Part shown: piece by piece, positions 1-64,000 of the stretch
How the letters are laid out: each line of letters starts with the position of its first letter
Numbering within the stretch: the first letter of the stretch is position 1
Virus record (IMG/VR): IMGVR_UViG_3300045988_131144
Location: 14,352-78,351 of that record
Origin: a virus
Length of the DNA: 64,000 bases
Direction: 5' to 3' (one strand)
The notes under the pieces: model-generated
The model's input: only the letters and a program-made list of their open reading frames with translations
The model's database searches: none
What the model was told of the DNA's origin: nothing
Position numbers and translations under genes: made by a program

Positions 1-4
1 ATTT

Positions 5-238
5 GTGATGCTGGCAATCATGTCCATCTACGTCAGTATCGTTGAGGAACGTTTCGAGAAGATGAAAGAACTCGCCGAAGAATCCGCTTGGGCTGACAAA
101 GAGAAGGTCGAAGCCCTCGACGAGAAAAAGTATACTCCGCGCAAGCCCGAACACCTCGCGCCGGTCGACGCTGACTTCTTCATTATGCCCGATGGGACGA
201 AAATTCACAGAGCGAGCACCACGAAAAGACGCAGATAG
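5..238 (+). CDS. hypothetical protein (frame open to window edge, may be 5'-truncated)
   Basis: 77-aa ORF co-oriented with downstream genes; no recognisable motif. Confidence 0.35.
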   Translation: MMLAIMSIYVSIVEERFEKMKELAEESAWADKEKVEALDEKKYTPRKPEHLAPVDADFFIMPDGTKIHRASTTKRRR

Positions 239-362
239 CCGCCAGAGGTCACAGGAAGCCGTACAGCAGCGTTTCGGGCACTCGGTAATGAATTTACATG
301 TCCGAAGTCCAAACGCTGTCAAAGCGGTCACAAGCGGCCTTTAACGTAAAGGGAGTAGCGCG

Positions 363-581
363 ATGGTCGAAACAGAATACCCACCTCGGTGCTCAATGCG
401 GATGTTCGAGGGAGTGAGGACACAATACCCTCTTTTCCGAGAGAATGGCCGCGCCCTGTACTGGACAATCGAACATCATGCAGAGGTGAGCCTTGGGGAC
501 TATGAGGTAGTGAAGAAAGACAAAAGCTATTATTTCCAGCAGCTTGGCAAGGCTGTTGAGTTTTTCAATCAGGAGGGATAA
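363..581 (+). CDS. hypothetical protein
   Basis: 72-aa ORF, co-oriented, tightly followed by next ORF. Confidence 0.4.
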   Translation: MVETEYPPRCSMRMFEGVRTQYPLFRENGRALYWTIEHHAEVSLGDYEVVKKDKSYYFQQLGKAVEFFNQEG

Positions 582-584
582 ACA

Positions 585-794
585 ATGCTCAGAGTAACTG
601 ATGACTTTGAAATACTGATACAAGGCGGGTCAACTGACCTTCTTACACAGTACGGCACTCTGACCGCAAACATGTACAGAAGTTTCATCGAAAACGATGT
701 AGGCAAGCCAGCAGAAGTCATGCTGATGCTGACAAAGGCGCTGGTAGCGGGCATAGAAGCTGCGCAGAAAGGCGGTGAAACCGATGGAAATTAA
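585..794 (+). CDS. hypothetical protein
   Basis: 69-aa ORF with GGAGGG RBS just upstream (about 573-578). Confidence 0.45.
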   Translation: MLRVTDDFEILIQGGSTDLLTQYGTLTANMYRSFIENDVGKPAEVMLMLTKALVAGIEAAQKGGETDGN

Positions 795-1134
795 GGACAG
801 CGGCGAAAGAACAGAGTTTGGAACCGGCGCTGTGCGCGATATGCACACTGGGAAAGGTAAAATGGATCTTCTGCCTTGGGCGGCAATCATGGAAGTCTCC
901 AAGCACTGTGAACAGGGGGCCTTGAAATACGGTGAGCACAACGTTGATCGCGGCATCCCCCTTTCATCGCTTTGTGACTCCGGAGCAAGGCATTTGGCAA
1001 AGTTCTTCGACGGTTGGGACGACGAGCCGCACCTTACCGCCGCCGTTTGGAATCTCCTATGGGCGCTGGAAATGAAACTCAAGCGTCCGGATATGTGCGA
1101 TATACCTTGGAGGGCTGAAAATGATAAAAATTGA
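775..1134 (+). CDS. dATP/dGTP diphosphohydrolase-like protein (DUF5664-like N-terminal domain)
   Basis: KDSGERTEFGTGAVRD...GKMDLLPW...GALKYGEHN...HLTAAVWNLLWALEM matches my memory of this phage family; GTG start at 775, alternative ATG at 784. Confidence 0.55.
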   Translation: MKPMEIKDSGERTEFGTGAVRDMHTGKGKMDLLPWAAIMEVSKHCEQGALKYGEHNVDRGIPLSSLCDSGARHLAKFFDGWDDEPHLTAAVWNLLWALEMKLKRPDMCDIPWRAENDKN

Positions 1135-2323
1135 GAATGTGGTGTTGCCTTCTTCCGAACAATGGAAGGCTATTATCATGGGTTGTAGAAATCCTAAAAA
1201 CTCTTGGGACAAGAGTGATAGCGAATTTAACAGGGAGGTAAAAACCTATTTCGATGAGAATGATGTGCCGTGCATAGACTTTAGAAAGTTCGTCATCGGT
1301 CCCGACGACCTGAAGCTTATGGTTAAACTTTGTAACGCCGGTACAGATCACGGGAAATTCATGCGGATGATTCCTGTTTACTTAGACATTACCGCGCCGC
1401 TTTACTGGTGGTCTGAATACGATACATACAAGGTTGGCACGGTTGCTAACTCTTGCTCGAAAATGCACAAACTTCTTTACAAACCATTTGAAATGTCTGA
1501 TTTCAGTTTTGACAAGCTACCCGGCTTTAAGAATGAAATCAAGCAGTTCAGGCCGGAAGTTGATGAAGAAGTGGAACTTTGGAAAAGGATCGACGCTGAC
1601 TATGATGTAAGCAATCAGGGGAGAGTAAGGCACGGAAAAAGAATCCTTTCGGGAAGCGTTCACAGCGACAATTATATTTTGGTTACGCTTCACGGTAAGC
1701 AAATTCCTATCCACCGCCTTGTTGCAGAAGCGTTTATCCCAAACTGCGAAAAGAAGCCGGAAGTAAATCACATTGACGGAAACAAAATGAATAATGCCGT
1801 TGACAACCTTGAATGGACTACAAGGGCTGAAAACCAAAAACACGCCGTTGACAACGGCTTACAGCCTAAACCAGCAAAAACCTATCAGGGAAAGTTTACG
1901 GCTGAACAGCGCGAGGAAATCAAGCATCTTTGGGATTCCGGAATGTTCAGCCGACGGCAGCTTTCAAAGAAATTCGGCGTTTCGCATACCTGCATAAACG
2001 ATATACTCAACGACAAATACAAGTATGCGGAATCCGTAAATGTATTTGAAGAAGTTGCAAGGCCAATAGTGGACACGCTGAACGAATTGCGCGATTCGTA
2101 TTTTGTTTGCGAAAACGAAGCAAGTAAAAAAGAGATTTGGTATTCAATCTTGCAGTTGCTTCCCGAAAGCTACAATCAGCGGCGCACGGTGCAGCTCAAC
2201 TATGCGGTACTGCGGAACATGTATCACGCGAGAAAGGGACATAAGCTCGATGAGTGGAGGAACTTCTGCGCATGGATGGAGACACTTCCCTACTCAAGGC
2301 TTATAACTTGGGATTTGACATGA
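1121..2323 (+). CDS. ThyX-like protein carrying an in-frame HNH (NUMOD4/HNH_3-type) homing-endonuclease module plus HTH
   Basis: Central NQGRVRH...IHRLVAEAF...EVNHIDGNKMNNAVDNLEWTTRAENQKH is an HNH_3 signature, followed by an FGVSHTCINDIL HTH. The flanks (ITAPLYWWSEYDTYKVG...; ...RRTVQLNYAVLRNMYHARKGHKLDEWR) resemble the N- and C-terminal parts of flavin-dependent thymidylate synthase. Confidence 0.55.
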   Translation: MIKIENVVLPSSEQWKAIIMGCRNPKNSWDKSDSEFNREVKTYFDENDVPCIDFRKFVIGPDDLKLMVKLCNAGTDHGKFMRMIPVYLDITAPLYWWSEYDTYKVGTVANSCSKMHKLLYKPFEMSDFSFDKLPGFKNEIKQFRPEVDEEVELWKRIDADYDVSNQGRVRHGKRILSGSVHSDNYILVTLHGKQIPIHRLVAEAFIPNCEKKPEVNHIDGNKMNNAVDNLEWTTRAENQKHAVDNGLQPKPAKTYQGKFTAEQREEIKHLWDSGMFSRRQLSKKFGVSHTCINDILNDKYKYAESVNVFEEVARPIVDTLNELRDSYFVCENEASKKEIWYSILQLLPESYNQRRTVQLNYAVLRNMYHARKGHKLDEWRNFCAWMETLPYSRLITWDLT

Positions 2324-2916
2324 GATACGACAGCCTTGAGGACATGCCCCCGGCGCTGCGGAAGCGCGTGGAAGAGCAGTTTGCAAGAGAACGGACGGCG
2401 GCGCAGATCAAGCAGCGATACGCACAGGGCGCTTCCGAGGTGAGCAAGAGCGCCGCTGCCGCCCTTGAAAAAGACGCGGAGGCGCTTCGCCAACTCAGCC
2501 GGGATATGGGCGCTTGGCAGGAGAAAAAGCCAAAGCGGAAGTACAACAACCAGCCGACCGAGCGACTTTTGTCAAACGGAGAGTGCATCAAGTTCGGCAG
2601 CAAGACCGAAGCGACATATTACGACGAACTGGTTCTGCGGGAGAAGCTTGGACAGGTACGAAAAATCCGCTTGCAGGTGGAATATTTGCTGAAACCGGCA
2701 TACACGGACGGCGAGACCGGGGAACGCATACCGCGAATAGCCTACTTTGCGGACTTCGTTTTCGAGGAGCTTCGTGAGGACGGGAACTGGACAACCCGTA
2801 TTGTGGACACCAAGGGCGGCGGACGAAAAGGTACCAGTACCAAGACTTTTGCCATAAAGCGGAAACTCATGGCAGACAAGGGCTACTTCATCGACACAAT
2901 CGAGCGGCGGAGGTGA
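2320..2916 (+). CDS. DUF1064-family protein (putative nuclease/resolvase-like)
   Basis: KYNNQPTE...FGSKTEATYYDELVLREKLGQVRKIRLQVEY...ADFVF pattern typical of DUF1064; ATG overlaps the upstream stop (ATGA). Confidence 0.6.
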   Translation: MRYDSLEDMPPALRKRVEEQFARERTAAQIKQRYAQGASEVSKSAAAALEKDAEALRQLSRDMGAWQEKKPKRKYNNQPTERLLSNGECIKFGSKTEATYYDELVLREKLGQVRKIRLQVEYLLKPAYTDGETGERIPRIAYFADFVFEELREDGNWTTRIVDTKGGGRKGTSTKTFAIKRKLMADKGYFIDTIERRR

Positions 2917-2920
2917 TTTT

Positions 2921-3067
2921 GTGACACCGGAAGAGTACACGGCATTTAAGCGCCGAGAGTACATGCGCAAGTATCAAGCCGAGTATTGGCGCAAAAATTC
3001 CGATAAAATCAAAACTCAACGCAGGAAACGACGGGATAAAAGGATTGGTGAAGAAGAAAAAGTTTAG
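2921..3067 (+). CDS. small basic hypothetical protein (48 aa, GTG start)
   Basis: Hand-translated MTPEEYTAFKRREYMRKYQAEYWRKNSDKIKTQRRKRRDKRIGEEEKV; GGAGGTG RBS 5 nt upstream; below ORF-track size cutoff. Confidence 0.3.
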   Translation: MTPEEYTAFKRREYMRKYQAEYWRKNSDKIKTQRRKRRDKRIGEEEKV

Positions 3068-3198
3068 ACTCTGTTGCCAAAGTTCCCTTTCCGTCATACC
3101 ATACAAGAGAACATAGAAAATTTCAGGCAGAGTGCTCAAGATAGATATAGCGTGGGCGGCTCTGCCTGTTTTTGATTTGCAGGAGAGGAGGGCGCGCC

Positions 3199-4203
3199 AT
3201 GGCGGACAATACAGTCGTGCAGCGGTGCTGTTTATGCGACAAAGAGCTGAACGATACAAACGCATGGACGCTGCCCGAACGCTTCGGAAAGCGTTACTCC
3301 CCCTACTGCATCAAGTGCCAGCCCAAGGTTTACGACCAGAGGGCAGCAACAGTAGGCTACAAGCTTGCAATGTTCCTTTGCGCGGCAGAGTTCAACATGC
3401 CGTATATGCCCGATCTCTTTAAGGCAGCGCAGAAGCTCCAGAATGACAAAACAAATCCATGGGCAGCATACACGGTGATCCTGTGTCAGAAAGGCTACCA
3501 CAAGGGCGAGAGATTCGTGCAGTTCGTCGACGGCGTGACTGATATCAAGAAAGCCTTTGACGGCAAATCAGAGACGCTGTATGTCGACGATGAAATGCTC
3601 TGCGCCGAGGATTACGTTGAGGGGCGTGTTGCGCAGGAAAAGAAATGGGGAAAAGGCCCCACGGATCACCCTTACACGCAGGAAGATTACGACAAGCTTG
3701 ACCGCATTTACTCGGCCATAGCAGATGGTCGCCCCGCAATAGGCCCCCAAACGCAGATGGCGATAGAGAAGATATCCCGTTGGACACTTGAACAGGATTA
3801 TTACTTTTACAACGGCGACCCGCAGAAAGCAAAACTGCTGGGCGACCTGATAAAAAGCGAGATGGAAAACGAACAGCTCCGCAAAAAGGACGAGCTGCCG
3901 CAAGACCTTGAAAAGCTTGACGGCATAGTGAGGGCGCTCGAAGCCAAGGGGCTGCTTGGACTGCCATTCCCGGAACTGCTGGCAAAACTCCATCCTGAGT
4001 ATCAGATGACAAAAGACGCGGCGGAGCAGATTCTCCTCGCAATTTACAACACAAGCGCGTGGAACGAGGGACGCGCAGAGGTGGCCAGCCTGCCGCCCTC
4101 GCTCCGGCTTGATGACGAGCTGGGCGAGTTCATGCAAGAGCCCGACGAGGTCGAAAAAGAGATTTACCGCAAGCTCGACCTTGTCCGCGGTGATGCGAAA
4201 TGA
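3199..4203 (+). CDS. putative terminase small subunit (by position only)
   Basis: ATG at 3199 behind a GGAGAGGAGGG RBS; N-terminal Cys4 zinc-ribbon-like motif; lies immediately upstream of and overlaps the large terminase. Confidence 0.35.
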   Translation: MADNTVVQRCCLCDKELNDTNAWTLPERFGKRYSPYCIKCQPKVYDQRAATVGYKLAMFLCAAEFNMPYMPDLFKAAQKLQNDKTNPWAAYTVILCQKGYHKGERFVQFVDGVTDIKKAFDGKSETLYVDDEMLCAEDYVEGRVAQEKKWGKGPTDHPYTQEDYDKLDRIYSAIADGRPAIGPQTQMAIEKISRWTLEQDYYFYNGDPQKAKLLGDLIKSEMENEQLRKKDELPQDLEKLDGIVRALEAKGLLGLPFPELLAKLHPEYQMTKDAAEQILLAIYNTSAWNEGRAEVASLPPSLRLDDELGEFMQEPDEVEKEIYRKLDLVRGDAK

Positions 4204-6005
4204 GGAAGGACTACGTTTACAGCCGCAGAAGCGGCGGTTTCATCAAAAAGCAGACCCGACAGGGTGTCAACTATGATGACTTCACCGACGAATGGTGGGC
4301 GCTCCTAATATCGTTTTTCCGGTATTATCCAGATTATCTGGAAGATATCACAGAGAATCCGAACTGCAAATATCACAACAGTCTGATAGGCCGCATAATG
4401 CGGCGAGCAATGGTACGTTACCGCATGGTGGACATCATAGGTTCGCGCGGAACAACCAAAACCAGCGCCGTGATAAGTTCGGCAAGCAATAAAGGCATCT
4501 TATACCCCGGTGAAGTCACAGCGTACTATGGCCCCTCCAATAAGCAGACAGCAAAGATCGCGTCGGAGGCGTGGCACGAATATCAGTACAACTACCCGTA
4601 TTTGGCGAAGCACTGGAACGTTAACAATGATTCGTCGGACACCTTCAAGATAAGCACGGCAGAGGGCAGCGCAGTCGAAGTCGCAATAGACCGAGGACGT
4701 AATACCCACTGTGTCATAGGCGAAGAGTGTGGTCAGGAGGACGGTTCGGTTCCGTTCAATTGGTCAGACTTCAATCAGGTGGTCAAGGCAACAAACCGTT
4801 TGCAGCACCTGATTGACGGCGTTCCGGATCCGTCTCACCAAGACCTTGCCGAGATATACATCACGTCGGCAAGCTCGAAAGAGAACCCCGCCTACAGCGT
4901 TTACATCAAGGCGCGCAAGAAAATGGCTGACGGTGAGAGCGCTTTTGCCTGTGCTATTCCTTGGCAAGTTCCGGTTTTGTGTCATGTAAGACCGTTTGAA
5001 TACTATGACGGGCTGCGAGACACGCTGACGAAAGAAGAGTTCATGCGCGAGTGCGAATCTAAATGCACCGGCAGTGTGGACAATCCCCTTCTTCGAGATC
5101 AGTATGTACAGGATGCCAAGACGCTGACCATTATGGAGGACAGGCATTGCGGCGACCCGAACGTGCGGTACTATATAGGCTACGACGTCTCGTACCGACA
5201 GAGAAATGGCAACGCGATGTGCGCCGAGGTAGTGTTGAAAACCTACGAGCAGCGCAGGAGTACCAGTTTTAAGAAAGACTGTGTTTATTTGACCGACCTC
5301 CCCCCGCTTGATGCGGAGCGGCAGGCGCGGAGAATAAAGAACCGTTGGGCGCAGTACCGTCTTGAGGGAGCGCCTGAACCAATCATCATTATTGACTCAT
5401 GGCAGTTCGGTGAGGCTGTTGTGCAGCAGCTCCATAGAGACCTTGGAGATGGGCTTCCGCCCCTCTGTACGGTCAACAATGACGACCGATACCTCGATTT
5501 GGTTCAGAAAAACGCAAAACCGTGTATTTATTCACTTTATGCAACACCGGGGCGCAGTGGCGCAGACCCCAACATCGACATGCTCGACTACCTCACACGA
5601 GAGTTTGAACATGGCAATGTGGGATTGCTCATAACCAACGTACATGAGGGTACACGGGCTTATAAAATGGCACACAACATCAAGGATGATACGCAGGATG
5701 TCAAAATCCAGCATCCGTACATCAAGACCAAGGAACTGTGCGACCAAATAGCTAACCTGCGCCGAAAGAAAACCGGCAGCGGTTGGACGCAGGAAGAGAT
5801 AAACAAGCACATCAACAAAGACTTGTGGTCGGCAATGATGTACGCCGCGAGGCCGATAAAGCTTGACGAGGATGCTTTCGTAGCGTCGCAGAACCGGCGC
5901 AAGAGTAGCTATCAGGAAGCGGCTGAACATCTCGACAGTGAGATAACATACGCGCCGGTGAGGACGCGGAGCGTCAGACGCCTTGGCCGAGGAGCAATAG
6001 TTTGA
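4200..6005 (+). CDS. terL: terminase large subunit
   Basis: 601 aa; Walker-A-like GSRGTTKTS and acidic IGEECGQED; located upstream of the portal-sized ORF. Confidence 0.7.
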   Translation: MRKDYVYSRRSGGFIKKQTRQGVNYDDFTDEWWALLISFFRYYPDYLEDITENPNCKYHNSLIGRIMRRAMVRYRMVDIIGSRGTTKTSAVISSASNKGILYPGEVTAYYGPSNKQTAKIASEAWHEYQYNYPYLAKHWNVNNDSSDTFKISTAEGSAVEVAIDRGRNTHCVIGEECGQEDGSVPFNWSDFNQVVKATNRLQHLIDGVPDPSHQDLAEIYITSASSKENPAYSVYIKARKKMADGESAFACAIPWQVPVLCHVRPFEYYDGLRDTLTKEEFMRECESKCTGSVDNPLLRDQYVQDAKTLTIMEDRHCGDPNVRYYIGYDVSYRQRNGNAMCAEVVLKTYEQRRSTSFKKDCVYLTDLPPLDAERQARRIKNRWAQYRLEGAPEPIIIIDSWQFGEAVVQQLHRDLGDGLPPLCTVNNDDRYLDLVQKNAKPCIYSLYATPGRSGADPNIDMLDYLTREFEHGNVGLLITNVHEGTRAYKMAHNIKDDTQDVKIQHPYIKTKELCDQIANLRRKKTGSGWTQEEINKHINKDLWSAMMYAARPIKLDEDAFVASQNRRKSSYQEAAEHLDSEITYAPVRTRSVRRLGRGAIV

Positions 6006-6379
6006 TGGATATTACGAAAAACAAACTGTGGGCGCTTCCCACGACTGATAAGAACCTGAAATTGCAGGAAACATTCAGCCATTTCTACTCTGACGCAGAC
6101 CATATACTGATAATTTCTTCCGATAAGCCAAAGGGCGCGATAGAGGTCACGCCTGACCTCGAATACCTCCTGGCACAGTCCGATTGGCTGTGGATATGGA
6201 GCGAAAGTAACGCGGTCCGATGCGAGGAAGAACTAAAATACCGCAAAGAGCTTGACGATTACATGAAGGACTTTGAGAAGCGCTTCTTCGCAGAGCTCGA
6301 TAAAATGCAGAAAGGTGGAGCGGACATTGGAAATACAGCAGATGGGGCCGATGGAAGCTCCGGCAACAACGAGTTATAA
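6002..6379 (+). CDS. hypothetical protein
   Basis: 125-aa ORF overlapping the terL stop. Confidence 0.45.
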   Translation: MMDITKNKLWALPTTDKNLKLQETFSHFYSDADHILIISSDKPKGAIEVTPDLEYLLAQSDWLWIWSESNAVRCEEELKYRKELDDYMKDFEKRFFAELDKMQKGGADIGNTADGADGSSGNNEL

Positions 6380-8054
6380 GGCACTCGGAGAGATATTGCA
6401 GAAAGCCAACAGCATGTACGGCGGCATGGGAATGAGCGACTATTTCACCGCTTTCTCTGCTGCCGGTGGGCTTGGATTTCTGAATAACTGGCCGCAGATA
6501 CAGAACACCCGCGTAAAGGGCATAAACACGCGCCCTGCCGAGTTCACCAAAGATCAGATAAGCACAATGGTGCAGAACCCGGACGGCAGTGAAAAGAGCC
6601 TGAGAGCGGTGTCAGCGTCGCTTGCGTATAGCACCAAGACTTACGATCTGATCCTCAAGACCTATCCCGATACGCTTACCTATTCATGGTACGTATATCC
6701 CACGTACACCGATGCAGAGGTAAGCAAAAAGGATAAATTGCGCGACATGCTGCTGGCACAGCGGCTCGTTCAGACAGTGGGTGTAAAAGAAAAAGCCCAT
6801 GAACTGTGCGGCCTGTGCATGAAATATGGCAAAGTGTTCGTCACACCGCGTATTTCGGTCGACAAAAGCCACAACAAAATAAACTACGCTTTCTTGCAGG
6901 AACTCCCGATGGACTGGTGCAAAATCGTAGGTTACAACAATGGCCCCGGCAAATACACAGTGGCATTTAACCTGTTTTACTTCATGCGGCCGGGCAATGA
7001 CTGGCGTCAGTTCGGTGACCTTTTCGAGCCGTATATGCGGATTTTCGATGAGGTTGTCGTAAAAACGCCGGGGAAATACGTCTATAACACCATCGATACA
7101 GACAAATTCAAAGCCATTCACGCAAATGAGACAATAGGAAATCCCGAATGGGTAGCCGTAGGGCGGCAGTATTTCTACTGGGTAACGCTCCCTGCCGACA
7201 GGGTTTTCACCATCGAGGTAGATGATACCACTCCCCTCGTTATCCCGCCGAACACCGGCATGTTCGTGTCACTGACGCAGATACCTAATTACGAGGCGGC
7301 ACAGCTCGAAATAATCCTTAATCCGTTGACGTCTGTGCTGACTGGCTCGCTTGAAACTTATGACCCGAAGAGCGCAACGGATAACGACCCTATAAGGGTC
7401 TCGGACACGACGAGGAAGCTTTTTGAGTATCTGTGGTATCAGATGCTCAATAAGAACAACACGAGCGGCATAGGGCTTTACCTTGCGCCTGCGAAAGACT
7501 TGAAGCTTCAGACGATTTCTGACACCGTTGCGAACACGGACATAAGCTCGACGGCATATTCAGACCAGATTCTTAAAGCGGGTCTCCCCTCTCTCATTCC
7601 CACCACAAACGACCCAAAGGTCGGCGTGGCGCAGCTTTCAGCTTGGCTTGCGGCTTCTTATGCTAAGTTCATATATGGCAGCATGGAGCGGATTATGAAC
7701 TGGATGATAGAGAGCCTGAACTGCAAGACCCCGATGCGTTTCAAAATGTTCGGCGACATCTTCAAGATAGATGACGAAATTGAGAACGCACGCAAGGGCA
7801 TGACCAACGGCTGTCTCACCGATACGCTCAAATATGATGCGCTGTCCGGACACACGATACTTGATGATATTGCAATATCTGATTTTGTGGACGAAAGCGG
7901 CGTGATGGATAAGCGCAGACCGCTTGTGACATCGTATTCAGCCAAGCAGGATACCAGCGGACTTCCGCCGCAGGCAAAAAAGGAAATCTCCGAGGACGGG
8001 CGACCGGAAGAACGCGGCAGCATAAACAGCGAGACGCATGAGGAAGAGATATGA
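6342..8054 (+). CDS. putative portal protein (start uncertain)
   Basis: About 570 aa directly after terminase, acidic C-terminus; call rests on size and position; ORF is open from 6273. Confidence 0.5.
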   Translation: MGPMEAPATTSYKALGEILQKANSMYGGMGMSDYFTAFSAAGGLGFLNNWPQIQNTRVKGINTRPAEFTKDQISTMVQNPDGSEKSLRAVSASLAYSTKTYDLILKTYPDTLTYSWYVYPTYTDAEVSKKDKLRDMLLAQRLVQTVGVKEKAHELCGLCMKYGKVFVTPRISVDKSHNKINYAFLQELPMDWCKIVGYNNGPGKYTVAFNLFYFMRPGNDWRQFGDLFEPYMRIFDEVVVKTPGKYVYNTIDTDKFKAIHANETIGNPEWVAVGRQYFYWVTLPADRVFTIEVDDTTPLVIPPNTGMFVSLTQIPNYEAAQLEIILNPLTSVLTGSLETYDPKSATDNDPIRVSDTTRKLFEYLWYQMLNKNNTSGIGLYLAPAKDLKLQTISDTVANTDISSTAYSDQILKAGLPSLIPTTNDPKVGVAQLSAWLAASYAKFIYGSMERIMNWMIESLNCKTPMRFKMFGDIFKIDDEIENARKGMTNGCLTDTLKYDALSGHTILDDIAISDFVDESGVMDKRRPLVTSYSAKQDTSGLPPQAKKEISEDGRPEERGSINSETHEEEI

Positions 8055-8206
8055 AAGATCGTGCTCAAGAGAAACCGCCTGAGTTATCTGCCGAAATGAT
8101 AGCAATTATCAACCGACTGCTTCAAGAAGGCAAGCGGCTGGAAATTGCCGCGAAACCCAACGGGATTCACCTTTGGGAGATTAAAAACAAGAAAATAGAG
8201 ATGTAA
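8051..8206 (+). CDS. small hypothetical protein (51 aa)
   Basis: ATGA overlap with portal stop; hand-translated MKDRAQEKPPELSAEMIAIINRLLQEGKRLEIAAKPNGIHLWEIKNKKIEM. Confidence 0.35.
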   Translation: MKDRAQEKPPELSAEMIAIINRLLQEGKRLEIAAKPNGIHLWEIKNKKIEM

Positions 8207-8239
8207 GGAACCTCATGTAGGAGGTTCGACAAAGCCAAA

Positions 8240-8291
8240 GCAGGGCTATTAGCACGAAGAAATTCGTGTTGGTAGCCCTGCTTTTTTATTT
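8240..8291 (+). terminator. rho-independent terminator, preceded by a second hairpin at 8207-8227
   Basis: GCAGGGCTA...TAGCCCTGC stem followed by TTTTTTATTT; upstream GAACCTC/GAGGTTC hairpin. Confidence 0.6.
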
Positions 8292-8313
8292 CACCGCAAG
8301 GGAGGAATGAGAC

Positions 8314-8841
8314 TTGAGAGACTTTTACGCCGCATATCGGGAGGACAGATATTCCTTCCTTTATGAACCGATGCGCAGAGCTATGAGCGCGATGGGAAAT
8401 GCCATGTGGAGTTTCGCGGCGATAAAAGAACAGACATGGTACAGCGGCTATGCGGCGCTGACACGAGCCATTCACGCGCTTGAACACAAGCAGCCGGAGT
8501 ACATAGACCAGCTGAAAGACATCATGGCGAAACTCGGTTTGCCGCTGGTTTATCCGACAATCCCGGAAATGCAGGACAGTTTTTCTTCTGTGGAAGAGGT
8601 GCTGGATAAGTGTATCAACCTCATCGACGGCGTTAACGACGGGCTGTCCGAGGTCATCGAGGTTTGCGACAATGCCAATTTCGAGCCGCTGGCACGCTAT
8701 GCCGAGAACGTCCAGATGGAGAACTATCAGGACAGGCAGTGGCTGTGCGAGGCCAAGGCAATGGCGGAAAACGGCGGGATTAGCAGCACCAGTTTTGATA
8801 ACTGGCTCAACCGCACGCTCAACGTGCCGCAGAAAGAGTGA
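8314..8841 (+). CDS. hypothetical protein (head module)
   Basis: 175-aa ORF, TTG start behind GGAGGA RBS at 8301-8306. Confidence 0.5.
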   Translation: MRDFYAAYREDRYSFLYEPMRRAMSAMGNAMWSFAAIKEQTWYSGYAALTRAIHALEHKQPEYIDQLKDIMAKLGLPLVYPTIPEMQDSFSSVEEVLDKCINLIDGVNDGLSEVIEVCDNANFEPLARYAENVQMENYQDRQWLCEAKAMAENGGISSTSFDNWLNRTLNVPQKE

Positions 8842-8847
8842 TGTCTT

Positions 8848-10224
8848 ATGGCCAAGAACAGATACAAAGGCGCTGAAATAACGCGCACATCGCGAGGGCA
8901 GCTAAAAATTCTGTCCTCTGGCGATAGAAAACTCTACCGGGTCGAGCTGTGGATGCTGAACGACAAGGTGAACCGCAACAACTGGAAGTACATCAACCTC
9001 GCGGCGCACCTGCCTGAGTTCAAGGACATTCCCATTCTGACGGCCTATCTCCCAAGCGGGAAGATCGGCGATGGGCACAACTACGACCTCAAGAGAGACC
9101 CGAAAACGGGTGAAACCTACGCTTCTTTTACTGCCGCCGATGCCGAGAGGATAGTCGGCTGGATTCCGAAAGATGCGGATATCCGCTTAGAGCGGAAAGA
9201 AGACACAAGCTGGATAGTGGCCTCGGCATTTCTGTGGAAATGGTACGCACCGGAATTGGTTGACATGATCGCTCGGCAGGGGAACGGCATGGAAATCTCC
9301 ATAGAAACGCTGGTGACCAAAGAACATATGGAAGGCGACGTTGCGGTCGAAGAGGAATACGTAGTGCTCGGCGTCACCGTCCTTGGCGCGGGAGTTGCCC
9401 CGGCTGTAGCGGGTGCGACCATCCAGTCCCTCTCTGCGATGAGAAACAGCATGGAAAAGATGTGTCTCAAAGCTGCCTCATACGCAAAGGAAGCTACAGC
9501 CAAAACAACCACACACGACAAAGGAGTGAAAGAAAACATGATTGACAAAGCACGACTCAAGGCGCTGTCGGAGAAGTTCAACGGCTATACCGTGGTCGGC
9601 GCTTCGAGCGATCTGAAACTTCTGGCTCTTGTGAACGCGAACGGTGAGCCTTTTACCTACTCCGTCGAGGAGAGCGACAAGGGCAACATCATTCCTGACC
9701 GAATAATGAGAGCCAACGCCTACGTTTCCTACAAGATAGGCGAATCCGAAGTTCAGGCGAGTCTCGATGCCTTTATGGGCGAGGCTGAAATCCGCTACAA
9801 CGCCGCAACTGAGCAGGCGCAGGCCGACGCAAAGACCATCAAGCACCTTTCAGAGCAGCTTGACGCGATGAAGGGCAAGGAGGACAAGCGCCGCCTGAAC
9901 GCCGCAAAGACTGCCCTTGAGGACGAGTTCAAGCAGTGCAACGGCGCGGAGGGCAAGTTCGACAGCGAAATCCTCAAAGACCTCAAGGCGAGGGTTGAGA
10001 ACGGCGATTTCACCGCTCGTGAGGACGCTGACGGCAACTGGATCGGCGAAGCGGAAGTACGCATGAGTGTCAAGGCGCTGTGCATGGACGAGCAGAAGAA
10101 GCTCGACGAAGCAGCTGCCAAAGCAAGCGAGAAGCACTACTTCAACTTCAACAACATCAAAGGCAACTCTGGCGGCAGTCCGCGCACTTTCGGCGAGCTT
10201 TTCAAGGGCGACGCTCACGAATAA
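8848..10224 (+). CDS. putative prohead protease/scaffolding fusion protein
   Basis: 458 aa; globular N-terminal domain followed by a long charged coiled-coil C-terminus (EQAQADAKTIKHLSEQLDAMKGKEDKRRL...); lies before the capsid gene. Confidence 0.4.
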   Translation: MAKNRYKGAEITRTSRGQLKILSSGDRKLYRVELWMLNDKVNRNNWKYINLAAHLPEFKDIPILTAYLPSGKIGDGHNYDLKRDPKTGETYASFTAADAERIVGWIPKDADIRLERKEDTSWIVASAFLWKWYAPELVDMIARQGNGMEISIETLVTKEHMEGDVAVEEEYVVLGVTVLGAGVAPAVAGATIQSLSAMRNSMEKMCLKAASYAKEATAKTTTHDKGVKENMIDKARLKALSEKFNGYTVVGASSDLKLLALVNANGEPFTYSVEESDKGNIIPDRIMRANAYVSYKIGESEVQASLDAFMGEAEIRYNAATEQAQADAKTIKHLSEQLDAMKGKEDKRRLNAAKTALEDEFKQCNGAEGKFDSEILKDLKARVENGDFTAREDADGNWIGEAEVRMSVKALCMDEQKKLDEAAAKASEKHYFNFNNIKGNSGGSPRTFGELFKGDAHE

Positions 10225-10245
10225 TGAAAAAGGAGTGACAAAATA

Positions 10246-10806
10246 ATGGCTTTTACTGAGAAAACCGCATTCCTTCCGAGAATGTGGAATAACCGCAACG
10301 ACGACCTGCAGAACATCGCGGGTAAGTTCGGCAGCCTCTCCGGCACGACCTTCACCCCCGCTGACTGCTCCGCAGGCTTCATCTGCAATAAGGGCGCACA
10401 CATGGCGACCGGCGGCTACCAGATGACCGCAGCCGCAGACGGCACTAAGGACGTTTACTTCTGCAATCCCGGTGACGTACAGCGCGGCACGATCGGCAAC
10501 GGTCTTTACGCAGAGGGGATCAACACTCTCGGCCTTGGCATCCCGTCCGGTGTACTGGACACCTTCTCCAAGGCGATCCCCGGGGAGACCTACGCTTTCG
10601 GCGAAGGCAACTTCTCCACCGCCGTAGACGCTACGACCAACATCTACGCCACCATCGTAAACGGACTGCTCGTCGGCACCAATGCCGCCCCCGCAGCCGG
10701 TTCTGGCATCTACTTTGAGCTCGATACGGGGCTCGGCATCGACGCCTGGACTGAGTCCAACTATAACGCGGGCAGCAGATTCAACATGCTGTGCCGCAAA
10801 GCATAA
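10246..10806 (+). CDS. hypothetical head protein (possible decoration protein)
   Basis: 186-aa Gly/Ala/Thr-rich ORF immediately upstream of the capsid-sized ORF. Confidence 0.4.
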   Translation: MAFTEKTAFLPRMWNNRNDDLQNIAGKFGSLSGTTFTPADCSAGFICNKGAHMATGGYQMTAAADGTKDVYFCNPGDVQRGTIGNGLYAEGINTLGLGIPSGVLDTFSKAIPGETYAFGEGNFSTAVDATTNIYATIVNGLLVGTNAAPAAGSGIYFELDTGLGIDAWTESNYNAGSRFNMLCRKA

Positions 10807-10826
10807 GGAAGGGAGGACGCACAACA

Positions 10827-12062
10827 ATGAATGAACTGCTGAAGTTTAACTCTGCCCTCGGCAACCTGACCAGCAAGCCGCTGTCGGGCGACGAGTACGC
10901 AGACCTTGTTACCCGCGGTAGGATTCTCGCTCTCGAGAAGGCTGGACGAGAGAAGAACAGAGCGCTCTCCGCCGCTGGTAAGCCCACGGAGGACTTTGCG
11001 TTTGCCTGCAACAGCGCAAAGGCTTTCGAGGAGCAGTGCCGCGAGTGGACTGATGACGTACTGTATTTTGCCGCTTCCAAGGCAAATTCCGTTGTCGGCA
11101 AGTCTACTGACCGCAATGATCGCAGCACTTTTGCCAATATGTCTCTCGCCACCGACCCCATCTTCCTCAAGGTCATGGCAACCATCATCGGGGCTACCTA
11201 CTACCCCGTAACTCCTGCCCTCATTTCCCCGCTGGTGGGTGAAATGGTTTCCGTGGAGACCACTCCCAAGGGCAAGACCAAGACCATCAACGTGACTTCC
11301 AACGCTGTGTTCCAGTACAGAGACACCTCTTGGACTGCTTTGCGCAGCGTGCCGCAGGATCAGCTCTACGGCAACACTATCACGCTCAACCCCAAGCCTT
11401 TTGCCACTCGCGGCGTTATCAACTTCTACCAGATGATTGGCAACGAGGGCAACCTCGTCGATACCGTCGCCGCAATGGCTGGCGGCTATGCGGCCTACAT
11501 CATGCAGAAGTTCACTACCGCCTTCACTGAGGTTGCGGGCAACACCAAGTATGTCCCCTCCGCTCTGAAAGCCACCAGCTACACGAGCAACAACTGGGCG
11601 ACCGTCTGCCAGAACGTTGCAAAGGCTAACCGTGTTCGCCGCGATCAGCTCATCGGCTACGGTGATTTCATGGCGCTGCGCAATGTCATCCCCGATACCA
11701 CCGGGCTTGCCAGCGCGATCATGTACCAGCTCGGCGATCAGTACTTCCGCAACGGCTACATAACCTCCAAGGATGGCGTGCTTCTCTACGAGATTCAGCC
11801 CACCTCCACGCCGGAGTCCATCAACACTACCCTGACCAGCATCTTCCCGACCGACATGATCATCATCGCTGCCCGCGCAAACGAGCGCTATGCACCTATG
11901 GTCATGTGCTTCGAGGAGGGCGCTGACACTCAGATCACCCTCACTCCGGGCGAGGACACCATCGCAACCGGCAGAATCGAGCTTCTGCAGGTCGACAGCG
12001 TCGATATCGCCCCCGTCCTGGCAAGCCGTATAGGCATCATCTCTGGCGTCACCAGCGCCTGA
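10827..12062 (+). CDS. putative major capsid protein
   Basis: 411 aa; ATG at 10827 behind a GGAAGGGAGGA RBS; size and position after the scaffold-like gene. Confidence 0.5.
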   Translation: MNELLKFNSALGNLTSKPLSGDEYADLVTRGRILALEKAGREKNRALSAAGKPTEDFAFACNSAKAFEEQCREWTDDVLYFAASKANSVVGKSTDRNDRSTFANMSLATDPIFLKVMATIIGATYYPVTPALISPLVGEMVSVETTPKGKTKTINVTSNAVFQYRDTSWTALRSVPQDQLYGNTITLNPKPFATRGVINFYQMIGNEGNLVDTVAAMAGGYAAYIMQKFTTAFTEVAGNTKYVPSALKATSYTSNNWATVCQNVAKANRVRRDQLIGYGDFMALRNVIPDTTGLASAIMYQLGDQYFRNGYITSKDGVLLYEIQPTSTPESINTTLTSIFPTDMIIIAARANERYAPMVMCFEEGADTQITLTPGEDTIATGRIELLQVDSVDIAPVLASRIGIISGVTSA

Positions 12063-12129
12063 TAATCCGCAAGCAGAGGAGGGACAACCTCCCTCCTCTG
12101 TCATCTGCCATGAAAGGAGAAATTGAGAG

Positions 12130-12777
12130 ATGGCAATGAGCGAAGAGCAGAAAAGAAAAATGGCCGAGGGCAGGAAGAAGAAAGCGGCTGAAAAGGCTGC
12201 TGAAGCTGCCAAGCCGAAGGAAGCGGAGAAGCCCGTAGAGCCTGTTGTACAGGAGGTATATGTCACTCCCAACGAGAAGATGGTGCAGTGCATCTACATT
12301 GACAGCGTTATCCCGAACAACGAGATCATCATCGGCAATGGTCGAAAGATAAGTGGCAGCGGACGAGTGTTCTCTGTTCCTCTAAGCGAGTTTGAGAGCA
12401 CGTTCATCACACCGCTGATAGCAAAACTCATCAAAACCCGAAGAATCATAGTGCTGGACGGCCTGACCGACGAGCAGAGAAGCCTTTATGACTGCGAGTA
12501 CGCCGAAAATGAAGTCATCCGCCGCGAGGGTGTTTTTGATTTCTTCTTCAAGAAAGAGATCCCCGAAGCCGCAGAGATATTCGGCAGCCTGTGCGCGGAG
12601 CATCAGGAGCTTGTAGCGGCGCGCTTCATGGATGCCTATCTGAACGATGGCAGCCCCCTCAAGCGGTATGTAAGCCGTGCCAGAGTCGTAGCGCTCAACA
12701 ATATATCTAAGGAAAAACACAACGGCGAGGGCATTTTCAAGCCCATGCTCGAAGCGCTGAATGCAGAAGATGTCTAA
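12130..12777 (+). CDS. hypothetical protein with Lys/Ala/Glu-rich N-terminus
   Basis: 215-aa ORF, AAAGGAG RBS. Confidence 0.5.
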   Translation: MAMSEEQKRKMAEGRKKKAAEKAAEAAKPKEAEKPVEPVVQEVYVTPNEKMVQCIYIDSVIPNNEIIIGNGRKISGSGRVFSVPLSEFESTFITPLIAKLIKTRRIIVLDGLTDEQRSLYDCEYAENEVIRREGVFDFFFKKEIPEAAEIFGSLCAEHQELVAARFMDAYLNDGSPLKRYVSRARVVALNNISKEKHNGEGIFKPMLEALNAEDV

Positions 12778-12795
12778 TCAGGAGGATGTTCCCAA

Positions 12796-13242
12796 ATGAA
12801 TGAAGTGGTCATTGCGATACTTGGCGGCAGCGCCGGGGCAGCCATTATAAATGGCGCATTCAAGCTTATTGAATTAGCGGCAAACAGAAAGGCGCAGAAA
12901 GCTGATAAAGCCGAAGCCAAGGCGGACAATGACAAGCTTCAGGATAGCGACATCGCAGAAATCAAAGAGGCCATTAAGTCCATCGGAGAGAAAATTAGCG
13001 AACTCGAAAAAAAAATCGCGGACGTGATGGCAGGCGAAAAGGAGTCCTTGGGCGACCGGGTCAAGCATCTGTGTGAGAAGTACGTCGAGCAGGGCTTCGT
13101 TTGGATGGATGACCTCGCAGACTTGAAGCGCATGCACGAAGTATACCACACCACCCTCAAAGGGAACGGCTTTTACGACGATGTCATGGCTAAAGTTGGG
13201 GACCTCCCAATCAGAGTAAAAGAAAGGAAGATACCAAAATGA
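12796..13242 (+). CDS. membrane-anchored coiled-coil protein
   Basis: N-terminal hydrophobic helix VVIAILGGSAGAAIINGAF followed by a charged coiled coil. Confidence 0.5.
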   Translation: MNEVVIAILGGSAGAAIINGAFKLIELAANRKAQKADKAEAKADNDKLQDSDIAEIKEAIKSIGEKISELEKKIADVMAGEKESLGDRVKHLCEKYVEQGFVWMDDLADLKRMHEVYHTTLKGNGFYDDVMAKVGDLPIRVKERKIPK

Positions 13243-13670
13243 TAGAAAACATGACCAATGCAGCAGTGGAAATTGCTGCCAATCTCATTACCCAGCTTGC
13301 GATCATAGCCCTGACCACCGCATTTGCGTGGCTCACGGCCAAGATAGGAAAGAACAAGCACCTTGAGAACATCAACGCCGCCAAGGATGAGCTGAAAGAT
13401 GCCGCCATCCAGACCGTAGGTGAACTGAATCAGCTCTTTGTTTCCGCTTGGAAAGAGACTCAGGGAGGCAAGCTCACGGAAGAGCAGGTTGTAAAACTCG
13501 GCGCAGAACTTGTTAATTTGACCCTTAAGAAGATGAGCGGCAGCGCAATAAAAGTCCTTGAAGCTGCCAGCATCGACCTTGAGACCTACATACACGGCGC
13601 AGCTGAGGACTGGATTGGAACCCTCAAAGGCAACGGCGTAGAGGTTGGCGTCATCACCGGCATTAAGTAA
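13239..13670 (+). CDS. LL-H-type holin-like membrane protein
   Basis: One N-terminal TM (ITQLAIIALTTAFAWLTA) plus a long amphipathic tail; this architecture resembles LL-H family holins. Confidence 0.35.
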   Translation: MIENMTNAAVEIAANLITQLAIIALTTAFAWLTAKIGKNKHLENINAAKDELKDAAIQTVGELNQLFVSAWKETQGGKLTEEQVVKLGAELVNLTLKKMSGSAIKVLEAASIDLETYIHGAAEDWIGTLKGNGVEVGVITGIK

Positions 13671-13701
13671 ATGAATTTTCCGAAAGCGAGGTGAGTTTTG
13701 A

Positions 13702-14391
13702 ATGAGCACAGCATGGGAACCAATCGAAACGCAGGCGATGACCTACATAAAAAACGATTTGTCCCTTGATTGGGACATGAAGAACCGCCTCGCTGTTTTC
13801 TACAACCGCATGGCGGCGTACATGGATTGGGCTATTCCCCTTTTCAACCGTCCGCCTGAAATGCTGCTGAAACTGCGAGACGTTACCGCACCGGATTTTG
13901 AGGATGTCGACTACACCCCCACGGCAGAGCAGGAAGCACCCGTGACGATACAAACAGGACTCACCGGCTTCGACATCTGCTCATGCGGACTTATGGGCAA
14001 AGATCAGTTTGGAAATGTGACCTACTCCCCTGTTTCCTGTGTTTACTCCGCTGAGACCGGCGACGTTGTTGTGAACATCGACCTATCCCCGGACGATACA
14101 TTGTCCATCAACTTTTATAAAAGCGGCGAGTTTGCCGCAGACCTCAGCCGGACGGAGCAGACCATACTCGCCTATGCGATATACGCGGCGTGGGAGCACC
14201 GCTTCGACAACAACGCCATAGAGCGCACATCCAAGATACGCGACAGCTCTTTCACGACGATAAGCGAGGCTTCACAGACGAACGCCAACACCGCGCGGCA
14301 GAAAGAGGTCATGCAGCAGTTCTACGGCATGCTCCGCCACTACGAGGAGAACAGAAACTACATAGCAACTGTTCTCAGCACAAATCTTTGA
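13702..14391 (+). CDS. hypothetical structural protein
   Basis: 229-aa ORF in the head-tail joining region. Confidence 0.5.
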   Translation: MSTAWEPIETQAMTYIKNDLSLDWDMKNRLAVFYNRMAAYMDWAIPLFNRPPEMLLKLRDVTAPDFEDVDYTPTAEQEAPVTIQTGLTGFDICSCGLMGKDQFGNVTYSPVSCVYSAETGDVVVNIDLSPDDTLSINFYKSGEFAADLSRTEQTILAYAIYAAWEHRFDNNAIERTSKIRDSSFTTISEASQTNANTARQKEVMQQFYGMLRHYEENRNYIATVLSTNL

Positions 14392-14407
14392 TAAGAGGAG
14401 GCGGGGC

Positions 14408-15721
14408 ATGAATCTGAACAAACTGGCGCGAAACGCCGGGATGGTCGGCGGATGCGACTACGCCCCGCTGACAAACGAGTGGATGCACTCGCAGGGGCTG
14501 CAAAAGCAGTATTTCACCCATCCGACGCAGGCTAATGCCGTAGACGTTGGTGATCTCGCAGACAATGTATTCAACACAGCATGTCAGGGAGTAGATACAT
14601 CCAAAGACTGGTACGAATACACGCCCATCCAGATCCGCTCGACCTTTGCATCTTCCTCCGCCACGGGCGAATTGCAGCCGGACGACTGGCAGCGTATCTA
14701 TATCATCCAACCCGCAGGACTGACTTATATCCCCATCGGCTCTTACATGCAATATGCCAACAACTGGTGGATCGTCTACAAGCCCAACAACATGGGGCTT
14801 GGAATAGGTCAGGCTGTTGTGCGGCGCTGCAACGCCGTCATTAATGTCCTCGACTACTACGGCAACGTCATTTCTATCCCCATGAGCTACGCCAAGATGG
14901 GCACTCTCGGCAACGCAAGCCATGCAACGGAGAACAGTATCACAGCGAAGAACTATATCTCCTGCGTGTGTCAGCTCAACAAATACTCCAAGAGCTTTGT
15001 TGAGAACACACGGCTCCTGCTGGGCAATATGTCCTACGCAATGCGAGGCGTGAACAACTTCACGCGCGAATTTACGAACGAAGCCGACAGCGTACATATC
15101 ATCACATTCACGATAGAGCTGACAGAGCCGCTGCCGCAGGACGACTTTGAACGCGGAGTAGCTGACGGGCTTGCGTTCAACTGGCAGATCTCCGTGACCG
15201 CAGACAAGAGCATGAACGCCGGTTCAACACAAACATTGGCCGTAAAAAGCATCAGGAACGGCGAGAGCGTTGTTTCTACTGCCGAGAACCCCATTACCTA
15301 TGTATTTACATCATCTGACACAAACGTGCTCACAGTGGATGAAAACGGGCTTGTAAAGGCTGTTGGAGAAGGCTCTGCGACAGTAACCGTTACGCTTGCT
15401 CAAAATCCGGACGTTGCGCAGACCGTGGACATCACTGTTGCCGCTGTTGGCGAAGGCTACGTCGCCTTTACCAGCACTCCCCTGACAGCGCTTCACTCTC
15501 TTGAAACTGCCGAGATAAGCGCAGTTTGGTTCGAGAACGGTACTGCAACAGACGATGTTGTCACTTTCAGTTTTTCGGGAGCTGATGAGGACGCATACAG
15601 CGCAGACGTGCGCGGCAATAAGGCAACACTCACCTGCTACGGGCTTTCAGATAAGCCACTGATAGTGACAGCCACGCGCGAAGACAGTACCGCTCAAATG
15701 AGCATAGAACTTTTGGATTGA
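14408..15721 (+). CDS. structural protein with C-terminal Ig-like (Big_2-type) repeats
   Basis: C-terminal TVDENGLVKAVGEGSATVTVTL and a second Ig-like repeat. Confidence 0.55.
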   Translation: MNLNKLARNAGMVGGCDYAPLTNEWMHSQGLQKQYFTHPTQANAVDVGDLADNVFNTACQGVDTSKDWYEYTPIQIRSTFASSSATGELQPDDWQRIYIIQPAGLTYIPIGSYMQYANNWWIVYKPNNMGLGIGQAVVRRCNAVINVLDYYGNVISIPMSYAKMGTLGNASHATENSITAKNYISCVCQLNKYSKSFVENTRLLLGNMSYAMRGVNNFTREFTNEADSVHIITFTIELTEPLPQDDFERGVADGLAFNWQISVTADKSMNAGSTQTLAVKSIRNGESVVSTAENPITYVFTSSDTNVLTVDENGLVKAVGEGSATVTVTLAQNPDVAQTVDITVAAVGEGYVAFTSTPLTALHSLETAEISAVWFENGTATDDVVTFSFSGADEDAYSADVRGNKATLTCYGLSDKPLIVTATREDSTAQMSIELLD

Positions 15722-15732
15722 GGTGAAATCCC

Positions 15733-16017
15733 ATGAAGTACGAATGTACCCACGCTCGCGAGGCAGACGGCATCCCTTACATAATCTGTGACCAAGAACC
15801 AATGCCCTCCGCCGTGGATAAACAGAATCTGTATCATTCGCTTTGCCCCTATCAGCGTTTTTGTGGGCAGAAAAGATGCGCAGTGCTGCTCCCTGAATGG
15901 GTGCGTTGCAAGAAAAACGCCGCTGATAAGCCGCAGGAGAGCGCAGGGAAGCCGGTAGTCGCTAAAGCGGGCGCGGATACCCTCGCAAAGAAAAGCGTGC
16001 AGAAACGCCGCAAATAA
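15733..16017 (+). CDS. Cys-rich small protein with Lys-rich tail
   Basis: 94-aa ORF. Confidence 0.45.
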   Translation: MKYECTHAREADGIPYIICDQEPMPSAVDKQNLYHSLCPYQRFCGQKRCAVLLPEWVRCKKNAADKPQESAGKPVVAKAGADTLAKKSVQKRRK

Positions 16018-16043
16018 GCTTTAACGCCAAAGGAAAAGGAGAA

Positions 16044-16637
16044 ATGACGATGGCGATCACGATAACAGAAGAAATGCTGAGAAATGCTGACGACTATCTC
16101 AGCTTGGCGCAGAAAGAGGGCATGGCAAAGTATTTTGCCATCGCTTGTGTTGAGGAAACGAAATCTGTTGGCGGGGATATGCTCCCGCCGCTGCTGAAAG
16201 AGCGCTTCGGCTTGAAGCAACAGTACCTTATGGGCGTCCTCGCCCAGCTTTATCTTCATCAGGATTTTGAAAAGCAGAAAGTTTCGTACATTGATGGCAA
16301 AAAGACTGCCGGTGTTCTCGATGCCTGCATGAGCGAGGAAGCCTACGACGAGTGGGCGCAGAGCCATGTTTTCTCGCAAATGAACCGCTTTGTGCGCCGC
16401 CATGACAACGATCTTTCGGACAAGGCTTATGAAATTATGAACGATTTCAAGACGTTCTCCATGATGCTTAATGACAGCATACATGCGTTGATAGAGCAGA
16501 ACAACGACCCTGTGGGGCGTGTAGTGAAAGTTCTGTCCGCGGCTATCACGCCGGAGGTCACTCAAGAAATCCTCGCGCAGTTGGAGGAGGTCAAAGGCAT
16601 GGCAGAGCAGATTCAGGAGGAGAAAGAAAATGCCTGA
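16044..16637 (+). CDS. hypothetical structural protein
   Basis: 197-aa ORF. Confidence 0.5.
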   Translation: MTMAITITEEMLRNADDYLSLAQKEGMAKYFAIACVEETKSVGGDMLPPLLKERFGLKQQYLMGVLAQLYLHQDFEKQKVSYIDGKKTAGVLDACMSEEAYDEWAQSHVFSQMNRFVRRHDNDLSDKAYEIMNDFKTFSMMLNDSIHALIEQNNDPVGRVVKVLSAAITPEVTQEILAQLEEVKGMAEQIQEEKENA

Positions 16638-17292
16638 CTGGATAGGCGCGCTGCCCTCCACAGATAGTCCCTACTACCCCTATACGAAGGTTGTAGCGGG
16701 CAACACGATGGAAGGAGCCGAAGAGATCCCGTACAGGTTGATGAAATACCTGATGGACTTGCCGTCGCGCGGCTATACGCCGCCCTCTGATAACAGTTTT
16801 CCGAGGGCGAGGCTCAAGAAGCTTCTGTATTGGGACGGCGCAAAGCCGCTTGAACAGCCGCTTCCGACGCCGCAGCAAATCAAGGCGATTCAATTTGACC
16901 CACTGCACCCAGCAGACCCTCCTGATGCAGAACGCGGATACAGAATCTTCCCACAGGAACTCGTCAGGCAGAGTCAGGATACGGCGCAGAGCGTTTTGAG
17001 AATCTATCTCGGCCCCGCAAACCGCATCCAACAGAAAAACACCTACGTTTTTCGACAGACCATCATCTATTGCATCATGTGCAACTACGGCATTGAAGCA
17101 AACATGCAGGTGATGGGAAATTCAAGGTCTTACGCCATAGTACAGGCGATTCTTGAAGCCACTGAAGGTGTGAACTTCGGCGGGGTCGGCTCGCTGAACA
17201 CCTACCAGATCACGAAGTTCGACGATGAGCGTGTGAACACCGGCTACAAGATTTATCAGTACATCGACTGGAACGGCGATGACAACATCTAA
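16630..17292 (+). CDS. hypothetical structural protein
   Basis: 220-aa ORF overlapping the upstream stop. Confidence 0.5.
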   Translation: MPDWIGALPSTDSPYYPYTKVVAGNTMEGAEEIPYRLMKYLMDLPSRGYTPPSDNSFPRARLKKLLYWDGAKPLEQPLPTPQQIKAIQFDPLHPADPPDAERGYRIFPQELVRQSQDTAQSVLRIYLGPANRIQQKNTYVFRQTIIYCIMCNYGIEANMQVMGNSRSYAIVQAILEATEGVNFGGVGSLNTYQITKFDDERVNTGYKIYQYIDWNGDDNI

Positions 17293-17316
17293 AGGCATAC
17301 ACGCCGAGGAGAAAAT

Positions 17317-18114
17317 ATGCAAGGCGTTAATAAATATGCAAATGAAGTCCGAGAAAACAAAGAAATCGAGTTTAACGGACTGACATTTTACCCGCTGACG
17401 GTGCGCGACTTTCCCCTGTATCGAAGCGCAGCCGCCGCATTTGAACTTATGCAATCCTCATTGCCGCCAAAGTTTGCCCGCCTGTCATGGTGTCAGTGCC
17501 TTGACGAAATGGACAAGCTCGGCAACGGCAGTCCTTTCTTGGAACCAGTTCTCAATGTTGTAGCAAAAGCGTTGAGGCTCGAAAGAATCAAACTGCCTGA
17601 CGGCGCATACGGGTATCAGCTTTCCACCCTGCGGAAAGAGGGCACTCTTATGGGAATTTACATCAGGGAGCACGAAACTGTTCTGACCATCCAGATGATG
17701 GATGAGGTACGGCAGATAATTGCCGCCCAAAACGACTATCAGCTTCCGGACGAAAAATGGAACCCGGAACTGGTCGCGGCAGAGCAGTACCTAAACAGCC
17801 AAAATATGCCGAAGCTCGATATTGAGATCGAGGCGTGGGTCTATTCCGTAGCCGCGAATGTGGGAAAAGATGCGGACGAGCTATGGGATTGGCCGATACG
17901 CAAATTCAGAGGATTTGACAGAGCAATCGACAGAACCCTCGGTTACCAAATCTACACGTTGGCTCAAGCGGTCGGGCTCACGAAGTTTGAAAAAGGCGCG
18001 CCTTATCCGACGTGGAAATTCGACAGGATTTCGGAGCTGCCTGCCGGATTCAAGACACTGACACAGCTCGAAGCCAAGGCAAAGGGGCAACTCCCTGAGC
18101 CGATGTCACAATAA
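17317..18114 (+). CDS. hypothetical structural protein
   Basis: 265-aa ORF. Confidence 0.5.
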   Translation: MQGVNKYANEVRENKEIEFNGLTFYPLTVRDFPLYRSAAAAFELMQSSLPPKFARLSWCQCLDEMDKLGNGSPFLEPVLNVVAKALRLERIKLPDGAYGYQLSTLRKEGTLMGIYIREHETVLTIQMMDEVRQIIAAQNDYQLPDEKWNPELVAAEQYLNSQNMPKLDIEIEAWVYSVAANVGKDADELWDWPIRKFRGFDRAIDRTLGYQIYTLAQAVGLTKFEKGAPYPTWKFDRISELPAGFKTLTQLEAKAKGQLPEPMSQ

Positions 18115-18130
18115 CAAGGAGTGATACATA

Positions 18131-19255
18131 ATGTATTCTTTCAACCCTCAGTATGAGTTTTCCAAGGGAATCGTGTACTTTGAGGCGTTCGATGTCGCTA
18201 CCGACGATCTTGTCGGCTTCTCCAAGTACGTAACCGACTTTTCTCCCGCGGGCAGCATGAATGACGGCGCAGTTGAAGGCGGCCCCGGCAACATGCTTAT
18301 CATCAACATTCCCGACACCTCCCGTCTGACCTTCACGGCCAAGACCGCCGATTCCGCGCTGAACAACATGGCGCTGACTATCGGCCAGAGCCTGACCGGC
18401 AACGGCGTCGTTGAGACCTCGAGGCCCGTTGTAGCAAGCGGTGCGGCGCTGACCATAACCGGTGCTGTGGCTCCCCTTGGCGGTCAGAACGGAGCTGTGG
18501 CCTACATTCTCGGCTCTACCGGCAATGACAAGGACACGGTGGCAGCAAACAGCGGCAAGGCTTACAAGGTTGGCAGCGACGGTACCATTCAGGGATTCAC
18601 CGCTGTTTCCGGCAACACCTACTGCGTGAAGTATTTCGTGCAGAACAGCTCCGCCCTGCAGCTCGCAGTTCCTGCGCTGTTCCAGCCGAAAGTCGTCCGC
18701 GTTCACTTTGCGGTCAACATTTACGCCAAGAACGGCGGCGGCGATGCGAAGAACTCTTCCCTCTTCAAGATTCGCCACTACTACATCCCCTACTACTTCT
18801 TCACCGGCGCACTGTCCGACACCATCAACCAGACCACTCCTGGTTCTGTTGACCTGTCCGGCAACTGCCTGACCGCTGATGAAGTCGGCACCGATGTCTG
18901 CGCAAGCAACGCCATGCCAAACTACTGCTACATCGTTGACGAGTTCGTCTCCGGAACTTCCACCGGTTCCGTCGAGGGCATCTACTTCGTCGGCGCTGGC
19001 GCAGGTGTCTCTGTGGCAAACGGCGAGACCACCGAGCTTGTCGCCAAGTACGACGTTGCCGGTACGCTCACCAACATCTCTGACATGAGCGAGGTCACCT
19101 TCTCTACCGCAGCAGAGGCAACTGCGAAGTTCAACGACCCGCACTCTCCTGTGCTGACCGGCGTAGTTGCTGGCACTACCACGGCCACTGTCACCGTGAC
19201 CAACAGCATTTCCAAGGTGACTTACACCGACACCATCCCCGTAACCGTCACCTAA
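18131..19255 (+). CDS. putative major tail protein with C-terminal Ig-like domain
   Basis: 374 aa; C-terminal TGVVAGTTTATVTVTNSISKVTYTDTIPVTV is Ig-like; lies upstream of the tape measure. Confidence 0.5.
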   Translation: MYSFNPQYEFSKGIVYFEAFDVATDDLVGFSKYVTDFSPAGSMNDGAVEGGPGNMLIINIPDTSRLTFTAKTADSALNNMALTIGQSLTGNGVVETSRPVVASGAALTITGAVAPLGGQNGAVAYILGSTGNDKDTVAANSGKAYKVGSDGTIQGFTAVSGNTYCVKYFVQNSSALQLAVPALFQPKVVRVHFAVNIYAKNGGGDAKNSSLFKIRHYYIPYYFFTGALSDTINQTTPGSVDLSGNCLTADEVGTDVCASNAMPNYCYIVDEFVSGTSTGSVEGIYFVGAGAGVSVANGETTELVAKYDVAGTLTNISDMSEVTFSTAAEATAKFNDPHSPVLTGVVAGTTTATVTVTNSISKVTYTDTIPVTVT

Positions 19256-19264
19256 ACCAAAACA

Positions 19265-19290
19265 AAGCCCCCGGCGCAAGTCGGGGGCTT
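19265..19290 (-). terminator. hairpin whose U-tract lies on the minus strand
   Basis: AAGCCCCCG/CGGGGGCTT stem. Read on the minus strand it is followed by TTTGTTTTGG; read on the plus strand there is no T-run. Confidence 0.45.
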
Positions 19291-19350
19291 ATCCAAGACA
19301 GATGAATGATTCTTTCAACAAGGGCTTATTCCTGTGTTTTGGAGGGCAAT

Positions 19351-19779
19351 ATGAGCGTCTTACAAGATTATTTGCAGATTCGCGGATTGATAGATTCGGC
19401 CATTGAAAATGCACTAAGAGACAGCGTTGCTGATGGGCTAAAAGAAGCAATACAGAAAAAGGCAAAAGAAAATGTCTACAGCTACCCCGCGTCTCCCTCC
19501 GCAATGTACAAGCGGCGCGAAGAAAATGGAGGCCTCATTGATGACACGACCATGCTGACCACCGTCGATGGATTGACACTGACACTGGAAAACACAGCAG
19601 AGCCGCAGAACGCCGACGGCATTGATCTCACCCCAATCGTCGAGGAGGGCGATCCTGCTTGGCATCAGCCCTTTGCTCGTCCCTTTATGGATGAAGCGCG
19701 AGACGAATACGTGGACGATGGAAAAGCCGACAGCGACATTGCAAAAGAACTAAAAGCTATGGGATTTACGGTTTCTTAG
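19351..19779 (+). CDS. hypothetical tail-module protein
   Basis: ATG at 19351 behind a GGAGGG RBS; acidic 142-aa product; ORF is open from 19306. Confidence 0.5.
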   Translation: MSVLQDYLQIRGLIDSAIENALRDSVADGLKEAIQKKAKENVYSYPASPSAMYKRREENGGLIDDTTMLTTVDGLTLTLENTAEPQNADGIDLTPIVEEGDPAWHQPFARPFMDEARDEYVDDGKADSDIAKELKAMGFTVS

Positions 19780-19933
19780 GCGGATTTGCAGGCTTTGGAG
19801 AGGATTTTTTCTTGGCTTTTGAGGACTTATCAGTTCGCAGCATGGCAGCAAGCGCCCACTGCTGGCCGAGAGACATACCTCCTTGACCTTGTGCGAAGGC
19901 TTGAGCAGCCATCTGGGATTCATCCCAATTCAT
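19766..19933 (-). CDS. antisense-oriented small protein (55 aa) with Lys/Pro-rich tail
   Basis: Hand-translated MNWDESQMAAQAFAQGQGGMSLGQQWALAAMLRTDKSSKAKKKSSPKPANPPKKP; GGGAG RBS 9 nt upstream; own promoter. Confidence 0.4.
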   Translation of the reverse strand: MNWDESQMAAQAFAQGQGGMSLGQQWALAAMLRTDKSSKAKKKSSPKPANPPKKP

Positions 19934-19946
19934 GATATCAACTCCC

Positions 19947-19975
19947 TTCTATATAGATTATACACTATGCGCCGT
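19947..19975 (-). promoter_or_regulatory. sigma-A-type promoter TTGCAA-N17-TATAAT on the minus strand
   Basis: Minus strand reads TTGCAA CATAACGGCGCATAGTG TATAAT; -10 at 19947-19952, -35 at 19970-19975. Confidence 0.55.
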
Positions 19976-20002
19976 TATGTTGCAAGCGGAGGTTAACACT
20001 GA

Positions 20003-23000
20003 ATGAGCACAATAGTACAGATACAAGTAAATGTAAATGACGCAAAAGCGATAGCCTCGCTTACCAACATAGAGAACATCGGCAAAAGACTGAGCAGCAC
20101 ACCGATAGAGATAAAGGTCAACGCCGGGGCTGTTGACAAAGTCTCAAAGTCGGTTATCCAACTGGCAAAAGAGCAGACCAAACAGGCTACTGCAAGCGCA
20201 AAGCAGGCAGCGGCAGAAGCTAAAGTTCAGGTCGCGCAGGAAAAAACGAAGCAAACTTCTAACAGACTTGCCGCACAGCAAGAGAAAACCGCGCAGTCGG
20301 CCAACAGATTGGCCACTGGGCAGACCAAAGCCGCATCCGCAACGCAAAAAGCGGGCACCGAGGCGCAGAAAACTTCGGCGCTGACCGACCTGCTGGGAGA
20401 CAGCCTTGGTCGTATCGTTGCCAAACAGGCCGCATGGCAACTCATAGGCAACGGAATAGCCGGAGTAAAGAACGCCTTCGTTGATGCCCTCGACACAATG
20501 AAAGAGGTCGACAGTGAGCTTGCGACCGTGCGCAAGGTCACCGGCATGACCAAGGACGAGATGGATGCTCTTGGCGAATCGGCGTACTCCACCGCATCTA
20601 AGTACGGCGTTGCAGCAAACGAGTACCTCCAGAACGTTTCTACTTTCGCCCGTGCAGGTTACAAAGAAGCCGCACAGGGTCTTGGCGAGTTGGCCATAAA
20701 GACGCAGCTCGTCGGCGACACGGATCAGGAGACAGCATCGCAGTTTCTCCTTTCGGCTGATGCAGCGTGGAAATATCACGGCAATGTTGAAAAGCTTTCC
20801 CTCGCGCTGGATGAAGCCAATACCATAGACAACAACTATGCAACATCCATCCAGAAAATAGCTGAAGGCTTGCCCATTGTTGCAAATGTGGCCTCAATGG
20901 CTGGAATGTCCATGGAAGAAACCATGGCCATGCTCGGCACGATCACCGCCACTACGCAGGAGAGCGGTACAAAGGCGGCAACTGCGGCCAGAGCGCTTAT
21001 TCTCAATATTCTGGGCGATACTACTACCGAAATTTCGGATGGCGTGACAGCAACCGAGGAATCCGTACAGTCTCTTAGCGGCATACTCCAGAAGTACGCC
21101 CCCGATGTTGTCGCGGCGGCAGAGGCCACAGGGAAGCTTATAAACCCGATGGAAGCCATCGAAGCACTGTCAAAGGCGGCCAAGGATGGACTTATCTCCG
21201 AAGCAGATTTGATGCAGATGGTCTCTGCCCTCGGCGGAAAACTCCGCACGAACCAGCTCCTTGCGATCCTTGAAAACTTTGATATGTACAAAAGCATGTT
21301 GGCTGATATGGGCGTCGCTGCGGGCAGCGCCGATCAGGAAGTCAGCGTCATGCTCGATACTTGGGACGCGAAGGCAAATATTCTCAATAACACATGGACT
21401 GAATTTATTGCCCACATGGCCGATACCTCAGCCATCAAGGGCGGCCTCGACGTTATTACCGGGCTTGTTAAAGTTCTTGACAGCGACTTTGGGCACTTGG
21501 TAATAACTGCAACGGCGGCGACAACAGCAGTAGCGCTGCTGGGCAAAGCTTTTTCGGCCATAAACGGTTCAGCGCTCATCTCCACATTGAAAGGTATGAC
21601 GAAGAGCGCTGCGGACTTCAAGGCGGGGTGGTCGTTACTTACAGAGGGGTTACGAGCAAACCCATTCACTGTTGTGACGGCGGCTATTACAACGCTGATA
21701 GTAGGGATAAACTTAGCCGTTGATGCCACAGAACGTGCCTATGACAAGATTATAGACCGTGGGAAGGAAGCAAAAAGCGAAGCTGAGAATATTTCCGGAC
21801 TTTACTCTGAATACACAGCGGCGGCAAGTGCCGTAGATGGCACTGCAGAAGCTGACAAGCGCCTGGAACAAGCATCCAAAGACCTCGCCAAAGCCCTTGG
21901 AGCGGAACAGGGAGAAGTAGACGGCCTTGCCAACAGTTACGAAAAACTAACTCAGGATAAGCTAGAAGCCCTTTCGGAAGACGCAGCCGCGGCCGTAATG
22001 GCTGCGGAATATAAGCTTACGGATCCAGCACTTAATAAGGGTGGCATATTCGGTGAAATGCCCTCGGGGCTGCTGATGGCGTTGGGAAAAGAGACCGGCG
22101 AGATTGTGACGACGGCGGAACAGTATTCCGCGGCCTATGAAAAGCTTCGCTCTATACGGTCTCAAATGCTGAAAGATGACGAGAAGACCACCAAAATTAA
22201 TGGCAAAACTTTCCGGTATGACCAAATTGAAAAAGCAATCGAAAGCCTTAAGCCACGGGTAGAAGCTTACAATGACGCCTTAGCCGATCAGCAGGATATA
22301 TTAGACATCATTGAAGGAAAGAGCACCGATACCTCCGATTCTGTTGGGGATTCGTTTGAGGAAGTAAAGAGCTCGGTCGACGCAGCGACAGAAGCTTTAC
22401 AGAGATACAACGCCGAACTTGACGGGCTGGCTGACAAAGAAGCCAACGCAAATGCGATGCAGACAGCCTTCAACAACGCCATGAAGGACTTTCAGGCAGG
22501 CAAAGTCAGCTCGGCATACGTCAAGTCTTTCTACGACCAGTTTATCCCCGACGATATAAAAGAGCAGTTTGGGTATAGCGTCGCCGATGCCATGGAATGG
22601 GCGATGAGCGACAGCAACCTCGGCAAAATATTCAACAGCGGCGATATGTTTGGTGCATTTTATGATGTCATCAATGAAGCCGCGCAGGGTGGCTCACTCG
22701 ACGGAATCGTCTCGTTCGATGACAGCGGGGCGATCACAGCGATCTCCTCCTATAAGGAACTCGCAGAACAACTCGGAATAACCGAGGGGATGGCGCAGGC
22801 TCTCGCTCAGGGACTCAGTGTCTACATGGACGGTGTCTTCTACACAGGAGAGGAAGCCTCCAATATCGTATCACAGTTGGGTGACAAACTCGGTGAGGGT
22901 TCGCATTCTCTCTCAGACTATGCGTCTGCACTCTCTCAAATCACGGGACAGACGACCGTCGAGGGACTTCTCAGCGTATTTGAGGGGCTGGAACGAGCAG

Positions 23001-24652
23001 GAGCTGTCAATTGGGCAGATAAACTCGGTGTAGGTTCCGCTGAGGAAGCCCGTAGTCAAATAATCTCGACAATCGAGGCGCTTCTCGGAGAGACAGACGA
23101 CGCCAAAGCCAAAGCTAAGGATCCTGTTACGTTTGATGTTGACGCGGAGATTGATGAGGCAAACGCAAAGCTTGCTCAATTAGACGAGAAGAAAAAAACC
23201 GCCTCCGGTTCGGTGGATGTGCCGGTAACCGTCCCTGGCGCGGCAGAGGCCGAGCAACAGCTTGGCGATGTTAAGCAAGCGAAGGATGACGCAAGCGGAG
23301 ACGTGGAGTCTGGCGTGGATGCGTCGGGAGCAGCAGAAGCGGCGAGCGAACTGCGTGACGTTGGCGATGCCGCAAACGAAATCCCCGATTCCAAGCAGAT
23401 ACACGTTTCCGTTAGAGACAACGCAAGCGGCGTACTCAATGTAATCTATTCACGCCTTGCCTCGATTCGGAGCAAAACCGTCACGATCACCACAATAGAG
23501 AAAAAATACAAGCAAACAGCAAGCGGTGCCCTCATCCCAACTAATGCGGGCGGCACTCAAAATTCTCCCGGTGGTCGCGCGGTGGTCAACGACGGTGCGC
23601 CAGTTAATGGCAGTTCGGCAGAACTTATCGTGGACAACGGCGATGCCTATATTGCCAATGGCGGCAAAATGGCCATTGTCGACCTGTCCCCCGGTGCCAA
23701 AGTCTACACCGCAAAGCAAACCCAAGATATGCTTACCGGCGAGAAAGAAGAAATTCCGATGCACGCAGGCGGCACAGGGCTTGTAAGACCCGGCGGCAAT
23801 GGTGGTGTCTACGGCGGCGACCACAGCGGCGGAACTGGCGTCGGCGGCAGCACAGCCAGCAACACCGAAGAAGATGATCCGCTAAAAAAAGAAGTCAGTG
23901 AAAAGCTCGACAACATAGACAAGCAGATTGAGCTTGCCCGGAACCGGAATGACCGAGCCAAAGAACAGGCTTTGCAGGAGCAGGCCGCAAAGATGGTTCG
24001 AGATTTCGTGCAACAGTACCTCAACAAGGGATACAGCAACACATCAAACGAAGTTCTTGATCTTCTGAACCGCGGTTACGGCTACTCTGATGACCTTATG
24101 GGCGAGTTGGTCGACTCATTGGAGGCTCTTACCGATTCGACCAACGCAGCCAATAAGCTTGCAGAGAAGCAACAGGCGGTTGAAAAGGCACGGCAGGAGC
24201 TTGAAAACACCAAGAAACAGCGCACGGTCAGAATCTACAATCCAGTCACCGGACAGTGGGAATGGGTGGCAAAAGCCGATGACATCCTCAAGGCTCAAGA
24301 GAATCTGGCAGAGGCAGAGAAAGATTATCAGGATGCCAAAATCGAGCAGGAACTTGATGCGATCAAGAACGGCAATATCGGTGATATTGGTGACCTGACC
24401 ATGAGTCCGGCGTTGCGAGAGTTGATATCCAATGCAAGCGACGAAGAGCAGAAGCGCATTGCCGATATTCTGCACGCCATTTCAGGCGGTGCAAAGAACA
24501 CCACCGATACCACCGGCGAGAGCATCTTCCGCAGCACCGACAGTCACGACGTATACTACCAGTTCGGTGATTTGAAGCTCTCTGAAGCCGAGGCGAAAAA
24601 CATGACCGTCAAGGAGCTTGCCGAAAAGCTCAAGACTTTGAAGCTCACTTAA
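20003..24652 (+). CDS. tail tape measure protein
   Basis: 1549 aa, the largest ORF; Ala/Gln/Lys-rich coiled coils and central hydrophobic segments; canonical position. Confidence 0.85.
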   Translation: MSTIVQIQVNVNDAKAIASLTNIENIGKRLSSTPIEIKVNAGAVDKVSKSVIQLAKEQTKQATASAKQAAAEAKVQVAQEKTKQTSNRLAAQQEKTAQSANRLATGQTKAASATQKAGTEAQKTSALTDLLGDSLGRIVAKQAAWQLIGNGIAGVKNAFVDALDTMKEVDSELATVRKVTGMTKDEMDALGESAYSTASKYGVAANEYLQNVSTFARAGYKEAAQGLGELAIKTQLVGDTDQETASQFLLSADAAWKYHGNVEKLSLALDEANTIDNNYATSIQKIAEGLPIVANVASMAGMSMEETMAMLGTITATTQESGTKAATAARALILNILGDTTTEISDGVTATEESVQSLSGILQKYAPDVVAAAEATGKLINPMEAIEALSKAAKDGLISEADLMQMVSALGGKLRTNQLLAILENFDMYKSMLADMGVAAGSADQEVSVMLDTWDAKANILNNTWTEFIAHMADTSAIKGGLDVITGLVKVLDSDFGHLVITATAATTAVALLGKAFSAINGSALISTLKGMTKSAADFKAGWSLLTEGLRANPFTVVTAAITTLIVGINLAVDATERAYDKIIDRGKEAKSEAENISGLYSEYTAAASAVDGTAEADKRLEQASKDLAKALGAEQGEVDGLANSYEKLTQDKLEALSEDAAAAVMAAEYKLTDPALNKGGIFGEMPSGLLMALGKETGEIVTTAEQYSAAYEKLRSIRSQMLKDDEKTTKINGKTFRYDQIEKAIESLKPRVEAYNDALADQQDILDIIEGKSTDTSDSVGDSFEEVKSSVDAATEALQRYNAELDGLADKEANANAMQTAFNNAMKDFQAGKVSSAYVKSFYDQFIPDDIKEQFGYSVADAMEWAMSDSNLGKIFNSGDMFGAFYDVINEAAQGGSLDGIVSFDDSGAITAISSYKELAEQLGITEGMAQALAQGLSVYMDGVFYTGEEASNIVSQLGDKLGEGSHSLSDYASALSQITGQTTVEGLLSVFEGLERAGAVNWADKLGVGSAEEARSQIISTIEALLGETDDAKAKAKDPVTFDVDAEIDEANAKLAQLDEKKKTASGSVDVPVTVPGAAEAEQQLGDVKQAKDDASGDVESGVDASGAAEAASELRDVGDAANEIPDSKQIHVSVRDNASGVLNVIYSRLASIRSKTVTITTIEKKYKQTASGALIPTNAGGTQNSPGGRAVVNDGAPVNGSSAELIVDNGDAYIANGGKMAIVDLSPGAKVYTAKQTQDMLTGEKEEIPMHAGGTGLVRPGGNGGVYGGDHSGGTGVGGSTASNTEEDDPLKKEVSEKLDNIDKQIELARNRNDRAKEQALQEQAAKMVRDFVQQYLNKGYSNTSNEVLDLLNRGYGYSDDLMGELVDSLEALTDSTNAANKLAEKQQAVEKARQELENTKKQRTVRIYNPVTGQWEWVAKADDILKAQENLAEAEKDYQDAKIEQELDAIKNGNIGDIGDLTMSPALRELISNASDEEQKRIADILHAISGGAKNTTDTTGESIFRSTDSHDVYYQFGDLKLSEAEAKNMTVKELAEKLKTLKLT

Positions 24653-24667
24653 ACGGGAGGCGGAAAT

Positions 24668-24946
24668 ATGCTCGAAGGAATCATAGAATTTTGGAACGCA
24701 CTAAAACCCAAGGTAGATCAGGCCGTGACCGAGAGAACTGGGAACTGCCTGCGCGTGGACAGGTTCGACGTCGTCGCCGCTCCAAGTAACGGGAAGATAT
24801 CTGTGCGTCAGCCATACGGGCGCACGATATCTATCCCGTACTGCGAAGAAGTCGCAACCGCCACAGCCGGAGACACAGTGCTTGTCATCTGGTGGGGAAG
24901 CCTGTCGACCGGCAAAGCATGGTGTTTCGGCGACGGGCCGAAGTGA
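24668..24946 (+). CDS. hypothetical tail protein
   Basis: 92-aa ORF after the tape measure. Confidence 0.45.
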   Translation: MLEGIIEFWNALKPKVDQAVTERTGNCLRVDRFDVVAAPSNGKISVRQPYGRTISIPYCEEVATATAGDTVLVIWWGSLSTGKAWCFGDGPK

Positions 24947-24962
24947 TGGGAGGTGAGAAGCT

Positions 24963-26603
24963 TTGCTTTTTCAGCCGTCAAATATAAGCCCTGATGAAAT
25001 AAACAGCAGCGGTACAGTAGACCTGACGCAGCCGCTGGACATAAGCTGGCAGGTCAACGGCGACTCGCCTATGCTGGCTTACCAAATAGTTTTTTACGCA
25101 AACGACTCCTCATCCACTCAAAAGTACGACACGGGCAAGGTTCTGCTGACCACTCCGTTCTGGGGCGTAAACTACGCGGGGGAGACTCAATTCTATACCG
25201 TAACCATCCCCAAAGCGACGCTCAGCGCCAACGGAATTACAAACGGCGCGGAGTACAAGTTCATCATAACCCAGTGGTGGAGCGGCGCGGACTCCGTCAC
25301 GCAGTCTACGGCGTCGCTCTTTCTCGGCAGAAGCGATCCGACCGTAGCCATATCCTATATAAGCAGTCCGTTAACGGGCTATTCCGGGACATTTACCGGA
25401 ACATACACTCAGGCACAGGGAGACGCTCTCGCATGGGTACGGTGGCGCATATGCGAAGTTGACAGCGAAGGCAACCGAGGAGACGCGTTTGTGGACACCG
25501 GCAAAATATATGGAACCGGTGAGTTAAGGGTAGACTATTCCGGATTCCTCAACGACACCAGTTACAGCATCATCCTTGATGTTCAGACGGTAAACGGCGT
25601 TGATGCGTCAAGCGGCTGGGTAGACTTCCATGTTGAATACGAGGTATCCGAAGATTCGGTCGGCAGTGCAAGCGCCTGTCAGACCTCGGACGGAAGCGTA
25701 CTGGTAACTTGGGCGCAGATAGAAACGACTCAAGGTTACGACATCTATCGCAGAACGACCGGACAGAGCAATCTTGAAAAGATAGTGACTGTAGGGCGGA
25801 CAGTCGGGGAGATTCGAGATTGGAGTGCGTGTTCCGGGCAGGAATATACATATTATGTTTTCCCCACAGGCCCATTGGCATACCTCACTGCTGCAATCGT
25901 CACCAACGCCGTGAAAGTGCAGTTCTGGATGTGGAATATCATAGAAGCCACTCCCAATGCAGACGGCACATATACCGCTGTGGCAAGCTACTTCTTCCGC
26001 TTTGGCAGCGGCGGTGTGGCTGAGGGACAGTTCTCCAACAACAACTCCCCTACCCTGCAGAAGAACTTCACCCGATACCCAACGCGGCAGCCAGAAACGC
26101 CTAATTACCTTACCGGCAGCGTCGGCGGTTATATTGGCAAGATAGGCAAGGATGCAACATACTCGGACACCTTGGCTCAGGCGCGGGCACTGAGGAATCT
26201 CTCGACATCTGAAAACACCTTATTCCTGCGTGACCCCAAGGGGCATTTCCTCAACATCCATACCAATCAGCCAGTCACGGTAAGCGTAGACCATAAGAGC
26301 GTGACCATGCCGCAGACCGTGACGGTAAGTTGGGTAGAAGTCGGAGATGCGACCGGGCTTAAGATAATCAACTCGCCCGAAGCGACGTTCTGGCCGAGTG
26401 ACGCCATCATATTCACTAGCATAAAGGTCGACCCGTCGACGGGGCGCCTTATATGGACTACCGAAGACGATTATGAGCTTGGCTCCGTACTTAGTCTCAA
26501 AAACGGAAGACTCATTCAGACAACGACTGACGGTTTTACCGTTGCTGGACTCGAAATCATTGACGGCAACACCCTTCAGGCGACTTCTAACGTGGGAGGG
26601 TGA
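24963..26603 (+). CDS. putative distal tail protein
   Basis: 546 aa, TTG start behind a GGGAGGTGAG RBS; call rests on position after the tape measure. Confidence 0.4.
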   Translation: MLFQPSNISPDEINSSGTVDLTQPLDISWQVNGDSPMLAYQIVFYANDSSSTQKYDTGKVLLTTPFWGVNYAGETQFYTVTIPKATLSANGITNGAEYKFIITQWWSGADSVTQSTASLFLGRSDPTVAISYISSPLTGYSGTFTGTYTQAQGDALAWVRWRICEVDSEGNRGDAFVDTGKIYGTGELRVDYSGFLNDTSYSIILDVQTVNGVDASSGWVDFHVEYEVSEDSVGSASACQTSDGSVLVTWAQIETTQGYDIYRRTTGQSNLEKIVTVGRTVGEIRDWSACSGQEYTYYVFPTGPLAYLTAAIVTNAVKVQFWMWNIIEATPNADGTYTAVASYFFRFGSGGVAEGQFSNNNSPTLQKNFTRYPTRQPETPNYLTGSVGGYIGKIGKDATYSDTLAQARALRNLSTSENTLFLRDPKGHFLNIHTNQPVTVSVDHKSVTMPQTVTVSWVEVGDATGLKIINSPEATFWPSDAIIFTSIKVDPSTGRLIWTTEDDYELGSVLSLKNGRLIQTTTDGFTVAGLEIIDGNTLQATSNVGG

Positions 26604-26610
26604 GCGCAGA

Positions 26611-27885
26611 ATGTATAGCAAAAACTGGCAGCAATACCTTTCCACGTTAAAGACCGACTTCACAAAACTGGCAAAGCTTGAGTTCCTGCAGCCAAACGGA
26701 AGCGTTGCCTTCGCTCTGGATAATCAGGTGGCGAACAAACGTTCTAAAGCCTTTATTCAAGAAGGTGACATTACTGTGAACTTACAGAATGGCAGCCGCA
26801 GGCAGGTAAACATCTCCCTTGCAAACCTCGATGGAGCTTATGATTATGCGCTCAACAAGATATGGTTCGGGCAGCAGATCAGGCTCTCCGAGGGGCTGAT
26901 ACTTCCGGACGGTACAGACTTCTATATCCCACAGGGAGTGTTCCTTGTGGAGAATCCGGAAGAGGCTTTCGAGCCGGGACTTCGGCAGGCCTCATATCAG
27001 CTGACCGACAAATGGGCAGCAATCGACGGAACACTTGGCGGCAACCTTGAGGGCGCTTACGGCGTGAATGCTGGAACCAACATCTTTGCCGCCATAGCTT
27101 CCCTGCTCAGGCTCAACCGCTTTGATATGTCTGGAACGACGGGCGCGCCCATAGATGCAGTTGCTCCACTCTTTACAAGCTATTACAACGACAAAACGCA
27201 GACGCTTACCGACGGCACAAGTGTGAGTTTGATAACCGCGCCTTACGACTATCTCAGTTCTGAGACAGGAAATATCGGTGAGGTCATCCTCGGACTTGGC
27301 GAGATGCTGGCCGCGTGGGTCGGCTATAACCCGACCGGACGGCTGACCGTCGACCCGTCACAGGATGACATCCTTGACACGTCAAAACCTGTCCTATGGG
27401 ACTTCTCAATGGGCAAGCAGCTGATGGGCATCCGGTACGCGCCGAAGCCCGCCGAGGTATACAACGACGTCATTGTAGTTGGCGCGACGAACAACGAAAG
27501 CCTTACCGCCCGTGGCAGAGCGCAGAACCGCGACATTTCCTCTGACACCTGCATTAGCCGCATAGGGCTGAAAACCAAGCGACTTTCAATGAAGGACTAT
27601 TACTCAGATGAAATGTGTCAGGCGTATGCCGAATGGCAGCTCAAGCGTTATGCCGTGCTGGGCAAGACTGTGACCTTGACCACGACGCAGATGTTCCACA
27701 TTGTGGAAAACCAGATCATAACCATACGGCGAGAGGACAAGCCCGGATCGCCCACCGAGAGGCATCTTGTACAGGGCTTCACAAGGCCGATAGGGCAGAC
27801 GGGAACCATGACCATAAACGCAGTTTCAGTCAACGACTTCCCCATTGCTACAGCCGTCATAGACGATGAAAGAATAGGAGCGTGA
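26611..27885 (+). CDS. putative tail tip/baseplate protein
   Basis: ATG at 26611 behind a GGGAGGGTGAG RBS; 424 aa; position. Confidence 0.4.
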   Translation: MYSKNWQQYLSTLKTDFTKLAKLEFLQPNGSVAFALDNQVANKRSKAFIQEGDITVNLQNGSRRQVNISLANLDGAYDYALNKIWFGQQIRLSEGLILPDGTDFYIPQGVFLVENPEEAFEPGLRQASYQLTDKWAAIDGTLGGNLEGAYGVNAGTNIFAAIASLLRLNRFDMSGTTGAPIDAVAPLFTSYYNDKTQTLTDGTSVSLITAPYDYLSSETGNIGEVILGLGEMLAAWVGYNPTGRLTVDPSQDDILDTSKPVLWDFSMGKQLMGIRYAPKPAEVYNDVIVVGATNNESLTARGRAQNRDISSDTCISRIGLKTKRLSMKDYYSDEMCQAYAEWQLKRYAVLGKTVTLTTTQMFHIVENQIITIRREDKPGSPTERHLVQGFTRPIGQTGTMTINAVSVNDFPIATAVIDDERIGA

Positions 27886-27891
27886 TAAGAG

Positions 27892-28491
27892 ATGGCACAA
27901 TACGACCTCGGTAAAGTATCAATCAGACCACGCGGCGCATATGCCGCAAATACCAACTACGAGTTTCTTGACAGTGTGCAGAACCTTGGCGGCTCGTGGC
28001 TGGCGCTTGCTGCAAGTAAGGATGTTCAGCCCGGGGTCACCGCAGGGTGGCAAAATTACTGGATGATGATAACACGGGGCATCAAAACCATCGTCGGCAG
28101 CAGCCCCGCAGATGGTCAAACCAAAATCACGATAACGTTCACGGACGACACAACTGCTTCGTTTACCTATAATAATGAAGTACTTGCGGACGGTAGTGTG
28201 ACGTATCAGAAGCTTGCATCAGATGCTGTTAAATTGCAGTTCCTTAACACCGCAATCGCCACGGCATCCTTTGTCTCTAACAGTACATATCAGGATTATC
28301 CTTACAGGGCATCTGTGGGCCTCACTGGTGTTTTGGCAAGCATGACACCGGAAATCATCTTTTCGCTTACAGATGCCACGAGTGGGAATTTTGCACCCGT
28401 AGCAGAGTGCTATAACGGCGGTATATATCTGTATGCGGCGTCTGCGCCTGATGCAGCCGTCACGATACCTACAATTATCTGTTGGAGGTGA
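27892..28491 (+). CDS. hypothetical tail protein
   Basis: 199-aa ORF. Confidence 0.45.
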   Translation: MAQYDLGKVSIRPRGAYAANTNYEFLDSVQNLGGSWLALAASKDVQPGVTAGWQNYWMMITRGIKTIVGSSPADGQTKITITFTDDTTASFTYNNEVLADGSVTYQKLASDAVKLQFLNTAIATASFVSNSTYQDYPYRASVGLTGVLASMTPEIIFSLTDATSGNFAPVAECYNGGIYLYAASAPDAAVTIPTIICWR

Positions 28492-28499
28492 GTATCTAA

Positions 28500-29444
28500 A
28501 TGGCAATAGGAAAAACAAACGCAGGAGGCAGCAGTGGTTCCGGTGGTACTCTTACAGTTACCGGCATTGCAGGCGACATCGTGACCGTCAGTAAAGACGG
28601 GAAAACCTATACCCGGACATTCAATAGCAGCGGTGTTGCAGTCTTCAAGGGTCTTTCAACCGGTACATGGACTGTTACCATGACAAACAGTGCGGGCCAG
28701 ACCGCGACACGAATTGTCGAGATTACGGCTGATTATACACTTACAATAGCATATTTCTCTGCAACTATCTCCATTACTTACCCAGCACAGAGCACCTGTG
28801 TAATTAAAAACAGTTCCGGAGTACAGGTAGCAAGCGACACTAACGCTGGCACGAGCGCAAAGACGTGGACAGCAACAGTAGGCGCAACTGGGACGTATAC
28901 TATTACTGCGACAGCGACGGATGGCAGCGGCAAGACGAAGTCTACTACAGTATCTATTACTACTGATGGACAAAGTGAGAGCGTGACGCTGACGTATGAG
29001 TTGATCCTCTTTGACGGCGGCGACAATACAGGTGTTACGGGCGGTTGGAAAGGAACGAACGTTACACCAACCGTGTCTAACGTGTTGTCTTTTAGTATAA
29101 CAAACACAGACGCAACGTTCCCTAAAGCTGCCAGTGTTTATACGGAGAATAAAATTGACCTCTCAAAATACAACAAACTGACAGTAATAAAATCTGAGGC
29201 TAACGGTTGGTATATTGGAGTAGCCGAAAACAAGTTCTCATGGAGCACTTATCCTCCGGGTGTTGCCGACATAGGTTTTATTGCTTATGCTAACTTGCAC
29301 ACCAGTGATGCTCGTATTGAACTTGATATTAGCGGAATAAACACGGAATGTTATGTGGCGACATATGAAATGCTCGGTTCCATAAATCCCGAAGTGGGGG
29401 CAAAAAGTAGTTCTGCCACACTTACTAATATCACGCTTAGTTAA
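28500..29444 (+). CDS. putative tail fibre / receptor-binding protein with Ig-like repeats
   Basis: Gly-rich N-terminus, then repeated TWTVT.../TWTATVGATGTYTITATATDGSGKT beta-rich repeats. Confidence 0.4.
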   Translation: MAIGKTNAGGSSGSGGTLTVTGIAGDIVTVSKDGKTYTRTFNSSGVAVFKGLSTGTWTVTMTNSAGQTATRIVEITADYTLTIAYFSATISITYPAQSTCVIKNSSGVQVASDTNAGTSAKTWTATVGATGTYTITATATDGSGKTKSTTVSITTDGQSESVTLTYELILFDGGDNTGVTGGWKGTNVTPTVSNVLSFSITNTDATFPKAASVYTENKIDLSKYNKLTVIKSEANGWYIGVAENKFSWSTYPPGVADIGFIAYANLHTSDARIELDISGINTECYVATYEMLGSINPEVGAKSSSATLTNITLS

Positions 29445-29456
29445 GGGAGACAGGAG

Positions 29457-29747
29457 ATGAAAATTTATATTGATAATGAATACAAGTGCCATGTCTCTAA
29501 TGACGGTAATATGCGCGAATTTGACTTGCCCTTTTTCGCCGGCAAGTGCGCAGAGTTTGTAGAGGGGTACCGCTATGTGCCGAGCGGCGAGACGTGGACA
29601 CGTGGGGATGGTCAGGCGTTCAGCGGGGAGATGATAGCCCCATGGAAACTATACACCCAGCTTTACAAAGCGCAGTTAGAATATGAGGTAGCGCGATATG
29701 AAGCTGCTTTGTCAGAAATCGAGACTGCGTTGGAGGTACAGAAATGA
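29457..29747 (+). CDS. hypothetical protein
   Basis: 96-aa ORF. Confidence 0.45.
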   Translation: MKIYIDNEYKCHVSNDGNMREFDLPFFAGKCAEFVEGYRYVPSGETWTRGDGQAFSGEMIAPWKLYTQLYKAQLEYEVARYEAALSEIETALEVQK

Positions 29748-29881
29748 CGATAGAAGAACGGAAGAATGCCATCCTTGTCAAAATCACCGAGATAAAGCAG
29801 GGTGGAACTGATGAGGAAAAGCAGGACATGAAAGCCGCATTGGATTTACTTGGTGTAGTCAATGAGGAGGAAGCAACATGA
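29744..29881 (+). CDS. small hypothetical protein (45 aa)
   Basis: ATGA overlaps at both ends; MTIEERKNAILVKITEIKQGGTDEEKQDMKAALDLLGVVNEEEAT. Confidence 0.3.
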   Translation: MTIEERKNAILVKITEIKQGGTDEEKQDMKAALDLLGVVNEEEAT

Positions 29882-30312
29882 GTTATCTTAATGGAGCTAA
29901 AAAGCTTCGCGCGGCGATGGACACCGCGGGGAATGCCCTCTCGGATGCGCAGGCGCGCACCTGCAAGCTTATCTATCAGCAGTGGTCCAATCTCATAGGC
30001 ACAACCGCAACGCCGGGACAGCGCTTCCTGTACGGTGATACGCTATACAGAGTTCGCACCGATGCGTCGGAGCACACCTTCAGCTCCGAGTGGGTGCCGG
30101 GCGTGCCGACCGCCGCACTCTACGAGGCTATAGACGAAGAGCACAGCGGCACGATTGACGATCCTATCCCGTTCACTCAGCCGATGCAGATTTACAATGG
30201 CAAGTATTACAGTCAGAACGGTAAGGTCTATCTCTGCACCCGCGACAGCGGTCAGCCGCTCGCGTACGACCTCGTCGAACTGGTAGGACTCTATGTAACG
30301 GAGGTAAGTTAA
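29878..30312 (+). CDS. hypothetical protein
   Basis: 144-aa ORF upstream of the endolysin; no TM segment seen. Confidence 0.45.
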   Translation: MSYLNGAKKLRAAMDTAGNALSDAQARTCKLIYQQWSNLIGTTATPGQRFLYGDTLYRVRTDASEHTFSSEWVPGVPTAALYEAIDEEHSGTIDDPIPFTQPMQIYNGKYYSQNGKVYLCTRDSGQPLAYDLVELVGLYVTEVS

Positions 30313-31019
30313 TGGGAATCATCGACAATGCCGTGGACCGCGCGCTTGAGATCGCGGCGGACAACAGCCACGGCTATGACCAGGCCAACCGCTGGGGGCC
30401 TGATTATGATTGTAGTAGCCTTGTGATAGACTGTTTTAAGCACGCTGGACTTCCCCTCAGTTGCACGTACACCGGAAACATGCGCAGCGACATGATGCGC
30501 TGCGGCTTCGAGGACGTGACGGGCAGCGTTGACCTCGGCACAGGCGCGGGACTTGAGCGAGGGGATGTGCTCCTGAACCACGTCCATCATACCGCCCTGT
30601 ATATCGGCGGCGGTCAGCTCGTGCAGGCGAGCGTCAACGAGTACGGCACTACGACCGGAGGGCAGACCGGTGACCAGACCGGGCGCGAGATATACATTCG
30701 TAGCTATTATAATTATCCTTGGGATGTAGTCCTTAGATATAATGGAAGTGCTGAAAATATAGCTCCATCAAGCCCTGAAATGCCTAAGCTTAATCGTAAT
30801 ATTACGGTATCTTTGCCTGAGATACAGAATGGTGATATAGATGTTTCTGTCGCTATGCTTCAGGCGGCGTTAAAGTATAAGGGCTACAATCCAAGATGGG
30901 TTGATGGCGAGTTTGGCGCTCAGACCGGAGCCGCACTTAAAGCTTTTCAGTCCGACCACGGCTTAGACGCTGACGCGATCTGCGGAAAAGCGACATGGAA
31001 TGAGATAACCAAAGCGTAA
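30312..31019 (+). CDS. endolysin: NlpC/P60-like peptidase plus PG_binding_1 domain
   Basis: Catalytic-Cys context YDCSSLV and His context HHTALYIGGG; C-terminal LQAALKYKGYNPRWVDGEFGAQTGAALKAFQSDHGL peptidoglycan-binding repeat. Confidence 0.75.
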   Translation: MGIIDNAVDRALEIAADNSHGYDQANRWGPDYDCSSLVIDCFKHAGLPLSCTYTGNMRSDMMRCGFEDVTGSVDLGTGAGLERGDVLLNHVHHTALYIGGGQLVQASVNEYGTTTGGQTGDQTGREIYIRSYYNYPWDVVLRYNGSAENIAPSSPEMPKLNRNITVSLPEIQNGDIDVSVAMLQAALKYKGYNPRWVDGEFGAQTGAALKAFQSDHGLDADAICGKATWNEITKA

Positions 31020-31029
31020 GCATGCACAC

Positions 31030-31068
31030 AAAGCCCCCAGAGCGTCCAAGCGGCGTTCTGAGGGCTTT
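31030..31068. terminator. bidirectional hairpin between the convergent endolysin and integrase genes
   Basis: AAAGCCCCCAGA...TCTGAGGGCTTT, 12-bp stem with one mismatch. Confidence 0.5.
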
Positions 31069-31092
31069 GCCATATTTAATTCATCGCCGCAA

Positions 31093-32049
31093 TCAAACGG
31101 CTACCGTAGGGCTTGTGACGGCGTTTTCAAGCACATTGCCGATACTGGCTGCGAGTTTGGCGGGATGGAGACGCTGGGCGTATATCGCCGTTACCTTGGT
31201 GTCAGCGTGGCCGAGTACGCCGCTTATATCGTCGACCGCAACACCAGCTTCAAGCGCGGCGGATGCAAAGCCGTGACGCAGAGCATGAGAGCGGCAGGCG
31301 CTTTCTTCACCTATCACGGACTTGGTATACCCATTTATTAGTTCGGAGAGCTGGGTACGCTCCAAGGGCTTCCACTCCCCTGTTTTGCGGCTGACGCAAC
31401 CAAACAGCGGCGCATTGTCATCGGCAGAGTCCGGACGTATACCGGAGGCGAGGTAGTTTTTCACAGCAGTCTGAGCCGCGGCAGAGAACGGAACCATGCG
31501 GGGCTTATCGCCCTTGGTGACGCGGAGCATTATGCAGCCATTCGCCCAATCGAGGTCAGCCGGGGTAAGAGAACGAAGCTCGGAGTTGCGCGCGCCAGAG
31601 AGAAGCATAAGCGTGACCTCCGCCTGTTCCCTTGCCCATGTGGCCATCTTCTTGCCGTATATGGGGCGTTCGGCGGAAATAAGGGAATGTATCTGCTCAA
31701 CGCTCAGAACGTGCTCATACGGCTTCTTCTTGGCTCTGGTGACCTTTCCCTTGGGCGGCATGGCATCGTCGAACACAAACGCCTCGGTATAGCCGTATCT
31801 GGCCGCGAACTCGGAGATCTGACGGAGCTGCCCCATGTAGAGACTTGCTGTGGTGATAGCGTCGTGGGCGATGTCCGAACGGAACTTCATTACCGCGGTG
31901 GCGGTCACGTCCGCAAAACCGTGGCGCGCCATGCTCTCGCGGAAGAGTCGGAACGTCCGGGAATAACCGGTGACTGTCTGCGCCGACAACTCGTTATTGC
32001 GCATATTCTCTATATATGCCGCACATGCGGCGTCGTATTTCTCAAACAT
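31093..32049 (-). CDS. int: tyrosine recombinase / phage integrase
   Basis: GARNSELRSL (Arg), HALRHGFAS (H-x-x-R), LGHADTKVTAIYAQ (His, Tyr) catalytic signature. Confidence 0.85.
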   Translation of the reverse strand: MFEKYDAACAAYIENMRNNELSAQTVTGYSRTFRLFRESMARHGFADVTATAVMKFRSDIAHDAITTASLYMGQLRQISEFAARYGYTEAFVFDDAMPPKGKVTRAKKKPYEHVLSVEQIHSLISAERPIYGKKMATWAREQAEVTLMLLSGARNSELRSLTPADLDWANGCIMLRVTKGDKPRMVPFSAAAQTAVKNYLASGIRPDSADDNAPLFGCVSRKTGEWKPLERTQLSELINGYTKSVIGEESACRSHALRHGFASAALEAGVAVDDISGVLGHADTKVTAIYAQRLHPAKLAASIGNVLENAVTSPTVAV

Positions 32050-32236
32050 GGGGCGGTTCTCCTTCTTTCAAATCAACTTCCAACTTCCGAATCCCGCGCC
32101 TTGCAGCTTCCATCTGCGTGACATTTTCCTGCCTACAGTAGCGTTCAAGAATATCTTTCGTCCTTGCATCCATTTTCACGGCAATACGGAAGGGCTTCGG
32201 GTTATCGGTCGGTCGGCCTCTTTTCTTCTCGGCCAA
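32042..32236 (-). CDS. small ribbon-helix-helix-like DNA-binding protein (possible excisionase or int regulator)
   Basis: 64 aa, TTG start behind AAGGAGGGAG; RIAVKMDARTKDILERYCRQENVTQMEAARRGI fits a beta-strand plus two-helix RHH pattern; overlaps the int start. Confidence 0.5.
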   Translation of the reverse strand: MAEKKRGRPTDNPKPFRIAVKMDARTKDILERYCRQENVTQMEAARRGIRKLEVDLKEGEPPHV

Positions 32237-32265
32237 TTTTCTCCCTCCTTTTTTAGGTCACCCTT

Positions 32266-32294
32266 ATTATAATTTAAGGTTACCCAAATGTCAA
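32266..32294 (-). promoter_or_regulatory. consensus promoter TTGACA-N17-TATAAT for the RHH-int operon
   Basis: Minus strand reads TTGACA TTTGGGTAACCTTAAAT TATAAT; the -10 is flanked by direct repeats GGGTAACCT / GGGTGACCT. Confidence 0.6.
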
Positions 32295-32315
32295 TACCTG
32301 TTACGTAATATTTTT

Positions 32316-32337
32316 ACGCCCCGTTTTTACGGGGCGT
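32316..32337. terminator. hairpin downstream of the membrane-protein gene
   Basis: ACGCCCCG TTTTTA CGGGGCGT, 8-bp stem; weak T-tract. Confidence 0.4.
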
Positions 32338-32347
32338 TTGAGCCTAA

Positions 32348-33178
32348 TCAAAGGAATCTTCCTTTAAGTTCTGCATTGTAAGCGTCCATAGCATCGCAGA
32401 ATTTTACTGTCCACAGTTCTACCGATAGTTCATCAACGTTGACATTATAGGTGGCTTCCATCTTCAAATCGTCGTGCATTACTTCTGCCCCGAAAAGATT
32501 GCTCGTACTAAAAGTAATAGTCACATTGCAGTAGTAAACCTCCCTGTCGGCCAGTTCCTTTCTCGACAAAGAATCCGACGTTATCGAATAACGATGGTAC
32601 GACTGCGGGCTCATAATGTATTTGTCTTTCAGCGTCTCCTCAACATCGAACATTGACGAAAAAGCAGCATAATACATTAAGCACGTCTGTTTTTGCTCAC
32701 GTGTCATGAGAGGGCTGTACTCAACAATCTCGGCGTATATGTCGTCCAAGTCAGAAGAGTCTACCGTACTTCGCGTAGAAATACTCTCCACAACCGCCGC
32801 CGCTTTCAGTGTTCCCACTTGTTCAACAGCTTCCAAGAGCATGTCAGTATTCGCGATACGATTCCGCACATCATCTGTGGTACTTTCATACTGCGCGTAA
32901 ACATCCATGATAATGTCATATTCGTCAGCGGTATAGTCAGTACACGCAGCAACTATCGACGCATCAAGCGTGCTTGCCTCCTTTGCCAGCTTTATTCTCG
33001 GCACAAACACGATTGCAAATGCTGCGATCAGGAGCACAACGGCTCCTCCAATGATGCACCAAGTTTTCACTTTCTTTTTCGGTTTGCTCGCATCTCTGTT
33101 CAGTTCGTCCAGCACGTTGTCAGGTTGAAGCTTAGTGTCTACCCCCGCTTCGCGATTGTCTGCAGAACATTCTTTCAT
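32348..33178 (-). CDS. single-pass membrane protein (moron; function unknown)
   Basis: 276 aa; TM WCIIGGAVVLLIAAFAIVFV after a charged N-terminus; own promoter-like element and flanking hairpins. Confidence 0.55.
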   Translation of the reverse strand: MKECSADNREAGVDTKLQPDNVLDELNRDASKPKKKVKTWCIIGGAVVLLIAAFAIVFVPRIKLAKEASTLDASIVAACTDYTADEYDIIMDVYAQYESTTDDVRNRIANTDMLLEAVEQVGTLKAAAVVESISTRSTVDSSDLDDIYAEIVEYSPLMTREQKQTCLMYYAAFSSMFDVEETLKDKYIMSPQSYHRYSITSDSLSRKELADREVYYCNVTITFSTSNLFGAEVMHDDLKMEATYNVNVDELSVELWTVKFCDAMDAYNAELKGRFL

Positions 33179-33219
33179 CTCATTTACCTCTCATATTTAT
33201 TTTCGGTTAGGATATTTAT

Positions 33220-33248
33220 AGTGTATCATAGGAACTTAGATAGTTCAA
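33220..33248 (-). promoter_or_regulatory. candidate promoter TTGAAC-N17-TACACT
   Basis: Minus strand reads TTGAAC TATCTAAGTTCCTATGA TACACT, about 42 nt upstream of the ATG at 33178. Confidence 0.35.
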
Positions 33249-33252
33249 CAAG

Positions 33253-33282
33253 AAAAGCTCCACATTGAACCGTGGAGCTTTT
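33253..33282. terminator. bidirectional rho-independent terminator
   Basis: AAAAGCTCCAC attgaacc GTGGAGCTTTT. Confidence 0.55.
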
Positions 33283-33286
33283 GTAG

Positions 33287-33598
33287 TTATTTGTGTGTCG
33301 TCGCATCCTCCGCGCATTTGCGGAGGAATGAGTAAGCATCGGGAGCGACAAGCGTGTTTGCGTACAGTTCCTCGTCAGGATCGTCCGCAAGGCGCACTGA
33401 AACATCATAGGTGCCAAGGAAGCAGAGGCCGGTCTGCCGCTCTGCGGCCTCCCTAAGCGCCGCAGAAACAGATTCTGCAAATATGGTAGAATCCCGGCAA
33501 CTATAACGTCCTGCCTCATAAGAAAGAGGTAATGCGCTGACACACTTAAGTGCCACAATGTACCTGTTTTTAACCGTCTGCGTTTTTAAGTTCTCCAT
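33287..33598 (-). CDS. hypothetical protein
   Basis: ATG at 33598 behind a GGGAGGA RBS (MENLKTQTVKNRY...); the longer ORF-track version overlaps SSB. Confidence 0.45.
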   Translation of the reverse strand: MENLKTQTVKNRYIVALKCVSALPLSYEAGRYSCRDSTIFAESVSAALREAAERQTGLCFLGTYDVSVRLADDPDEELYANTLVAPDAYSFLRKCAEDATTHK

Positions 33599-34001
33599 GC
33601 TCGATAAGTCCTCCCTCGTCAAATCCTTCATAATAAAATTCCTCGCTGCCCGCTTCGCCTTTCTTCGGAACCTCAACAAGCGGATCGCGCAGATGGTCGA
33701 AGCGCACTCTCGTGACTGTGGGGCGTGTCTGCGTAACTTTCCGCCCGTCGAAATTGTAAGAAACCGACTTGAGCTGATACTCCACAATGACAGTCTGCCC
33801 CTTTTTGAGATACTGCGTGACGACCTCGCTCATGCGCCCGTAGGCCACGAATGAGGGGAAATCGTAGGTAGATTTACCGTGAGGGCGAAAGTCGCGCTCA
33901 CAGGCAAGAGTGAACTGCGCATAGGGCTTGCCGTCCACCGTGCCGTATTTCTGGATAGGGTCGCCGGTGAGATAGCCCATTATGCGTCCATCGTTCAGCA
34001 T
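33570..34001 (-). CDS. ssb: single-stranded DNA-binding protein
   Basis: OB-fold pattern RIMGYLTGDPIQKYGTVDGKPYAQFTLACERDF...; acidic C-terminal tail EEFYYEGFDEGG. Confidence 0.7.
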   Translation of the reverse strand: MLNDGRIMGYLTGDPIQKYGTVDGKPYAQFTLACERDFRPHGKSTYDFPSFVAYGRMSEVVTQYLKKGQTVIVEYQLKSVSYNFDGRKVTQTRPTVTRVRFDHLRDPLVEVPKKGEAGSEEFYYEGFDEGGLIEHGELKNADG

Positions 34002-34288
34002 ACCTCCACCACCAGTTTCAGTTTATTCTCATAATAGACGGCGCACTCGCGGCTTGCACCGCCGCCGAAGATGCTGACGGGTATCATCCTGCCGTCGATA
34101 TTGCCGAAGCTGAAAGCGCAGCCCTGCGCGCCCTCAGTAAAGGCGACAGGCTCTTTGAATTCCATGTCCTTGATATTGGGCACGAGCGAAAGCGACGTGG
34201 TGTCGATGCGCATAGACTGCGGCGCTATCTTGATGGCCGTACCGTTATTGAAACGGATGTGATGTTCGGATATCTTTTCGATTTTCAT
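33995..34288 (-). CDS. hypothetical protein
   Basis: 97-aa ORF, translationally coupled. Confidence 0.5.
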   Translation of the reverse strand: MKIEKISEHHIRFNNGTAIKIAPQSMRIDTTSLSLVPNIKDMEFKEPVAFTEGAQGCAFSFGNIDGRMIPVSIFGGGASRECAVYYENKLKLVVEVC

Positions 34289-34593
34289 TACTTATCTGCT
34301 CCCCTTTCTCTTCTGTCTCTATACGGTTTACACAGCGTGTACTTCCAGCCGTGCGGTACTTTTTCGAGTTTGCACCAGCCGTCGTAGAAATACCTCATAT
34401 CGCCGAAGTATTTACCGCCGGGTGCGATGTTATTATACCATGTGTCGTAGTCCGGGTAAATGCCGGAATTGATATTTGCACGACAGTATTCAAGAACCTT
34501 TTCGGGATCCCGCTCCTGCGTGTAAATTTTCACTATCTTATAGTGATCGCCGCCGTACTCGCGCTGACCGGCGAATAGTTTCTTGTGGTACAT
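34288..34593 (-). CDS. hypothetical protein
   Basis: 101-aa ORF. Confidence 0.5.
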   Translation of the reverse strand: MYHKKLFAGQREYGGDHYKIVKIYTQERDPEKVLEYCRANINSGIYPDYDTWYNNIAPGGKYFGDMRYFYDGWCKLEKVPHGWKYTLCKPYRDRRERGADK

Positions 34594-34609
34594 TCTTGTA
34601 TTCTTCCTC

Positions 34610-34885
34610 CTATCTGAATTTTACAGTCACGTCGTATTCCTGCTTGAGCGCGTTCTTGACGTCCGCGAATGAAATGTCTCCGGAATTGAGCTGGGCGCAG
34701 TAGAAATCCACCTCTTTGGCAAGGCGCTCTATCTCATCATCAGGAAAACCGTGCTTGTCCTTGAGGATGAAGAGCATCATGGTAGAAATGAAATTCGCGC
34801 CCTCTGCGTGGCCGAGAGCAAGCGCACGGTCAACGTCCTGCTGAGTGCGCGGAATACTGCGGGGAGATTTCTTTCTTGACATCAT
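34610..34885 (-). CDS. hypothetical protein
   Basis: 91-aa ORF. Confidence 0.5.
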   Translation of the reverse strand: MMSRKKSPRSIPRTQQDVDRALALGHAEGANFISTMMLFILKDKHGFPDDEIERLAKEVDFYCAQLNSGDISFADVKNALKQEYDVTVKFR

Positions 34886-35127
34886 TCCCTCCTATCCTCA
34901 GTCGTGAATGTTATCTTGCTGCCATTGGGGAACTCGAAATTGAGCCTGCATCCGAAGAAGTCCGCCGCACCGATAAGATCGGACACGGAGAAACTGTCCT
35001 TCTGAAACTTATTACTCAAGGCTTGTGGGGAAATACTCAAGGCTTCGGCCAGCTCTCTATGCGTCGTGCCAGTGAGCGCAAGCAAAGCCTTGACCTTTGT
35101 ACCGATCAAATCTGCATCACTCCTCAA
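34882..35127 (-). CDS. XRE-family helix-turn-helix protein
   Basis: KALLALTGTTHRELAEALSISPQALSNKFQ matches the Cro/C1-type HTH pattern. Confidence 0.65.
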   Translation of the reverse strand: MRSDADLIGTKVKALLALTGTTHRELAEALSISPQALSNKFQKDSFSVSDLIGAADFFGCRLNFEFPNGSKITFTTEDRRE

Positions 35128-35183
35128 ATTAAATCAAATGAAATTGCGCATTAAAGAAACGGCAAAGTGGATTAAAGCGTTTA

Positions 35184-35459
35184 TCATTTTCGCGAGGTCA
35201 CGAAAATGGTCGTCTCATCGGCCTTTTTCGAGCGGTCTGCACAGTCAGCCCAGAACGTGGCGGCGGATTGCGGAGTGACAAATGCAACAGGCGTTCGGTG
35301 CTTCAAACTGCCGCAGATCACGCCGAAGAGCGTCTTTGCGATGCCTCGCGTTGGGAAGGTCATGGAGGTTATATGCGCCTCTGCGCCGCACCGAGGGCAG
35401 CGGCAGAGAGATACGCCCTCCGGCGTCGGGATGGTCTCAGGGGCGGGTCTATTCCTCAT
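35184..35459 (-). CDS. zinc-ribbon protein, weakly Lar-like
   Basis: ATG at 35459 behind AAGGAGG; CRCPRCGAEAHI...VAFVTPQSAATFWADCA. Confidence 0.4.
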   Translation of the reverse strand: MRNRPAPETIPTPEGVSLCRCPRCGAEAHITSMTFPTRGIAKTLFGVICGSLKHRTPVAFVTPQSAATFWADCADRSKKADETTIFVTSRK

Positions 35460-35919
35460 GGCCGCCTCCTTTTTTCTCCCAATGGCTGCCATTATCGCAG
35501 TCGATGCAGGGCTCCACATTGTCTAAGTCGAAATCGTACTTACACGTACCACAGCGAAATCCTGTATGAGGGAGTTGCAACTGCTCAAAATAGAACACTA
35601 TCGGCTTTTCCATCTCTATGACGTTTCTGTAGGCAATGCCGACCTTGTAGATGTAATTCTCTCGGAGCTTCTTCGGAATCTCCTGTATGTATCGTCTGAA
35701 AGTCTCTAAGGTATTTGCGCGCTTGTAGTGGTTACACATCCTGCAGGACGGCATGAGGTTTGATATATCGTCGGTTCCCTCGCCCTCCGCGTTGTATGCA
35801 CGCCGAGGGCGCAAGTGGTCGACCTGCATATCCTTGTAGGCGATTGCCCTGCCGCAGTATGCACAGTGCCCGTTGTATTTGTGATATACGGTCTCACGGG
35901 TTTTTTTACTTATTGCCAT
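35449..35919 (-). CDS. HNH endonuclease
   Basis: HCAYCG...VDHLRP...NLMPSCRMCNHYK. Confidence 0.75.
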   Translation of the reverse strand: MAISKKTRETVYHKYNGHCAYCGRAIAYKDMQVDHLRPRRAYNAEGEGTDDISNLMPSCRMCNHYKRANTLETFRRYIQEIPKKLRENYIYKVGIAYRNVIEMEKPIVFYFEQLQLPHTGFRCGTCKYDFDLDNVEPCIDCDNGSHWEKKGGGHEE

Positions 35920-36170
35920 TACAGCACCTCCACCGGTTCTTTAAGCCACTCCAGACGACACTCGGCGCACGTCGGTTTAAGGCAGGCTTCGCCTTTAAGA
36001 ACCGGACAAATTATGGCGAATTCCGCCAGCTCTTCATCAGACATATTTCTGATCTTGTCCGCGCGAGTGAATACCACGTCTGGGCACTCCCGCCTTCTTG
36101 CGTCTTGGCAAGCTTTCCCGCCGTAGTTCAGCAGGCAGCCAGACACACGGCATCTATCACAAAGTTTCAT
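35919..36170 (-). CDS. Cys-rich hypothetical protein
   Basis: 83-aa ORF. Confidence 0.45.
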   Translation of the reverse strand: MKLCDRCRVSGCLLNYGGKACQDARRRECPDVVFTRADKIRNMSDEELAEFAIICPVLKGEACLKPTCAECRLEWLKEPVEVL

Positions 36171-36365
36171 TCAAAGTCCCCTCTCCCAAATTTCCCGGTA
36201 GATTCGGAAATATTCTCGAAGTGGTGAGGGAAACAATCTCCTCTCCATCTCCGACATGAGTAATTGCTCCGCTTGGCGTTTGGAGATACGATTTTTCTCC
36301 TTCGGCGGGAGCCTGCCCTCTTTAGCCGCAATCGCAACTGGGTTTGTTTTATGCTGACCCATCAT
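36171..36365 (-). CDS. hypothetical protein
   Basis: ATGATG start at 36365 behind GGAGGG. Confidence 0.4.
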   Translation of the reverse strand: MMGQHKTNPVAIAAKEGRLPPKEKNRISKRQAEQLLMSEMERRLFPSPLREYFRIYREIWERGL

Positions 36366-36540
36366 CTGCCCTCCTGTTCCATGCTTCAACTGCATCAGCT
36401 CTTGACCTTTTTTCTTTGGTGCAATAACTACACCTTGGGCAAGAAACGCGATATGTAATTTGATCGCCCTGAAAATGGCCGTATGGTATCAACCTGCCGC
36501 GGGTATAGCCGCATTTTTTGCAAGGTTTCAACTCATTCAT
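36349..36540 (-). CDS. Lar-family (restriction alleviation)-like zinc-ribbon protein
   Basis: MNELKPCKKCG...SCPRCSYC...ADAVEAWNRRA; AGGAG RBS. Confidence 0.6.
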   Translation of the reverse strand: MNELKPCKKCGYTRGRLIPYGHFQGDQITYRVSCPRCSYCTKEKRSRADAVEAWNRRADDGSA

Positions 36541-36742
36541 TGTCAAATCTCCTATTCCAGCCCTCTGCGGCGTCTGCAAGCGACACCGCATCAAGCAGTA
36601 TTGGTTCCATTATGTAGCAGTGCCAGCCGTCCTCAGACTTTGCGTGACGGATTTTGAAGGCGTGGTCAAAGGAACCATAGCTCAACGTCACGGGCTTTCC
36701 GCAGAACGGACAAGGTTTAAGTTTGTTCATTGGCTTCGACAT
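36533..36742 (-). CDS. Lar-family-like zinc-ribbon protein
   Basis: LKPCPFCGK...SLADAAEGWNRR. Confidence 0.65.
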   Translation of the reverse strand: MSKPMNKLKPCPFCGKPVTLSYGSFDHAFKIRHAKSEDGWHCYIMEPILLDAVSLADAAEGWNRRFDNE

Positions 36743-37151
36743 CCTTTCTCGGTCTGAGTTTCCAGCAAAGGAAATAACTTTCTCTTGTCATATAAAGTTC
36801 GTACTTTTTCAGCATCTCATATAGTCCATCAATGCAGTACCAGTTGTCCGCATTGCACACATGCTCCTCCCGATCCCAATTCTCACAACCGGGACAAACA
36901 AAGTGAGAACAGACCTCGTGACATGCTGCCTGAAACGCTTCATCCGTCATCCCATCATCTGGGTCAACATATTCCCAAAGTTCACTGACAAGAAAGTCGC
37001 ACTTTTCATGGGAAAACCAGTCATAAATACACCCCTCACATTTAAGCACGTCATATCTGTACTTTCCTCCCGGCTCTATATACTCGTTACAATAAGAACA
37101 CGTATGACGCTTCCGGGCTTTTCTCCACTGTGTTTTCAATATGTCAGGCAT
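36717..37151 (-). CDS. Cys-rich hypothetical protein
   Basis: ATG at 37151 (MPDILKTQW...); multiple CxxC pairs. Confidence 0.5.
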   Translation of the reverse strand: MPDILKTQWRKARKRHTCSYCNEYIEPGGKYRYDVLKCEGCIYDWFSHEKCDFLVSELWEYVDPDDGMTDEAFQAACHEVCSHFVCPGCENWDREEHVCNADNWYCIDGLYEMLKKYELYMTRESYFLCWKLRPRKDVEANEQT

Positions 37152-37608
37152 TGCTGTCACCTCCGTCCATTCTCGCGCCGCAGTTGGGGCAGTAATGTCC
37201 AAGCGTAAATTCGGAAAACACGGTTCTGCAAGCGGAACACCTTTTGTTTTCGTACTCTGGTATCGGAATCCATCGTCCATGCGCCACATCCTCGAACTGT
37301 TTGAGGTGTTCGCGCAGTTCCGCGCATACCCATGCCGCCTGATAGAGAAGCGCTAAAACGCCCTCTATGCTGTCGGTTCCATCGACCAGCCACTCTGCCA
37401 TAGTAAACGAAATATCGCTATCAGACATAGTTTCTGGAAATGCGGCGTATTTCGTATGTCTACGCACAATCTTTCGTATCAAATCAAACAGGGTTATGTC
37501 CGCACCGTTCTCTCCGTATCCACGCACCCACGTTTCCTTGTCTTTGACGTAGAACAGATTTAGTGCCGTTTGGGTATTGTTTTTCGGGGTATCAGTTGTA
37601 AGCCTCAT
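37144..37608 (-). CDS. hypothetical protein with C-terminal zinc ribbon (family B)
   Basis: C-terminal RCSACRT...YCPNCGARMDGGDSNA, paralogous to the C-terminus of 37853-38206. Confidence 0.5.
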   Translation of the reverse strand: MRLTTDTPKNNTQTALNLFYVKDKETWVRGYGENGADITLFDLIRKIVRRHTKYAAFPETMSDSDISFTMAEWLVDGTDSIEGVLALLYQAAWVCAELREHLKQFEDVAHGRWIPIPEYENKRCSACRTVFSEFTLGHYCPNCGARMDGGDSNA

Positions 37609-37869
37609 TTAGTTCTCCTTTCTCACTCCACCGCTGCAAAAGAAATCGTCCTCCACAGGGATGCAACCGTAGAACGCGCCCATCGGCTCCGAGCAGAATC
37701 TCTTTCCGAACTCTGTAAGTCCGCTCCTCTTACAGTCTTTGCAACGCACCACTGTTACAGCGTAGCCTTTCAGCCGCTCTAACGCTCTTTCGCAGGTAGG
37801 GCACAAATCTTGCGGCGTGACAGACCCGAACCACGCTCCGCACGCTTTACAATCAGGCATTGTCATCAC
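37609..37869 (-). CDS. Cys-rich protein (RCKDC...FCSxG family A)
   Basis: VVRCKDCKRS...FFCSGGVRKE. Confidence 0.5.
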   Translation of the reverse strand: MMTMPDCKACGAWFGSVTPQDLCPTCERALERLKGYAVTVVRCKDCKRSGLTEFGKRFCSEPMGAFYGCIPVEDDFFCSGGVRKEN

Positions 37870-38206
37870 CTACGCCCATTCTCGCACCACACATTGGACA
37901 AAAAGGCGTTTCTTCCCACGGTTCGGTCTCGTAATCATACTCGACTTCGTCCGGTTCCTCCCATCCACAACGGGTACACCGTCCATCCAGCCAGCGCGCA
38001 GGTGCCACTTGTACATATCCCTTCTGAATCGCCATGCGCTTAAACTCGCTCTCAGTAGGTTCGTGAATCACCTCGACCTCGGCAGCGGGAATATTATCCA
38101 GCACGCACATTGCGTCGTCCTTTATCAAGAATCGCGGATCATGCAAATTTGTTGCCCACTCACACAACCCGCGCTTTGCATCCTCTCGCTTGATGCAGTC
38201 AGACAT
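37853..38206 (-). CDS. hypothetical protein with C-terminal zinc ribbon (family B)
   Basis: RCTRCGW...FCPMCGARMGVGDDNA. Confidence 0.5.
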   Translation of the reverse strand: MSDCIKREDAKRGLCEWATNLHDPRFLIKDDAMCVLDNIPAAEVEVIHEPTESEFKRMAIQKGYVQVAPARWLDGRCTRCGWEEPDEVEYDYETEPWEETPFCPMCGARMGVGDDNA

Positions 38207-38585
38207 TTTTCAAAACCTCCATATCATATCCGCTTCGGATAAACTCAAGTGTTTTCTGGTGGTGAACAGCGTTACCAAGCCGTTGATAGATAATCGCCAT
38301 ATCCTCTGGGGTGAACGACGTTCCGAGGAACGAATTGATACCCTGTCGGTGGTATTCATGTACCTCTCTGTTTCTTTTTTCGGTGTGATAGTGCATGCTC
38401 TTGTATGCGTCTCGTGACAGCCACTCTAACACCTTGGCTTTCATAGCTTCCTCCGACGCACAGTTATCAAGCCGGAAGTAGGAGTTTACGCGCGGATTGC
38501 GGTCAGCTACAAACTCCAACTGGACGTTTATCAGGGAATTAGGGAAAGCCCTTAACAGTCTTTGCACAACAGATAGGTCAATCAT
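38199..38585 (-). CDS. hypothetical protein
   Basis: 128-aa ORF. Confidence 0.5.
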   Translation of the reverse strand: MIDLSVVQRLLRAFPNSLINVQLEFVADRNPRVNSYFRLDNCASEEAMKAKVLEWLSRDAYKSMHYHTEKRNREVHEYHRQGINSFLGTSFTPEDMAIIYQRLGNAVHHQKTLEFIRSGYDMEVLKNV

Positions 38586-38953
38586 TTAGATGCTCCCTCC
38601 TTGTTAACCAACCAGTCACAGCGCGTAACTATATACCAGCAAGAGCCGTAGTCCTCTATGCGATCGCCGGTTCGCGTAAGACCATTGTCGTGCGCGACAG
38701 CAAGTATCGCTTGAAGCAGCGCCGCTTTCCGGTCGAAGTAATCTTTTGCCGCTGTGGGTATATTCCACGTTGGCAGGAAAATCACATACGGGATATCGCT
38801 CCAAAACGAACTGAGATCATATTCGACATCTTTGATATCCGGCAATGCCATCAGCTCCGCATGAAGTTTTTCCATCTGCTCCCCTATGCCAAAGGCTTTC
38901 ATCGTCTTTATATCACGTTCACAGAATCCCACTGTTGTCAGCTCCTTCCTCAT
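38582..38953 (-). CDS. hypothetical protein
   Basis: 123-aa ORF. Confidence 0.5.
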   Translation of the reverse strand: MRKELTTVGFCERDIKTMKAFGIGEQMEKLHAELMALPDIKDVEYDLSSFWSDIPYVIFLPTWNIPTAAKDYFDRKAALLQAILAVAHDNGLTRTGDRIEDYGSCWYIVTRCDWLVNKEGASK

Positions 38954-40905
38954 GTCGCAGCGCTCAAAAGCGGCTGGGTCAGTTGCACGGCCTCAATAAT
39001 ATATTTCGACGGATTGACCATCACTTTTTCGTACTCCTCCGCGCCCTGAAACTCGTCTATGACGGTCTTTTCCTCAGCAGACATATCTGAATAGTGCTTG
39101 CGCCCGTAGCTCGGTGGGAGCCAACTGCGCTCTCTGGCGGCATAGATATTCAGGCGGTCGATAAGCGGCGCGGCCTCCGGCTTAAACTTGATGTGACATG
39201 TGCCCTTTTTATAGAACTTCGCCGTGAACCATGTGAGGTCAACGACCGTCTCGCCCGCCGCGATAGCGTGCTTTACCCACGCGGAAACATTGCGCTTCTC
39301 TGTAGTCTCGCCTCGGTCGAGGTAATTCAGCGCTCGTTCCAGGTCACTCAGTTCTCCATAGACCGTATACGCGTTCAATTCCCTCTCGTTTTTCCAGCCG
39401 CTGGAACTGCAAAATCCGTTTATTGGGAGGATGACTTTCGTGCCGACCTTGTGGGCTTTATTCGTCGCCCAGCCGTTATAGTAGTGAATATTCTTCTGGC
39501 ACTCCGGGAACCATGAATACTGCGCGGAGAATTTTTCAAAGAGAGCGTCTATACTCTCCTTCACACCATCCACGAGCTGCGCGTTGAGGTCATAGTAGAC
39601 CTGCTGGAGGTTAAAGAGGTTGAAATCATAGCCGCAGAGCTTATCGACCATTGCGGTGTAGTCCTTCTGCATCTTCGAGGTCATACGGGATGTAAACTCC
39701 GGCTTGTTGAGCAGACCGCGCCAGTACTTCATGCGCAGGGCTTTCATGTACCGCTCTATACCAGACGTGCCAACAGTCTGGAACTCACTGCCGTTTATGT
39801 TGATGGATATAAGCGGCTTTATGTAGCTTTTAGATGCGTCCAAGTCGTCCATCATATAGGGCATAAGTGCGTTGTATTCTTCTATGAGCTTCCTGCCAAG
39901 CTGCGCTTCAAAGTCAAAGGACTGTATCATCTGCTCCGCCCAAGAGCCGTACACCATGGCATCGGGTTCTGGCTCGTTATTGTGCAGCTCTTCGGCCTGC
40001 GCTTTTTTGAGGTTTTCAAAGATAGTTGAGGTCTTGCGCTGCGCGGGAATATTCACATAGATTATGGCTGCTTCAACATCGGTTCTGCGCTGCGCGTGCT
40101 TGAATGCGTCACGGACAAACTCTATCTTTGCGCCGCTCTCCGCGAGTTTCTGCTTGAGAACTTTGCGGCGGTTGGTATACGGATTCCTTATCGTCTCGGC
40201 GTTGAGCAGACATACAATTTGACCGCCGTCAGCCTGAATCTCCAACGCTTTCAAAAGATGCTCGTCACCGTTTGAAAATGGCGGGTTCATTATGATGAGG
40301 TCATAGTGCTTATGCGAATGGAAAGTAAGGAAGTCGTCGCTTATGACTCTGTAGTTCTTCCCGCGCAGCAGGGCGATGAGGTTAGCATCATGCTCTATCA
40401 TATCCACGGAGTCCATATCAAAATCGCTTCCGTATCGGCGGCTTTTGTTGGCAAACTTTATGTACAGCTCGGCAAGATCACCTTTTCCCGCTGACGGCTC
40501 CAAGACTGTACAGATTTCGTCGGGCTCCTTTATATTTCCGAACATCTTTCCAGCAAGCGCGCTGGGTGTGGGGAAAAATTCAGCGTTCGGATCGGCAAGG
40601 TACGAAACGATGTCTGTACCGGTTTCGGGGACTTCTTTATATTTCTCGGCAATTAACTGTTTTGCCTCAAAGAGAGTGTTCGCATTCCCACAATAGCCGC
40701 CATCCACCAGACTAACGCCGTAATATATACCGCGCCTGCCGTAGTTATCACGGTACTGGTTTATCTCTCCAACTTTCCCGCGGGTCGTGTAGACCGCCCA
40801 ATGCAGCCTTCCGTTCGGCCACATCTCGCAGAAGTCACGATCATAGCCGCGAAGCTGCAAGCGCTGTTCAAAGTAAAAATGCAATGTGCTGTAATACTTC
40901 TTCAT
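38950..40905 (-). CDS. N6-adenine DNA methyltransferase (gamma-class, NPPF) with large C-terminal domain
   Basis: Motif I VLEPSAGKGDLA and motif IV IIMNPPFS; ATG at 40905 behind AGGGAGGA; no adjacent restriction endonuclease recognised. Confidence 0.75.
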   Translation of the reverse strand: MKKYYSTLHFYFEQRLQLRGYDRDFCEMWPNGRLHWAVYTTRGKVGEINQYRDNYGRRGIYYGVSLVDGGYCGNANTLFEAKQLIAEKYKEVPETGTDIVSYLADPNAEFFPTPSALAGKMFGNIKEPDEICTVLEPSAGKGDLAELYIKFANKSRRYGSDFDMDSVDMIEHDANLIALLRGKNYRVISDDFLTFHSHKHYDLIIMNPPFSNGDEHLLKALEIQADGGQIVCLLNAETIRNPYTNRRKVLKQKLAESGAKIEFVRDAFKHAQRRTDVEAAIIYVNIPAQRKTSTIFENLKKAQAEELHNNEPEPDAMVYGSWAEQMIQSFDFEAQLGRKLIEEYNALMPYMMDDLDASKSYIKPLISININGSEFQTVGTSGIERYMKALRMKYWRGLLNKPEFTSRMTSKMQKDYTAMVDKLCGYDFNLFNLQQVYYDLNAQLVDGVKESIDALFEKFSAQYSWFPECQKNIHYYNGWATNKAHKVGTKVILPINGFCSSSGWKNERELNAYTVYGELSDLERALNYLDRGETTEKRNVSAWVKHAIAAGETVVDLTWFTAKFYKKGTCHIKFKPEAAPLIDRLNIYAARERSWLPPSYGRKHYSDMSAEEKTVIDEFQGAEEYEKVMVNPSKYIIEAVQLTQPLLSAAT

Positions 40906-40933
40906 GTGTTCCTCCCTGTTTCTGTGTGGTTCC

Positions 40934-41638
40934 CTATATGCTTTTTCCAAACATGGCCGCAATTTTCTTCCTGCCCTCGACCGTCACGAGCGTCTGTGCG
41001 CCTGTTTTCTCGCCATTAACGTATTCCTTGAGGGTGAAGTAGCCTTTATTGGTCTCGGCGTAGGGCCTGAGCTGCTGTTTCTTATCCCTGTAAAGATAGC
41101 CCGCGGCGATGAGGTTTCGTATCATTTCGCGCTCCCCGATGTGCAGTTCTTTGGCGGTCTCTCGGAATGAAAGATCGTTCCCTCGGTCTATGAGCGCGTT
41201 GAAGTAACTGACCTTCGGCGCGTCTCTGCGGCTGTTCGCCAGCAAGCCCCGGAAGAGCTGCTTTGTGGCTTCGTCAGCGCCCGGAATGTAGGTGTTGATG
41301 AAAAGCTCGTCGTTAGCCACGTAGCCGCCGGTGCGTCTTATAGTCGGAATGATTTCATCAGCAACAAGCGCCTGAAACTTCTCGGCGGTTTCGTTCTTTG
41401 CTTTCATCGCGAGGCGGTAGAAGATGTTTTCGGGGATGTAATCACCCGTGGTACACTTCTGTTCCACACCCAAATCTGACAGATACCCGCGAACGCGCGT
41501 CCAGTTGACGACTTCATTTCCGCTGTCGGCTTTCTTCACAAATCCCAGCCCGCGTGCAACCGCTTCGAGGTCGAGGTATGCCGTGCCGTCTTTTTCGTAG
41601 CAGCTAACGCCGCTGATGTTCATAATTTCGTTTGACAT
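40934..41638 (-). CDS. phage antirepressor (KilAC/ANT-type C-terminal domain)
   Basis: N-terminal ...LDLEAVARGLGF...; C-terminal SFRETAKELHIGEREMIRNLIAAGYLYRDKK... Confidence 0.65.
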   Translation of the reverse strand: MSNEIMNISGVSCYEKDGTAYLDLEAVARGLGFVKKADSGNEVVNWTRVRGYLSDLGVEQKCTTGDYIPENIFYRLAMKAKNETAEKFQALVADEIIPTIRRTGGYVANDELFINTYIPGADEATKQLFRGLLANSRRDAPKVSYFNALIDRGNDLSFRETAKELHIGEREMIRNLIAAGYLYRDKKQQLRPYAETNKGYFTLKEYVNGEKTGAQTLVTVEGRKKIAAMFGKSI

Positions 41639-41676
41639 TTGCTATCTTCCTTTCTGATTCTTTGTAGTTCTTCTGA

Positions 41677-41711
41677 GGTGTTGGGATGGTAGCACCCGTG
41701 TCAAGCGCAAA
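41677..41711 (-). promoter_or_regulatory. conserved element copy A (GCGCTTGACACGGGTGCTACCATCCCAACACC)
   Basis: 34/35 identical to 58846-58880 and related to 59040-59071; ends 38 nt upstream of the antirepressor ATG. Confidence 0.5.
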
Positions 41712-41796
41712 ATCGGTGTTTCTCTCGGTTTCGATGTCAAATACGCAGATTTTTGTATTGTATTCATAATGCTTTGCCAATCTACGCGGCAAATTT

Positions 41797-41960
41797 TGTG
41801 CAGTTCTCCCCACGTAGTCGGGTAATTCTCTGTGGCTCTCCTCGACCTTGTGGGGTGATTCTGTACAGATCCCCCGACGTAGTGACCTAATGTTGTACAG
41901 CCCTCCCGGAGGACGTTTTGGGAACGTAGTGACCTGTTTCTGTGCAGTTCCCCTAACAAG
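41797..41960. repeat. iteron-like composite direct repeats
   Basis: Plus-strand TGTRCAG at 41797, 41862, 41894, 41941; ACGTAGTGACCT at 41877 and 41924, with partial ACGTAGTCG at 41812. Confidence 0.55.
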
Positions 41961-42096
41961 CTTTTGGCGGTGATATGGTGTAGAAATAGAGCAACTGAAC
42001 ATCCATATTAAATGTGGCAGCGGTGAAATCCCGCCAGTTGTCGAACTCGCCTTCGTGCAACTCGCCCTCACACAGCCATTCGGCATAAATCTTCAT
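41953..42096 (-). CDS. possible small protein (47 aa)
   Basis: Hand-translated MKIYAEWLCEGELHEGEFDNWRDFTAATFNMDVQLLYFYTISPPKAC; weak RBS. Confidence 0.3.
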   Translation of the reverse strand: MKIYAEWLCEGELHEGEFDNWRDFTAATFNMDVQLLYFYTISPPKAC

Positions 42097-42105
42097 CTCT
42101 GTGTC

Positions 42106-42528
42106 TTACATCTCCTTTATCAGTTTTATAAAGCCCTGCTGCTTGAGGTTCTTGAGCCAAATGTGTAGGAACTCGTCAAGGCTCACGCGCAGACGCTGAG
42201 AGTACATCATCTGGCCGTTAACTTCCTTGTAAACTTCGTCGTAGCTCCCGGTATAGTCATTGCGGAAAAGAACGGGTTCAATAGTCTGTTCGGTCTCATC
42301 GACCGCAAACTCGATCTCAGGATCAGCCATAAGATCGCCGTTCTGCTCGGAGTAATGCGCGATGTAGTACACGGGGCGACCTTTATAGTCCGAGAAGTAG
42401 AGGAACTCGGCGGCAAGGCGCGTGTACGGTTCATTCTCCACACTGATATGAAAGTCGTGTCGAGAAAGCGCCTCCAAGATGGGGCGCAAGTCCTGATAGT
42501 TCTGCTTTGCGTGTTTCAGTTCGGTCAT
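42106..42528 (-). CDS. hypothetical protein (resembles the DUF6908-type family of Firmicutes mobile elements)
   Basis: ATG at 42528 behind GGGAGGA; ...QNGDLMADPEIEF... motif recalled from that family. Confidence 0.45.
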   Translation of the reverse strand: MTELKHAKQNYQDLRPILEALSRHDFHISVENEPYTRLAAEFLYFSDYKGRPVYYIAHYSEQNGDLMADPEIEFAVDETEQTIEPVLFRNDYTGSYDEVYKEVNGQMMYSQRLRVSLDEFLHIWLKNLKQQGFIKLIKEM

Positions 42529-42552
42529 GTTCGTAAATCCTCCCAAGTATTT

Positions 42553-42680
42553 TGCGGGCGCGTGTTCACACAAACCCCCGCAGTTTTTCTATTGGCCGTG
42601 TTCAGGGGCGCGGAAACTTCCCAGTAAAATCCCGCGGGCGTGTTCAGCACCCCCAAGACTTCCGCGCGCCCTGTTCACAT
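42553..42680. repeat. four spaced (G/C)TGTTCA repeats in a GC-rich non-coding gap
   Basis: GTGTTCA at 42562, 42598, 42640 and CTGTTCA at 42671, with CGCGG/CCGCG stems around them. Confidence 0.45.
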
Positions 42681-42948
42681 TTCGGGACGCGGTCGCTCGC
42701 CTCTGCCCCGTTCGGTGATCCTGCCGGACACGTCCGGCGGCGGGTGCAATCTGTTTTCTTCGGGGAGGTGCACCAGCTCCCCACGGCCTTACATCAGCAC
42801 CCCGGCAGGCTGACCGCCGTTTATAGCGATGGGCGCGCGTCCTCGTATCTCTCGCCGGGTTTAATCCTGTTTTCTTGCCCATGAGCGCCCGCCATATAGG
42901 CGGCTGGACTTGCACCAGCGGCGGCGGATGCCGTCGGCCTTGCGGGCT

Positions 42949-43830
42949 TCACGCGGCGATTATGGCCGCGCGTATTTGCTCGATGATCTCATATATTTTA
43001 GTACTGCCGGTGCCGCTGTTGCGCTTGTAATAGCGCACAGAGTACCGCGGCGCACCCTCGATAATGGTAATGCTGCATTGTGCAAAGCTATTGAGGATCC
43101 AGCCGCGAGTGCGCAAGGGAATTTTCACGCCGTGCGCGTCGGCTATCTCTACCAATAAAGCGCCGTCTTTTATCAAACCGCCGCGGGTAAAAATCTCCTC
43201 GGCCTTCTTTATCTCTTGCCGGTGCTGCTCTTCCTGCTCTGCTCTTTCCTTTGCTTCCTGCTCTTCACGTTCACGGCGGGCGGCTTCTTCTCTCGCTTCT
43301 CCATCGGCGCGCAGTTTTGCGGACAGCTCCGCGCACTTGCCAAGCTCCCCGAGTACAGCCGCGCCGACGAAGTCGGCGAACGTGCCGCCGTTGTCGCGGG
43401 CGTCGGTGTAATTACGAACGCGAACGCGCAGACGATCCCGGATATAATCCGCTTGCCGTGCAGGGTCTGAGCCGTACCGAAGTATTACGGGTTCTTCCTG
43501 CGCTCGCAGCGCGTCCGTGTTTTCGGTTCTCCGCCAAACTCGCGCCCGTTCCTCCTGCGTGCCGTATAGTTCCACGCAAGCCGGGAAAAAGCCCAGAACA
43601 TCGGTAAATTTATAATCTGTCATCCGCAGCGGCACTAAATAGTTGTTGATCTCGACATAAAGAAAATACCTGTCGCGCTCATTGGCGGGGTATTGGTTTT
43701 TCTCTGTACATGTCCAAAGCTTGTACGACTCCGCGCCGTTGCTGACCTCGCGCACAAAATCCGCGCGGCAGTTTTTGCCCTCGCGGTTATACATGCCGTT
43801 AATAAAAAGGGGCTTTTTTAATGTGCTCAT
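42949..43830 (-). CDS. hypothetical protein with central Glu/Arg-rich coiled coil
   Basis: 293-aa ORF. Confidence 0.5.
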   Translation of the reverse strand: MSTLKKPLFINGMYNREGKNCRADFVREVSNGAESYKLWTCTEKNQYPANERDRYFLYVEINNYLVPLRMTDYKFTDVLGFFPACVELYGTQEERARVWRRTENTDALRAQEEPVILRYGSDPARQADYIRDRLRVRVRNYTDARDNGGTFADFVGAAVLGELGKCAELSAKLRADGEAREEAARREREEQEAKERAEQEEQHRQEIKKAEEIFTRGGLIKDGALLVEIADAHGVKIPLRTRGWILNSFAQCSITIIEGAPRYSVRYYKRNSGTGSTKIYEIIEQIRAAIIAA

Positions 43831-43927
43831 GTGGTAATACCTCCGTATTTTTTAGGCTCAAAGCCTGTAAAAACGCCTTGCAATCAAGACGCTTTTACAG
43901 ACTGCCGGGAAAAGCCCCGGCAAACTG

Positions 43928-44086
43928 TTAATAGAGATAGTACCAGACAATAAATTTTGATTCTTTGCCGTCTGCGCTGCTCCATGGGGTGTACCAGGCT
44001 TTCCGCCGCTGCTTGCGGCGCTGTTCAACGAAATTTTTTGCCTGCTCTTCCGTGTCGACAAAATGGAATGTTGATTGATGTAACAT
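43928..44086 (-). CDS. small hypothetical protein (52 aa)
   Basis: GAGGAGGA RBS; MLHQSTFHFVDTEEQAKNFVEQRRKQRRKAWYTPWSSADGKESKFIVWYYLY. Confidence 0.4.
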   Translation of the reverse strand: MLHQSTFHFVDTEEQAKNFVEQRRKQRRKAWYTPWSSADGKESKFIVWYYLY

Positions 44087-44099
44087 TGTCAAATCCTCC

Positions 44100-44453
44100 T
44101 CAAATAAAATACATAGTCCCGTCCAGCTCGACGGCGACGGCCTCTTGCTTTAGCTCGTCTCGCATGCGGACGGCAAAATTAACAACATCGTCCAGGTGTT
44201 CATCAAGTGCAGACTGCGCAGCATAGGCGAACACGGCGTTGTTATCTTCGGCAATAAGCCCGTGCGCCTCGCTCATCCAATAGCCGCGGACGGGCGTTGA
44301 CGTTGCGCCACCGAAGCACTCAGACAGCAGCGCGGCGGCCTCGGTCACGTATGCGCTTGTATCTCCTGCTGTGCTCGCGTCAACGGTTCCGGGAACGTAA
44401 ACCGTTATTTTGTGGCTGAGGCTGAAAGAGTTTTTCAAGATATTATTATTCAT
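44100..44453 (-). CDS. hypothetical protein (first gene of the leftward early operon)
   Basis: 117-aa ORF immediately downstream of the promoter at 44497-44525. Confidence 0.5.
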   Translation of the reverse strand: MNNNILKNSFSLSHKITVYVPGTVDASTAGDTSAYVTEAAALLSECFGGATSTPVRGYWMSEAHGLIAEDNNAVFAYAAQSALDEHLDDVVNFAVRMRDELKQEAVAVELDGTMYFI

Positions 44454-44496
44454 GTTCTGACCTCCTGCGCCCGTCTGGGCTTGTCTGACTGTATGT

Positions 44497-44525
44497 ATTA
44501 TACAGTACGGTTAACAGTATTGCAA
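44497..44525 (-). promoter_or_regulatory. promoter TTGCAA-N17-TATAAT with embedded GTTAAC operator half-site
   Basis: Minus strand reads TTGCAA TACTGTTAACCGTACTG TATAAT. Confidence 0.6.
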
Positions 44526-44574
44526 TATGTTATCTTGCACAAGGTTAACCGTACTTTTTTGTGCGAATTGTATA

Positions 44575-44603
44575 TTGTTAACCGTGCGCACATTGGTTAT
44601 AAT
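44575..44603 (+). promoter_or_regulatory. promoter TTGTTA-N17-TATAAT overlapping a GTTAACCG site
   Basis: TTGTTA ACCGTGCGCACATTGGT TATAAT, 20 nt upstream of the TTG start at 44624. Confidence 0.55.
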
Positions 44604-44623
44604 AAATATGGGGAGGTGATATT

Positions 44624-44857
44624 TTGCCCGTACCAAAAGGCGATAAAAAAAGCGATGCCCGCCGAGCCTCGCAAAATAAATATGATCTCAAAAATTTAGC
44701 CGTGCTTGCCTGCAAAGTGCGAAAACCCGAGGCCGAAGCGTTCCGGGCACTTTGCGAGGTGCACGGACTGACAGTCAACGCGGCCTTGTCTGACTATGTG
44801 CACAACAGTTTAGACGGGTGCGCGCTGCTGGAAAGTTTGACAACCGCGGAAAAATAA
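44624..44857 (+). CDS. RHH-like small DNA-binding protein (candidate switch regulator)
   Basis: TTG start behind GGGGAGGTGA; LAVLACKVRKPEAEAFRALCEVHGLTVNAALSDYV fits strand-helix-helix. Confidence 0.45.
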   Translation: MPVPKGDKKSDARRASQNKYDLKNLAVLACKVRKPEAEAFRALCEVHGLTVNAALSDYVHNSLDGCALLESLTTAEK

Positions 44858-44871
44858 AAGGGGGTACAATA

Positions 44872-45024
44872 ATGCCAACTGAAAAGGAAATGAAAGAAGC
44901 CCGGAAAGCTATAGCGTATGATCTGATAAACATCATAGACGAGAAGCCCGAGCAAGAAACGTATACCGCCGAAGAAATAAAGAAAATAATTAAAATCTAT
45001 GTCAGCACGGCAAATCAGGACTAA
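44872..45024 (+). CDS. small hypothetical protein (50 aa)
   Basis: ATG at 44872 behind AAGGGGG. Confidence 0.4.
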   Translation: MPTEKEMKEARKAIAYDLINIIDEKPEQETYTAEEIKKIIKIYVSTANQD

Positions 45025-45054
45025 AACCACTTAAGGATCATACAGAAAAACAAG

Positions 45055-45090
45055 AGAGCAGACCGAAAAACAACGGCCTGCTCTTTTTGT
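45055..45090 (+). terminator. rho-independent terminator
   Basis: AGAGCAGACCG aaaaacaa CGGCCTGCTCT followed by TTTTTGT. Confidence 0.55.
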
Positions 45091-45136
45091 ATGCTTTGTA
45101 CGGTTTACCGTGCTTATTTTTGTGCATTATTGCGGC

Positions 45137-45165
45137 TTGCAACACTGTTAACCGTACTGTATAAT
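45137..45165 (+). promoter_or_regulatory. promoter TTGCAA-N17-TATAAT, inverted copy of 44497-44525
   Basis: TTGCAA CACTGTTAACCGTACTG TATAAT. Confidence 0.6.
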
Positions 45166-45218
45166 AACACCCGTAAACAAGAATATCTGACAGATCAGAT
45201 ATTAACGGAGGTAAAAAA

Positions 45219-45374
45219 ATGAGAAAATATCGCGATTTAATAGAAATCGGGTTTGATACCCGCGAAGAGCTCGACCAATTTCTAAAGACGATCGAGGACG
45301 ACAACAACTTGACCGACCGGCAGTATTACAATCTACGTCACGAAGCTATCAACAAATTTTACGAGGAGGAGTAA
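45219..45374 (+). CDS. small hypothetical protein (51 aa)
   Basis: GGAGG RBS; MRKYRDLIEIGFDTREELDQFLKTIEDDNNLTDRQYYNLRHEAINKFYEEE. Confidence 0.4.
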   Translation: MRKYRDLIEIGFDTREELDQFLKTIEDDNNLTDRQYYNLRHEAINKFYEEE

Positions 45375-45377
45375 AAA

Positions 45378-46379
45378 ATGAAATATTTCGCACAGTGCAA
45401 AAACCTTGAGGAGCTCAAGAAGGAATTTAGACGGATGGCCATGCTTCACCACCCCGACCGCGGCGGCGACGTCGAGACCATGAAAGAGATCAATAACGAG
45501 TATGACATGATGTTTCCCGTGCTCAAGGCCAAGACAGCCGCGCAGAGCACCGAAACCGCCCAGAGCACCCGCAGCGAGTTTTACACCGCGAACGGCTGGA
45601 AGGGCGAACGGTACGAAGCCGGGCGCAGCCTCAAGGAGATAGCGCAGCTTGTACGCGCCTACATCAAGGAATTTTTCCCGGACTACCGTTTCAGCGTCCG
45701 CACGGCCTACGCTTCCATGTGCCAGGAACTTCACGTTGACATGAAAGAAGCTCCCGCGGAGATCTTCAAGACCTACGAGGAAATGACAGACGATGATATT
45801 TCCGAGTGTTGGCGGAAGGCCACCCGCAACAGTGTATGGACCCTCAACAGCTGGAACAAGGCCGAGGAGAAAGCCGAATTTGAAAGAATTTGGAGCAAGT
45901 ACGGCGCATTTTATAGATGCCTGACCGACAAGACCCGCGCGACGGTGAAGGCCGTTGACGAGTATGTGAACAGCTTCAATTATGACGATTGTGATAGCAT
46001 GATAGATTATTTCGACGTCAACTTTTATTACTTCGGATGCCTGCAGAGCCCCGGCGCCGTGAAAGTCGTCCCCCGCGCTCCAAGAGCCGAGAAGCGCCCC
46101 GCCAAGGCCGAGAGCGAAGCCCCGGCACCGGCACCGGCAGACAAGGCCGAGAAGCCCGAACAGATAGCCCCGGCGAAGCTCGCAGCGCTCCGCGTTGAGT
46201 TTAATACAGAGCATGACGGGATCGAGGTTTATTTTACTTCTAAGCCCTCTCAGGAAACGCGCGACGCGCTCAAGGCCGCGGGGTATCGTTGGCATAGCGT
46301 TAAAAAATGCTGGTTCGCCAAACGCACCGAGGCGCATTTACAGGCACTCAAAAGGATTGAGGACGAAGCCGCAGCGTAA
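45378..46379 (+). CDS. J-domain (DnaJ-like) protein
   Basis: N-terminal LKKEFRRMAMLHHPDRGGD with the HPD tripeptide; C-terminal GIEVYFTSKPSQETRDALKAAGYRWHSVKKCWFA motif. Confidence 0.75.
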   Translation: MKYFAQCKNLEELKKEFRRMAMLHHPDRGGDVETMKEINNEYDMMFPVLKAKTAAQSTETAQSTRSEFYTANGWKGERYEAGRSLKEIAQLVRAYIKEFFPDYRFSVRTAYASMCQELHVDMKEAPAEIFKTYEEMTDDDISECWRKATRNSVWTLNSWNKAEEKAEFERIWSKYGAFYRCLTDKTRATVKAVDEYVNSFNYDDCDSMIDYFDVNFYYFGCLQSPGAVKVVPRAPRAEKRPAKAESEAPAPAPADKAEKPEQIAPAKLAALRVEFNTEHDGIEVYFTSKPSQETRDALKAAGYRWHSVKKCWFAKRTEAHLQALKRIEDEAAA

Positions 46380-46417
46380 ACCCCGCCCCATACATCACAA
46401 TGCAATATAAAGCCCCT

Positions 46418-46447
46418 GAGACGGTCAGAAATGGCCGTCTTTTTTAT
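46418..46447 (+). terminator. rho-independent terminator
   Basis: AGACGG tcagaaatgg CCGTCT followed by TTTTTTATT. Confidence 0.6.
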
Positions 46448-46495
46448 TGCCTTTATGCAGATGTCGACCGGGGACACGATCCGCGCCCATGCCCT

Positions 46496-47045
46496 TTAAT
46501 ATATATTATTTATATTATATATATTATATCCAAGATGTAATATATACTGTGTGTATAGGTATATATTAATAACCTATGTAATATTGGAATATACAGCCGT
46601 TCCCGCCCAGAACGCCGAGCACCAGGAGCGCCCCCGCACAAGCTCACCAAATCCCGAACCAGACGCGAGGAACGCACCCAGAAGCCCACACAAGCGCCAT
46701 ATATCGCCCCCCCTATTCTTATAGACCATACCCCGCCCCAGCCGAGCACACGACGCACGACGGAGCTTTACACAGTCGTACAGCTCCCCACACCCTTTTA
46801 TATATAAATATCTAAGATATATATTATATATACTTGAGATTTATAATATATGTGTGTATATAATGTGTATATATATCTCTATAGGTATATATAAAATAAG
46901 CGCTGCCAAGAAGAGAGCGAACCGCACACAGAAAGAATATACACACACAGCCAAAGCAAGGAGCAGAGCAATACCACAAAGAAGAGAGAGAGCACCGCCA
47001 AGAGAAGCAAGGACACAGCAACACCCAACACAACATGTTGCTGAC
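46496..47045. repeat. two tandem modules, each a TA-repeat block followed by a T-poor CA/GA-rich block
   Basis: TA blocks at 46496-46595 and 46796-46898 share ...GATNTAATATATNNTGTGTGTATA...TAGGTATATAT...; T-poor blocks at 46596-46795 and 46899-47030. Confidence 0.55.
46834..46864 (+). promoter_or_regulatory. candidate promoter TTGAGA-N17/19-TATA(T/A)(A/T) in TA block 2
   Basis: TTGAGA at 46834; TATATA at 46857 or TATAAT at 46859. Confidence 0.3.
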
Positions 47046-47265
47046 TGTCGAACCATTTTAATACAGTTCTTCAGACGGGGGAGAGTCACCAACTCGCGCT
47101 TGTTCACGATTTCGGGAACATTTGCGAGATTTTGCGAGTTTTCAAAAGCTCCGCGAAAACCGACGTCAGCCCCGCCGAAGTCGTCCAGCTCTGGTCATTT
47201 GTGTAATAATGACCAGAGATAGCTCCCCGCCCCCACTTGCAAAACCGCACGGGGGCTTGATTTTT
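46870..47265 (+). ncRNA. candidate non-coding transcript of about 400 nt (hypothetical)
   Basis: Bounded by the candidate promoter and the terminator-like hairpin at 47229-47265. Contains a T-poor tract, CAACATGTTG palindrome, TTTGCGAG x2 and an 11-bp perfect hairpin at 47189-47218. Confidence 0.2.
47229..47265 (+). terminator. terminator-like hairpin
   Basis: GCCCCC (16-nt loop) GGGGGC followed by TTGATTTTT. Confidence 0.4.
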
Positions 47266-47688
47266 CAAGGTTTTCTGGTGGCAGTCCCATTCCCTCACTC
47301 ATTCACTTCCTCCTTCCAACCATCCCAGTTTCCATCCCCTCCCCCTACTTTAAAATCGAATTTAAGATTTCAAAAGGTTCTCCGGGCGAAACTGCTATTT
47401 ATAGGCCAAATCCCCCTGTTCAATTATAATTTGGTTGAAATTCAGATAATTATTCGCTCTGGTTTTGCGTTATTCGCGCCTGTCGTGCTCTCTGGCACGC
47501 TTTACGCGTCTCGGTGGTGTAGTTTCATTCCTAAATATTAAAAGCGTTTTTAAGGCCGTTCTCGTGCGTTTTAAGGCACATGATTTTCGAGCGGTTTTCA
47601 GCCCGCTCTCGGATAATAGTCGGGTCAGGCTCAGCAGAGTTTCGCCTGCCGGTCGAGTCTGGTCGAGATAGCGACCGGCTTGGAGCAT

Positions 47689-47720
47689 AAAAAAGAGGCC
47701 ACCTCCGTAGAGATGACCTC
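47689..47720 (-). terminator. rho-independent terminator of the SPFH operon
   Basis: Minus strand reads GAGGUCAUC ucuacg GAGGUGGCCUC (with G-U pairs) followed by UUUUUUAU. Confidence 0.55.
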
Positions 47721-47759
47721 ATCAATTTTTAATCTATAACTGCCGCTGGTTACGTAGAC

Positions 47760-48614
47760 TCACTTAGACACAACAACGCTATCCGCTCCGGTTACTGTTA
47801 CCCATCCATGCTTCAAGCGTGCTTCTGCCTCCGTCATCTGGATAAGCTCCGGGGTAATGGATTCTGAAATGATCCTGTTTGCGTCTGCCTGCGCCTGTGC
47901 CTCTATGACCTCGATATCCGCAGCGGTCTGAGCCTTAACCTTGTCTGTTTCTGCCTGCGCAAGCGCCGTAGACTTCTCAAGCTCTGCTATTTCCGCATCC
48001 TGCTTTGCCTGTTCCTTTGCCTTGATCTTTTCCTGCAAGCCTGTATCGAGCTCGACATCAATAATGAGTGCGCTGGTAATCTGCATGCCATATTCATCAG
48101 ACAATTTTTCATTGAGATACTCGGTGAGAGCTTTGTTGACCTCTGACTTCTTGTCACTGTAAATGTCCATGACGGAGAACTTCGGCGTGACCTCTTTCAC
48201 ATAGGCGATAATGCTGTTCTGTATGTACGTTTCGACGAGCTGCTCACCGTCCATGCCATTGAACCGAGTGTAAATGTCTATCACACGGTCTGCCTTGAAA
48301 CTGTAATTGACCGTCAGGTTGATTTTTACCATGCCGCCGTTAGCGGGAGCGTCGATAGACCAATCCGCGTGTTCTTTGGCGTTGTAATCTGCTGGGTCGT
48401 TTGAAAACACTATCTGCTGCTGTGACACTGGGAACTGCTTCACGCGCTCTGTGAACCCTATCCAGTGCCAGCCGGGAGATAGCGTTTCGTTCTTCACACC
48501 TTTTGAGGTGTAAACAACACCAACGTTGCCTACGCTCACACGCTCAAGACATGATATACATGAGACTGCAACTATCAAAGCCAAAACTACCGCTATAATT
48601 CTTGTTTTTCTCAT
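47760..48614 (-). CDS. SPFH/Band-7 (prohibitin-like) membrane protein
   Basis: N-terminal TM IIAVVLALIVAVSCISC; SPFH-like core (VGVVYTSKG...PGWHWIGFTERVKQFP...); C-terminal Ala/Glu/Gln coiled coil. Confidence 0.7.
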   Translation of the reverse strand: MRKTRIIAVVLALIVAVSCISCLERVSVGNVGVVYTSKGVKNETLSPGWHWIGFTERVKQFPVSQQQIVFSNDPADYNAKEHADWSIDAPANGGMVKINLTVNYSFKADRVIDIYTRFNGMDGEQLVETYIQNSIIAYVKEVTPKFSVMDIYSDKKSEVNKALTEYLNEKLSDEYGMQITSALIIDVELDTGLQEKIKAKEQAKQDAEIAELEKSTALAQAETDKVKAQTAADIEVIEAQAQADANRIISESITPELIQMTEAEARLKHGWVTVTGADSVVVSK

Positions 48615-48700
48615 TTTTTCTTATTTCCTCCTAAAATGTCAAAAATTATGATAAACGCAACCGCGAATATCGCTGAACCAACAAAAAGAATTTCTCTCAC
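48611..48700 (-). CDS. 29-aa hydrophobic micropeptide coupled to the SPFH gene
   Basis: GTG start; VREILFVGSAIFAVAFIIIFDILGGNKKK; its TGA overlaps the SPFH ATG. Confidence 0.35.
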   Translation of the reverse strand: MREILFVGSAIFAVAFIIIFDILGGNKKK

Positions 48701-48713
48701 TTGGTGCCCCCTG

Positions 48714-49568
48714 TTACTCGCTATAATCTAATTCACCGGCCAACACATCAGGAAGAATGGCGGTAGCAATTCGTCTCCCGCATCTTGGACAACGGAACGG
48801 ATCAAATCCCCACAAGCGTACCATGCCCTCCGATTCCTTCTTACACGACAACGATGCGAGTGTGAACCCACAGTGTTCGCATACCGGCTTGAACTTCATG
48901 GTCGTTGTATCTGACTCTTCGCCGAGGAAGGTTCCTTCAAGCAAATCCGTCGAGTGGTCAACCTCCGCAAACCGCACCAGTTCGGCCATTGCGTCGTAGG
49001 CTTCGCAAGAAGTATCGAAGAGCATACCTCCCATCACCCCGTTTGTGTCGTCTGTGCACAAGAGGCACTCGCCCCAACCATCGTGGTGGATGCCGTAGCT
49101 CAGACCGCTCCACGGGTCTGATTCGTATGCACAGCCGAGCTCACCATGATAGTTTCCCTCGTCATCATGCACGCCGATGTGCAGTTTCTCCTTGCCGCAG
49201 AACGGACACCTATACATCTTCGGCGTCCCGTTGAGAGCGCACACGATGCCGTAACAGTACACCTCGCCCTCCTCCATGATCTTGAACTCTGCGTGTGGCA
49301 GCTCGGTCTCGTATGCCCATGAGCAGTCTCTCCCTTCGGGGCACCACACTGCTTTGATGGGCAGGGAACGTCCTTCTCCACGCTTGAGCACACCGCCCTC
49401 GAAACAGTCGCACTCTCCGTCTATTGCGCCCCTCAACTCTGCGAGGTCGTCGGATGCGCCGAACACGACGAGGAAATCCAGATTTTCTGCGAGGATTGCT
49501 TCATCTTCTGTTATCTCATTACCATACTGCCGCCCATCAAGTTTCGCGGCAAATTCTTCAACTGTCAT
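48714..49568 (-). CDS. Cys-rich protein with an internal Lar-like zinc ribbon
   Basis: 284 aa; central MYRCPFCGKEKLHIG...; C-terminal CEHCG...RCPRCG. Confidence 0.5.
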   Translation of the reverse strand: MTVEEFAAKLDGRQYGNEITEDEAILAENLDFLVVFGASDDLAELRGAIDGECDCFEGGVLKRGEGRSLPIKAVWCPEGRDCSWAYETELPHAEFKIMEEGEVYCYGIVCALNGTPKMYRCPFCGKEKLHIGVHDDEGNYHGELGCAYESDPWSGLSYGIHHDGWGECLLCTDDTNGVMGGMLFDTSCEAYDAMAELVRFAEVDHSTDLLEGTFLGEESDTTTMKFKPVCEHCGFTLASLSCKKESEGMVRLWGFDPFRCPRCGRRIATAILPDVLAGELDYSE

Positions 49569-50209
49569 TTCTTGTCCACCTCGTCTATAAAGGTCGCCGC
49601 TTCATCTGCGACGTGCAGGAAGAACGCCAGCGGATTGCGTCGGAAAGTATCTCCTGCGGCTCTGGCTTCACCCTCCTGCCATGAACTCATGTGATAGCGG
49701 ATTGCGGTCGCTTCGTCTACTGACAGAGACATGAACTGCTGGAGAATGAAAACGCTCTTTTCTCCGTGGCCGAAAATGAACTTCTCGTCAATATCGTAAG
49801 CCTGTACTGTCTCCCAAATGAAATCTCCACCCGCGTCGTGCTTCACTGTCCACTTCTCCGCAGCGGCAACCTTTTCAGGATCGTATGTTTTCTGGTTGCG
49901 GCAGTTCGGCTTGTACATGTTGGCCTTGCAGAGATCATGGAAAAGCGCGACTATTGCGATGGTTTCTTCGGTATATGGGCAGCTATCGCCATATTCCTCG
50001 CGCAGAAATCTGCACAGTCTATCATACACATTCAAACTGTGTTCGCACAGTCCGCCAGGTACTGCGAGGTGATGGCGCGAACTCGCCGGGGCTTCAAAGA
50101 AGTCCGAGTGCAGGTCAAGCCACGCTATCAGACCGGTCGTGTTGTCGCGTGTGATGTTTTCCGTGACGATATTGACAAATTCTTCCTTGTTTCTCTCGAT
50201 GTTAATCAT
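49565..50209 (-). CDS. HD-domain phosphohydrolase
   Basis: SSRHHLAVPGGLCEHS ... ALFHDLCK ... GHGEKS metal-ligand pattern. Confidence 0.7.
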   Translation of the reverse strand: MINIERNKEEFVNIVTENITRDNTTGLIAWLDLHSDFFEAPASSRHHLAVPGGLCEHSLNVYDRLCRFLREEYGDSCPYTEETIAIVALFHDLCKANMYKPNCRNQKTYDPEKVAAAEKWTVKHDAGGDFIWETVQAYDIDEKFIFGHGEKSVFILQQFMSLSVDEATAIRYHMSSWQEGEARAAGDTFRRNPLAFFLHVADEAATFIDEVDKK

Positions 50210-50215
50210 TTTACT

Positions 50216-50428
50216 TTACTCCCTCTTCAGTACAGTTGCCGGTTTCGCATAGATAGTGTTCCTACCTGGCGTTATCCCAATTTCTCGTAATTCCTTGGCC
50301 GACAACGTGTGAGTGGATGTGAACACGATAGTCGCTGTCGTCCGATTCAGGCAAGCGACACATTCACATACGTGCTGACCGCTCGATTCATTTACCCTAA
50401 ACGGGCAGTTGCTGGCGTAGCACTCCAT
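50216..50428 (-). CDS. Cys-rich small protein
   Basis: 70-aa ORF. Confidence 0.45.
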   Translation of the reverse strand: MECYASNCPFRVNESSGQHVCECVACLNRTTATIVFTSTHTLSAKELREIGITPGRNTIYAKPATVLKRE

Positions 50429-50778
50429 TATTCAACCTCTTTCAACCAGAACTCACGGCGGCAATTATTGCAGTCTTTGGTGCCGCATTGCGAGCACTGG
50501 CCGTTTTCGTCTCTAAAGCTTGCGACGAAACGCCTAGGGCAAATATCCACAAATCCATCATCAGTCATCAGAACTTCCGGCCATTGTTTTAAAAATTCGC
50601 TCTGTCTGGTTTTTGGTGGGTGTGCCTCAAGCCACTTCTCAACGATGACAACCGCCTCTTTCGGGCTTTCCTGACACCATACTGCGCACGACGCATTTTT
50701 GCTAAGTGGGCAGCCATCGCACCGATAATAAGCCTTGCACATCTGATTCTTTGCTTTCAAAAATTCAACTGCGTCCAT
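50428..50778 (-). CDS. Cys-rich hypothetical protein
   Basis: 116-aa ORF, ATGA-type coupling. Confidence 0.5.
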   Translation of the reverse strand: MDAVEFLKAKNQMCKAYYRCDGCPLSKNASCAVWCQESPKEAVVIVEKWLEAHPPKTRQSEFLKQWPEVLMTDDGFVDICPRRFVASFRDENGQCSQCGTKDCNNCRREFWLKEVE

Positions 50779-51080
50779 TATTTACCCTCCATTTCCCGCC
50801 GCAGCGCTGCCCCCATCTTTACCATCTCTTCCAGCGTTGGAGCATGTTTGCACACGAAACTGCTATGGAAGAAACAGTTTGCGCACAAGACCCCTCCCAT
50901 AAACACCCAGCACCGATTACTCAACGCTCGGCAGTCCTCCTTGAGGTTGGCATTTTCTTCTTCCAGAGAGTCCACCTTTTCCCGATACTGCTTTTTCAGC
51001 TTGGACAGCTCCGCCTTGAGCCTTTTATTTTCCTCGGTCGCGTCCGAGGACATTTTGTTGCGAAATTCATTTAAGTCCAT
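50778..51080 (-). CDS. coiled-coil hypothetical protein
   Basis: ATG at 51080 (MDLNEFRNK...) behind AAAGGA. Confidence 0.45.
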   Translation of the reverse strand: MDLNEFRNKMSSDATEENKRLKAELSKLKKQYREKVDSLEEENANLKEDCRALSNRCWVFMGGVLCANCFFHSSFVCKHAPTLEEMVKMGAALRREMEGK

Positions 51081-51339
51081 TTGTTTTCCTTTCTCCGCAG
51101 CTGCAAAAGTCGTTCGGGAACACCACAGAACCTTTGCTGTCACATATCAAGCAGTAAGAACTGTAGCTACCTTCATAGCTGAATAGCTTCTTGCTGTATT
51201 TGCAGTCCTTGCAGCGGGTCACTTCCACGACATCAGCCGCAGGTACAGTACATATAGGGCAGGATTCTTTATCGCAGTGTTCATTGGGGCTATGGCAGCG
51301 ATTCTTGCAGTAATCTTCCTTGTCTATGCACTCAGTCAT
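51067..51339 (-). CDS. Cys-rich protein (RCKDC...FCSxG family A)
   Basis: ATG at 51339 behind GGAGGAG; VTRCKDCKYS...DFCSCGERK. Confidence 0.5.
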   Translation of the reverse strand: MTECIDKEDYCKNRCHSPNEHCDKESCPICTVPAADVVEVTRCKDCKYSKKLFSYEGSYSSYCLICDSKGSVVFPNDFCSCGERKTNGLK

Positions 51340-51424
51340 TGCTTCTCCTCCATTCTGAGCATCCGCCGTTGTTCTTCCACACGCAGCGGTCACATTTGCC
51401 GTAGCACTTTTTATGTTCAGCCAT
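51332..51424 (-). CDS. possible 30-aa Cys-rich peptide
   Basis: MAEHKKCYGKCDRCVWKNNGGCSEWRRSND; overlaps the next start. Confidence 0.3.
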   Translation of the reverse strand: MAEHKKCYGKCDRCVWKNNGGCSEWRRSND

Positions 51425-51429
51425 TGTTA

Positions 51430-51600
51430 TTACCTCTCTGTGGAACGGACTATTTTGAAGCGGCAGCAAATGCGATTTACAGTGTACGCAACACCATATC
51501 GGAAATCCATGTCGGTTCCGGCAGCATCGCCAGTGCGATAGTCCGCATAAATCTCTTCAAGGATTTTCCGCAATTTTTTCTTTGTGATAAGTCCGAACAT
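51430..51600 (-). CDS. small hypothetical protein (56 aa)
   Basis: GGAGGT RBS; MFGLITKKKLRKILEEIYADYRTGDAAGTDMDFRYGVAYTVNRICCRFKIVRSTER. Confidence 0.35.
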   Translation of the reverse strand: MFGLITKKKLRKILEEIYADYRTGDAAGTDMDFRYGVAYTVNRICCRFKIVRSTER

Positions 51601-51609
51601 TTTTACCTC

Positions 51610-51858
51610 CTATTCGTCGCTCTTTTTCGTTCCGAGCGAGCAAAAATCATTACACCTTGTTGTGACGGTTCCGAATCGTTCACACTTGCCGTAGTCTCGG
51701 TTGACCTGTGTATGTCTTTGCCAAAACTGGCAGTCTTTGCACCTCACCACTTTCACAGCATCCACTGCTGGAATTTTCTCTAATGCTTCAGCGGCAAGCC
51801 ATGCACATCGTACTGCTTTCATAGCCACTCTACGTTCTATGAGATCATCCATTCCCAT
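51610..51858 (-). CDS. Cys-rich protein (RCKDC...FCSxG family A)
   Basis: VVRCKDCQFW...DFCSLGTKK. Confidence 0.5.
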   Translation of the reverse strand: MGMDDLIERRVAMKAVRCAWLAAEALEKIPAVDAVKVVRCKDCQFWQRHTQVNRDYGKCERFGTVTTRCNDFCSLGTKKSDE

Positions 51859-52045
51859 TAGGCATCACCTCATCTTTTTTCGGGCACAGTACAAACGAGA
51901 AATTCTCGTCGCAAGCATCACACTGCATCTGAAGCAGGTCGCACGTACACAGCAGATCATCAATGCTCATGTCTTTTACATGGAAATGTTGGCATTTCTT
52001 ATCCCAGCAGTCTTTCGGAAATCTATCGTTCATCAGATGTATCAT
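51845..52045 (-). CDS. Cys-rich small protein
   Basis: 66-aa ORF. Confidence 0.45.
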   Translation of the reverse strand: MIHLMNDRFPKDCWDKKCQHFHVKDMSIDDLLCTCDLLQMQCDACDENFSFVLCPKKDEVMPNGNG

Positions 52046-52196
52046 CCCTTTCTCTCGGAAACGCTATGATCGCACCTTCGTACAATTTGCTCCTGTCAAC
52101 TTCGCAACTGTCAAGGAGTATTTCCCGAAGCCTTCCACGTACAATAGCTACGCTGGCGGCTATCACGTCGTCGGGAATATCAAGTGTTATTTTCAT
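52023..52196 (-). CDS. small hypothetical protein (57 aa)
   Basis: Hand-translated MKITLDIPDDVIAASVAIVRGRLREILLDSCEVDRSKLYEGAIIAFPRERDDTSDER. Confidence 0.3.
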   Translation of the reverse strand: MKITLDIPDDVIAASVAIVRGRLREILLDSCEVDRSKLYEGAIIAFPRERDDTSDER

Positions 52197-52208
52197 TTCT
52201 GTTCCCCG

Positions 52209-52817
52209 TCACCACCCGTAAAAGAGCACGGTTTTTGTTTCCCAGTCTATGGACTTATACAGCCTGACCAACTCGAAAATCTGGTGTTCATATTGATATG
52301 AATCGCTTATGGATTCATGCGTTTCATCAAGGTCAATAGCGCCGAGTCTCTCCCACCATTTAAGTCTTTCGTGGATAAAGTCGCGTATTTTATCTATGCT
52401 CTTGATGTCATCCCGCTCTATGGAAAAACCTCCCGGAAGAAATTGCTTTCCGCCGTCCACAAGTAAGTTTTTATACGCCTCTATGATTTTGCGCTTGTAT
52501 ATCTCGATAGCTTCAAGCACACCGGGCTTACCAACGACATACGGATCATAGTCCGAAACGTCCTCCTGAACTTCTTTGTCTGTAAACAGCGGTTCGCCTT
52601 TGCTATAAATCCGGTCTGCCGTATTGTCCCAATACAGTTTCCCAAATTCAAAGATTTCCTTTTTGTCAAGAAACTTGTTGTCGTTAAAAGAGAACCAGCC
52701 GTCCCCGCCTTCTACGCCCTCTGATTTTGCATAGTTACAAAGCTCACTCATAGTCATGTTTCTGATCGCTTCGCACTTGCTTTTATCAATAAGATAAAAA
52801 TAATGCCTATATCCCAT
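52209..52817 (-). CDS. hypothetical protein
   Basis: 202-aa ORF. Confidence 0.5.
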   Translation of the reverse strand: MGYRHYFYLIDKSKCEAIRNMTMSELCNYAKSEGVEGGDGWFSFNDNKFLDKKEIFEFGKLYWDNTADRIYSKGEPLFTDKEVQEDVSDYDPYVVGKPGVLEAIEIYKRKIIEAYKNLLVDGGKQFLPGGFSIERDDIKSIDKIRDFIHERLKWWERLGAIDLDETHESISDSYQYEHQIFELVRLYKSIDWETKTVLFYGW

Positions 52818-53094
52818 TTTCGTTGTCCTTTCTAAACATCACTACCCGAACCACATCATCGATCTGCACTTCCGTGTCCTCAAAGGGGAACTGGCCGCAA
52901 TGCGGGCAGGCAATAGTGTCATGCACTTCGTCGAGACCGAGCTCGCCGCCAACCCAAAGAGGTGTGGTATCAACTATCACAGCGCCGTTATCCTTTTCCA
53001 CAAAGGAATGTTTTGTGATCGTGTTTCCACCGTCAAAATTCTCCATCACAAGCTCTATTGCAGTGAGCTCACGACCGCACTTTTCACACTTCAT
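52807..53094 (-). CDS. zinc-ribbon hypothetical protein (start uncertain)
   Basis: MKCEKCGREL...ACPHCGQ; ATGA coupling at 53091-53094; ORF is open to 53211. Confidence 0.4.
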   Translation of the reverse strand: MKCEKCGRELTAIELVMENFDGGNTITKHSFVEKDNGAVIVDTTPLWVGGELGLDEVHDTIACPHCGQFPFEDTEVQIDDVVRVVMFRKDNENGI

Positions 53095-53282
53095 TTTCTT
53101 TGCTCTCCCATCTGCCCCCACAAATCCTTCAACGCAAGTTCCCTCAAGACTTTGTCCGAATATGCCGGACATCTGTTTTGGGGTTCGACCCACTGTGAGA
53201 ATCTTGTGCACCTGATCTTGTCGTCAATTTTTCTTTTTGGATTCGCGTACTCACAGTGTCGGCACTGTACTTTGTACGTCAT
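53091..53282 (-). CDS. Cys-rich small protein
   Basis: ATG at 53282 behind GGAGGTGA; MTYKVQCRHCEYANP... Confidence 0.45.
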   Translation of the reverse strand: MTYKVQCRHCEYANPKRKIDDKIRCTRFSQWVEPQNRCPAYSDKVLRELALKDLWGQMGEQRK

Positions 53283-53299
53283 CGCGTTCTCACCTCCGG

Positions 53300-53707
53300 T
53301 CATCCATAAAGCCCAAGACTCACAAACAGTCTCTTGGCTTCCTCGTCATACGCCTTATAATCCGGGTACTTATCCAGAATGTCAGCGTATTTGCACCGCT
53401 TCTGTCCGCCGCATGCCTTGCGGTCTTTGCAATATACGCATCCGTATTTCTTCTGCGAGTCCGGATTAACACCTACATATCCTTCCGAGCCGCCCAAGCC
53501 CTCGCGCGAGCCTTTTCGCACCTTGGTACAGCCGCAGTTTCTGACTCGTCCTGTGCGGATATCATAGCCACGGCGGACAAAGGTTTTCCCGCATATCCGG
53601 CAGCGGCAATTGAAATACGCCCCCAGAGTTCCGCCAGAGCGCTTTTCGTTGTAACTCAGGACTTCTACGTCGTGGAATGTTTGCCCTGATATGTCGATGA
53701 TTTTCAT
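53300..53707 (-). CDS. Cys-rich hypothetical protein
   Basis: 135-aa ORF. Confidence 0.5.
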   Translation of the reverse strand: MKIIDISGQTFHDVEVLSYNEKRSGGTLGAYFNCRCRICGKTFVRRGYDIRTGRVRNCGCTKVRKGSREGLGGSEGYVGVNPDSQKKYGCVYCKDRKACGGQKRCKYADILDKYPDYKAYDEEAKRLFVSLGLYG

Positions 53708-53922
53708 GTTGTCTCCTCTATTGTCTCAAGCAAAGCAATCAGCCCAAAGAACGACCGCGGGTTTATCCCGGTCTTTTCCTTTGCCGCTGTCAAATGAAAT
53801 TCCACTGTGGAGTTGTTCATGTTCAGCGCTCTGGCCGTAGCTGTGGCGTTCATATTGTTTTCGGCATAAGTGCAAATTACGCGCTTGCACTTCTCGGTTA
53901 ATGGCCGTTGGCTTTTGTCCAT
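53704..53922 (-). CDS. LuxR/GerE-type HTH small regulator
   Basis: LTEKCKRVICTYAENNMNATATARALNMNNSTVEFHLTAAKEKTG. Confidence 0.5.
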   Translation of the reverse strand: MDKSQRPLTEKCKRVICTYAENNMNATATARALNMNNSTVEFHLTAAKEKTGINPRSFFGLIALLETIEETT

Positions 53923-53955
53923 TCGGCTTCCCTCCCCTCTGCATAATGCGAATAT

Positions 53956-54168
53956 TTATTCATCCGGTAGAAATTCCGCGGGGCATATCATATTTGTCTC
54001 TATCAGGAACGCCAATTTGAACTGTGATACTGTAAATATTCCCTCTTTCACGAGAAATTCTACGCCGTGTTTCAGCGCTTCTCCATCAATCACGGTTCCT
54101 TGCGGATAGGAGACATACTGCACGACAAAGCGCTTTACCGCTTCAAATTGTTCGCTCGAAGCCCACAC
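53956..54168 (-). CDS. hypothetical protein
   Basis: 70-aa ORF. Confidence 0.45.
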   Translation of the reverse strand: MWASSEQFEAVKRFVVQYVSYPQGTVIDGEALKHGVEFLVKEGIFTVSQFKLAFLIETNMICPAEFLPDE

Positions 54169-54481
54169 GGTAATCCCTCACCTCCGACATGTCTACAACG
54201 CTCAACCTTGCTTGGTAATGGAAATCACCAGAACCGTCCTGCCGGAATCTCCACTCTATGAAACGGCTAAGCTCCTTGGATGTAACGAGCTTTTCTATAA
54301 AGTCCCGCTTGGTGATCTCATTTATAATATCTTCGCCGAAGGTTTCCACCTGTTCGCGTGAATATATCCTTGAAACTACGAACGTTTCAGGACGCAAATT
54401 GATCTGAACAACTTTAGGCGGCGGCAGTTGCTCTGTATACCCGCCCAGTTTGCGTATGATCCAGCTCTTAAATTTGTTCAT
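54143..54481 (-). CDS. hypothetical protein
   Basis: 112-aa ORF. Confidence 0.45.
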   Translation of the reverse strand: MNKFKSWIIRKLGGYTEQLPPPKVVQINLRPETFVVSRIYSREQVETFGEDIINEITKRDFIEKLVTSKELSRFIEWRFRQDGSGDFHYQARLSVVDMSEVRDYRVGFERTI

Positions 54482-55181
54482 CGTTCATTCTCCCTTCCAT
54501 CACGAAAAGACTTTGCTGTGCCGTATATTCGTTGAAGCGCTCTTCTTGAAGCTTGAAATACGTTGGGTCTATTTCGCAGCCCACGAAATCAAGTCCTGCG
54601 TCATAGGCCGCGATTCGGCTGCTCCCGCTTCCGAGATGCGTGTCGAGGATTCGGTCTCCGGCGTACGCGTAGTTTTTGAAAATCCACTTATAGAGTGCTA
54701 TCGGCTTCTGGGTTGGATGGTAGCGCTTCTCGTTCAGTTTTTTGTTACCCTGCATGGTAGCGCCCTCTTCAATGCTCTTGCCCTGCAGCATTCCGTTCCA
54801 CATAAAGCGGACTATCCTGACGCTGGTGAAGAGATCTGTCGCGGCCAGCTCGCAGTCGGAGAAACTGCTTGAGGAATTGCACTTATCCCACACGATTCGT
54901 CCGGGTGTAAACGGGTAACGAAAGTAATTGCATCCCCACACTATGTAATGCTTGGCTACTCGCTGAAGCTCTGCAAAATACTCGACGCCGGGTATATCCC
55001 ACTGTGGGGATATGGGATAATCTCGATGGACACCGATTTTGCTGACACGGCTGCCGTAATAGCCACGCCTTTCCGGTCCTGAGAAATACGGTGGATCCAC
55101 AACTGCGAGGTCGAACGCCTTGTCAGGCACTCTGCGCATGTACTCCATGCAGTCGCAGTTGACTACTATGCTTTCGCTCAT
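54468..55181 (-). CDS. DNA methyltransferase, N6_N4 (beta-class, DPPY)
   Basis: LAVVDPPYFSG near the N-terminus; DTHLGSGSSRIAA SAM-binding motif near the C-terminus. Confidence 0.75.
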   Translation of the reverse strand: MSESIVVNCDCMEYMRRVPDKAFDLAVVDPPYFSGPERRGYYGSRVSKIGVHRDYPISPQWDIPGVEYFAELQRVAKHYIVWGCNYFRYPFTPGRIVWDKCNSSSSFSDCELAATDLFTSVRIVRFMWNGMLQGKSIEEGATMQGNKKLNEKRYHPTQKPIALYKWIFKNYAYAGDRILDTHLGSGSSRIAAYDAGLDFVGCEIDPTYFKLQEERFNEYTAQQSLFVMEGRMNDEQI

Positions 55182-55193
55182 TTCATCACTCCC

Positions 55194-55724
55194 TTATACT
55201 TCATCTCCCCATGCATCCCAGCCGGGGAATCGTTCTCTCGCAAATATCTCTATGCGCGGCTCATAGCTCACCAGTTCTATCATACGGCGCATTTCTTCGG
55301 GCTTGCAGCTATGCACAGTTTTGGGGGCATAGAATCCCGTTTTTCCCTGACAGCGTTTACCTTCGGGAGAAACTTTGTAAGGCAAACGCTTCTTCGTCGT
55401 TGCAAATATGCAATGTTCAGTCAGTCCTCTGTAATACTGTCCCAAGCCTTGCTGATTCTTCATCCACGTTACCGTTGTCACGTACTCGAATCCCCACGCC
55501 TTCACACATTCAATGGCGGCGGGTAGATAATTGTTTGTCGCCCAGCAGTATAAGTGGCACCCGTCAGTGGCTGCGAGCTGCATAACCGGGAGCGCCTTAA
55601 TTTCGGCAACTGACATTAAACTGTAGTGCTTGTCTGCGCCGCGCTTGATTTTGCCGCCCCCCCGCTCTGGCCACGGCGGGTCTATGTAGATTGTGCGATA
55701 CTTGCCGCTTGGAAAATCGCTCAT
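55194..55724 (-). CDS. MT-A70-family adenine methyltransferase (DPPW)
   Basis: IYIDPPWPERGGG; CHLYCWATNNYL. Confidence 0.7.
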   Translation of the reverse strand: MSDFPSGKYRTIYIDPPWPERGGGKIKRGADKHYSLMSVAEIKALPVMQLAATDGCHLYCWATNNYLPAAIECVKAWGFEYVTTVTWMKNQQGLGQYYRGLTEHCIFATTKKRLPYKVSPEGKRCQGKTGFYAPKTVHSCKPEEMRRMIELVSYEPRIEIFARERFPGWDAWGDEV

Positions 55725-55915
55725 ACGCCCTCCTTGATTTTGAAAAACTGACAGCCGCGGCCTTTATCGCAGTCGTTGGCGCAGAACCGGCATGGATTCG
55801 CATCGAGCACCAACAGTTTGATGATCCTGCACAGCCGTTCTATCTCGCGCCTCTGGTTCTGAATAATCATGTCTTTAGGTGTCATATTTTGCCGTCCACC
55901 TTTCCAAAGCGTCAC
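55721..55915 (-). CDS. hypothetical protein
   Basis: 64-aa ORF. Confidence 0.4.
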   Translation of the reverse strand: MTLWKGGRQNMTPKDMIIQNQRREIERLCRIIKLLVLDANPCRFCANDCDKGRGCQFFKIKEGV

Positions 55916-56090
55916 GATTCCATACCCGAGCTGCTTTTATCTTCCTCTTGTACCAAGGTCGCTGCGCTCCAGCTCCACAAACCGGGCAAATGTATCGGTA
56001 ACGATTTTTGTGAAACTGCAGCACAGGACTGGCTTCTTCCCCACACTCACACACTAAGAAAATGATATTCATACACCACTTCCTATTCAT
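55875..56090 (-). CDS. zinc-ribbon protein, Lar-like C-terminus
   Basis: CECG...CPVCG...AARVWNRDA; alternative ATG at 56072. Confidence 0.4.
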   Translation of the reverse strand: MNRKWCMNIIFLVCECGEEASPVLQFHKNRYRYICPVCGAGAQRPWYKRKIKAARVWNRDALERWTAKYDT

Positions 56091-56544
56091 CGTCGGAAAA
56101 CTTGTCCAGCGTCACGACGCGGATAATACCCGCATTGGCAATCATCCTGCGGCAGATAGGGCAAGGCTCCGGGGCTTCGAGAGGTTCCCATATAATGTTT
56201 GTTATCTCTCCGCCGCGCCCCAATGCCATCCGCGCCCATTCTCCGTATAGATACATCGTCGAGCCAAGCATTTCGCTTCTGGAAGCCGATATAATAGCGT
56301 TCTGCTCCGCATGGACACTATGGCAATCGGAGTAGTCCCCGCTGTTGCTGGGCTTGTCCAGACGCTTACATAAGCCTATATCGCAGCAATTAGGCTCGCC
56401 GCGCACAGAACCGTTGTAGCCCGTGGCGATTATCTCGTCGTTCTTCACAATAACTGCGCCATACCGGCGTTTGAGGCAGGTGCTCCTCTGCGATACGGCT
56501 TGAGCTATTTCAAGGTAGTAGGCATCTTTTGAGATTCGTTTCAT
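56083..56544 (-). CDS. dCMP deaminase (ComEB-like)
   Basis: CHSVHAEQNAI and PCPICRRMI zinc-ligand motifs; ATG at 56544 behind GGAGGA. Confidence 0.8.
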   Translation of the reverse strand: MKRISKDAYYLEIAQAVSQRSTCLKRRYGAVIVKNDEIIATGYNGSVRGEPNCCDIGLCKRLDKPSNSGDYSDCHSVHAEQNAIISASRSEMLGSTMYLYGEWARMALGRGGEITNIIWEPLEAPEPCPICRRMIANAGIIRVVTLDKFSDDE

Positions 56545-57059
56545 TCTGCATCCTCCACGTAACACCAGCTTTGCGGGGCACGCGTCAAATAGCGCTCCTT
56601 ATTGACATACCACGTATACGGCTGAACTTTTTCAAGGACAAGCGGCTTGACAAATGAGGTCAGTTCTCGCGGTGAATCATAAATTTTTAGATTGGAAATG
56701 CGCCAGCCGTACATCGGTGACTGCACTGCATACGCCGCCGCATCACACGCGCTCAAGCAAGCCGCTTTGTAAAACTTTTCATCGTGGCCGAACGTGTGAT
56801 CTTCAATAATCTGATTGCAAAGAAATTCCCCTATGACTTTGCCGCTCCCACATTTATCAAACGCGTTATGGCTGTGATCGTCCACATAAGAATATCTCGG
56901 CCCTGTCCAAAACTGCTTTTTTGCGTCTCTCGTGCAGTAGATGTATACCTTGAATGGCGTTTCCAGCTTTGGGCGCGATTTCCGCACCTCGATTGACTTA
57001 TCTCTGCTCGCGATCTTCACGCACCAGTCTGGGCGTATGCTGATTAAAACTGCTTTCAT
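56541..57059 (-). CDS. ASCH-domain protein
   Basis: MKAVLISIRPDWCVKIASRDKSIEVRKSRP... fits the ASCH N-terminal pattern. Confidence 0.55.
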   Translation of the reverse strand: MKAVLISIRPDWCVKIASRDKSIEVRKSRPKLETPFKVYIYCTRDAKKQFWTGPRYSYVDDHSHNAFDKCGSGKVIGEFLCNQIIEDHTFGHDEKFYKAACLSACDAAAYAVQSPMYGWRISNLKIYDSPRELTSFVKPLVLEKVQPYTWYVNKERYLTRAPQSWCYVEDAE

Positions 57060-57071
57060 CAGTTCACCTCC

Positions 57072-58796
57072 TTACACTGCTACGGCAGACGCCAACTCGG
57101 TCATCGTCGTAAGCGCCTTGCGGTTCCACTCCGGCAGATTCGCCATCACAACGGCTGTTGCCATCGGCGGACACACGGCGTTGCCGCAGCGCGCGACCTG
57201 TTGTGATTTTGGATAGTCGTTTCCTTTATAGTCCTTGTCGATTATGTAGTCCGGAGGGAAACCCATTGCGGCGTACAACTCACGCGGGGTCAGCATACGA
57301 AGCCCAATGTCGGAAATGAAGTACCATGTGTCTCGGATATTAAGCAAAAGGACTTCATCTTCGGAAAGACTGTACCCACAATGTTTATTGAGAAGCACGC
57401 GAATTTCCGGCCAGTATTTCAGATCCGCATCGGGTGTATATTGCACTACCCTTGTCTGCACTTCCGCAAATTCTCCGATAGAAGCTGTAATAGTGCGGAG
57501 AGGTCGGTCTACACTTTGGCCTTTATCTTGCCCCTTAAACTCTGCGATGTGTACCGCTGTGAGAGCTTCGCGGTCCCGTGACGTCACCGTGTGCATCGGG
57601 ATTCTTACATCAAGAGGACGACCAGTGCTGAAATACTCGACAAGGTGCGCTGTTGTAAGACCGTATCTGTTGGATGCGTCGACTGTTGGAAGCGGAGTCT
57701 CTACGCCGTTCGCGCGCACATTTTCGCTTTGTTCGGTGTGATATTGGATAAGAGACGGGGAAACAAGCATCTGATTCTCTGCGGTTGTTACTGTATGTAC
57801 TGGCTCCGCGGCAGAGCCGCCAACGCTGTTTGTTGTATTGGATACTGTTATGGGTGTCAGTAACGGCCTACACAGGTTTTCTTTCCCCGTTCCTACCACA
57901 GTCGGAACCGGAGCCTCAATGTCATGTACCCTGGGTGCCTGCCCTTTGCGCTCACCATAGCCTGTTGGCACAATAAATGGCTTACCGCTTTTGATCGTGA
58001 ACTTATCAACTCCACGTATCACTCTGCGCATGGTGTTATCCGCCAAAGGCCTGACAGCTTTTACACCATATTGTTCTTGTATCTCTGTCTTGGTCGCGAA
58101 TACAGACGGGCAAGGAAGCGACCAGTCTATGATTTCCGCCGCCGATCTCCACGGTTTGTACTTGCCGCTCTTCACTTCTGCATTGTCCGCGGGTGCATGT
58201 GTGCGTTCAGGCCACACAATAGGCCGTCCATCGCATCGGGCTATCAACACGAACCTTTTTCTACTCGTAGGCGCGCCATAGTCCGCGGCAATCAAAACCC
58301 GAAACTCAACAGTATATCCAAGGTCTTTCAGCTGGCCGAGCCACTTCTGAAAAGTGCAGCCTGCTTTTTTCTTCACCGGCTTGCCTTTCCTTACCGGTCC
58401 CCATGTTTGAAACTCTTCAACGTTTTCGAGTATGATAACGCGCGGCTTAACGGTTCCAGCCCAGCGGAGAACTATCCACGCAAGTCCGCGGATATTGCGG
58501 TCAACGAGCGCCGCGCCCTTCGCCTTGCTAAAGTGCTTGCAATCAGGCGAAAACCACGCCAGCCCAACAGGACGCCCCGCGCATACCTTTTCTGGGTCTA
58601 CGTCCCAAATGGAAGCTTGGAGATGTTCGGTATATGGATGATTGGTCTTGTGCATCAGGATTGCGGCAGGATCATGGTTAATGGCTATTGTAACCGGACG
58701 GCCTGTTGCGAGTTCTATTCCAGTGGAAGCACCACCTCCCCCGGCAAAGTTGTCCACTATAATCTCATCAAGCATGGACACTTGTGCTCTATTCAT
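57072..58796 (-). CDS. dcm: DNA (cytosine-5) methyltransferase
   Basis: Motif I DNFAGGGGAS, motif IV FSPDCKHFS, motif VI ENVEEF, motif X CGNAVCPPM. ATG at 58796 (alternative 58775); the ORF-track N-terminal extension is rejected. Confidence 0.8.
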   Translation of the reverse strand: MNRAQVSMLDEIIVDNFAGGGGASTGIELATGRPVTIAINHDPAAILMHKTNHPYTEHLQASIWDVDPEKVCAGRPVGLAWFSPDCKHFSKAKGAALVDRNIRGLAWIVLRWAGTVKPRVIILENVEEFQTWGPVRKGKPVKKKAGCTFQKWLGQLKDLGYTVEFRVLIAADYGAPTSRKRFVLIARCDGRPIVWPERTHAPADNAEVKSGKYKPWRSAAEIIDWSLPCPSVFATKTEIQEQYGVKAVRPLADNTMRRVIRGVDKFTIKSGKPFIVPTGYGERKGQAPRVHDIEAPVPTVVGTGKENLCRPLLTPITVSNTTNSVGGSAAEPVHTVTTAENQMLVSPSLIQYHTEQSENVRANGVETPLPTVDASNRYGLTTAHLVEYFSTGRPLDVRIPMHTVTSRDREALTAVHIAEFKGQDKGQSVDRPLRTITASIGEFAEVQTRVVQYTPDADLKYWPEIRVLLNKHCGYSLSEDEVLLLNIRDTWYFISDIGLRMLTPRELYAAMGFPPDYIIDKDYKGNDYPKSQQVARCGNAVCPPMATAVVMANLPEWNRKALTTMTELASAVAV

Positions 58797-58845
58797 TCCG
58801 ATATTGATTCCTCCTTCATACCAGCGCAAGTGCGTCTGGCTCTTT

Positions 58846-58880
58846 GGTGCTGGGATGGTAGCACCCGTGTCAAGCGCAAA
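58846..58880 (-). promoter_or_regulatory. conserved element copy B
   Basis: Minus strand reads TTTGCGCTTGACACGGGTGCTACCATCCCAGCACC; ends 49 nt upstream of the dcm ATG. Confidence 0.5.
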
Positions 58881-58952
58881 CGAACCAGATGGCGCAGAAC
58901 TGCGACGTTGTTTTGTGCAAGTATCACAAAATTTCAAGCTTAATGAACGTAG

Positions 58953-58989
58953 AAAAGCAGCCATTTCAATTTGAAAAGGCTGCTTTTTT
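58953..58989. terminator. bidirectional terminator-like hairpin between divergent elements B and C
   Basis: AAAAGCAGCC (15-nt loop) GGCTGCTTTT followed by TT. Confidence 0.5.
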
Positions 58990-59039
58990 CGTATACCTAT
59001 ACAAATTTTGATGTTTTGGCGATTCCCAAGCACAAAAAC

Positions 59040-59071
59040 GCGCTTGACACGCCGTGTATCATCCTTGCACC
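59040..59071 (+). promoter_or_regulatory. conserved element copy C
   Basis: GCGCTTGACACGCCGTGTATCATCCTTGCACC; ends 16 nt upstream of the ATG at 59088. Confidence 0.5.
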
Positions 59072-59087
59072 GAAAAAGAAAGGGGCG

Positions 59088-59300
59088 ATGCCTATGCAGG
59101 GAGCCGAGCTTAAAGCCGCGGCAGTCGGCATACTCACATATCTGGCGATAACGAACGAGGAGACCACTCGGCACAGCGGAGAGGACGGTGAAATCATGGA
59201 GTTTGACGCGACATATGATCCAGCCACGTTCAAACTGGCGATGCGGTATCTCGCGCGGATGGACATGGAAGAAACGGAGGTGAGGCTCAGTGGACATTGA
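59088..59300 (+). CDS. hypothetical protein (70 aa)
   Basis: MPMQGAELKAAAVGILTYL...; first ORF after element C. Confidence 0.4.
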   Translation: MPMQGAELKAAAVGILTYLAITNEETTRHSGEDGEIMEFDATYDPATFKLAMRYLARMDMEETEVRLSGH

Positions 59301-59856
59301 CAGTATTGTTGCGATTATGAAAGGAATCGGAATCATGATATTAGCGATTGCGTGCTGCGTGCAGGCAATACGCTTTCTTTTCAAAATATGTGACTGGATC
59401 GATTATGTGGAGAAAAAGGCAAATCACAAGTACATTCAGTGTTCCCCGAAAATACTTGAGATAATGTTGACCACTCTTCAATACAAAATTTATCCAATAA
59501 CTACAACGTCCATAGACTGGTCTGGCTTAGAGAAAAAGGAATGTTACGGTATAGAATGGATTCGGCAAGACTCCTATGGTAGGGAAAGCTCCATTCTCAT
59601 ATATGGCCGAACTCGGCGAGAACAAGAGGAGATGAACTCCATCGTTATAAAAGCCTTACAGAAGAAGCGAACCGCGGATGTGAACAAGAAAGTTCTCGCC
59701 AACGACGCAACTATTGAAGCGGCAAATCGAATGAAAGACGACATCCAACGTATCATCAGCGAAAATCTCCGCGCCGCGCAGGAAGCCGCGCGGAAAAATC
59801 AAGAGATTATAGACCGCCTATCGGGAACAAACTCTTCCCGTGGAGGCTCACCATGA
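59290..59856 (+). CDS. membrane-anchored hypothetical protein
   Basis: GTG start behind GGAGGTGAGG; TM GIGIMILAIACCVQAIRFLF. Confidence 0.5.
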   Translation: MDIDSIVAIMKGIGIMILAIACCVQAIRFLFKICDWIDYVEKKANHKYIQCSPKILEIMLTTLQYKIYPITTTSIDWSGLEKKECYGIEWIRQDSYGRESSILIYGRTRREQEEMNSIVIKALQKKRTADVNKKVLANDATIEAANRMKDDIQRIISENLRAAQEAARKNQEIIDRLSGTNSSRGGSP

Positions 59857-60371
59857 ACAGCCGGGACGATGCCGAGCGGCGTTACCTTGAGAATGAAAAA
59901 CTCATTTATGGCGCTTTGCATAAATATTTCCCGGCGCTCGCGTCTGATGAGGACATTCAGCAGATCGCGGGGATCGGTCTCTGGAAAGCCTGTTTGAACT
60001 ACGATGCGGATAAGTCGTGCTTCTCAACTGCCGCGTATAAATTCATCAAGACCGAAGTGCTGCAGGAACTACGAAAAAGGCGACGCCGAGGCAAAATCAC
60101 AACAATACCTTTCGCTGCATTGGTGTGCGATTTGACCGCTGAGGGTAAAGAAGAGCTGGATATCCTTGCCATTAGTCCGAGTCTTGATGACATCGACTGG
60201 TGCGACGCAGAAACGTTTTGGGCATCATTGACCGAACGCCAGCAGTTCATCGTCAAGGCGCGTATATCTGGGCTGATTGATGAGGAAATCGCCGCCGCAC
60301 TGGGTTTGTCTCGCACATTGATTATCCATGAAAAGAAAAACATTCGGCGAATAGCCGAGGAAACATTATGA
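59853..60371 (+). CDS. sigma-70-family (ECF-sized) RNA polymerase sigma factor
   Basis: Region 2-like IAGIGLWKACLNYD...FSTAAYKFIKTEV; region 4 HTH LTERQQFIVKARISGLIDEEIAAALGLSRTLIIHEKKNIRRI. Confidence 0.7.
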   Translation: MNSRDDAERRYLENEKLIYGALHKYFPALASDEDIQQIAGIGLWKACLNYDADKSCFSTAAYKFIKTEVLQELRKRRRRGKITTIPFAALVCDLTAEGKEELDILAISPSLDDIDWCDAETFWASLTERQQFIVKARISGLIDEEIAAALGLSRTLIIHEKKNIRRIAEETL

Positions 60372-60387
60372 ATGGAGGTAGCTAAAG

Positions 60388-60813
60388 ATGCCACTACTTA
60401 ACTATACCACGAAAGTGGATGTCTATACCACGATAGGTGCTATACAGGGGCAGCTTGTAAAGCACGGAGCAAAGAAGATCATGCAGGAATATGACGATGC
60501 CGGTCGCATAACGGCTCTATCTTTCCAGATAGACACGCCCAACGGGATGCGGGGCATAAAGCTTCCGTCTAATGCAGAGGCTGTTAGGCGTGTACTCGCG
60601 AAGCAGAAAGTCAAATGTGATGTTGAGCAGTCTGAACGAGTTGCGTGGCGCATTATCAAAGACTGGGTAGAAGCTCAAATGGCCATCCTCGAAAGCGAAA
60701 TGGTGCAGATGGATGAAATCTTTTTACCGTATATGCTCAACAGTAAAGGTCAGACAGTTTTTGAGGCATATCAGAGCCAGCAACTATGGCTCGGAGAGGG
60801 AGGAGAAAAATGA
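60388..60813 (+). CDS. hypothetical protein
   Basis: 141-aa ORF. Confidence 0.5.
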   Translation: MPLLNYTTKVDVYTTIGAIQGQLVKHGAKKIMQEYDDAGRITALSFQIDTPNGMRGIKLPSNAEAVRRVLAKQKVKCDVEQSERVAWRIIKDWVEAQMAILESEMVQMDEIFLPYMLNSKGQTVFEAYQSQQLWLGEGGEK

Positions 60814-61520
60814 GTAAACCAATTTATGTTCCAAAAGGAAAAGCCAAAGAATACGGCGACTATGCGATCAATATTTACACAGGATGCCCACATCGTTGCT
60901 TTTACTGCTTTGCCCCGAATGTGCTCCGCCGCGACAGAGAGACTTTTCACACAAATGTCAAGCCGCGAGAGAACATAGTCGAGGAAGTCCGAAAGCAGGT
61001 TGAACGTGAGCACATTACCGGACAACTCATTCATCTATGCTTCACCTGTGACCCATATCCCACGGGCTACGATTCGACACCGACACGTGAGGTTATCAAG
61101 ATTCTGAAAGAAAGCGGTAATCACGTACAGATACTCACTAAGGGTGACGGCTCAAGGGACTTCGACCTGCTTGATGAAGGAGATTGGTACGGCATTACTT
61201 ACGATGGCGCACCGCACGGCTTCTATACCCTTTCAGACATGATAGCAGACCTTGCCTCCGCAAGAATAGCGACCGGCTGCAATACGTGGGTATCGTGTGA
61301 ACCGGTCTTGGATGCCGATGCCGTCTTGAAGTTCATTGAAGAGTACCACACCATAATCGATAAAGTTAAAATAGGGAAACTCAATTATTTCCCGTCCAAT
61401 ATAGACTGGGCAGTTTTCGGCAGAGATGCTGAAGCCTTGTGCAAGAGCCTCGGCATTGACTACTACATAAAAGAGAGCCTACGCGCAGAAATGGAGGAAA
61501 AAAGTAATGATGTTAATTGA
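60810..61520 (+). CDS. radical SAM enzyme (CxxxCxxC; resembles the SPL / DNA-photolyase-like COG1533 type)
   Basis: INIYTGCPHRCFYCFAP near the N-terminus; ATG at 60810 behind GGGAGGAG. Confidence 0.6.
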   Translation: MSKPIYVPKGKAKEYGDYAINIYTGCPHRCFYCFAPNVLRRDRETFHTNVKPRENIVEEVRKQVEREHITGQLIHLCFTCDPYPTGYDSTPTREVIKILKESGNHVQILTKGDGSRDFDLLDEGDWYGITYDGAPHGFYTLSDMIADLASARIATGCNTWVSCEPVLDADAVLKFIEEYHTIIDKVKIGKLNYFPSNIDWAVFGRDAEALCKSLGIDYYIKESLRAEMEEKSNDVN

Positions 61521-61953
61521 CTACAGTCCCGAGAGAGATGGTGCTCCTCCCTACTCTTGGCTGAAACCATCAATCTTTAAGGACATTCTTTTCAAAAAGT
61601 ATATACGTCCTCAAGAACAGGAACGGCAACTCTCGTACCACGACTGGGTAAATTATAGCACGGAAAGGTGGGCTCTGCTTAACTCCAGAATAAATAACTC
61701 TGAGAATCAGGCAGATCAGTGTATATGGGTGCTTTCTCACATTAACTCCTTTAGTGCCGCCGACAGGGACATTATTGTGCGTTGCTTGGATTCTTTTGCC
61801 CATGACAATCTGAGTTTTTATTGTGATGTGGATCCCACGCTCCACCTGCGTCTTTTGTGTAGTGCTGACGAAATTCGGAACCTCCCTGCCAATGTGCAAT
61901 CTATCCATCTCGATGCAAGCTCAATGTGCTTTGCCGCCGCTTTGTTTGATTAA
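61507..61953 (+). CDS. hypothetical protein, paralog 1 of a tandem pair
   Basis: Shares SWL-P-I..D.L..KYI and ERWALLN-RINN-ENQ-D with the next ORF. Confidence 0.5.
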   Translation: MMLIDYSPERDGAPPYSWLKPSIFKDILFKKYIRPQEQERQLSYHDWVNYSTERWALLNSRINNSENQADQCIWVLSHINSFSAADRDIIVRCLDSFAHDNLSFYCDVDPTLHLRLLCSADEIRNLPANVQSIHLDASSMCFAAALFD

Positions 61954-61964
61954 GGAGTGAAGAA

Positions 61965-62561
61965 ATGAGTTATACAAGTCTTTGGATAATAGATAAGAAT
62001 TGGAGCGGCACAGAGCACCGCAAATATCCCAACTCATGGCTGATGCCTCCCATTGTTTGGGATGTTCTCATGCAGAAATATATTGGCACCAACGAACGCA
62101 ACGGGGTTGATTCCTATCTTGTATGGGTATGCGCCTGTTCCGACAAAGTACGCAACGAGCGCTGGGCGCTTCTCAACGGCAGGATTAACAACACTGAGAA
62201 TCAGACCGACAGAATAATGTGGGAGCTTGCGGGTCTCAGCGTTTTCAGCTCCAAGGATAAAGAGTTTGTGGCAAGCTGTATAGATGATTTTGTGAGAGAG
62301 AATCAAATCATCAATATTCAACTGCAAACACCGCCGGTCATCCAGCGTTTTTTTGCCATTGCTAACGATATTCGTAGCCTCCCTCGGAACGTCAAATACT
62401 TCGTTATCCACCCCAACAGCGTTGATGATTCCGTCGAGTGGTGGTTTCACCATAAACGCCTGTCCTCATGGGACAAGTTTGTTTGCGAGTTCACTCTGAT
62501 AGAGGGCAATAAGGTCGTCGGCTTTTCGACAAACCTTGAGATGTGCAAAGGAGACAACTGA
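61965..62561 (+). CDS. hypothetical protein, paralog 2 of a tandem pair
   Basis: ERWALLNGRINNTENQTDRIMWEL...; about 50 extra C-terminal residues. Confidence 0.5.
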   Translation: MSYTSLWIIDKNWSGTEHRKYPNSWLMPPIVWDVLMQKYIGTNERNGVDSYLVWVCACSDKVRNERWALLNGRINNTENQTDRIMWELAGLSVFSSKDKEFVASCIDDFVRENQIINIQLQTPPVIQRFFAIANDIRSLPRNVKYFVIHPNSVDDSVEWWFHHKRLSSWDKFVCEFTLIEGNKVVGFSTNLEMCKGDN

Positions 62562-62818
62562 TGGAACGATTAACTTTTGAAGGCAATTTCTGCGATATCG
62601 CACAGTGTCGAGCGATGCCGTGCCCCTATAACAATTCCTGCACCCAAAAACAGGTGTGGGAGCGCCTTAAAATGTATGAGGATATCGGCCTTCCGCCTGA
62701 CATAATCAAAGAATATAAAAAGTTTGAAGATGAACTCGTTTCCGACGGCTTGTCGTATGCAAAGTTTCTCAAAATGCTTAAAGAGCGTGAAAACAGCGGA
62801 AAGGACGAATGTAAATGA
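62561..62818 (+). CDS. hypothetical protein
   Basis: ATG at 62561 behind AAGGAG, overlaps the upstream TGA. Confidence 0.45.
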   Translation: MERLTFEGNFCDIAQCRAMPCPYNNSCTQKQVWERLKMYEDIGLPPDIIKEYKKFEDELVSDGLSYAKFLKMLKERENSGKDECK

Positions 62819-63192
62819 TTAACAGACTGCTTGACAAATTTATTAATAACGAAATGGAACGACACGGATTCGTTCTGACCGATGAGAACGGGTATGGCGC
62901 ATATTACGAGCGTCGGGACAAGCGCGGGTTTGACCATGTAATCTGCGTATTGCATAAAGCAAAGGGTAAGCCAATCGTGCAGAGTTATGACAAGAAAACA
63001 CATATCACCAAGGACAATTACTTCATTAACAGTGTATGCGGCTTTGAAGTTTCTCTTCTTCCCCTGCTATGGCTTAAAGCCAAAGTACTCGCTCACAAGT
63101 ATGGGTGGGAGAACTGGAATTGGGTAGGCCCTTCGGACAAAACAAAAAAAGAATTAAAGCGAATAAGGAGAGAAAGGAAGCACAACAGATGA
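62815..63192 (+). CDS. hypothetical protein
   Basis: 125-aa ORF. Confidence 0.5.
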   Translation: MINRLLDKFINNEMERHGFVLTDENGYGAYYERRDKRGFDHVICVLHKAKGKPIVQSYDKKTHITKDNYFINSVCGFEVSLLPLLWLKAKVLAHKYGWENWNWVGPSDKTKKELKRIRRERKHNR

Positions 63193-63401
63193 CTAAATCA
63201 AATCGCGCCGCACTTATATGCGGCTTGGCAGAAAGTCTGAAAGAGAGCGTTTCAGATTACGAGGATGCAGAAACGAGGGCTAATTGGAAACCCGTGGGCG
63301 GACAAGCCGTGACATTAGAGAACTCCTGCACTTCTATCGTCCGCAAGTGCAGGACGCTACGTGCTGAATTGAATGTGCTCATTCACGAGATGAAAGGCTG
63401 A
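63189..63401 (+). CDS. hypothetical protein
   Basis: ATGA coupling; MTKSNRAALICGLAESL... Confidence 0.4.
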   Translation: MTKSNRAALICGLAESLKESVSDYEDAETRANWKPVGGQAVTLENSCTSIVRKCRTLRAELNVLIHEMKG

Positions 63402-63406
63402 AAAAG

Positions 63407-63601
63407 ATGAAGCACGGAATTGGGAACGTAGTGAGGGTTAACGACTTGATGTACAAAGGGTGTGAGCCTCATTGGAAATGCGTAAAATGCGGGGACTGTG
63501 CACCATTCCACTGTTTTTCAAAGAAAGAGTTCGCCGAGCTCAAGTGCAAGCATAGCGTAAGCCATTCATTCAATCGACAGGAGGATAACCATTATGGCTG
63601 A
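63407..63601 (+). CDS. Cys-rich small protein
   Basis: 64-aa ORF. Confidence 0.4.
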   Translation: MKHGIGNVVRVNDLMYKGCEPHWKCVKCGDCAPFHCFSKKEFAELKCKHSVSHSFNRQEDNHYG

Positions 63602-63830
63602 ATTAAAACCGTGCCCGTTCTGCGGCGGTAAACTGAACTTTTACCGAGAGAACTATGTGAATCGTTTCGGAAAGCGCGTCATTGAGCAATACTGGATGCA
63701 CGATGATACAGATTGTGTCCTTAACGACATAAATCAACCTTTTGTTTTAGGGGCTGGAGATGCAAACCCGGAAACGGGTTATCCAGGAGAGTATGCTGAA
63801 AAATGGAACAGGAGGGCTGACAATGGCTGA
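63594..63830 (+). CDS. Lar-family-like zinc-ribbon protein
   Basis: MAELKPCPFCGG...AEKWNRRA. Confidence 0.65.
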   Translation: MAELKPCPFCGGKLNFYRENYVNRFGKRVIEQYWMHDDTDCVLNDINQPFVLGAGDANPETGYPGEYAEKWNRRADNG

Positions 63831-64000
63831 ATACAAAATCTGCTTTAGCGTGGCTGGGGCGTTCGGCGCTCAAATCAGCTTTGAGGCAAAACCCGGCGTA
63901 TCCTATGAGGACGCTGCGGCATCTATTGACAAGGAAAAGCTGGTCCGGTTGATGTGCCTCGACACCTTGGGCTACTCCGCAAAGGACATTGAGGTTATCA
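63823..64000 (+). CDS. hypothetical protein (3'-truncated by window end)
   Basis: MAEYKICFSVAGAFGAQISFEAK...; overlaps the upstream stop. Confidence 0.35.
   Translation, partial: MAEYKICFSVAGAFGAQISFEAKPGVSYEDAAASIDKEKLVRLMCLDTLGYSAKDIEVI

Follow-up and report, generated by a model that had tools for sequence, protein, structure and literature searches.

What does a gene with its own promoter do on the opposite strand of a phage tail operon? The stretch of DNA analysed here (the window, 64,000 nucleotides) carries its late tail genes on the plus strand, and in the gap before the tape measure gene a small open reading frame (ORF) faces them from the minus strand. The original prediction grouped this ORF with a promoter upstream and a hairpin downstream into a cassette, and saw in it either a moron expressed in the lysogen or an antisense brake on late tail-gene expression. 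Our comparison with related loci favours the first of these readings. The carrier is a temperate phage with an SPbeta-like tail that belongs to gut Clostridia, and the cassette is very likely a moron, an independent unit of ~220 bp inserted in antisense orientation between a YomN-like gene and the tape measure gene. The features on which the argument turns are as follows.

18131-19255, plus strand: gene for the tail tube (major tail) protein; the hairpins follow it
19255-19290, minus strand: GC-rich hairpin HP1 (19265-19290) followed by TGTTTTGGTT; probable terminator of the antisense transcript
19304-19331, plus strand: weaker hairpin HP2, followed by CTGTGTTTTGG and the ribosome-binding site (RBS) of the YomN-like gene; context, outside the cassette
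19351-19779, plus strand: YomN-like late gene, 142 aa, occupying the tail assembly chaperone position
19291-19765, minus strand: putative 3' untranslated part of the antisense transcript, which would be complementary to the whole YomN-like gene, with no terminator-like site between
19766-19933, minus strand: gene for a 55-aa protein; its conserved N-terminal domain (residues 1-33) is predicted to have two helices, and its tail is variable and rich in Lys and Pro
19942-19946, minus strand: Shine-Dalgarno sequence GGGAG of the 55-aa ORF, 8 nt before its ATG at 19933
19957-19985, minus strand: predicted sigma-A/sigma-70-type promoter, with -35 box TTGCAA (19985 to 19980), a 17-nt spacer and -10 box TATAAT (19962 to 19957)
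20003-24652, plus strand: tape measure protein gene, 1549 aa, whose RBS GGAGG (19988-19992) abuts the antisense -35 box

The tail genes and the antisense unit

The gap of 223 bp between the stop codon of the 19351-19779 gene and the tape measure ATG at 20003 (positions 19780-20002) is as originally described, and the minus-strand ORF from 19933 to 19766 and its GGGAG RBS can both be read from the sequence. TTGCAA-N17-TATAAT is likewise present on the minus strand, but the position first given for it, 19947-19975, was 10 nt too low and should read 19985 to 19957. Nor does this promoter overlap the tape measure RBS, as had been supposed: the -35 box lies 2 nt from GGAGG, and the two are adjacent.

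Homologues of the tube protein carry a weak PF27173 (YomU_Tube) label, those of the tape measure protein carry PF10145 (PhageMin_Tail), and those of the YomN-like protein carry a precomputed Pfam label, PF27376 (YomN), which a direct Pfam hmmscan did not reproduce (no match). Both an integrase and an anti-repressor are encoded in the window; on the strength of the integrase gene, we take the phage to be temperate.

An insertion between two tail genes

In five more distant relatives without the cassette (L049, L050, L051, L055 and L056; L and P numbers are our handles for loci and protein variants), the stop codon of the YomN-like gene and the tape measure ATG are separated by 17-20 nt, against 223 nt in the window and a still longer distance in L048. 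An addition between two genes that are close neighbours in the cassette-less relatives fits the definition of a moron. Morons are also understood to have a promoter and a terminator of their own and to be expressed from a repressed prophage, and a distinct base composition is usual but not obligatory. In the usage of Juhala et al. (2000) and Cumby et al. (2012), a moron is extra DNA between two genes that stand side by side in related phages. The cassette is extra DNA of this kind and, at the level of sequence, has its own promoter. In two respects it is less typical: it brings no evident terminator of its own and would use an ancestral hairpin ~475 nt downstream, and its G+C content (0.484) is no outlier when set against the YomN-like gene (0.494), the tape measure gene (0.531) or the window as a whole (0.508).

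The cassette-bearing phages may form one clade, in which case the conserved position could go back to a single insertion event. In the window, the cassette has the same 5-bp sequence, GCGGA, at either edge. This might be a scar of the insertion, but relatives do not conserve it. Regarding the sampling of relatives, a profile search of IMG/VR gave back the same 17 loci, single-protein searches of IMG/VR with the cassette-less homologues found nothing, and a search of phage GenBank DNA gave a weak tape measure match only.

Conservation of the antisense gene and its promoter

The original prediction named absence of the ORF and promoter from close relatives, together with a lack of minus-strand transcription across 19300-19950, as what would speak against it. 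Promoter, RBS and ORF proved to be unbroken in all 17 close relatives, in which the neighbouring gene is variable, and they are conserved also across phages in which that gene retains only 50% identity. The third codon positions of the ORF hold 16 of its 27 variable sites, and the ratio of synonymous to nonsynonymous changes is 15:13 in its own frame, whereas the other frames give 1:25 to 10:14. Over the 33-residue N-terminal domain dN/dS is 0.07-0.18, which points to strong purifying selection on the ORF. With these values, and with no relative found in which it is broken, the ORF is a genuine protein gene. All homologous cassettes have an RBS of the form AAGGGAG or AAGGGG.

The promoter is invariant across the 17 close relatives, and between 12 and 28 kb of the window it is the sole match to 10 of the 12 consensus positions. 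Diverged cassettes retain TTGCAA-N17 followed by TATAAT or TATACT, with three unrelated spacers, while in L048 and L052 promoter-like sites that are not homologous to it occupy the corresponding place; in the diverged phages, the gene sits in the same antisense slot and has a promoter-like site every time. Transcription is predicted to start at ~19950. An operator-like motif, GTTAACCGTRC, is present at six sites in the control region of the phage (44.5-45.2 kb of the window) and is lacking from the antisense promoter, which for this reason is probably active in the lysogen. In the mechanism that we propose, this host-type promoter and RBS would drive the 55-aa ORF in the lysogen, and the transcript would continue antisense across the YomN-like gene and end at the older hairpin that follows the tube gene.

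The downstream hairpin and the predicted antisense transcript

Of the terminator-like sites in 16 kb, HP1 ranks first, and the strand assigned to it is the minus strand. Its fold energy is ~ -25 kcal/mol on either strand; the minus-strand tail is the T-tract TGTTTTGGTT, as originally noted, and the plus-strand tail, UAUCCAAGAC, is nearly without U. The hairpin had been counted as a component of the cassette, an assignment that we abandon, as it is found in cassette-less phages as well. HP1 is an ancestral element of the intergenic region between the tube and YomN-like genes, predates the insertion and lies outside the cassette. An intergenic structure of two hairpins occurs in all lineages, HP2 being detected in relatives as a late-strand terminator-like site, and other hairpins are found downstream of the gene in its chromosomal copies.

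Between the stop codon of the ORF and 19290, the minus strand has no terminator-like site in the window, and the same is true of L026 and L027, so that the geometry permits ~475 nt of RNA past the ORF in perfect antisense to the late strand. The RNA might then be the main product and the ORF secondary: a transcript of ~690 nt from the promoter at 19985 would pair or collide with late transcription of the YomN-like and tape measure genes, and would either throttle tail-gene expression or silence leaky late transcription in lysogens. As in cis-antisense RNAs of phage operons, the promoter faces the late operon and the predicted overlap with late genes is long. The ORF and the 19351-19779 gene are convergent and share 14 nt at their ends, and an overlap of 8-14 nt is preserved in diverged phages. 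The antisense tail of HP1 is also richer in T in cassette-bearing lineages (6-8 of 10 nt) than in lineages without the cassette (4-6 of 10), the late-strand tail having 0-4 T; this contrast may reflect two clades only, and the asymmetry of HP1 exists without the cassette. A primary role of the RNA is also opposed by the strong purifying selection on the ORF, the protein being clearly what selection maintains, and by the retention of ORF and promoter where the target gene is missing, in L023, L019 to L022 and L018. Cis-antisense RNAs, which act on a complementary mRNA without being translated, differ in both points from the transcript expected here, which bears a selected ORF that survives without the sense gene, and an Rfam search of 18-21 kb matched no RNA family. 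We consider it unlikely that antisense RNA is the main product; the RNA may still have an effect on the tail genes.

A small-protein family in phages and chromosomes

Among 1.8 billion proteins, ~12 clusters (at 50% identity) match the 55-aa protein. Residues W3, G16, G18-19, S21, G23, W26, L28, A29 and R33 are conserved in the family, and structure prediction gives a two-helix model of low confidence (pLDDT 64; helices 3-15 and 22-33). A Pfam-A scan at E <= 0.01 assigned the protein to zero families, and we judged as spurious a weak match of two long-tailed homologues to L-aspartate oxidase (E ~0.002, far below the cut-off).

The tails vary. They are polybasic, end in a C-terminal transmembrane anchor or form an amphipathic helix; the transmembrane-like C-terminal stretch occurs only in variants P0009 and P0015, and the window protein has no hydrophobic or transmembrane segment. 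This variety hints weakly that the tails are swappable, alternative devices for placing the conserved N-terminal domain at the membrane, an idea weakened by the variant P0013 (111 aa), the tail of which looks soluble.

Copies of the gene also occur outside phages. One, on a Clostridiales chromosome, lies beside tRNA-Thr, among polA, tsaD, radC and eno, and retains ~25 nt of the tape measure start as a scar; the chromosomal variant forms a 17-member cluster on contigs of up to 182 kb, and loci L018 to L022 are further non-phage copies. Since such bacterial copies stand without tail genes, the protein works independently of any antisense role. The moron reading is thus well supported on four counts, namely the insertion itself, the conserved promoter and RBS, the purifying selection on the ORF and the stand-alone persistence of the gene in chromosomes.

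The copy in L018 (variant P0009) has suggestive surroundings. A cas9-cas1-cas2 locus is close by, with cas2 ~150 nt away. The copy stands between two copies of a 35-nt CRISPR-repeat-like sequence and adjoins a tracrRNA-like stretch, and its segment is 79% identical over 299 nt to the phage cassette of L030. One reading starts from this locus: the copy would have been captured between the tracrRNA-like region and the presumed array of a type II-C Cas9 locus, where a -10 box within a repeat seems to drive its expression. The cassette could on this basis have a dual function linked to host immunity, in which the conserved 33 residues would form a new module for anti-defence or for interaction with CRISPR, and the long antisense 3' end would tune chaperone and tape measure expression through the co-opted hairpin; we hold this combination to be very unlikely. 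The protein could also be an anti-defence or CRISPR-linked factor and nothing else, such as an anti-CRISPR against the host's type II-C Cas9, and a small phage protein with a strong predicted promoter of its own would suit that role. L018, however, is a single short-read contig on which there is no CRISPR array, and its CRISPR-repeat-like sequence was not found in the viral contigs searched. The remaining non-phage copies stand among unrelated genes. No regulator of the aca type lies nearby, and no gene for a helix-turn-helix (HTH) protein stands beside the cassette in the window; the 55-aa protein resembles no known family, and a comparison of the copies in L018 and L030 gives a relaxed dN/dS of 0.66. 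Taken together, these observations make an anti-CRISPR or similar factor extremely unlikely.

Comparison with known morons

Among morons, the closest parallel is HK97 gene 15. It is the founding example of a moron, and its product, gp15, is a superinfection exclusion protein of a family that blocks DNA entry of superinfecting phages. The gene lies between the tail chaperone and tape measure genes, and the bacterial homologues of gp15 share their N-terminal part and differ in their C-terminal part (PMC3594210). Our cassette likewise holds a small-protein gene in the slot between the chaperone-position and tape measure genes of a temperate phage's late operon, and the bacterial homologues of the 55-aa protein, too, match it N-terminally and differ C-terminally. 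The resemblance stops short of kinship: the 55-aa protein has no sequence relationship to the gp15/YebO proteins (no Pfam match) and does not belong to their family, and they are single-pass inner-membrane proteins whereas the window protein lacks a transmembrane helix.

A second comparison is with Tab of phage JBD26, one of the small defence proteins that prophages express from genes in late operons; its target is the tape measure protein (PMC10884400). Like Tab, the 55-aa protein is small, is encoded by a temperate phage within a structural operon, and is presumed to be made by the prophage; the two are not homologous, however, and the Tab gene sits between terminase genes. What ties the 55-aa protein to the tape measure protein, unlike Tab, is the adjacency of the genes.

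By these parallels, the protein would serve the host or the prophage in the lysogen, for example through superinfection exclusion on the inner side of the membrane. An exclusion-type function is the one that we consider most likely, with low confidence; the argument is one from analogy, because the 55-aa protein has no credible match in Pfam, PHROGs, PADLOC, NCBIfam or PDB. Comparable small prophage proteins have repeatedly proved to be exclusion or defence factors, and the family is for that reason a reasonable candidate for functional testing. The cassette provides a clean and comparatively documented moron from uncultured gut Clostridia phages, in the slot of HK97 gene 15, and brings to light a previously unannotated family of small proteins with a conserved domain of 33 residues and swappable tails, which has passed between phages and bacterial chromosomes and is maintained in each. 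Morons are an ordinary kind of phage feature, and no general concept is altered.

Late-strand coding and chance

The slot between the tube and tape measure genes is also that of lambda G/GT, and as there, alternative frames are open at the 3' end of the gene in the chaperone slot. The conserved stretch might then code on the late (plus) strand, through a -1 frameshift or readthrough of the TAG codon, with the minus-strand ORF as a mere shadow. In the window, the frame past the TAG at 19777-19779 is open for 51 codons and the -1 frame is open from ~19694 to 19884, where its third codon positions are common to the minus-strand ORF. Readthrough of the 19351-19779 gene was rejected on finding its frame interrupted in 8 of the 17 close relatives. 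The -1 extension was rejected as well: no slippery heptamer of the form X XXY YYZ lies near the end of the gene, and the frame is interrupted in L011, L024 and L026. In L024 and L026 the gap has stops in all three late frames while the minus-strand ORF (111 aa) is intact, and the cassette-less relatives have no such extension. Lacking a slippery site and a conserved extension frame, the locus is thus unlike lambda G/GT, and coding on the late strand is barely credible.

That hexamers, ORF and hairpin form a chance constellation without function has a practically negligible probability, for although the promoter hexamers by themselves are within chance expectation (12 matches at 10 of 12 positions in the 64-kb window versus 7.7 +/- 2.7 in Markov shuffles, a mild enrichment, with a total of promoter-like sites equal to the shuffle expectation), the comparative data, with conservation across phages, dN/dS of ~0.1 and a protein family of 12 clusters, refute it. 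Conservation is what lifts the antisense promoter, RBS and ORF beyond chance.

Setting and anatomy of the cassette

The window is the genome of a temperate phage, or a prophage, with the terminase, portal, capsid, tail and endolysin genes on the plus strand (1-31 kb) and the genes for an integrase, an anti-repressor and several methyltransferases on the minus strand. The features discussed here are:

18131-19255, plus strand, tube gene of the tail module
19265-19290, hairpin following the tube gene
19351-19779, plus strand, 142-aa YomN-like gene (precomputed Pfam YomN label on homologues)
19933 (ATG) to 19766, minus strand, 55-aa ORF, overlapping the stop of the convergent YomN-like gene by 14 nt
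19946..19942, minus strand, RBS GGGAG
19962..19957, minus strand, -10 box TATAAT
19985..19980, minus strand, -35 box TTGCAA
start 20003, plus strand, tape-measure gene (1549 aa)
31093-32049, minus strand, integrase gene

The YomN-like and tape-measure genes are separated by a 223-bp gap, the minus strand of which reads CCGC-TTGCAA-CATAACGGCGCATAGTG-TATAAT-CTATATAGAA-GGGAG-TTGATATC-ATG. All elements of the original prediction (promoter, RBS, ORF, hairpin) are present, its promoter coordinates being 10 nt too low. In a consensus scan the promoter ranked first within 12-28 kb; the window holds 12 matches of at least 10/12 against 7.7 +/- 2.7 expected, and the hexamers by themselves are not decisive evidence beyond chance.

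Conservation and coding strand

It is conservation that settles the question of chance. The region is present in 17 IMG/VR contigs in which the neighbouring gene's protein is 82-100% identical; the minus-strand ORF is intact in all 17 and the promoter-RBS stretch (19935-19995) is invariant except for one 2-bp insertion, and the adjacent late gene varies freely. Among cassettes the hexamers are kept and the spacer is changed (TTGCAA-CATAACGGCGCATAGTG-TATAAT; TTGCAA-TGCATCGTAAATCCTGC-TATACT; TTGCAA-AGTGTCTCCCGTTCTGG-TATACT). In the relative loci L026 and L027 the scan found no promoter-like sites other than these hexamers, and L048 and L052, whose upstream DNA is non-homologous, nevertheless have a 10/12 promoter-like site at this position.

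Because the slot is that of the G/GT chaperone frameshift, readings on the late (plus) strand had to be excluded. Readthrough of the TAG at 19777 opens a frame of 51 codons in the window, interrupted in 8 of the 17 relatives; a -1 frame extension is broken in L011 and has its third positions in common with the minus ORF; and in a more distantly related phage (L024/L026) the gap is filled with stops in all three late-strand frames, the minus ORF remaining intact at 111 aa. No slippery heptamer was found in the window sequence. Across 19780-19933, third codon positions of the minus ORF account for 16 of 27 variable columns, with a synonymous to nonsynonymous ratio of 15:13 and no stops, compared with 1:25 to 10:14 in the five other frames. 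The broken late frames and the lack of a slippery heptamer identify the minus-strand ORF as the gene in the gap.

A small-protein family with exchangeable tails

Searching 5.8 billion clustered proteins gave 10 clusters matching the 55-aa protein, and an exhaustive profile search, covering 1.84 billion representatives, only 12; no library searched offered a credible family. All homologues (P-numbers) have in common the N-terminal block MNWxxSQMAAxAFAxGxGGMSLGQQWALAAMLR, and differ in their tails: Lys/Pro-rich in the window protein, a C-terminal hydrophobic anchor in P0009 and P0015, amphipathic (...RKRAKKLAALGF...) in P0010, P0011 and P0014, and longer and acidic in P0013. AlphaFold places helices at 3-15 and 22-33, joined by the GxGG loop and followed by disorder, with low confidence. 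For codons 1-36, dN/dS is 0.07-0.18 at dS 0.2-1.6, among phage and non-phage copies alike, a substitution pattern that demonstrates purifying selection on the putative protein.

The long-tailed P0010 and P0014 have weak NCBIfam similarity to L-aspartate oxidase (residues 42-107, E 0.002-0.003); at ~16 bits against a 528-bit cut-off this is probably spurious, although two sequences show it.

The cassette as a probable moron

In diverged phages, too, the gene lies antisense in the slot between the YomN-like and tape-measure genes: L024-L026 (P0013, 53% identical), L027-L029 (P0007), L030 (P0015, 45% identical), L048 (neighbouring gene only 50% identical) and L053 (P0014), and likewise in the window's close relatives L057 and L058. 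In phages further removed the tail synteny (YomW, tube, YomN-like, tape measure) is the same and the cassette is missing; L049, L050 and L051 have 17-20 nt from the YomN-like stop to the tape-measure ATG, and L055 and L056 are likewise without it. Comparison of these loci establishes an inserted protein-coding unit bearing its own predicted promoter.

A moron is extra DNA with its own promoter, lying between two genes that stand side by side in related phages. The cassette is very probably one, and the original prediction to this effect is supported by its insertion between such genes, its own predicted promoter and the purifying selection. The founding moron, HK97 gene 15, lies between the tail chaperone and tape-measure genes, and encodes a small product; its homologues in bacteria are similar N-terminally and differ towards the C-terminus (PMC3594210). 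The cassette occupies the same slot, between a gene in the chaperone position and the tape-measure gene. It belongs to a well-known kind; its interest, which is moderate, comes from the previously unannotated small-protein family and that family's chromosomal and CRISPR-adjacent copies.

In L052 (3900-5330) the most divergent homologue, P0019, abuts the tape-measure start and has its own promoter; an integrase/SSB/CI-like repressor block after the P0019 gene replaces the YomN-like gene. Either the phage has been rearranged or an element has inserted at the junction.

Copies outside phages

In L023 (uncultured Clostridiales UMGS887, URDG01000001.1; 5690-6450) the cassette follows tRNA-Thr(CGT) among polA, rimI-like, tsaD, radC and enolase genes. 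Its promoter has the same CCGC-TTGCAA, and ~25 nt of antisense tape-measure start remain (…TACTATCGTGCTCAT…), a remnant we read as the scar of a phage origin. The 76-aa variant belongs to a 17-member cluster on contigs of up to 182 kb and so appears stably resident in a bacterial lineage, as a domesticated moron. L019-L022 carry the gene among unrelated genes (radical SAM, zinc-ribbon).

In L018 (Logan SRR28428379 contig, 1-520), P0009 is encoded ~150 nt away from the cas2 gene of a cas9-cas1-cas2 locus; the copy is 79% identical to the L030 phage cassette over 299 nt. Two copies of a 35-nt sequence flank it, at 40-74 (degenerate) and 424-458 (GTTGTAGTTCCCTAATGGTTCTTGGTATGGTATAAT); the sequence resembles a Neisseria-type II-C CRISPR repeat that includes a -10 box, and the minus strand from 458 to ~360 is tracrRNA-like (anti-repeat, AAGGC, hairpin). 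Phage homology begins directly after the first 35-nt copy, and a promoter within the repeat therefore seems to drive the gene. No CRISPR array is visible on the contig, which ends at position 1. Judged from these loci, the small-protein unit has been mobile between phage and chromosome.

Hairpins and the predicted antisense RNA

Read on the minus strand, the hairpin at 19290..19265 (tail TGTTTTGGTT) ranked first among terminator-like sites in the consensus scan; on the plus strand it is followed by UAUCCAAGAC, almost U-free. Between the ORF stop and this hairpin no terminator-like site was found in the window, L026 or L027, and the predicted transcript is therefore ~690 nt, ~475 nt of it antisense to the YomN-like gene.

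Contrary to the original proposal of a cassette terminator, this hairpin is ancestral and outside the insertion. Across the window and L026, L027, L030, L048-L051, L053, L055, L056 and L058, a conserved hairpin pair lies between the tube and YomN-like genes in every lineage, cassette-bearing or not (window 19265-19346). The first is GC-rich, its late-strand tail always T-poor (0-4 T in 10), and may serve to stabilise or process the mRNA, setting how strongly the tube gene is expressed relative to the genes downstream. On the antisense side its tail contains 6-8 T in the seven lineages with the cassette versus 4-6 T in the five without it. This weakly suggests a pre-existing hairpin reused and slightly improved as an antisense terminator; the groups may be just two clades.

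The predicted antisense RNA may affect tail-gene expression; the brake on late genes originally suggested cannot, as we read the comparisons, be the main selected function, because constraint acts at the protein level and copies exist outside phages.

Expression and possible function

Against 1.5 expected, the motif GTTAACCGTRC is present six times at 44505-45157, in or next to three TTGxxx-N17-TATAAT promoters, divergent or tandem, that resemble the promoter of the cassette; one of these, TTGCAACA-CTGTTAACCGTAC-TGTATAAT, has both flanks in common with it. The cluster is probably the operator set of the lysis/lysogeny switch; a nearby 117-aa ORF (44100-44453) has no Pfam match. The cassette promoter lacks this motif, from which we infer, short of proof, that the cassette would evade the GTTAACCGTRC-binding regulator and hence be expressed in lysogens. 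Transcription would be constitutive and lysogenic, ending at the tube-gene hairpin. The exchangeable tails (polybasic, transmembrane, amphipathic) may serve to position the conserved domain on the membrane's inner face. By analogy, a function of benefit to the prophage, such as superinfection exclusion, is a tentative and rather doubtful suggestion.

Elsewhere in the window, at 10761-12293, a minus-strand 510-aa ATG ORF overlaps a plus-strand 423-aa GTG ORF (10791-12062), neither with a Pfam match. Here G+C is high (0.57) and GC skew negative, in contrast to the remaining late operon; either strand may be the coding one, and the stretch could represent another insert in reverse orientation. 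A perfect 12/12 promoter, TTGACA-N17-TATAAT, lies at 32266-32294 on the minus strand, directed at the integrase gene.

Follow-up and report, generated by a model that had tools for sequence, protein, structure and literature searches.

The DNA analysed here, called the window throughout, is a 64-kb stretch that omits ~14.5 kb of a roughly 78-kb human-gut phage genome. It contains a compact plus-strand island in which a gene for a 77-aa protein (44624-44857, plus strand; TTG start with GGAGGTG 7 nt upstream, product pI 8.5) is flanked by two outward-facing predicted promoters of the form TTGCAA-N17-TATAAT. PL (44497-44525, minus strand) points leftward into a 117-aa gene matching phrog_3543 and then into a long minus-strand block, and PR (45137-45165, plus strand) points rightward. 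The sequence-only reading had described this pair as identical 30-bp modules inverted about the 77-aa gene; the inversion and the flanking arrangement stand, but the modules are 29 nt long and agree at 28 of 29 positions. The inverted repeat around them reaches 47 nt at 83% identity (44496-44542 and 45120-45166). A third promoter proposed in the same reading, P3 (44575-44603, plus strand; TTGTTA-N17-TATAAT), was borne out by the sequence and by promoter scans as the gene's own promoter, and PL, PR and P3 are 3 of only ~11 sites in the whole window that scored at least 10/12 in the scan. The resulting transcription unit is short, comprising P3, the 77-aa gene, 0-2 small cargo ORFs and an intrinsic terminator (45050-45090, plus strand; -18.8 kcal/mol, z = -4.4) that closes the island. 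In the PR leader, a conserved hairpin with a 9-bp stem (45182-45203, plus strand) lies immediately 5' of the ribosome-binding site; an Rfam search of 44000-48000 matched no RNA family.

Set into these promoters is a cluster of candidate operators centred on GTTAACCGT. The cluster is real: five 16-bp sites containing GTT(A/T)ACCGT(A/G)C fall within 650 bp, and none occurs elsewhere in the 64 kb. O1 (44505-44520, GTACGGTTAACAGTAT) occupies the PL spacer and touches the -35 element, and O2 (44539-44554, ACAAGGTTAACCGTAC) separates the -35 element of PL from that of P3, with centre-to-centre distances of 34 bp from O1 and 33 bp from O3. O3 (44572-44587, ATATTGTTAACCGTGC), the least symmetric of the sites (4/8), covers the -35 element of P3. 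Beyond the intrinsic terminator, O4 (45098-45113, GTACGGTTTACCGTGC) is found 44 bp centre-to-centre upstream of O5 (45142-45157, ACACTGTTAACCGTAC), which occupies the PR spacer. A search with GGTTAACCGTAC allowing up to 2 mismatches returned 8 matches in 64 kb against 2.36 expected, 7 of them within 44505-45157, a clustering with a Poisson probability of ~1e-15.

The sites had been read as a 16-bp palindromic operator family, of which the 16-bp family held up while the palindromy proved only partial, with 4-6 of 8 positions symmetric. The perfect palindrome GTACGGTTAACCGTAC is absent from the entire window, and the site at 45098-45113, which had been credited with a single mismatch, departs from the ideal at two positions. 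What is constant among O1-O5 is the asymmetric GTT(A/T)ACCGT(A/G)C, and the weaker partner half reads NYAYKG. O4 was flagged as terminator-like; as a general explanation, RNA hairpins or terminators were rejected because O1, O3 and O5 are non-transcribed promoter DNA.

The 77-aa protein is an RHH protein belonging to an unnamed family of phages and mobile elements. The family has more than 1000 unnamed proteins, one member bears the name 'CopG-like protein [Caudoviricetes sp.]', and an exhaustive HMMER search provided 161 representative relatives. The earlier description of the protein as RHH-like was confirmed by family profile matches, by Pfam matches of family members and by an alignment-based AlphaFold2 model. 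Searched against the PDB, the family profile had only RHH proteins at the top of the list (AvtR, 6.1e-4; PutA RHH, 0.02; Arc, 0.025), followed by the further RHH proteins DinJ (0.15), ParG (0.18) and Mnt (0.87), suggesting a similarity to established RHH proteins that is weak but consistent. Members of the family match RHH_1 (3.4e-6), RHH_10, DUF6290, ParD, NikA-like and RepB-RCR_reg models; the 77-aa protein alone gave no match in single-sequence searches of Pfam, PHROGs and NCBIfam. Annotated phage and plasmid collections contained no DNA-level match to the locus and no plasmid match, and the closest protein match in the annotated collections was one unannotated fecal phage record at 35% identity. 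A search of species-representative genomes yielded no relatives of the RHH protein.

The AlphaFold2 model built from a 63-sequence alignment (pLDDT 85.8) was preferred to a single-sequence model (pLDDT 56), which was discarded. It has an N-terminal helix (residues 11-24) followed by an extended-helix-helix arrangement, with residues 25-33 extended and helices at 34-46 and 51-76; the monomer lacks a called beta-strand, which is expected when the partner chain is missing. The RHH turn is G48-L49-T50 (G-x-T), and G48, T50, N52 and A53 are invariant or almost so among relatives. The top Foldseek matches were all RHH proteins (DinJ, rmsd 0.5 A over 40 columns; a viral ParG-like protein, 1.3e-3; an AmrZ-like protein, 3.5e-3), and against the PDB no match reached E <= 0.001, small domains giving weak statistics.

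The operator motif travels with this family. Five homologues that are ~42-56% identical to the 77-aa protein over the core (L010, L011, L093, L119 and L120) have 2-3 full sites or 3-5 half-motif matches in the ~130 bp upstream of their own gene, and in these diverged homologues one site falls within the spacer of a leftward TTGCAA/TTGACA-N16/17-TATAAT promoter. In a longer subfamily, 4-5 direct repeats of TTAACCGTAT or TTAATCGTAT occur upstream, and a perfect leftward TTGACA-N17-TATAAT promoter again has a site in its spacer. A homologue with a divergent beta-strand, L126, has three copies of a different palindrome, TCTACTTAATAAGTAGA. Across 11 non-window clusters the half-motif occurs at 6.35 per kb upstream of the family genes and 0.60 per kb elsewhere (Fisher p ~9e-14), a test for which the half-motif was chosen with the data already in view and in which many loci are phylogenetically related. 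The motif is wholly absent from 3 of the 11 diverged clusters (L118, L157 and L159/160).

Since the motif and its layout recur upstream of diverged homologues, O1-O5 are very probably operators of the 77-aa protein. It is most likely that this protein binds O1-O5 and represses PL, PR and its own promoter, a prediction drawn from the retention of the motif by diverged homologues while the strand-divergent L126 has another palindrome. The other candidate binders, the products of a 50-aa and a 51-aa ORF in the island and just beyond PR, appear unlikely because relatives with the full set of sites either lack these ORFs or have others in their place.

A different function for the repeats was also considered, in which they would form a ParG/omega-like centromere, serve CopG-like copy control of an extrachromosomal prophage, or be operators for a host factor or for phage HTH proteins. 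CopG, omega and ParG are small RHH repressors that act on arrays of short direct or inverted repeats in promoter regions; the family of the 77-aa protein gives weak profile matches to ParG and to RepB-RCR_reg (PF10723, CopG-like), and its arrays of 3-5 repeats spaced at ~33 bp look like centromeres or iterons. A search for an integrated form of the phage found none, all contigs being <=80 kb, which fits an extrachromosomal prophage; the exact 318-aa recombinase always adjoins the endolysin on contigs of <=80 kb, and the terminase-like protein has relatives on 72-75 kb MAG contigs and on contigs that are short, none of them clearly integrated. However, neither here nor in homologous loci does the RHH gene have a ParA/Walker ATPase or Rep gene as a neighbour, its predicted control here extends to no rep or par genes, and the 77-aa query itself falls below the Pfam threshold. 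In the window and in the diverged homologues alike, the sites are positioned precisely in promoter spacers or over a -35 element, which points to transcriptional repression, and the motif stays with the RHH gene while the neighbouring genes and the CI allele change. We consider these other functions highly improbable.

The genes placed under PL, PR and P3 by this arrangement are varied. An acidic 50-aa ORF (44872-45024, plus strand) behind the RHH gene marks a variable cargo slot that holds 0, 1 or 2 small ORFs in close relatives; the ORF itself is an indel and is missing from L001-L006, which retain all the sites. The slot proximal to PR is also variable, with an acidic 51-aa ORF here (45219-45374, plus strand) and either nothing or ORFs of 48, 55 or 64 aa in relatives, and it is followed by a conserved PR cargo gene for a 333-aa protein with J-domain, LPD29 and DUF5710 matches (45378-46379, plus strand). 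Downstream of PL, the leftward block (32348-44453, minus strand) begins with the phrog_3543 gene and ends at a terminator near 32310-32340. It encodes a DUF6908 protein, an Ant-type protein with Bro-N and KilAC domains (40934-41638; ANT 5.8e-21, phrog_130 1e-36), a methyltransferase (MTase) with DUF4942, a Lar-like protein, an HNH protein, an 81-aa HTH protein and an SSB, with a tyrosine recombinase at its far end. Most of the cargo genes have no annotation and the window yielded no known acr gene, and the Lar-like protein, the MTase with DUF4942, DUF6908 and LPD29 are hints of possible anti-defence or establishment functions. Among homologous loci, the first leftward gene of L010 encodes ArdC-N and MPTase-PolyVal domains, and an AcrIC5 gene lies near the RHH homologue of L117. 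The idea that 31-47 kb is a separate inserted element was not supported: the lysin-recombinase gap and the 46.4-47.8 kb region share no repeat of at least 11 nt, and no empty-site relative was found for the supposed insertion.

The sequence-only reading had suggested that this locus is a lysis-lysogeny or early-gene switch built on an RHH protein in place of a CI/Cro pair. In that version the RHH protein would be the lysis-lysogeny repressor, PL and PR would be early lytic promoters, and occupancy of the operators would define the prophage state. The topology is indeed similar to lambda immunity (PL-OL / cI / OR-PR), with a repressor gene between outward early promoters that have repeated operators, and predicted negative autoregulation of the repressor's own promoter at the site closest to it. 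The tyrosine recombinase at the far end of the leftward block and the occurrence of a family member, L162, in a small integrated element between host genes would also suit a master switch. So would the lack of an S24-type repressor in the window, an earlier observation that proved correct. Against such a replacement, the window does itself encode an 81-aa CI/Cro-type HTH protein (34882-35127).

The larger genomic context argues otherwise and shows that a 64-kb window of a 78-kb genome can conceal the true lysogeny switch. All five of the examined contigs that encode the window's exact 125-aa protein (62815-63192) have a canonical module 3-8 kb downstream, which places it 3-8 kb past the window end. 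The module consists of a 401-428-aa integrase, a Cro/C1-type HTH repressor, a divergent Cro-like HTH gene and an Ant gene, and then replication genes. The same module is present in IMG/VR relatives, and one 78.4-kb contig that has it encodes two of the window's exact proteins; it was thus seen beyond the window sequence, in contigs that encode exact proteins of the window and in all the related genomes that were examined. DnaB, the initiator and SSB come after this module and not after PL or PR, and family searches and relatives gave no Cro-like DNA-binding gene, and hence no Cro-like antagonist, behind either promoter; the first genes reached from PL (117 aa) and from PR (51 aa) belong to no DNA-binding family. 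The canonical immunity region of those contigs contains no RHH motif or sites, which, together with the position of the module past the window end, argues that the RHH circuit is a secondary, accessory control circuit apart from the integrase/CI/Cro module. Compared with lambda, the repressor here has an RHH fold and not an HTH with an S24 peptidase domain, there is neither a Cro antagonist nor a shared bistable operator, and the CI/Cro-type pair of the phage is elsewhere. It is therefore very unlikely that the RHH protein replaces CI/Cro as the lysis-lysogeny switch; the alternative wording, an early-gene switch, is plausible.

The Ant-type gene in the PL block suggested a narrower role, in which the circuit would mainly silence Ant in the lysogen, and once the RHH protein was lost, Ant would be free to inactivate the Cro/C1-type repressor, inducing the prophage as in the immI region of P22. 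In that region two RHH proteins, Mnt and Arc, regulate ant from divergent promoters (PMC11016777). The two systems share an RHH repressor at divergent promoters with an operator inside the promoter, a location in a secondary circuit beside a primary CI/Cro-type immunity region, and an Ant-type gene in the controlled operon, although the antirepressor role is putative here. They differ in that the family has no significant sequence relationship to Arc or Mnt (profile E of 0.025 and 0.87), that there is a single RHH gene, transcribed as a unit of its own, and no Arc-like or other RHH gene in first place behind PL, that two near-identical outward promoters would be controlled instead of one, and that the host is a Gram-positive gut Clostridia-type bacterium. 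Ant is also distal in the operon, ~3 kb and at least 5 genes downstream of PL and not adjoining it. The canonical module already has its own Ant gene, immediately following the Cro-like gene, the PR cargo has no relation to Ant, and diverged homologues control leftward operons that lack Ant, such as the ArdC-like operon of L010. Moreover, Bro-N/KilAC proteins are not always antirepressors. A circuit devoted mainly to guarding against Ant seems rather unlikely, though the coexistence of a primary CI-type repressor in the genome is in keeping with it.

Secondary control circuits with RHH proteins are already known from P22 immI, Reg576 and Aca14, and the one described here appears to resemble them. 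Reg576, from the Bacillus pumilus plasmid p576, is an autoregulated RHH repressor of several strong promoters of accessory and anti-restriction genes, for which a burst of expression upon DNA entry and subsequent shut-off has been proposed (PMC6294495). At the level of sequence architecture our locus shares with it a predicted autoregulated RHH repressor and candidate operators at several strong accessory-gene promoters, and in the homologous locus L010 the controlled genes begin with one of ArdC type. Reg576, however, belongs to a conjugative plasmid and not a phage, and its operators consist of two directly repeated TTATCCC heptamers and each bind two dimers, whereas the sites here are 16-bp imperfect palindromes around GTTAAC; a PDB profile search of the family returned no chain named Reg576 at E <= 10. 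Aca14 is an anti-CRISPR-associated regulator of the RHH type with a helical extension that represses its own and the neighbouring anti-defence operon via inverted repeats in the promoter (bioRxiv 10.64898/2026.07.27.740549). By description, it has in common with our locus hypervariable small ORFs beside a strong promoter. It lies inside the acr operon and its AT-rich repeat covers the -10 element, whereas here the RHH gene is served by a separate promoter and terminator and the sites occupy promoter spacers. Unlike Aca-type regulators, the RHH gene is divergent from PL and upstream of PR, not within an operon that it would repress.

The best explanation of the locus, to which we give a probability of roughly 60%, is that the 77-aa protein is an RHH repressor of PL, PR and P3 in a secondary circuit that produces a burst of expression followed by silence. 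The protein would bind sites centred on GTT(A/T)ACCGT(A/G)C, and because the outward sigma-70 consensus promoters PL and PR have O1 and O5, respectively, in the gap between their -35 and -10 elements, the bound protein is predicted to exclude RNA polymerase there. At O3, over the -35 element of P3, binding would lead to negative autoregulation of the RHH gene. O2 and O4, which are offset by approximately three to four helical turns, probably aid cooperative binding; spacings of 33, 34 and 44 bp do not correspond to whole numbers of helical turns, and cooperativity is therefore uncertain. When the genome enters a cell the repressor is absent, so PL and PR would fire at full strength, producing the hypervariable small acidic ORFs, the J-domain/polyvalent-domain protein, Ant, DNA methyltransferases, the Lar-like protein and other accessory genes. 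As the RHH protein builds up, both promoters would be shut, and in a lysogen its autoregulated synthesis would keep the PL and PR operons, Ant included, silent. We infer that accessory, possibly anti-defence, genes are probably expressed in a burst as the DNA enters and are silenced afterwards.

It is possible, though doubtful, that the RHH family and its GTTAACCGT-type operators form a widespread 'governor' of immediate-early anti-defence and establishment operons, independent of CI/Cro, in gut Clostridia phages and small integrated elements. If so, an operator within the spacer of a consensus promoter might be a beacon for new anti-defence genes among the hypervariable promoter-proximal ORFs, and derepression might also be coupled to prophage induction via the Ant of the PL block. 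The perfect TACGGTTAACCGTA occurs at 103 places in IMG/VR and has a family gene nearby at only one of them (L093), so this 14-mer is mostly a chance occurrence and a poor beacon. The locus offers a compact and testable RHH-based secondary circuit in an uncultured human-gut phage. If the burst-then-silence reading holds, searching gut Clostridia phages for its operator could lead to their early accessory and anti-defence genes, with the variable ORF slots next to the RHH gene and behind PR as priority candidates.

Reading of positions 44200-45800 revealed two outward-facing promoters, PL (TTGCAA-TACTGTTAACCGTACTG-TATAAT, minus strand, 44525..44497) and PR (TTGCAA-CACTGTTAACCGTACTG-TATAAT, plus strand, 45137-45165), whose modules measure 29 nt each, rather than the 30 bp previously given, differ at a single base, and are spanned by an inverted repeat reaching 47 nt at 83%. 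A third promoter, P3 (TTGTTA-N17-TATAAT, 44575-44603), lies upstream of the 77-aa ORF (44624-44857), which has a TTG start and a GGAGGTG ribosome-binding site. All three scored 10/12 in a consensus scan, a quality found only ~11 times in the 64 kb window; the inverted pair with a third promoter around the 77-aa gene, as proposed from the sequence, was thus recovered both by reading and by scanning. A strong intrinsic terminator (45050-45090, -18.8 kcal/mol, z = -4.4) closes the island ahead of site O4, making the 77-aa gene its own short transcription unit. The PR leader carries, immediately 5' of the ribosome-binding site, a perfect 9-bp-stem hairpin, AATATCTGA-CAGA-TCAGATATT (45182-45203; -8.5 kcal/mol, z = -3.5), that is kept in relatives and could serve in mRNA stabilisation, in translation control, or as a site for another regulator.

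Matches to GGTTAACCGTAC with ≤2 mismatches numbered 8 in the window, against 2.36 expected, and seven of them fell inside 44505-45157, a cluster with a Poisson probability of ~1e-15. The five candidate operators, each of 16 bp, are O1 (44505-44520), which takes up the PL spacer; O2 (44539-44554), in the stretch that separates the PL and P3 -35 elements; O3 (44572-44587), over the -35 of P3; O4 (45098-45113), whose centre is 44 bp upstream of that of O5; and O5 (45142-45157), which fills the PR spacer. The clustered five-site family described in the sequence-only reading therefore stands, with corrections: the ideal palindrome GTACGGTTAACCGTAC occurs nowhere in the window, the sites are symmetric at only 4-6 of 8 positions (O3 least, at 4/8), what they share is the asymmetric GTT(A/T)ACCGT(A/G)C, and O4, reported as one mismatch from the ideal, differs at two positions.

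The 77-aa protein alone had no match in Pfam, PHROGs or NCBIfam, and a word-indexed search with it found just four close relatives; an exhaustive HMMER search returned 161 cluster representatives at E ≤ 1e-3. With a profile built from 63 of these (A2), the best-scoring PDB entries were ribbon-helix-helix (RHH) proteins (AvtR, 6e-4; the PutA RHH domain, 0.02; Arc, 0.025; then DinJ, ParG and Mnt), and single family members match RHH_1, RHH_10, DUF6290, ParD, NikA-like and RepB-RCR_reg. A large-database profile search gave 1051 proteins at E ≤ 1e-5, many carrying PF10723 and one titled "CopG-like protein [Caudoviricetes sp.]". The alignment-based AlphaFold2 model (pLDDT 85.8) has a basic, conserved N-terminal helix (11-24), an extended segment (25-33), a helix (34-46), a G48-x-T50 turn and a final helix (51-76), and its best Foldseek matches are again RHH proteins (DinJ, rmsd 0.5 Å over 40 columns; viral ParG-like and AmrZ-like models). 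The RHH assignment made earlier is thus confirmed, for a family that has no name. Longer members (P0059/P0215-type, 126-128 aa) have weak RelB/YlcI-type matches in the C-terminal half (residues ~73-106), suggestive of a second RHH-like repeat of the kind found in AvtR, a tandem-RHH protein. The family is also found in integrated elements not of phage size, as in locus L162 (ERZ28594552 scaffold_401, 119 kb), where an element of ~10 kb (7700-18381) has a 126-aa member at one end, adjoining host genes (Mfd/TRCF, rotamase, cation ATPase), and a sigma factor, an HTH_17 protein and an integrase towards the other.

All five sites and all three promoters are kept in close relatives (L001-L009, L127-L131; 94-99% identical), which are too similar to be informative on whether the sites belong to the RHH protein; diverged homologues are informative. 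The locus at ~55% identity (L010) has ATACGGTTAACCGTAT, and ATAACGTTAACAGTAT at the gene's own -35; those at ~48-50% (L011-13) have three ACGGTTTACCGT-type sites, and L093 also has three sites. At 44% (L119) a leftward promoter, TTGCAA-AACACGGTTAACAGTGC-TATATT, holds a site in its spacer and two further sites occur, a layout repeated at 43% (L120) with a site centre 1 bp longer. In a subfamily of 150-219 aa, TTAACCGTAT or TTAATCGTAT recurs as 4-5 direct repeats, and the leftward promoter, a perfect TTGACA-N17-TATAAT, holds a site in its spacer; L126, which differs in the beta-strand region (DRVSVAMPRG), has three copies of another palindrome, TCTACTTAATAAGTAGA. Across 11 non-window clusters, whose loci are not independent, half-motif density in the upstream 380 bp was 6.35 per kb, versus 0.60 per kb elsewhere (Fisher p ~9e-14, for a pattern fixed post hoc on data already inspected); three clusters (L118, L157, L159/160) had no motif. 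The products of the 50-aa and 51-aa ORFs are unlikely to be the site binders, as these ORFs are missing or swapped in relatives that retain the sites. That the RHH protein would bind O1-O5-type sites is well supported by this comparison of loci. Near another homologue, 43% identical, an AcrIC5-family gene is followed by a 49-aa NikA-like RHH gene (L117, 2047-2589), a pair that looks like an acr gene with an RHH-type regulator.

With O1 and O5 occupying the 17-bp PL and PR spacers, respectively, and O3 on the -35 of P3, bound RHH protein would exclude RNA polymerase and shut all three promoters, P3 thereby being negatively autoregulated. If least symmetry means weakest binding, O3 would be the weakest site, and PL and PR would be shut ahead of P3. 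O2 and O4 are separated from neighbouring sites by 33-34 and 44 bp, and spacings in homologous loci are ~31-36 bp, which hints at cooperative assembly of the kind seen in other RHH systems, albeit with imperfect phasing. We put the probability of this mechanism, an RHH repressor acting at PL, PR and P3, at about 0.8.

The block under PL runs for ~12 kb on the minus strand to a terminator near 32.3 kb; among its products are a phrog_3543 protein, a DUF6908 protein, an Ant-type protein (Bro-N + KilAC), a methyltransferase of 670 aa that carries DUF4942, a restriction-alleviation protein resembling Lar, an HNH protein and an SSB. It also encodes an 81-aa Cro/CI-type HTH protein (34882-35127; HTH_3, and Phage_CI_repr at 1.6e-4, just above cutoff) absent from the earlier description. 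PR leads into a small acidic ORF that is variable and then a conserved gene whose product matches J-domain, LPD29 and DUF5710; in L010 the first controlled gene is ArdC-N/MPTase-PolyVal. Judged by annotation, these putative cargo genes look like the "establishment" or anti-defence genes that other mobile elements carry. Two slots (44872-45024 and 45219-45374) are hypervariable among phages >94% identical (L001-L009, L128-L130): the one after the RHH gene holds zero, one (50 aa) or two (50 + 59 aa) small acidic ORFs, and the one between PR and the J-domain gene holds no ORF or one of 48, 51, 55 or 64 aa.

A minus-strand pair (31093-32340) consists of a second small RHH-like gene (64 aa, 32042-32236; RHH_9, E 0.0034) overlapping the start of a 318-aa tyrosine recombinase with a catalytic-domain match only; it is preceded by a terminator and by a perfect TTGACA-N17-TATAAT promoter (32294..32266) whose -10 is flanked by the direct repeat GGGTAACCT / GGGTGACCT. 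Some relatives have a pRha protein and a 104-aa gene in place of the 64-aa gene.

It had been suggested that the RHH protein replaces a CI/Cro pair in a lysis-lysogeny switch. The window is 64 kb of a ~78-kb genome (relatives from many samples have assemblies of 76.0-79.9 kb), and the missing 14.5 kb was reconstructed from IMG/VR contig 3300045988_119953, whose flanks match the window ends at 97-98%. It encodes a 428-aa tyrosine integrase (SAM-like, central and catalytic domains), which makes the 318-aa enzyme a second recombinase of the genome; a membrane HTH protein; a 190-aa Cro/C1-type repressor (HTH_26, 1.9e-14) divergent from a 75-aa Cro-like protein (HTH_3, 1.7e-15); and Ant (Bro-N + KilAC), a DUF3799 nuclease, SSB, a replication initiator and DnaB. 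The integrase/Cro-C1/Cro-like module lies 3-8 kb downstream in each of the five examined contigs that encode a protein identical to the window's 125-aa one (62815-63192); the repressor differs between these contigs as alleles do, which is typical of immunity regions, and one of them (ERZ918929, 78,425 bp) also has the window's exact 318-aa recombinase. No RHH sites occur in or around the module, and no Cro-like gene follows PL or PR. These observations indicate an ordinary temperate layout, in which the RHH circuit is a second, independent one; a role for it as the lysis-lysogeny switch, at least the primary one, is not supported. The Cro/C1-type repressor (116, 184, 187, 188 or 190 aa) and Cro-like genes vary among genomes otherwise 94-98% identical, as seen in the gap region of relatives (merged L173+L202, 16.8-17.7 kb; L255-L259), a classic pattern of immunity-region mosaicism; the RHH operators are constant across the same genomes.

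The RHH circuit is placed in the large accessory arm that separates the lysis genes from the attachment-site end. Within this arm, 47760-63192 has many DNA-modification genes (N6_N4 MTase, MT-A70, dCMP deaminase, 770-aa C5 methylase), an SPFH protein, an HD protein, a phage sigma factor (59853-60371) and, per the annotation of relatives, a radical-SAM protein. The ~1.3 kb at 46400-47760 lacks a convincing ORF and any Rfam match, and has very AT-rich TA-repeat blocks (GC 0.15-0.20; ~46.50-46.60 and ~46.80-46.90 kb) either side of a GC-rich segment (0.57-0.66). As contigs end 0.4-5 kb from the RHH locus in three independent ~79-kb assemblies, this stretch may be a genome end, an origin, or a mere assembly break point.

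In function the circuit resembles P22 immI, a secondary immunity region where ant is regulated by the RHH proteins Mnt and Arc (PMC11016777); Reg576 (plasmid p576), an RHH repressor under its own control that acts on four establishment-gene promoters, with a published model of an expression burst on entry and then shut-off (PMC6294495); and Aca14, an RHH regulator of its own operon and a neighbouring anti-defence operon (bioRxiv 10.64898/2026.07.27.740549). By sequence, the 77-aa protein belongs to neither the Arc/Mnt nor the Reg576 family, and unlike in Aca-type loci the regulator here has its own promoter and terminator. In topology the circuit mimics lambda's immunity region, except that the fold is RHH and there is no Cro. 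The circuit is of an already known sort, with an unnamed RHH family and a conserved operator. Its biological role, to which we give roughly even odds, would be that of an autoregulated repressor gating two accessory early operons, allowing a burst of expression upon entry followed by silence, probably in the prophage state as well.

Follow-up and report, generated by a model that had tools for sequence, protein, structure and literature searches.

ColE1 RNA II and similar R-loop-primed origins consist of a promoter followed by a non-coding transcript that forms a persistent RNA:DNA hybrid. The sponge RNAs CsrB/RsmZ and CrcZ and the C-rich small RNAs RsaE/RoxS contain long single-stranded, motif-dense stretches of low complexity whose composition stays while the exact sequence drifts. 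Most genomes of tailed phages are read gene by gene, and their long non-coding stretches are seldom examined. The origins of Ceduovirus (lactococcal c2-type phages) are free of open reading frames (ORFs) and ribosome-binding sites (RBSs), are flanked by two tandem promoters and are transcribed into a non-coding RNA, PE1-T, that is implicated in initiation (PMC7150918). They occur as three types that share >90% identity within a type and are unrelated between types (PMC7150918). The oriR of phage SPP1 is a second origin and proposed fork barrier that is bracketed by transcription signals and has moron genes as its neighbours, with the replication genes at a great distance (PMC6316719). Here we describe a 1.3-kb ORF-free module that stays intact in a common human-gut phage while the surrounding genes swap, and that breaks many public assemblies of this phage.

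Extent and layout of the module

The module is carried by a ~78-kb temperate Clostridia phage species of the human gut. In the 64,000-nucleotide stretch of DNA that was analysed (the window), it occupies positions 46397-47739 as a single discrete unit of ~1.3 kb that runs from terminator to terminator (Table 1). The original prediction had noticed the terminators on both sides, and almost all of the other sequence features it listed were recovered where it had placed them. On the plus strand, the left terminator is followed by a first TA element (TA1), a U-poor body, a hairpin with a U run, a second TA element (TA2) and a second U-poor body; a structured domain, a GC hairpin with a U tract, a right domain and the right terminator complete the order. 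The right terminator also has a U-rich tail on the plus strand and may thus be bidirectional. Going by its sequence, we read the module as a transcriptionally insulated non-coding locus.

In the relative L002, ~870 bp are inserted after the J-domain gene and homology to the module restarts at 46397. The right boundary is invariant in all relatives, with differing sequence to its right; the SPFH cassette that lies there is found in some genomes only. The motif CCCCGCCCC occurs exactly three times in the window, always inside the region, against 0.43 copies expected. A CAACATGTTG palindrome is present as well; it is limited to the window and one relative and is thus not a conserved feature.

Table 1 Features of the module, in window coordinates
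Feature	Position	Strand	Details and basis
Left boundary, including the J-domain operon intrinsic terminator	46397-46447	+	Stem 46418-46441, T run to 46447; terminator scan
TA element 1	46486-46595	+	84% A+T; 6 C and 10 G over 46496-46595; homologous to TA2
T-poor block 1	46596-46790	+	C 43%, A 27%, G 20%, T 10%; composition kept in all relatives
TA element 2	46787-46898	+	86-87% A+T; end coincides with start of T-poor block 2
T-poor block 2	46899-47035	+	A 47%, C 28%, G 23%, T 3%; 70% purine; (AG)n and (CA)n runs
Hairpin-rich conserved domain	47036-47284	.	Folding z-scores, invariant runs
Inverted repeats in hairpin domain	47041-47076 and 47093-47128		
10-bp direct repeat TTTGCGAGAT, two copies	47121-47140		
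Terminator-like hairpin in hairpin domain	47178-47166	-	Terminator scan
Terminator-like GCCCCC...GGGGGC stem, then TTGATTTTTC	47229-47256	+	
C/T tract	47285-47350	+	C 52%, T 32%, A 15%, G 2%; hypervariable, 61-97% identity
AT-rich conserved stretch, hypervariable 35 nt, invariant palindrome AATTATAATT at 47422-47431	47351-47439	.	Alignment
Right domain	47440-47688	+	Long-range helix: 47455-47461/47681-47687 and 47478-47502/47655-47679
Right boundary, including the minus-strand operon intrinsic terminator	47689-47739	-	Stem 47720-47695, T run 47694-47689; terminator scan

TA elements, T-poor blocks and possible transcription units

The two TA blocks stand out as first described: 46489-46558 and 46790-46899 are the sole places in the 64 kb where A+T reaches at least 85% per 60 nt. 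They are homologous over ~90 nt each, with a local alignment score of 56 for 46486-46567 against 46787-46875, compared with 17.6 ± 2.8 (maximum 31) for shuffled sequences. TA1 opens with CCCATGCCCTTTAATATATA, also contains TGTGTGTATAGGTATATAT and is 80-100% identical among relatives. TA2, which contains TATAGGTATATAT and YTAAGAT units spaced 21 bp apart, is the best-conserved part of the module (92-99% identity in all pairs); in two relatives 6 nt are inserted between it and the start of block 2. Six promoter-like sigma-70 hexamer pairs occur in 46000-48000, against 2.3 expected, and five of them lie in the TA elements. TA-rich DNA can yield -10-like hexamers through its composition alone, and no conserved -35 element with proper spacing was found in the module. 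The similarity of the TA elements to other promoter regions of the phage is of the low-complexity kind only, as are the chance matches returned by a scan of IMG/VR for the TA-core pattern.

Each TA element is followed by a T-poor block, and the two blocks are not homologous to each other. The scarcity of T reported earlier is real, with 4 T in the 137 nt of block 2 and T-free runs of 63 nt (46973-47035), 47 nt (46653-46699), 42 nt (46602-46643) and 37 nt (46730-46766). As plus-strand RNA, block 2 is essentially unstructured (-10.1 kcal/mol over 137 nt); its second half is conserved at 95-96%, and its indels measure 2, 4 and 7 nt. Block 1 comprises three allelic types that are 92-99% identical within a type and 58-75% identical between types. 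It has conserved T-containing islands near 46697-46727 and indel lengths that are not multiples of three, and it closes with a hairpin (46762-46787) followed by CCC...TTTT. This hairpin has a folding z of -2.95 on the plus strand and shows one compensatory change, from A-T to G-C, between types. Neither the T-free linker within the J-domain gene nor the organizer gene's A/G-rich tract shows homology to the T-poor blocks, and pairing of these blocks with the C/T tract is no better than that of shuffles.

A deficit of C/T polymorphisms in block 1 (p = 0.0025) was considered as a sign of selection against T. The deficit vanishes within one allele type, so we rejected it as an artefact of aligning unrelated alleles. 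Among close relatives, C/T polymorphisms occur inside block 1 at a normal rate, and avoidance of T is thus not visibly selected over short time.

We tentatively read the module as two or three tandem plus-strand non-coding transcription units, which we regard as possible rather than probable. The duplicated TA elements would act as AT-rich promoter regions. Unit 1 would extend from TA1 through T-poor block 1 to the hairpin at 46762-46787 and its U run. Unit 2 would comprise TA2, T-poor block 2 and the hairpin domain, up to the GC stem and U tract (47229-47266). Unit 3, if real, would be the right domain, closed by its long-range helix and ending at the terminator (47695-47720). The U-poor stretches would yield long unstructured RNA unable to hold start codons, stop codons or intrinsic terminators, and this RNA would make RNA:DNA hybrids without the weak rU:dA pair. 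By analogy with the origin of the c2-type lactococcal phages, we propose that the transcripts may act on the DNA in cis, for instance through an R-loop that primes or pauses replication, and not as diffusible regulators.

Hairpin domain, right domain and replication

The hairpin domain folds about equally well on either strand. Folding z-scores are -5.6 (plus) and -4.7 (minus) for 47150-47275, and -2.5 (plus) and -1.5 (minus) for 47030-47160. Invariant runs of 25-36 nt span the domain across 21 sequences, in which 0 of 41 pairs show compensatory changes. The 11-bp hairpin at 47189-47218 is perfect in the window, as had been claimed, and has 1-2 non-Watson-Crick pairs in most relatives; the direct repeat TTTGCGAG, at 47121 and 47131, is likewise present and is invariant in 21 relatives. 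Both the lack of covariation in this domain and the like folding of its two strands speak against the transcription units proposed above.

In the right part of the module (47351-47690), 161 of 340 columns (47%) are variable, yet there is just one real indel. The variable sites lack 3-periodicity (51/60/50), and each of the six frames is interrupted by stops. AATTATAATT reads TATAAT on either strand, and no conserved -35 element was found to accompany it. The long-range helix of the right domain is paired in 96% of cells as plus-strand RNA and in 72% as minus-strand RNA (26 sequences), and its 96% compares with 33-45% when the partners are slid by 1-3 columns; variation is accommodated as G-U pairs on the plus strand. 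Single-sequence folding of the right domain is weak, with z -1.05 on the plus strand (insignificant) and -2.3 on the minus strand. RNAalifold predicts an equally good structure on the minus strand, and the hairpin at 47588-47609 is retained in the minus sense only.

Invariance without covariation is the pattern expected of protein sites, and the module could be a cis-acting, protein-bound DNA site: an accessory origin, a fork-arrest or recombination site like SPP1 oriR, or a different kind of anchoring site. The TA elements, where A+T content is the highest in the window, would then be easily melted or cruciform-forming, and the strand-asymmetric blocks would be non-B DNA. The invariant 10-bp repeats (two copies of TTTGCGAGAT), the YTAAGAT repeats 21 bp apart and the palindromes CTTGATTTTTCAAG and AATTATAATT would serve as binding sites. 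Three of the top five G4Hunter windows in the 64 kb fall within the module, its hairpins fold on both strands, the terminators shield it from outside transcription, and the phage has genes for a DnaB-type helicase and a replisome organizer. Block boundaries coincide with shifts in which relatives cluster together, consistent with frequent recombination, although mosaicism is just as pronounced across the entire accessory region (39-54 kb). Both TA elements are AT-rich enough for the unwinding element of an iteron-type origin, but the conservation of TA2 is more than a mere melting element would need.

A replication origin had been among the functions first suggested for the locus. The module is probably not the primary origin, because an iteron array and an A/G-rich AT tract sit instead inside the Phage_rep_org_N (replisome-organizer) gene and have no repeats in common with it. 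The GTCAC iterons of this candidate origin are absent from the module, k-mers common to both are at chance level, and no initiator or partition gene adjoins the module. These absences weigh against a protein-bound cis-acting site as well, and we consider such a site rather unlikely.

Distribution and conservation

Every contig of the phage species that spans the locus carries the module at full length. Conserved blocks do exist, namely TA2 and the invariant runs of the hairpin domain, and the module is kept while the genes on both sides vary. The block architecture and the composition of each block, on whose conservation the original prediction depended, are maintained across divergent alleles.

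Among the collections searched, we found the architecture only in this one phage species. BLASTN of the module against INPHARED phages and PLSDB plasmids returned nothing, and a scan of ~2 Mb of fetched loci for a TA block beside a GC-rich block poor in one letter recovered homologues only. In other phages (L013 and L014), what comes after a related J-domain gene is a set of ordinary small genes that do not resemble the module. None of the GTDB representative genomes gave an exact match in a search for a host prophage, and the phage terminase points towards an uncultured Eubacteriales MAG.

A known class of RNA, for which a search covering ROOL and GOLLD had been suggested, is not what the searches indicate. 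Rfam, whose published contents include both, gave no match at the gathering score or at E <= 10. The only hits of Rfam 15 in 46000-48000 at E <= 10 were at chance level and scored 11-24 bits, where the gathering scores are 36-90. Neither a tRNA nor a tmRNA is present. The sole Rfam match in the window is a twister-sister ribozyme at 42872-42950.

The module could also be a largely functionless spacer between convergent terminators, made of simple DNA by replication slippage, shuffled by recombination and carried along because it lies at a junction where accessory cassettes exchange. Cryptically simple DNA is present in the form of (TA)n, (CA)n, (AG)n and C runs. The restriction to one species and the ordinary small genes that follow the J-domain gene in L013 and L014 fit a spacer, as do the low-complexity, indel-rich and hypervariable blocks, the neutral appearance of within-type substitutions and the weakness of the RNA-structure evidence. 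Composition alone, moreover, explains why the C/T tract stays G-free. Against a spacer, the full-length module persists in every genome spanning it while neighbouring cassettes come and go. TA2 and the 25-36-nt runs are invariant in 19-21 sequences that differ elsewhere at 26-55% of columns, the variable right domain is nearly free of indels, and all three strongly diverged block 1 alleles are T-poor. We therefore hold a spacer to be unlikely.

Base composition and RNA:DNA hybrids

The polypyrimidine tract of the original prediction stays G-free in all alleles despite its hypervariable sequence (1 G in 66 nt in the window). This C/T tract has the top G4Hunter score of the window (2.0), with the minus strand as the G-rich sense, and its minus-sense RNA favours hybrid formation more than any other 100 nt of the window (-25.6 kcal). 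According to nearest-neighbour thermodynamics, the C/T tract and block 1, both read in the minus sense, are the strongest hybrid-forming stretches, which counts against plus-strand transcription units; the plus-sense hybrid value of block 2 has a z of only -1.6. Read as plus-strand RNA, the C/T tract and the T-poor blocks have almost no structure.

The module may represent an undescribed phage element whose function resides in a restricted alphabet and not in a specific sequence, serving as a programmed R-loop site; we regard this as distinctly improbable. Transcripts would start from the duplicated TA-only elements, which would serve as promoters or melting sites, and would lack U or, if read in the opposite sense, consist of G and A only. 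Unusually persistent RNA:DNA hybrids would flank the invariant hairpin cluster, and the R-loop would start, pause or redirect replication and recombination independently of the organizer-type origin.

Coding potential

The region had been judged non-coding from the start, its long ORFs merely reflecting missing stop-codon letters, and both statements are borne out: there is no conserved frame, no RBS and no family match. Were the module a decayed or phase-variable plus-strand protein gene, intact in few genomes, its TA blocks would once have coded for membrane segments rich in Ile, Tyr and Leu, and its T-poor blocks for linkers that are basic and disordered. A single open frame, of 309 and 321 codons, does cover the entire module in two relatives and is called as a gene. 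The best plus-strand frame has 4-7 stops in all relatives, against up to 13-20 in the stop-richest frame, the frame changes are located at simple repeats, and T-free coding linkers exist at 46080-46164 in the adjacent J-domain gene. Yet a comparison of the two intact copies gives a pN/pS of 0.80, where the neighbouring J-domain gene has 0.14 at equal pS, and frames are broken differently in 11 of 13 relatives, which need 1-4 switches (0 in the other 2). A collection of 5.8 billion proteins holds only 18 clusters of module-ORF fragments, 2-3 of them full length. No Pfam or PHROG family matches the module ORFs, and no fetched sequence has translated similarity to them. Strong RBSs precede the phage genes whose starts were read (44.6-45.4 kb), whereas no Shine-Dalgarno sequence lies before the candidate starts checked (46489, 47056 and 47688). 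A protein gene is, on this evidence, very improbable.

Three individual ORFs were considered and rejected. The whole-module ORF of 309-321 aa fails on its pN/pS and on the rarity of intact copies. A 72-aa ORF on the minus strand (47470-47688) is spurious despite 61 database clusters, as its start codon directly follows the terminator; 9 of 15 relatives have lost the start or carry an interrupted frame. The third, a hydrophobic minus-strand ORF from ATG 47056 (57-78 aa), varies in frame among relatives; this ATG has no Shine-Dalgarno sequence and is missing in 3 of 19 copies. Type I toxin-antitoxin pairs, which are convergent overlapping RNAs, include a small, conserved hydrophobic toxin ORF with start codon and RBS, and no such ORF was found in the module.

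Contig ends, packaging and site-specific recombination

Many public contigs end in the TA elements. Five IMG/VR contigs end inside or beside TA1, and several start or end in TA2. Within the module these ends are scattered over ~500 bp (46455, 46505, 46533, 46632, 46812-46870 and others). Such scatter is what poor coverage or repeated k-mers would produce where GC is 14-20%, and the ends look like assembly failure. A packaging site had also been suggested at first. Contig starts cluster at 2741-3362 of the window, by the terminase genes (3.2-6.0 kb), and the module is for this reason probably not the packaging site.

In one assembly, precisely the segment between TA1 and TA2 is missing, the phage encodes two tyrosine recombinases, and an IMG/VR pattern scan found the 10-bp unit TTTGCGAGAT arrayed beside terS at contig ends in an unrelated phage group. 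The likeness to these cos-side arrays, however, reaches only ~15 nt upstream and 27 nt downstream of the repeat, and block 1 has the same orientation in 13 of 13 full-length copies, unlike an inverton. With the contig ends distributed as described, it is scarcely credible that the module is a cos/pac site or that a site-specific recombinase, acting on the TA elements, inverts or excises a segment of it.

Implications

If the module is a transcript-driven site of replication or recombination, the c2-type mechanism would extend to temperate gut phages of Clostridia that also have a classical origin. The composition signature could then be used to locate such sites elsewhere, and the recurrent assembly gap would be explained. 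Should the module instead be a spacer, it would still be a useful warning on gene calling: its stop-poor composition produces long ORFs (72, 64 and 185-321 aa) that gene callers annotate as proteins and that populate databases.

Comparison with described systems

The C/T tract resembles CsrB/RsmZ-type RNAs in being moderately enriched in TCC (GGA on the minus strand), with 7.7 observed against 4.8 expected and no enrichment in three alleles. Unlike CsrB/RsmZ, CrcZ and RsaE/RoxS, the module has no Rfam match and no evident presentation of motifs in hairpin loops. As in ColE1 RNA II, the minus-sense C/T tract gives G clusters and a hairpin cluster adjoins it. The module differs in having no sequence or structural homology to RNA II, and the hybrid advantage of its plus-sense T-poor RNA is modest.

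SPP1 oriR has the same initiator-binding repeats as oriL, whereas the module has none of those of the candidate primary origin. The module also exceeds oriR by far in size, and nothing in the description of oriR corresponds to the module's T-poor and G-free blocks (PMC6316719). Like oriR, it is non-coding, bracketed by transcription signals, located by moron genes and remote from the replication genes, and it has an AT-rich unwinding region as well as direct repeats. SPP1 and the gut phage each have genes for a DnaB-type helicase and an organizer-type initiator.

By analogy, the transcript-primed c2-type origin may be the closest functional counterpart of the module. The c2 origin separates early and late gene blocks that diverge from each other, and the early genes are driven by its second promoter; the module lies between convergent terminators, has no genes downstream and shares no sequence similarity with it, and its phage also has an organizer/helicase-type origin. 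The two loci are nevertheless alike in being free of ORFs and RBSs. The c2 origin is delimited by two tandem promoters and the module by two tandem AT-rich elements, TA1 and TA2, that may be promoters; in each locus, the segment between the two is the main variable part, occurring in three discrete types.

Genomic setting of the module

The phage is temperate and siphovirus-like, has a genome of ~78 kb and derives from human gut metagenomes; contig ERR636411 k127_136808 matches the window's own sequence. An uncultured Eubacteriales MAG carries a terminase homologue with 92% identity. Structural genes and the terminase occupy 1-30 kb of the window, a module of SSB, replisome organizer (Phage_rep_org_N) and DnaB helicase lies just upstream of its start, and the lysogeny module lies past its right end. 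The phage also encodes a sigma factor (Sigma70_r2, 59853-60371) adjoining a radical-SAM protein gene and, there and in neighboring genes (fetched locus L080, 7889-9556), at least five DNA methyltransferases, a dCMP deaminase, a dUTPase and a dGTP diphosphohydrolase-like protein. With its own sigma factor and these methyltransferase and nucleotide genes, the phage may have unusual promoter specificity and DNA chemistry.

The module is housed in an accessory region (39-54 kb) that is mosaic, with inter-genome identity of 77-100% vs 95-99% at the terminase region. Comparison with relatives delimits the conserved unit as 46397-47739, terminator to terminator. In one relative, an insertion of ~870 bp separates the left terminator from the J-domain gene. 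On the right, an SPFH/Band-7 cassette with its own promoter region (47740-48700) occurs in only some genomes of the species (the window and relatives L001, L072, L075, L076, L078 and L255); in those lacking it, the right terminator directly follows a 284-aa zinc-ribbon gene (48714-49568).

The region to the left has features of its own. A full-length twister-sister ribozyme (RF02681; 42872-42950, minus strand; 76.5 bits vs a gathering score of 34, E 8e-16) sits between two minus-strand genes, ~3.5 kb from the module, and two related contigs stop at most ~100 bp from it (about 42962 and 43043). Three near-consensus promoters (44496-44542, minus; 44569-44604 and 45120-45166, plus) combine TTGCAA or TTGTTA with a 17-nt spacer and TATAAT. 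Two of them lie 577 nt apart as an inverted repeat of 47 nt with 83% complementarity. The motif GTTAACCGT(A/G)C lies in or beside the spacer of each promoter, with a fourth copy between them (44543-44554). This looks like an operator shared by the divergent leftward genes and the small operon whose last gene is the J-domain gene.

Architecture and conservation

Re-measurement of blocks, repeats and homology bore out the original prediction's description of the stretch, as the TA, T-poor and C/T blocks and the CCCCGCCCC copies were all confirmed in the sequence; the exception is the palindrome CAACATGTTG, which is private to two genomes. Within the 64-kb window, AT content reaches 85% or more over 60 nt only in TA elements 1 and 2 (TA1, TA2). 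The two are homologous to each other, being copies of one element (alignment score 56 vs 17.6 +/- 2.8 for shuffles); alignment found no homology between T-poor blocks 1 and 2. All three copies of CCCCGCCCC fall in the module region, vs 0.43 expected for the entire window. Three of the top five G4Hunter windows in the 64 kb also lie in the module, each with the minus strand as the G-rich strand.

Features of the module and its flanking terminators
Feature	Position	Strand	Remarks
Left intrinsic terminator	stem 46418-46441	+	closes operon whose last gene is J-domain/LPD29
TA1	46486-46595		
Block 1	46596-46790		C- and A-rich
TA2	46787-46898		
Block 2	46899-47035		70% purine; T at 4/137 nt
Hairpin-rich domain	47036-47284		
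C/T tract	47285-47350		G at 1/66 nt
Short AT-rich and hypervariable stretch	after C/T tract		ends in invariant palindrome AATTATAATT
Right domain	47440-47688		250 nt
Right terminator	stem 47720-47695	-	belongs to minus-strand operon

The module is present in all contigs of the species that span the locus and, as far as we could search, is specific to this one phage species. TA2 is 92-99% identical in every pair, and among 19-21 distinct sequences, runs of 25-36 nt are invariant in the second half of block 2 and in the hairpin domain. Three allele types are distinguished in block 1 (92-99% identity within, 58-75% between types), and C/T tract identity ranges from 61 to 97%. Block composition is retained by every allele despite this divergence. 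The right domain has 47% variable columns with essentially no indels, which points to a length constraint.

RNA or DNA element

We tentatively rank first, with low confidence, a putative non-coding RNA locus on the plus strand, which may act in cis on replication. Along the plus strand, the left terminator is followed by TA1, a U-poor body, a hairpin (46762-46787; z -2.95, one compensatory change from A-T to G-C) and a U run, then by TA2, a second U-poor body and a structured domain, then by a GC hairpin and UUGAUUUUUC (47229-47266), and finally by the right domain and a terminator. As plus-sense RNA, the T-poor and C/T blocks would be nearly without structure (-10.1 kcal/mol for 137 nt, -0.5 for 73 nt), which favors a plus-strand RNA. 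So does a long-range helix of 26 pairs in the right domain (47455-47502 with 47655-47687), which is 96% paired vs 33-45% for slid partners. Across 26 sequences, 96% of its cells pair as plus RNA vs 72% as minus RNA, and variation is accommodated chiefly as G-U in the plus sense.

Other results argue against a structured RNA. In the hairpin domain, none of 41 pairs has a compensatory change and the two strands fold alike (z -5.6 and -4.7); the plus-strand z of the right domain is only -1.05, and its minus-strand consensus structure is just as good. Shuffle controls for covariation there give 1-19 of 500, which is suggestive only. The module was also searched for known RNA classes, and Rfam returned no match. 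Nearest-neighbor comparison of RNA:DNA hybrid and DNA duplex gives a mixed picture: with minus-sense RNA, no other 100 nt of the window favor a hybrid as strongly as the C/T tract (-25.6 kcal vs a mean of -2.4, sd 6.0), and third place goes to the end of block 1; the plus-sense value of block 2 is only -13.0 (z -1.6). A protein-bound DNA site, with which the strand-symmetric folding would agree, is a possible reading that we rank second.

Ranked third, close behind, is a largely functionless low-complexity spacer. C/T polymorphisms inside one allele type are as frequent as elsewhere, so selection for T avoidance is not visible over short times; an apparent cross-type deficit proved to be an alignment effect that is gone within one type. 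The presence of the module at every spanned locus and its invariant runs sit less easily with a spacer.

The module is non-coding

The module is non-coding, real and conserved. Its ORFs have no matches in Pfam or PHROGs, indels among relatives measure 1, 2, 4, 6, 7, 10, 11 and 16 nt, and variable sites of the right domain are spread over the phases (51/60/50), every frame having stops. In two relatives the entire module, both TA elements included, reads as one open frame on the plus strand (309 and 321 codons), annotated as a gene (L254 3275-4204; L255 3260-4225) and encountered through the search with a 72-aa ORF. This frame requires 1-4 frame switches in 11 of 13 copies, has just 18 clusters, chiefly fragments, in a collection of 5.8 billion proteins, and shows a pN/pS of 0.80 between the two intact copies vs 0.14 for the J-domain gene at the same pS of 0.21. 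The 72-aa minus-strand ORF (47470-47688) has 61 clusters; its start abuts the terminator T run without a ribosome-binding site, and the start is missing or the frame interrupted in 9 of 15 relatives. Neither strand of T-free DNA can contain a stop codon, and the same is true of pure (TA)n, so the long ORFs are a by-product of composition, as originally proposed. Public annotations inside the module (64 aa, 47104-47298, minus strand; the 72-aa ORF; 185-321 aa, 18 clusters) look like database artefacts of the same origin. A decayed gene is unlikely. In more distant phages, the genes that follow the J-domain homologue have no translated similarity to the module.

Real coding linkers of this phage also contain one-letter-free stretches. 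An Ala/Pro/Glu/Lys linker within the J-domain gene is encoded by the window's longest stretch without T (85 nt, 46080-46164), and an A-free run of 55 nt (43212-43266) lies within a minus-strand gene (42949-43830).

Replication origin and packaging site

The module is probably not the primary origin. The Phage_rep_org_N gene contains a classical GTCAC-type repeat array (GACGTCACGTGACAGTCACGTGACAGTCAC...) and, after it, an AT tract of 75 nt that is A/G-rich and T-poor (fetched locus L120, 6470-6610; ~2.3 kb upstream of the window start); this is likely the primary origin. It has no repeats in common with the module above chance.

A packaging or recombinase site is unlikely, since related contigs start beside the terminase genes, module contig ends are scattered and all copies share one orientation, which also rejects an inverton. 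Four related IMG/VR contigs start or end within ~600 bp (2741-3362), just upstream of or into a 334-343-aa gene preceding the large terminase and next to an HNH endonuclease gene (1121-2323), which suggests the packaging start (pac or cos). Ends within the module (46455, 46505, 46533, 46632, 46812-46870 and others) are scattered through TA1 and TA2, as would be expected where DNA of 14-20% GC is poorly covered and shares k-mers. At 46505 two contigs break off, one of them continuing into Illumina adapter, and both resume at 46870; they are probably two assemblies of one sample. Untrimmed adapters (Illumina GATCGGAAGAGCGGTTCAGCA, Nextera CTGTCTCTTATACACATCT) form the ends of public IMG/VR contigs (L006, last 21 nt; L104, 13904-13933; L117, 10472-10514).

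An unrelated AT-rich phage group carries arrays of 4-6 tandem 10-bp units GATTT[T/A/G]GCGA just upstream of the small terminase gene (L104 13808-13865; also L088, L091, L099-L101, L105, L112, L113 and L117), 50-120 nt from contig ends that finish GC-rich. They probably serve as terminase-binding repeats of a cos site, and the two-copy repeat at 47121-47140 of the window has the same unit.

Comparison with known systems

The SPP1 oriR, which is insulated by transcription signals and lies beside morons, distant from replication genes (PMC6316719), offers a parallel for the module as a second site. Its repeats are common to oriL, whereas those of the module are not common to its phage's candidate origin. 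The closest functional parallel that we found would be the origin of lactococcal c2-type phages, which has no ORFs or ribosome-binding sites, is flanked by two tandem promoters and produces a non-coding transcript, PE1-T, implicated in initiation (PMC7150918). Three types of it exist; members of one type are >90% identical, those of different types are unrelated, and it is mainly the inter-promoter sequence that varies (PMC7150918). Although the c2-type origin has genes downstream and another genomic position, its order of promoter, variable segment and promoter is mirrored by TA1, block 1 with its three types, and TA2.
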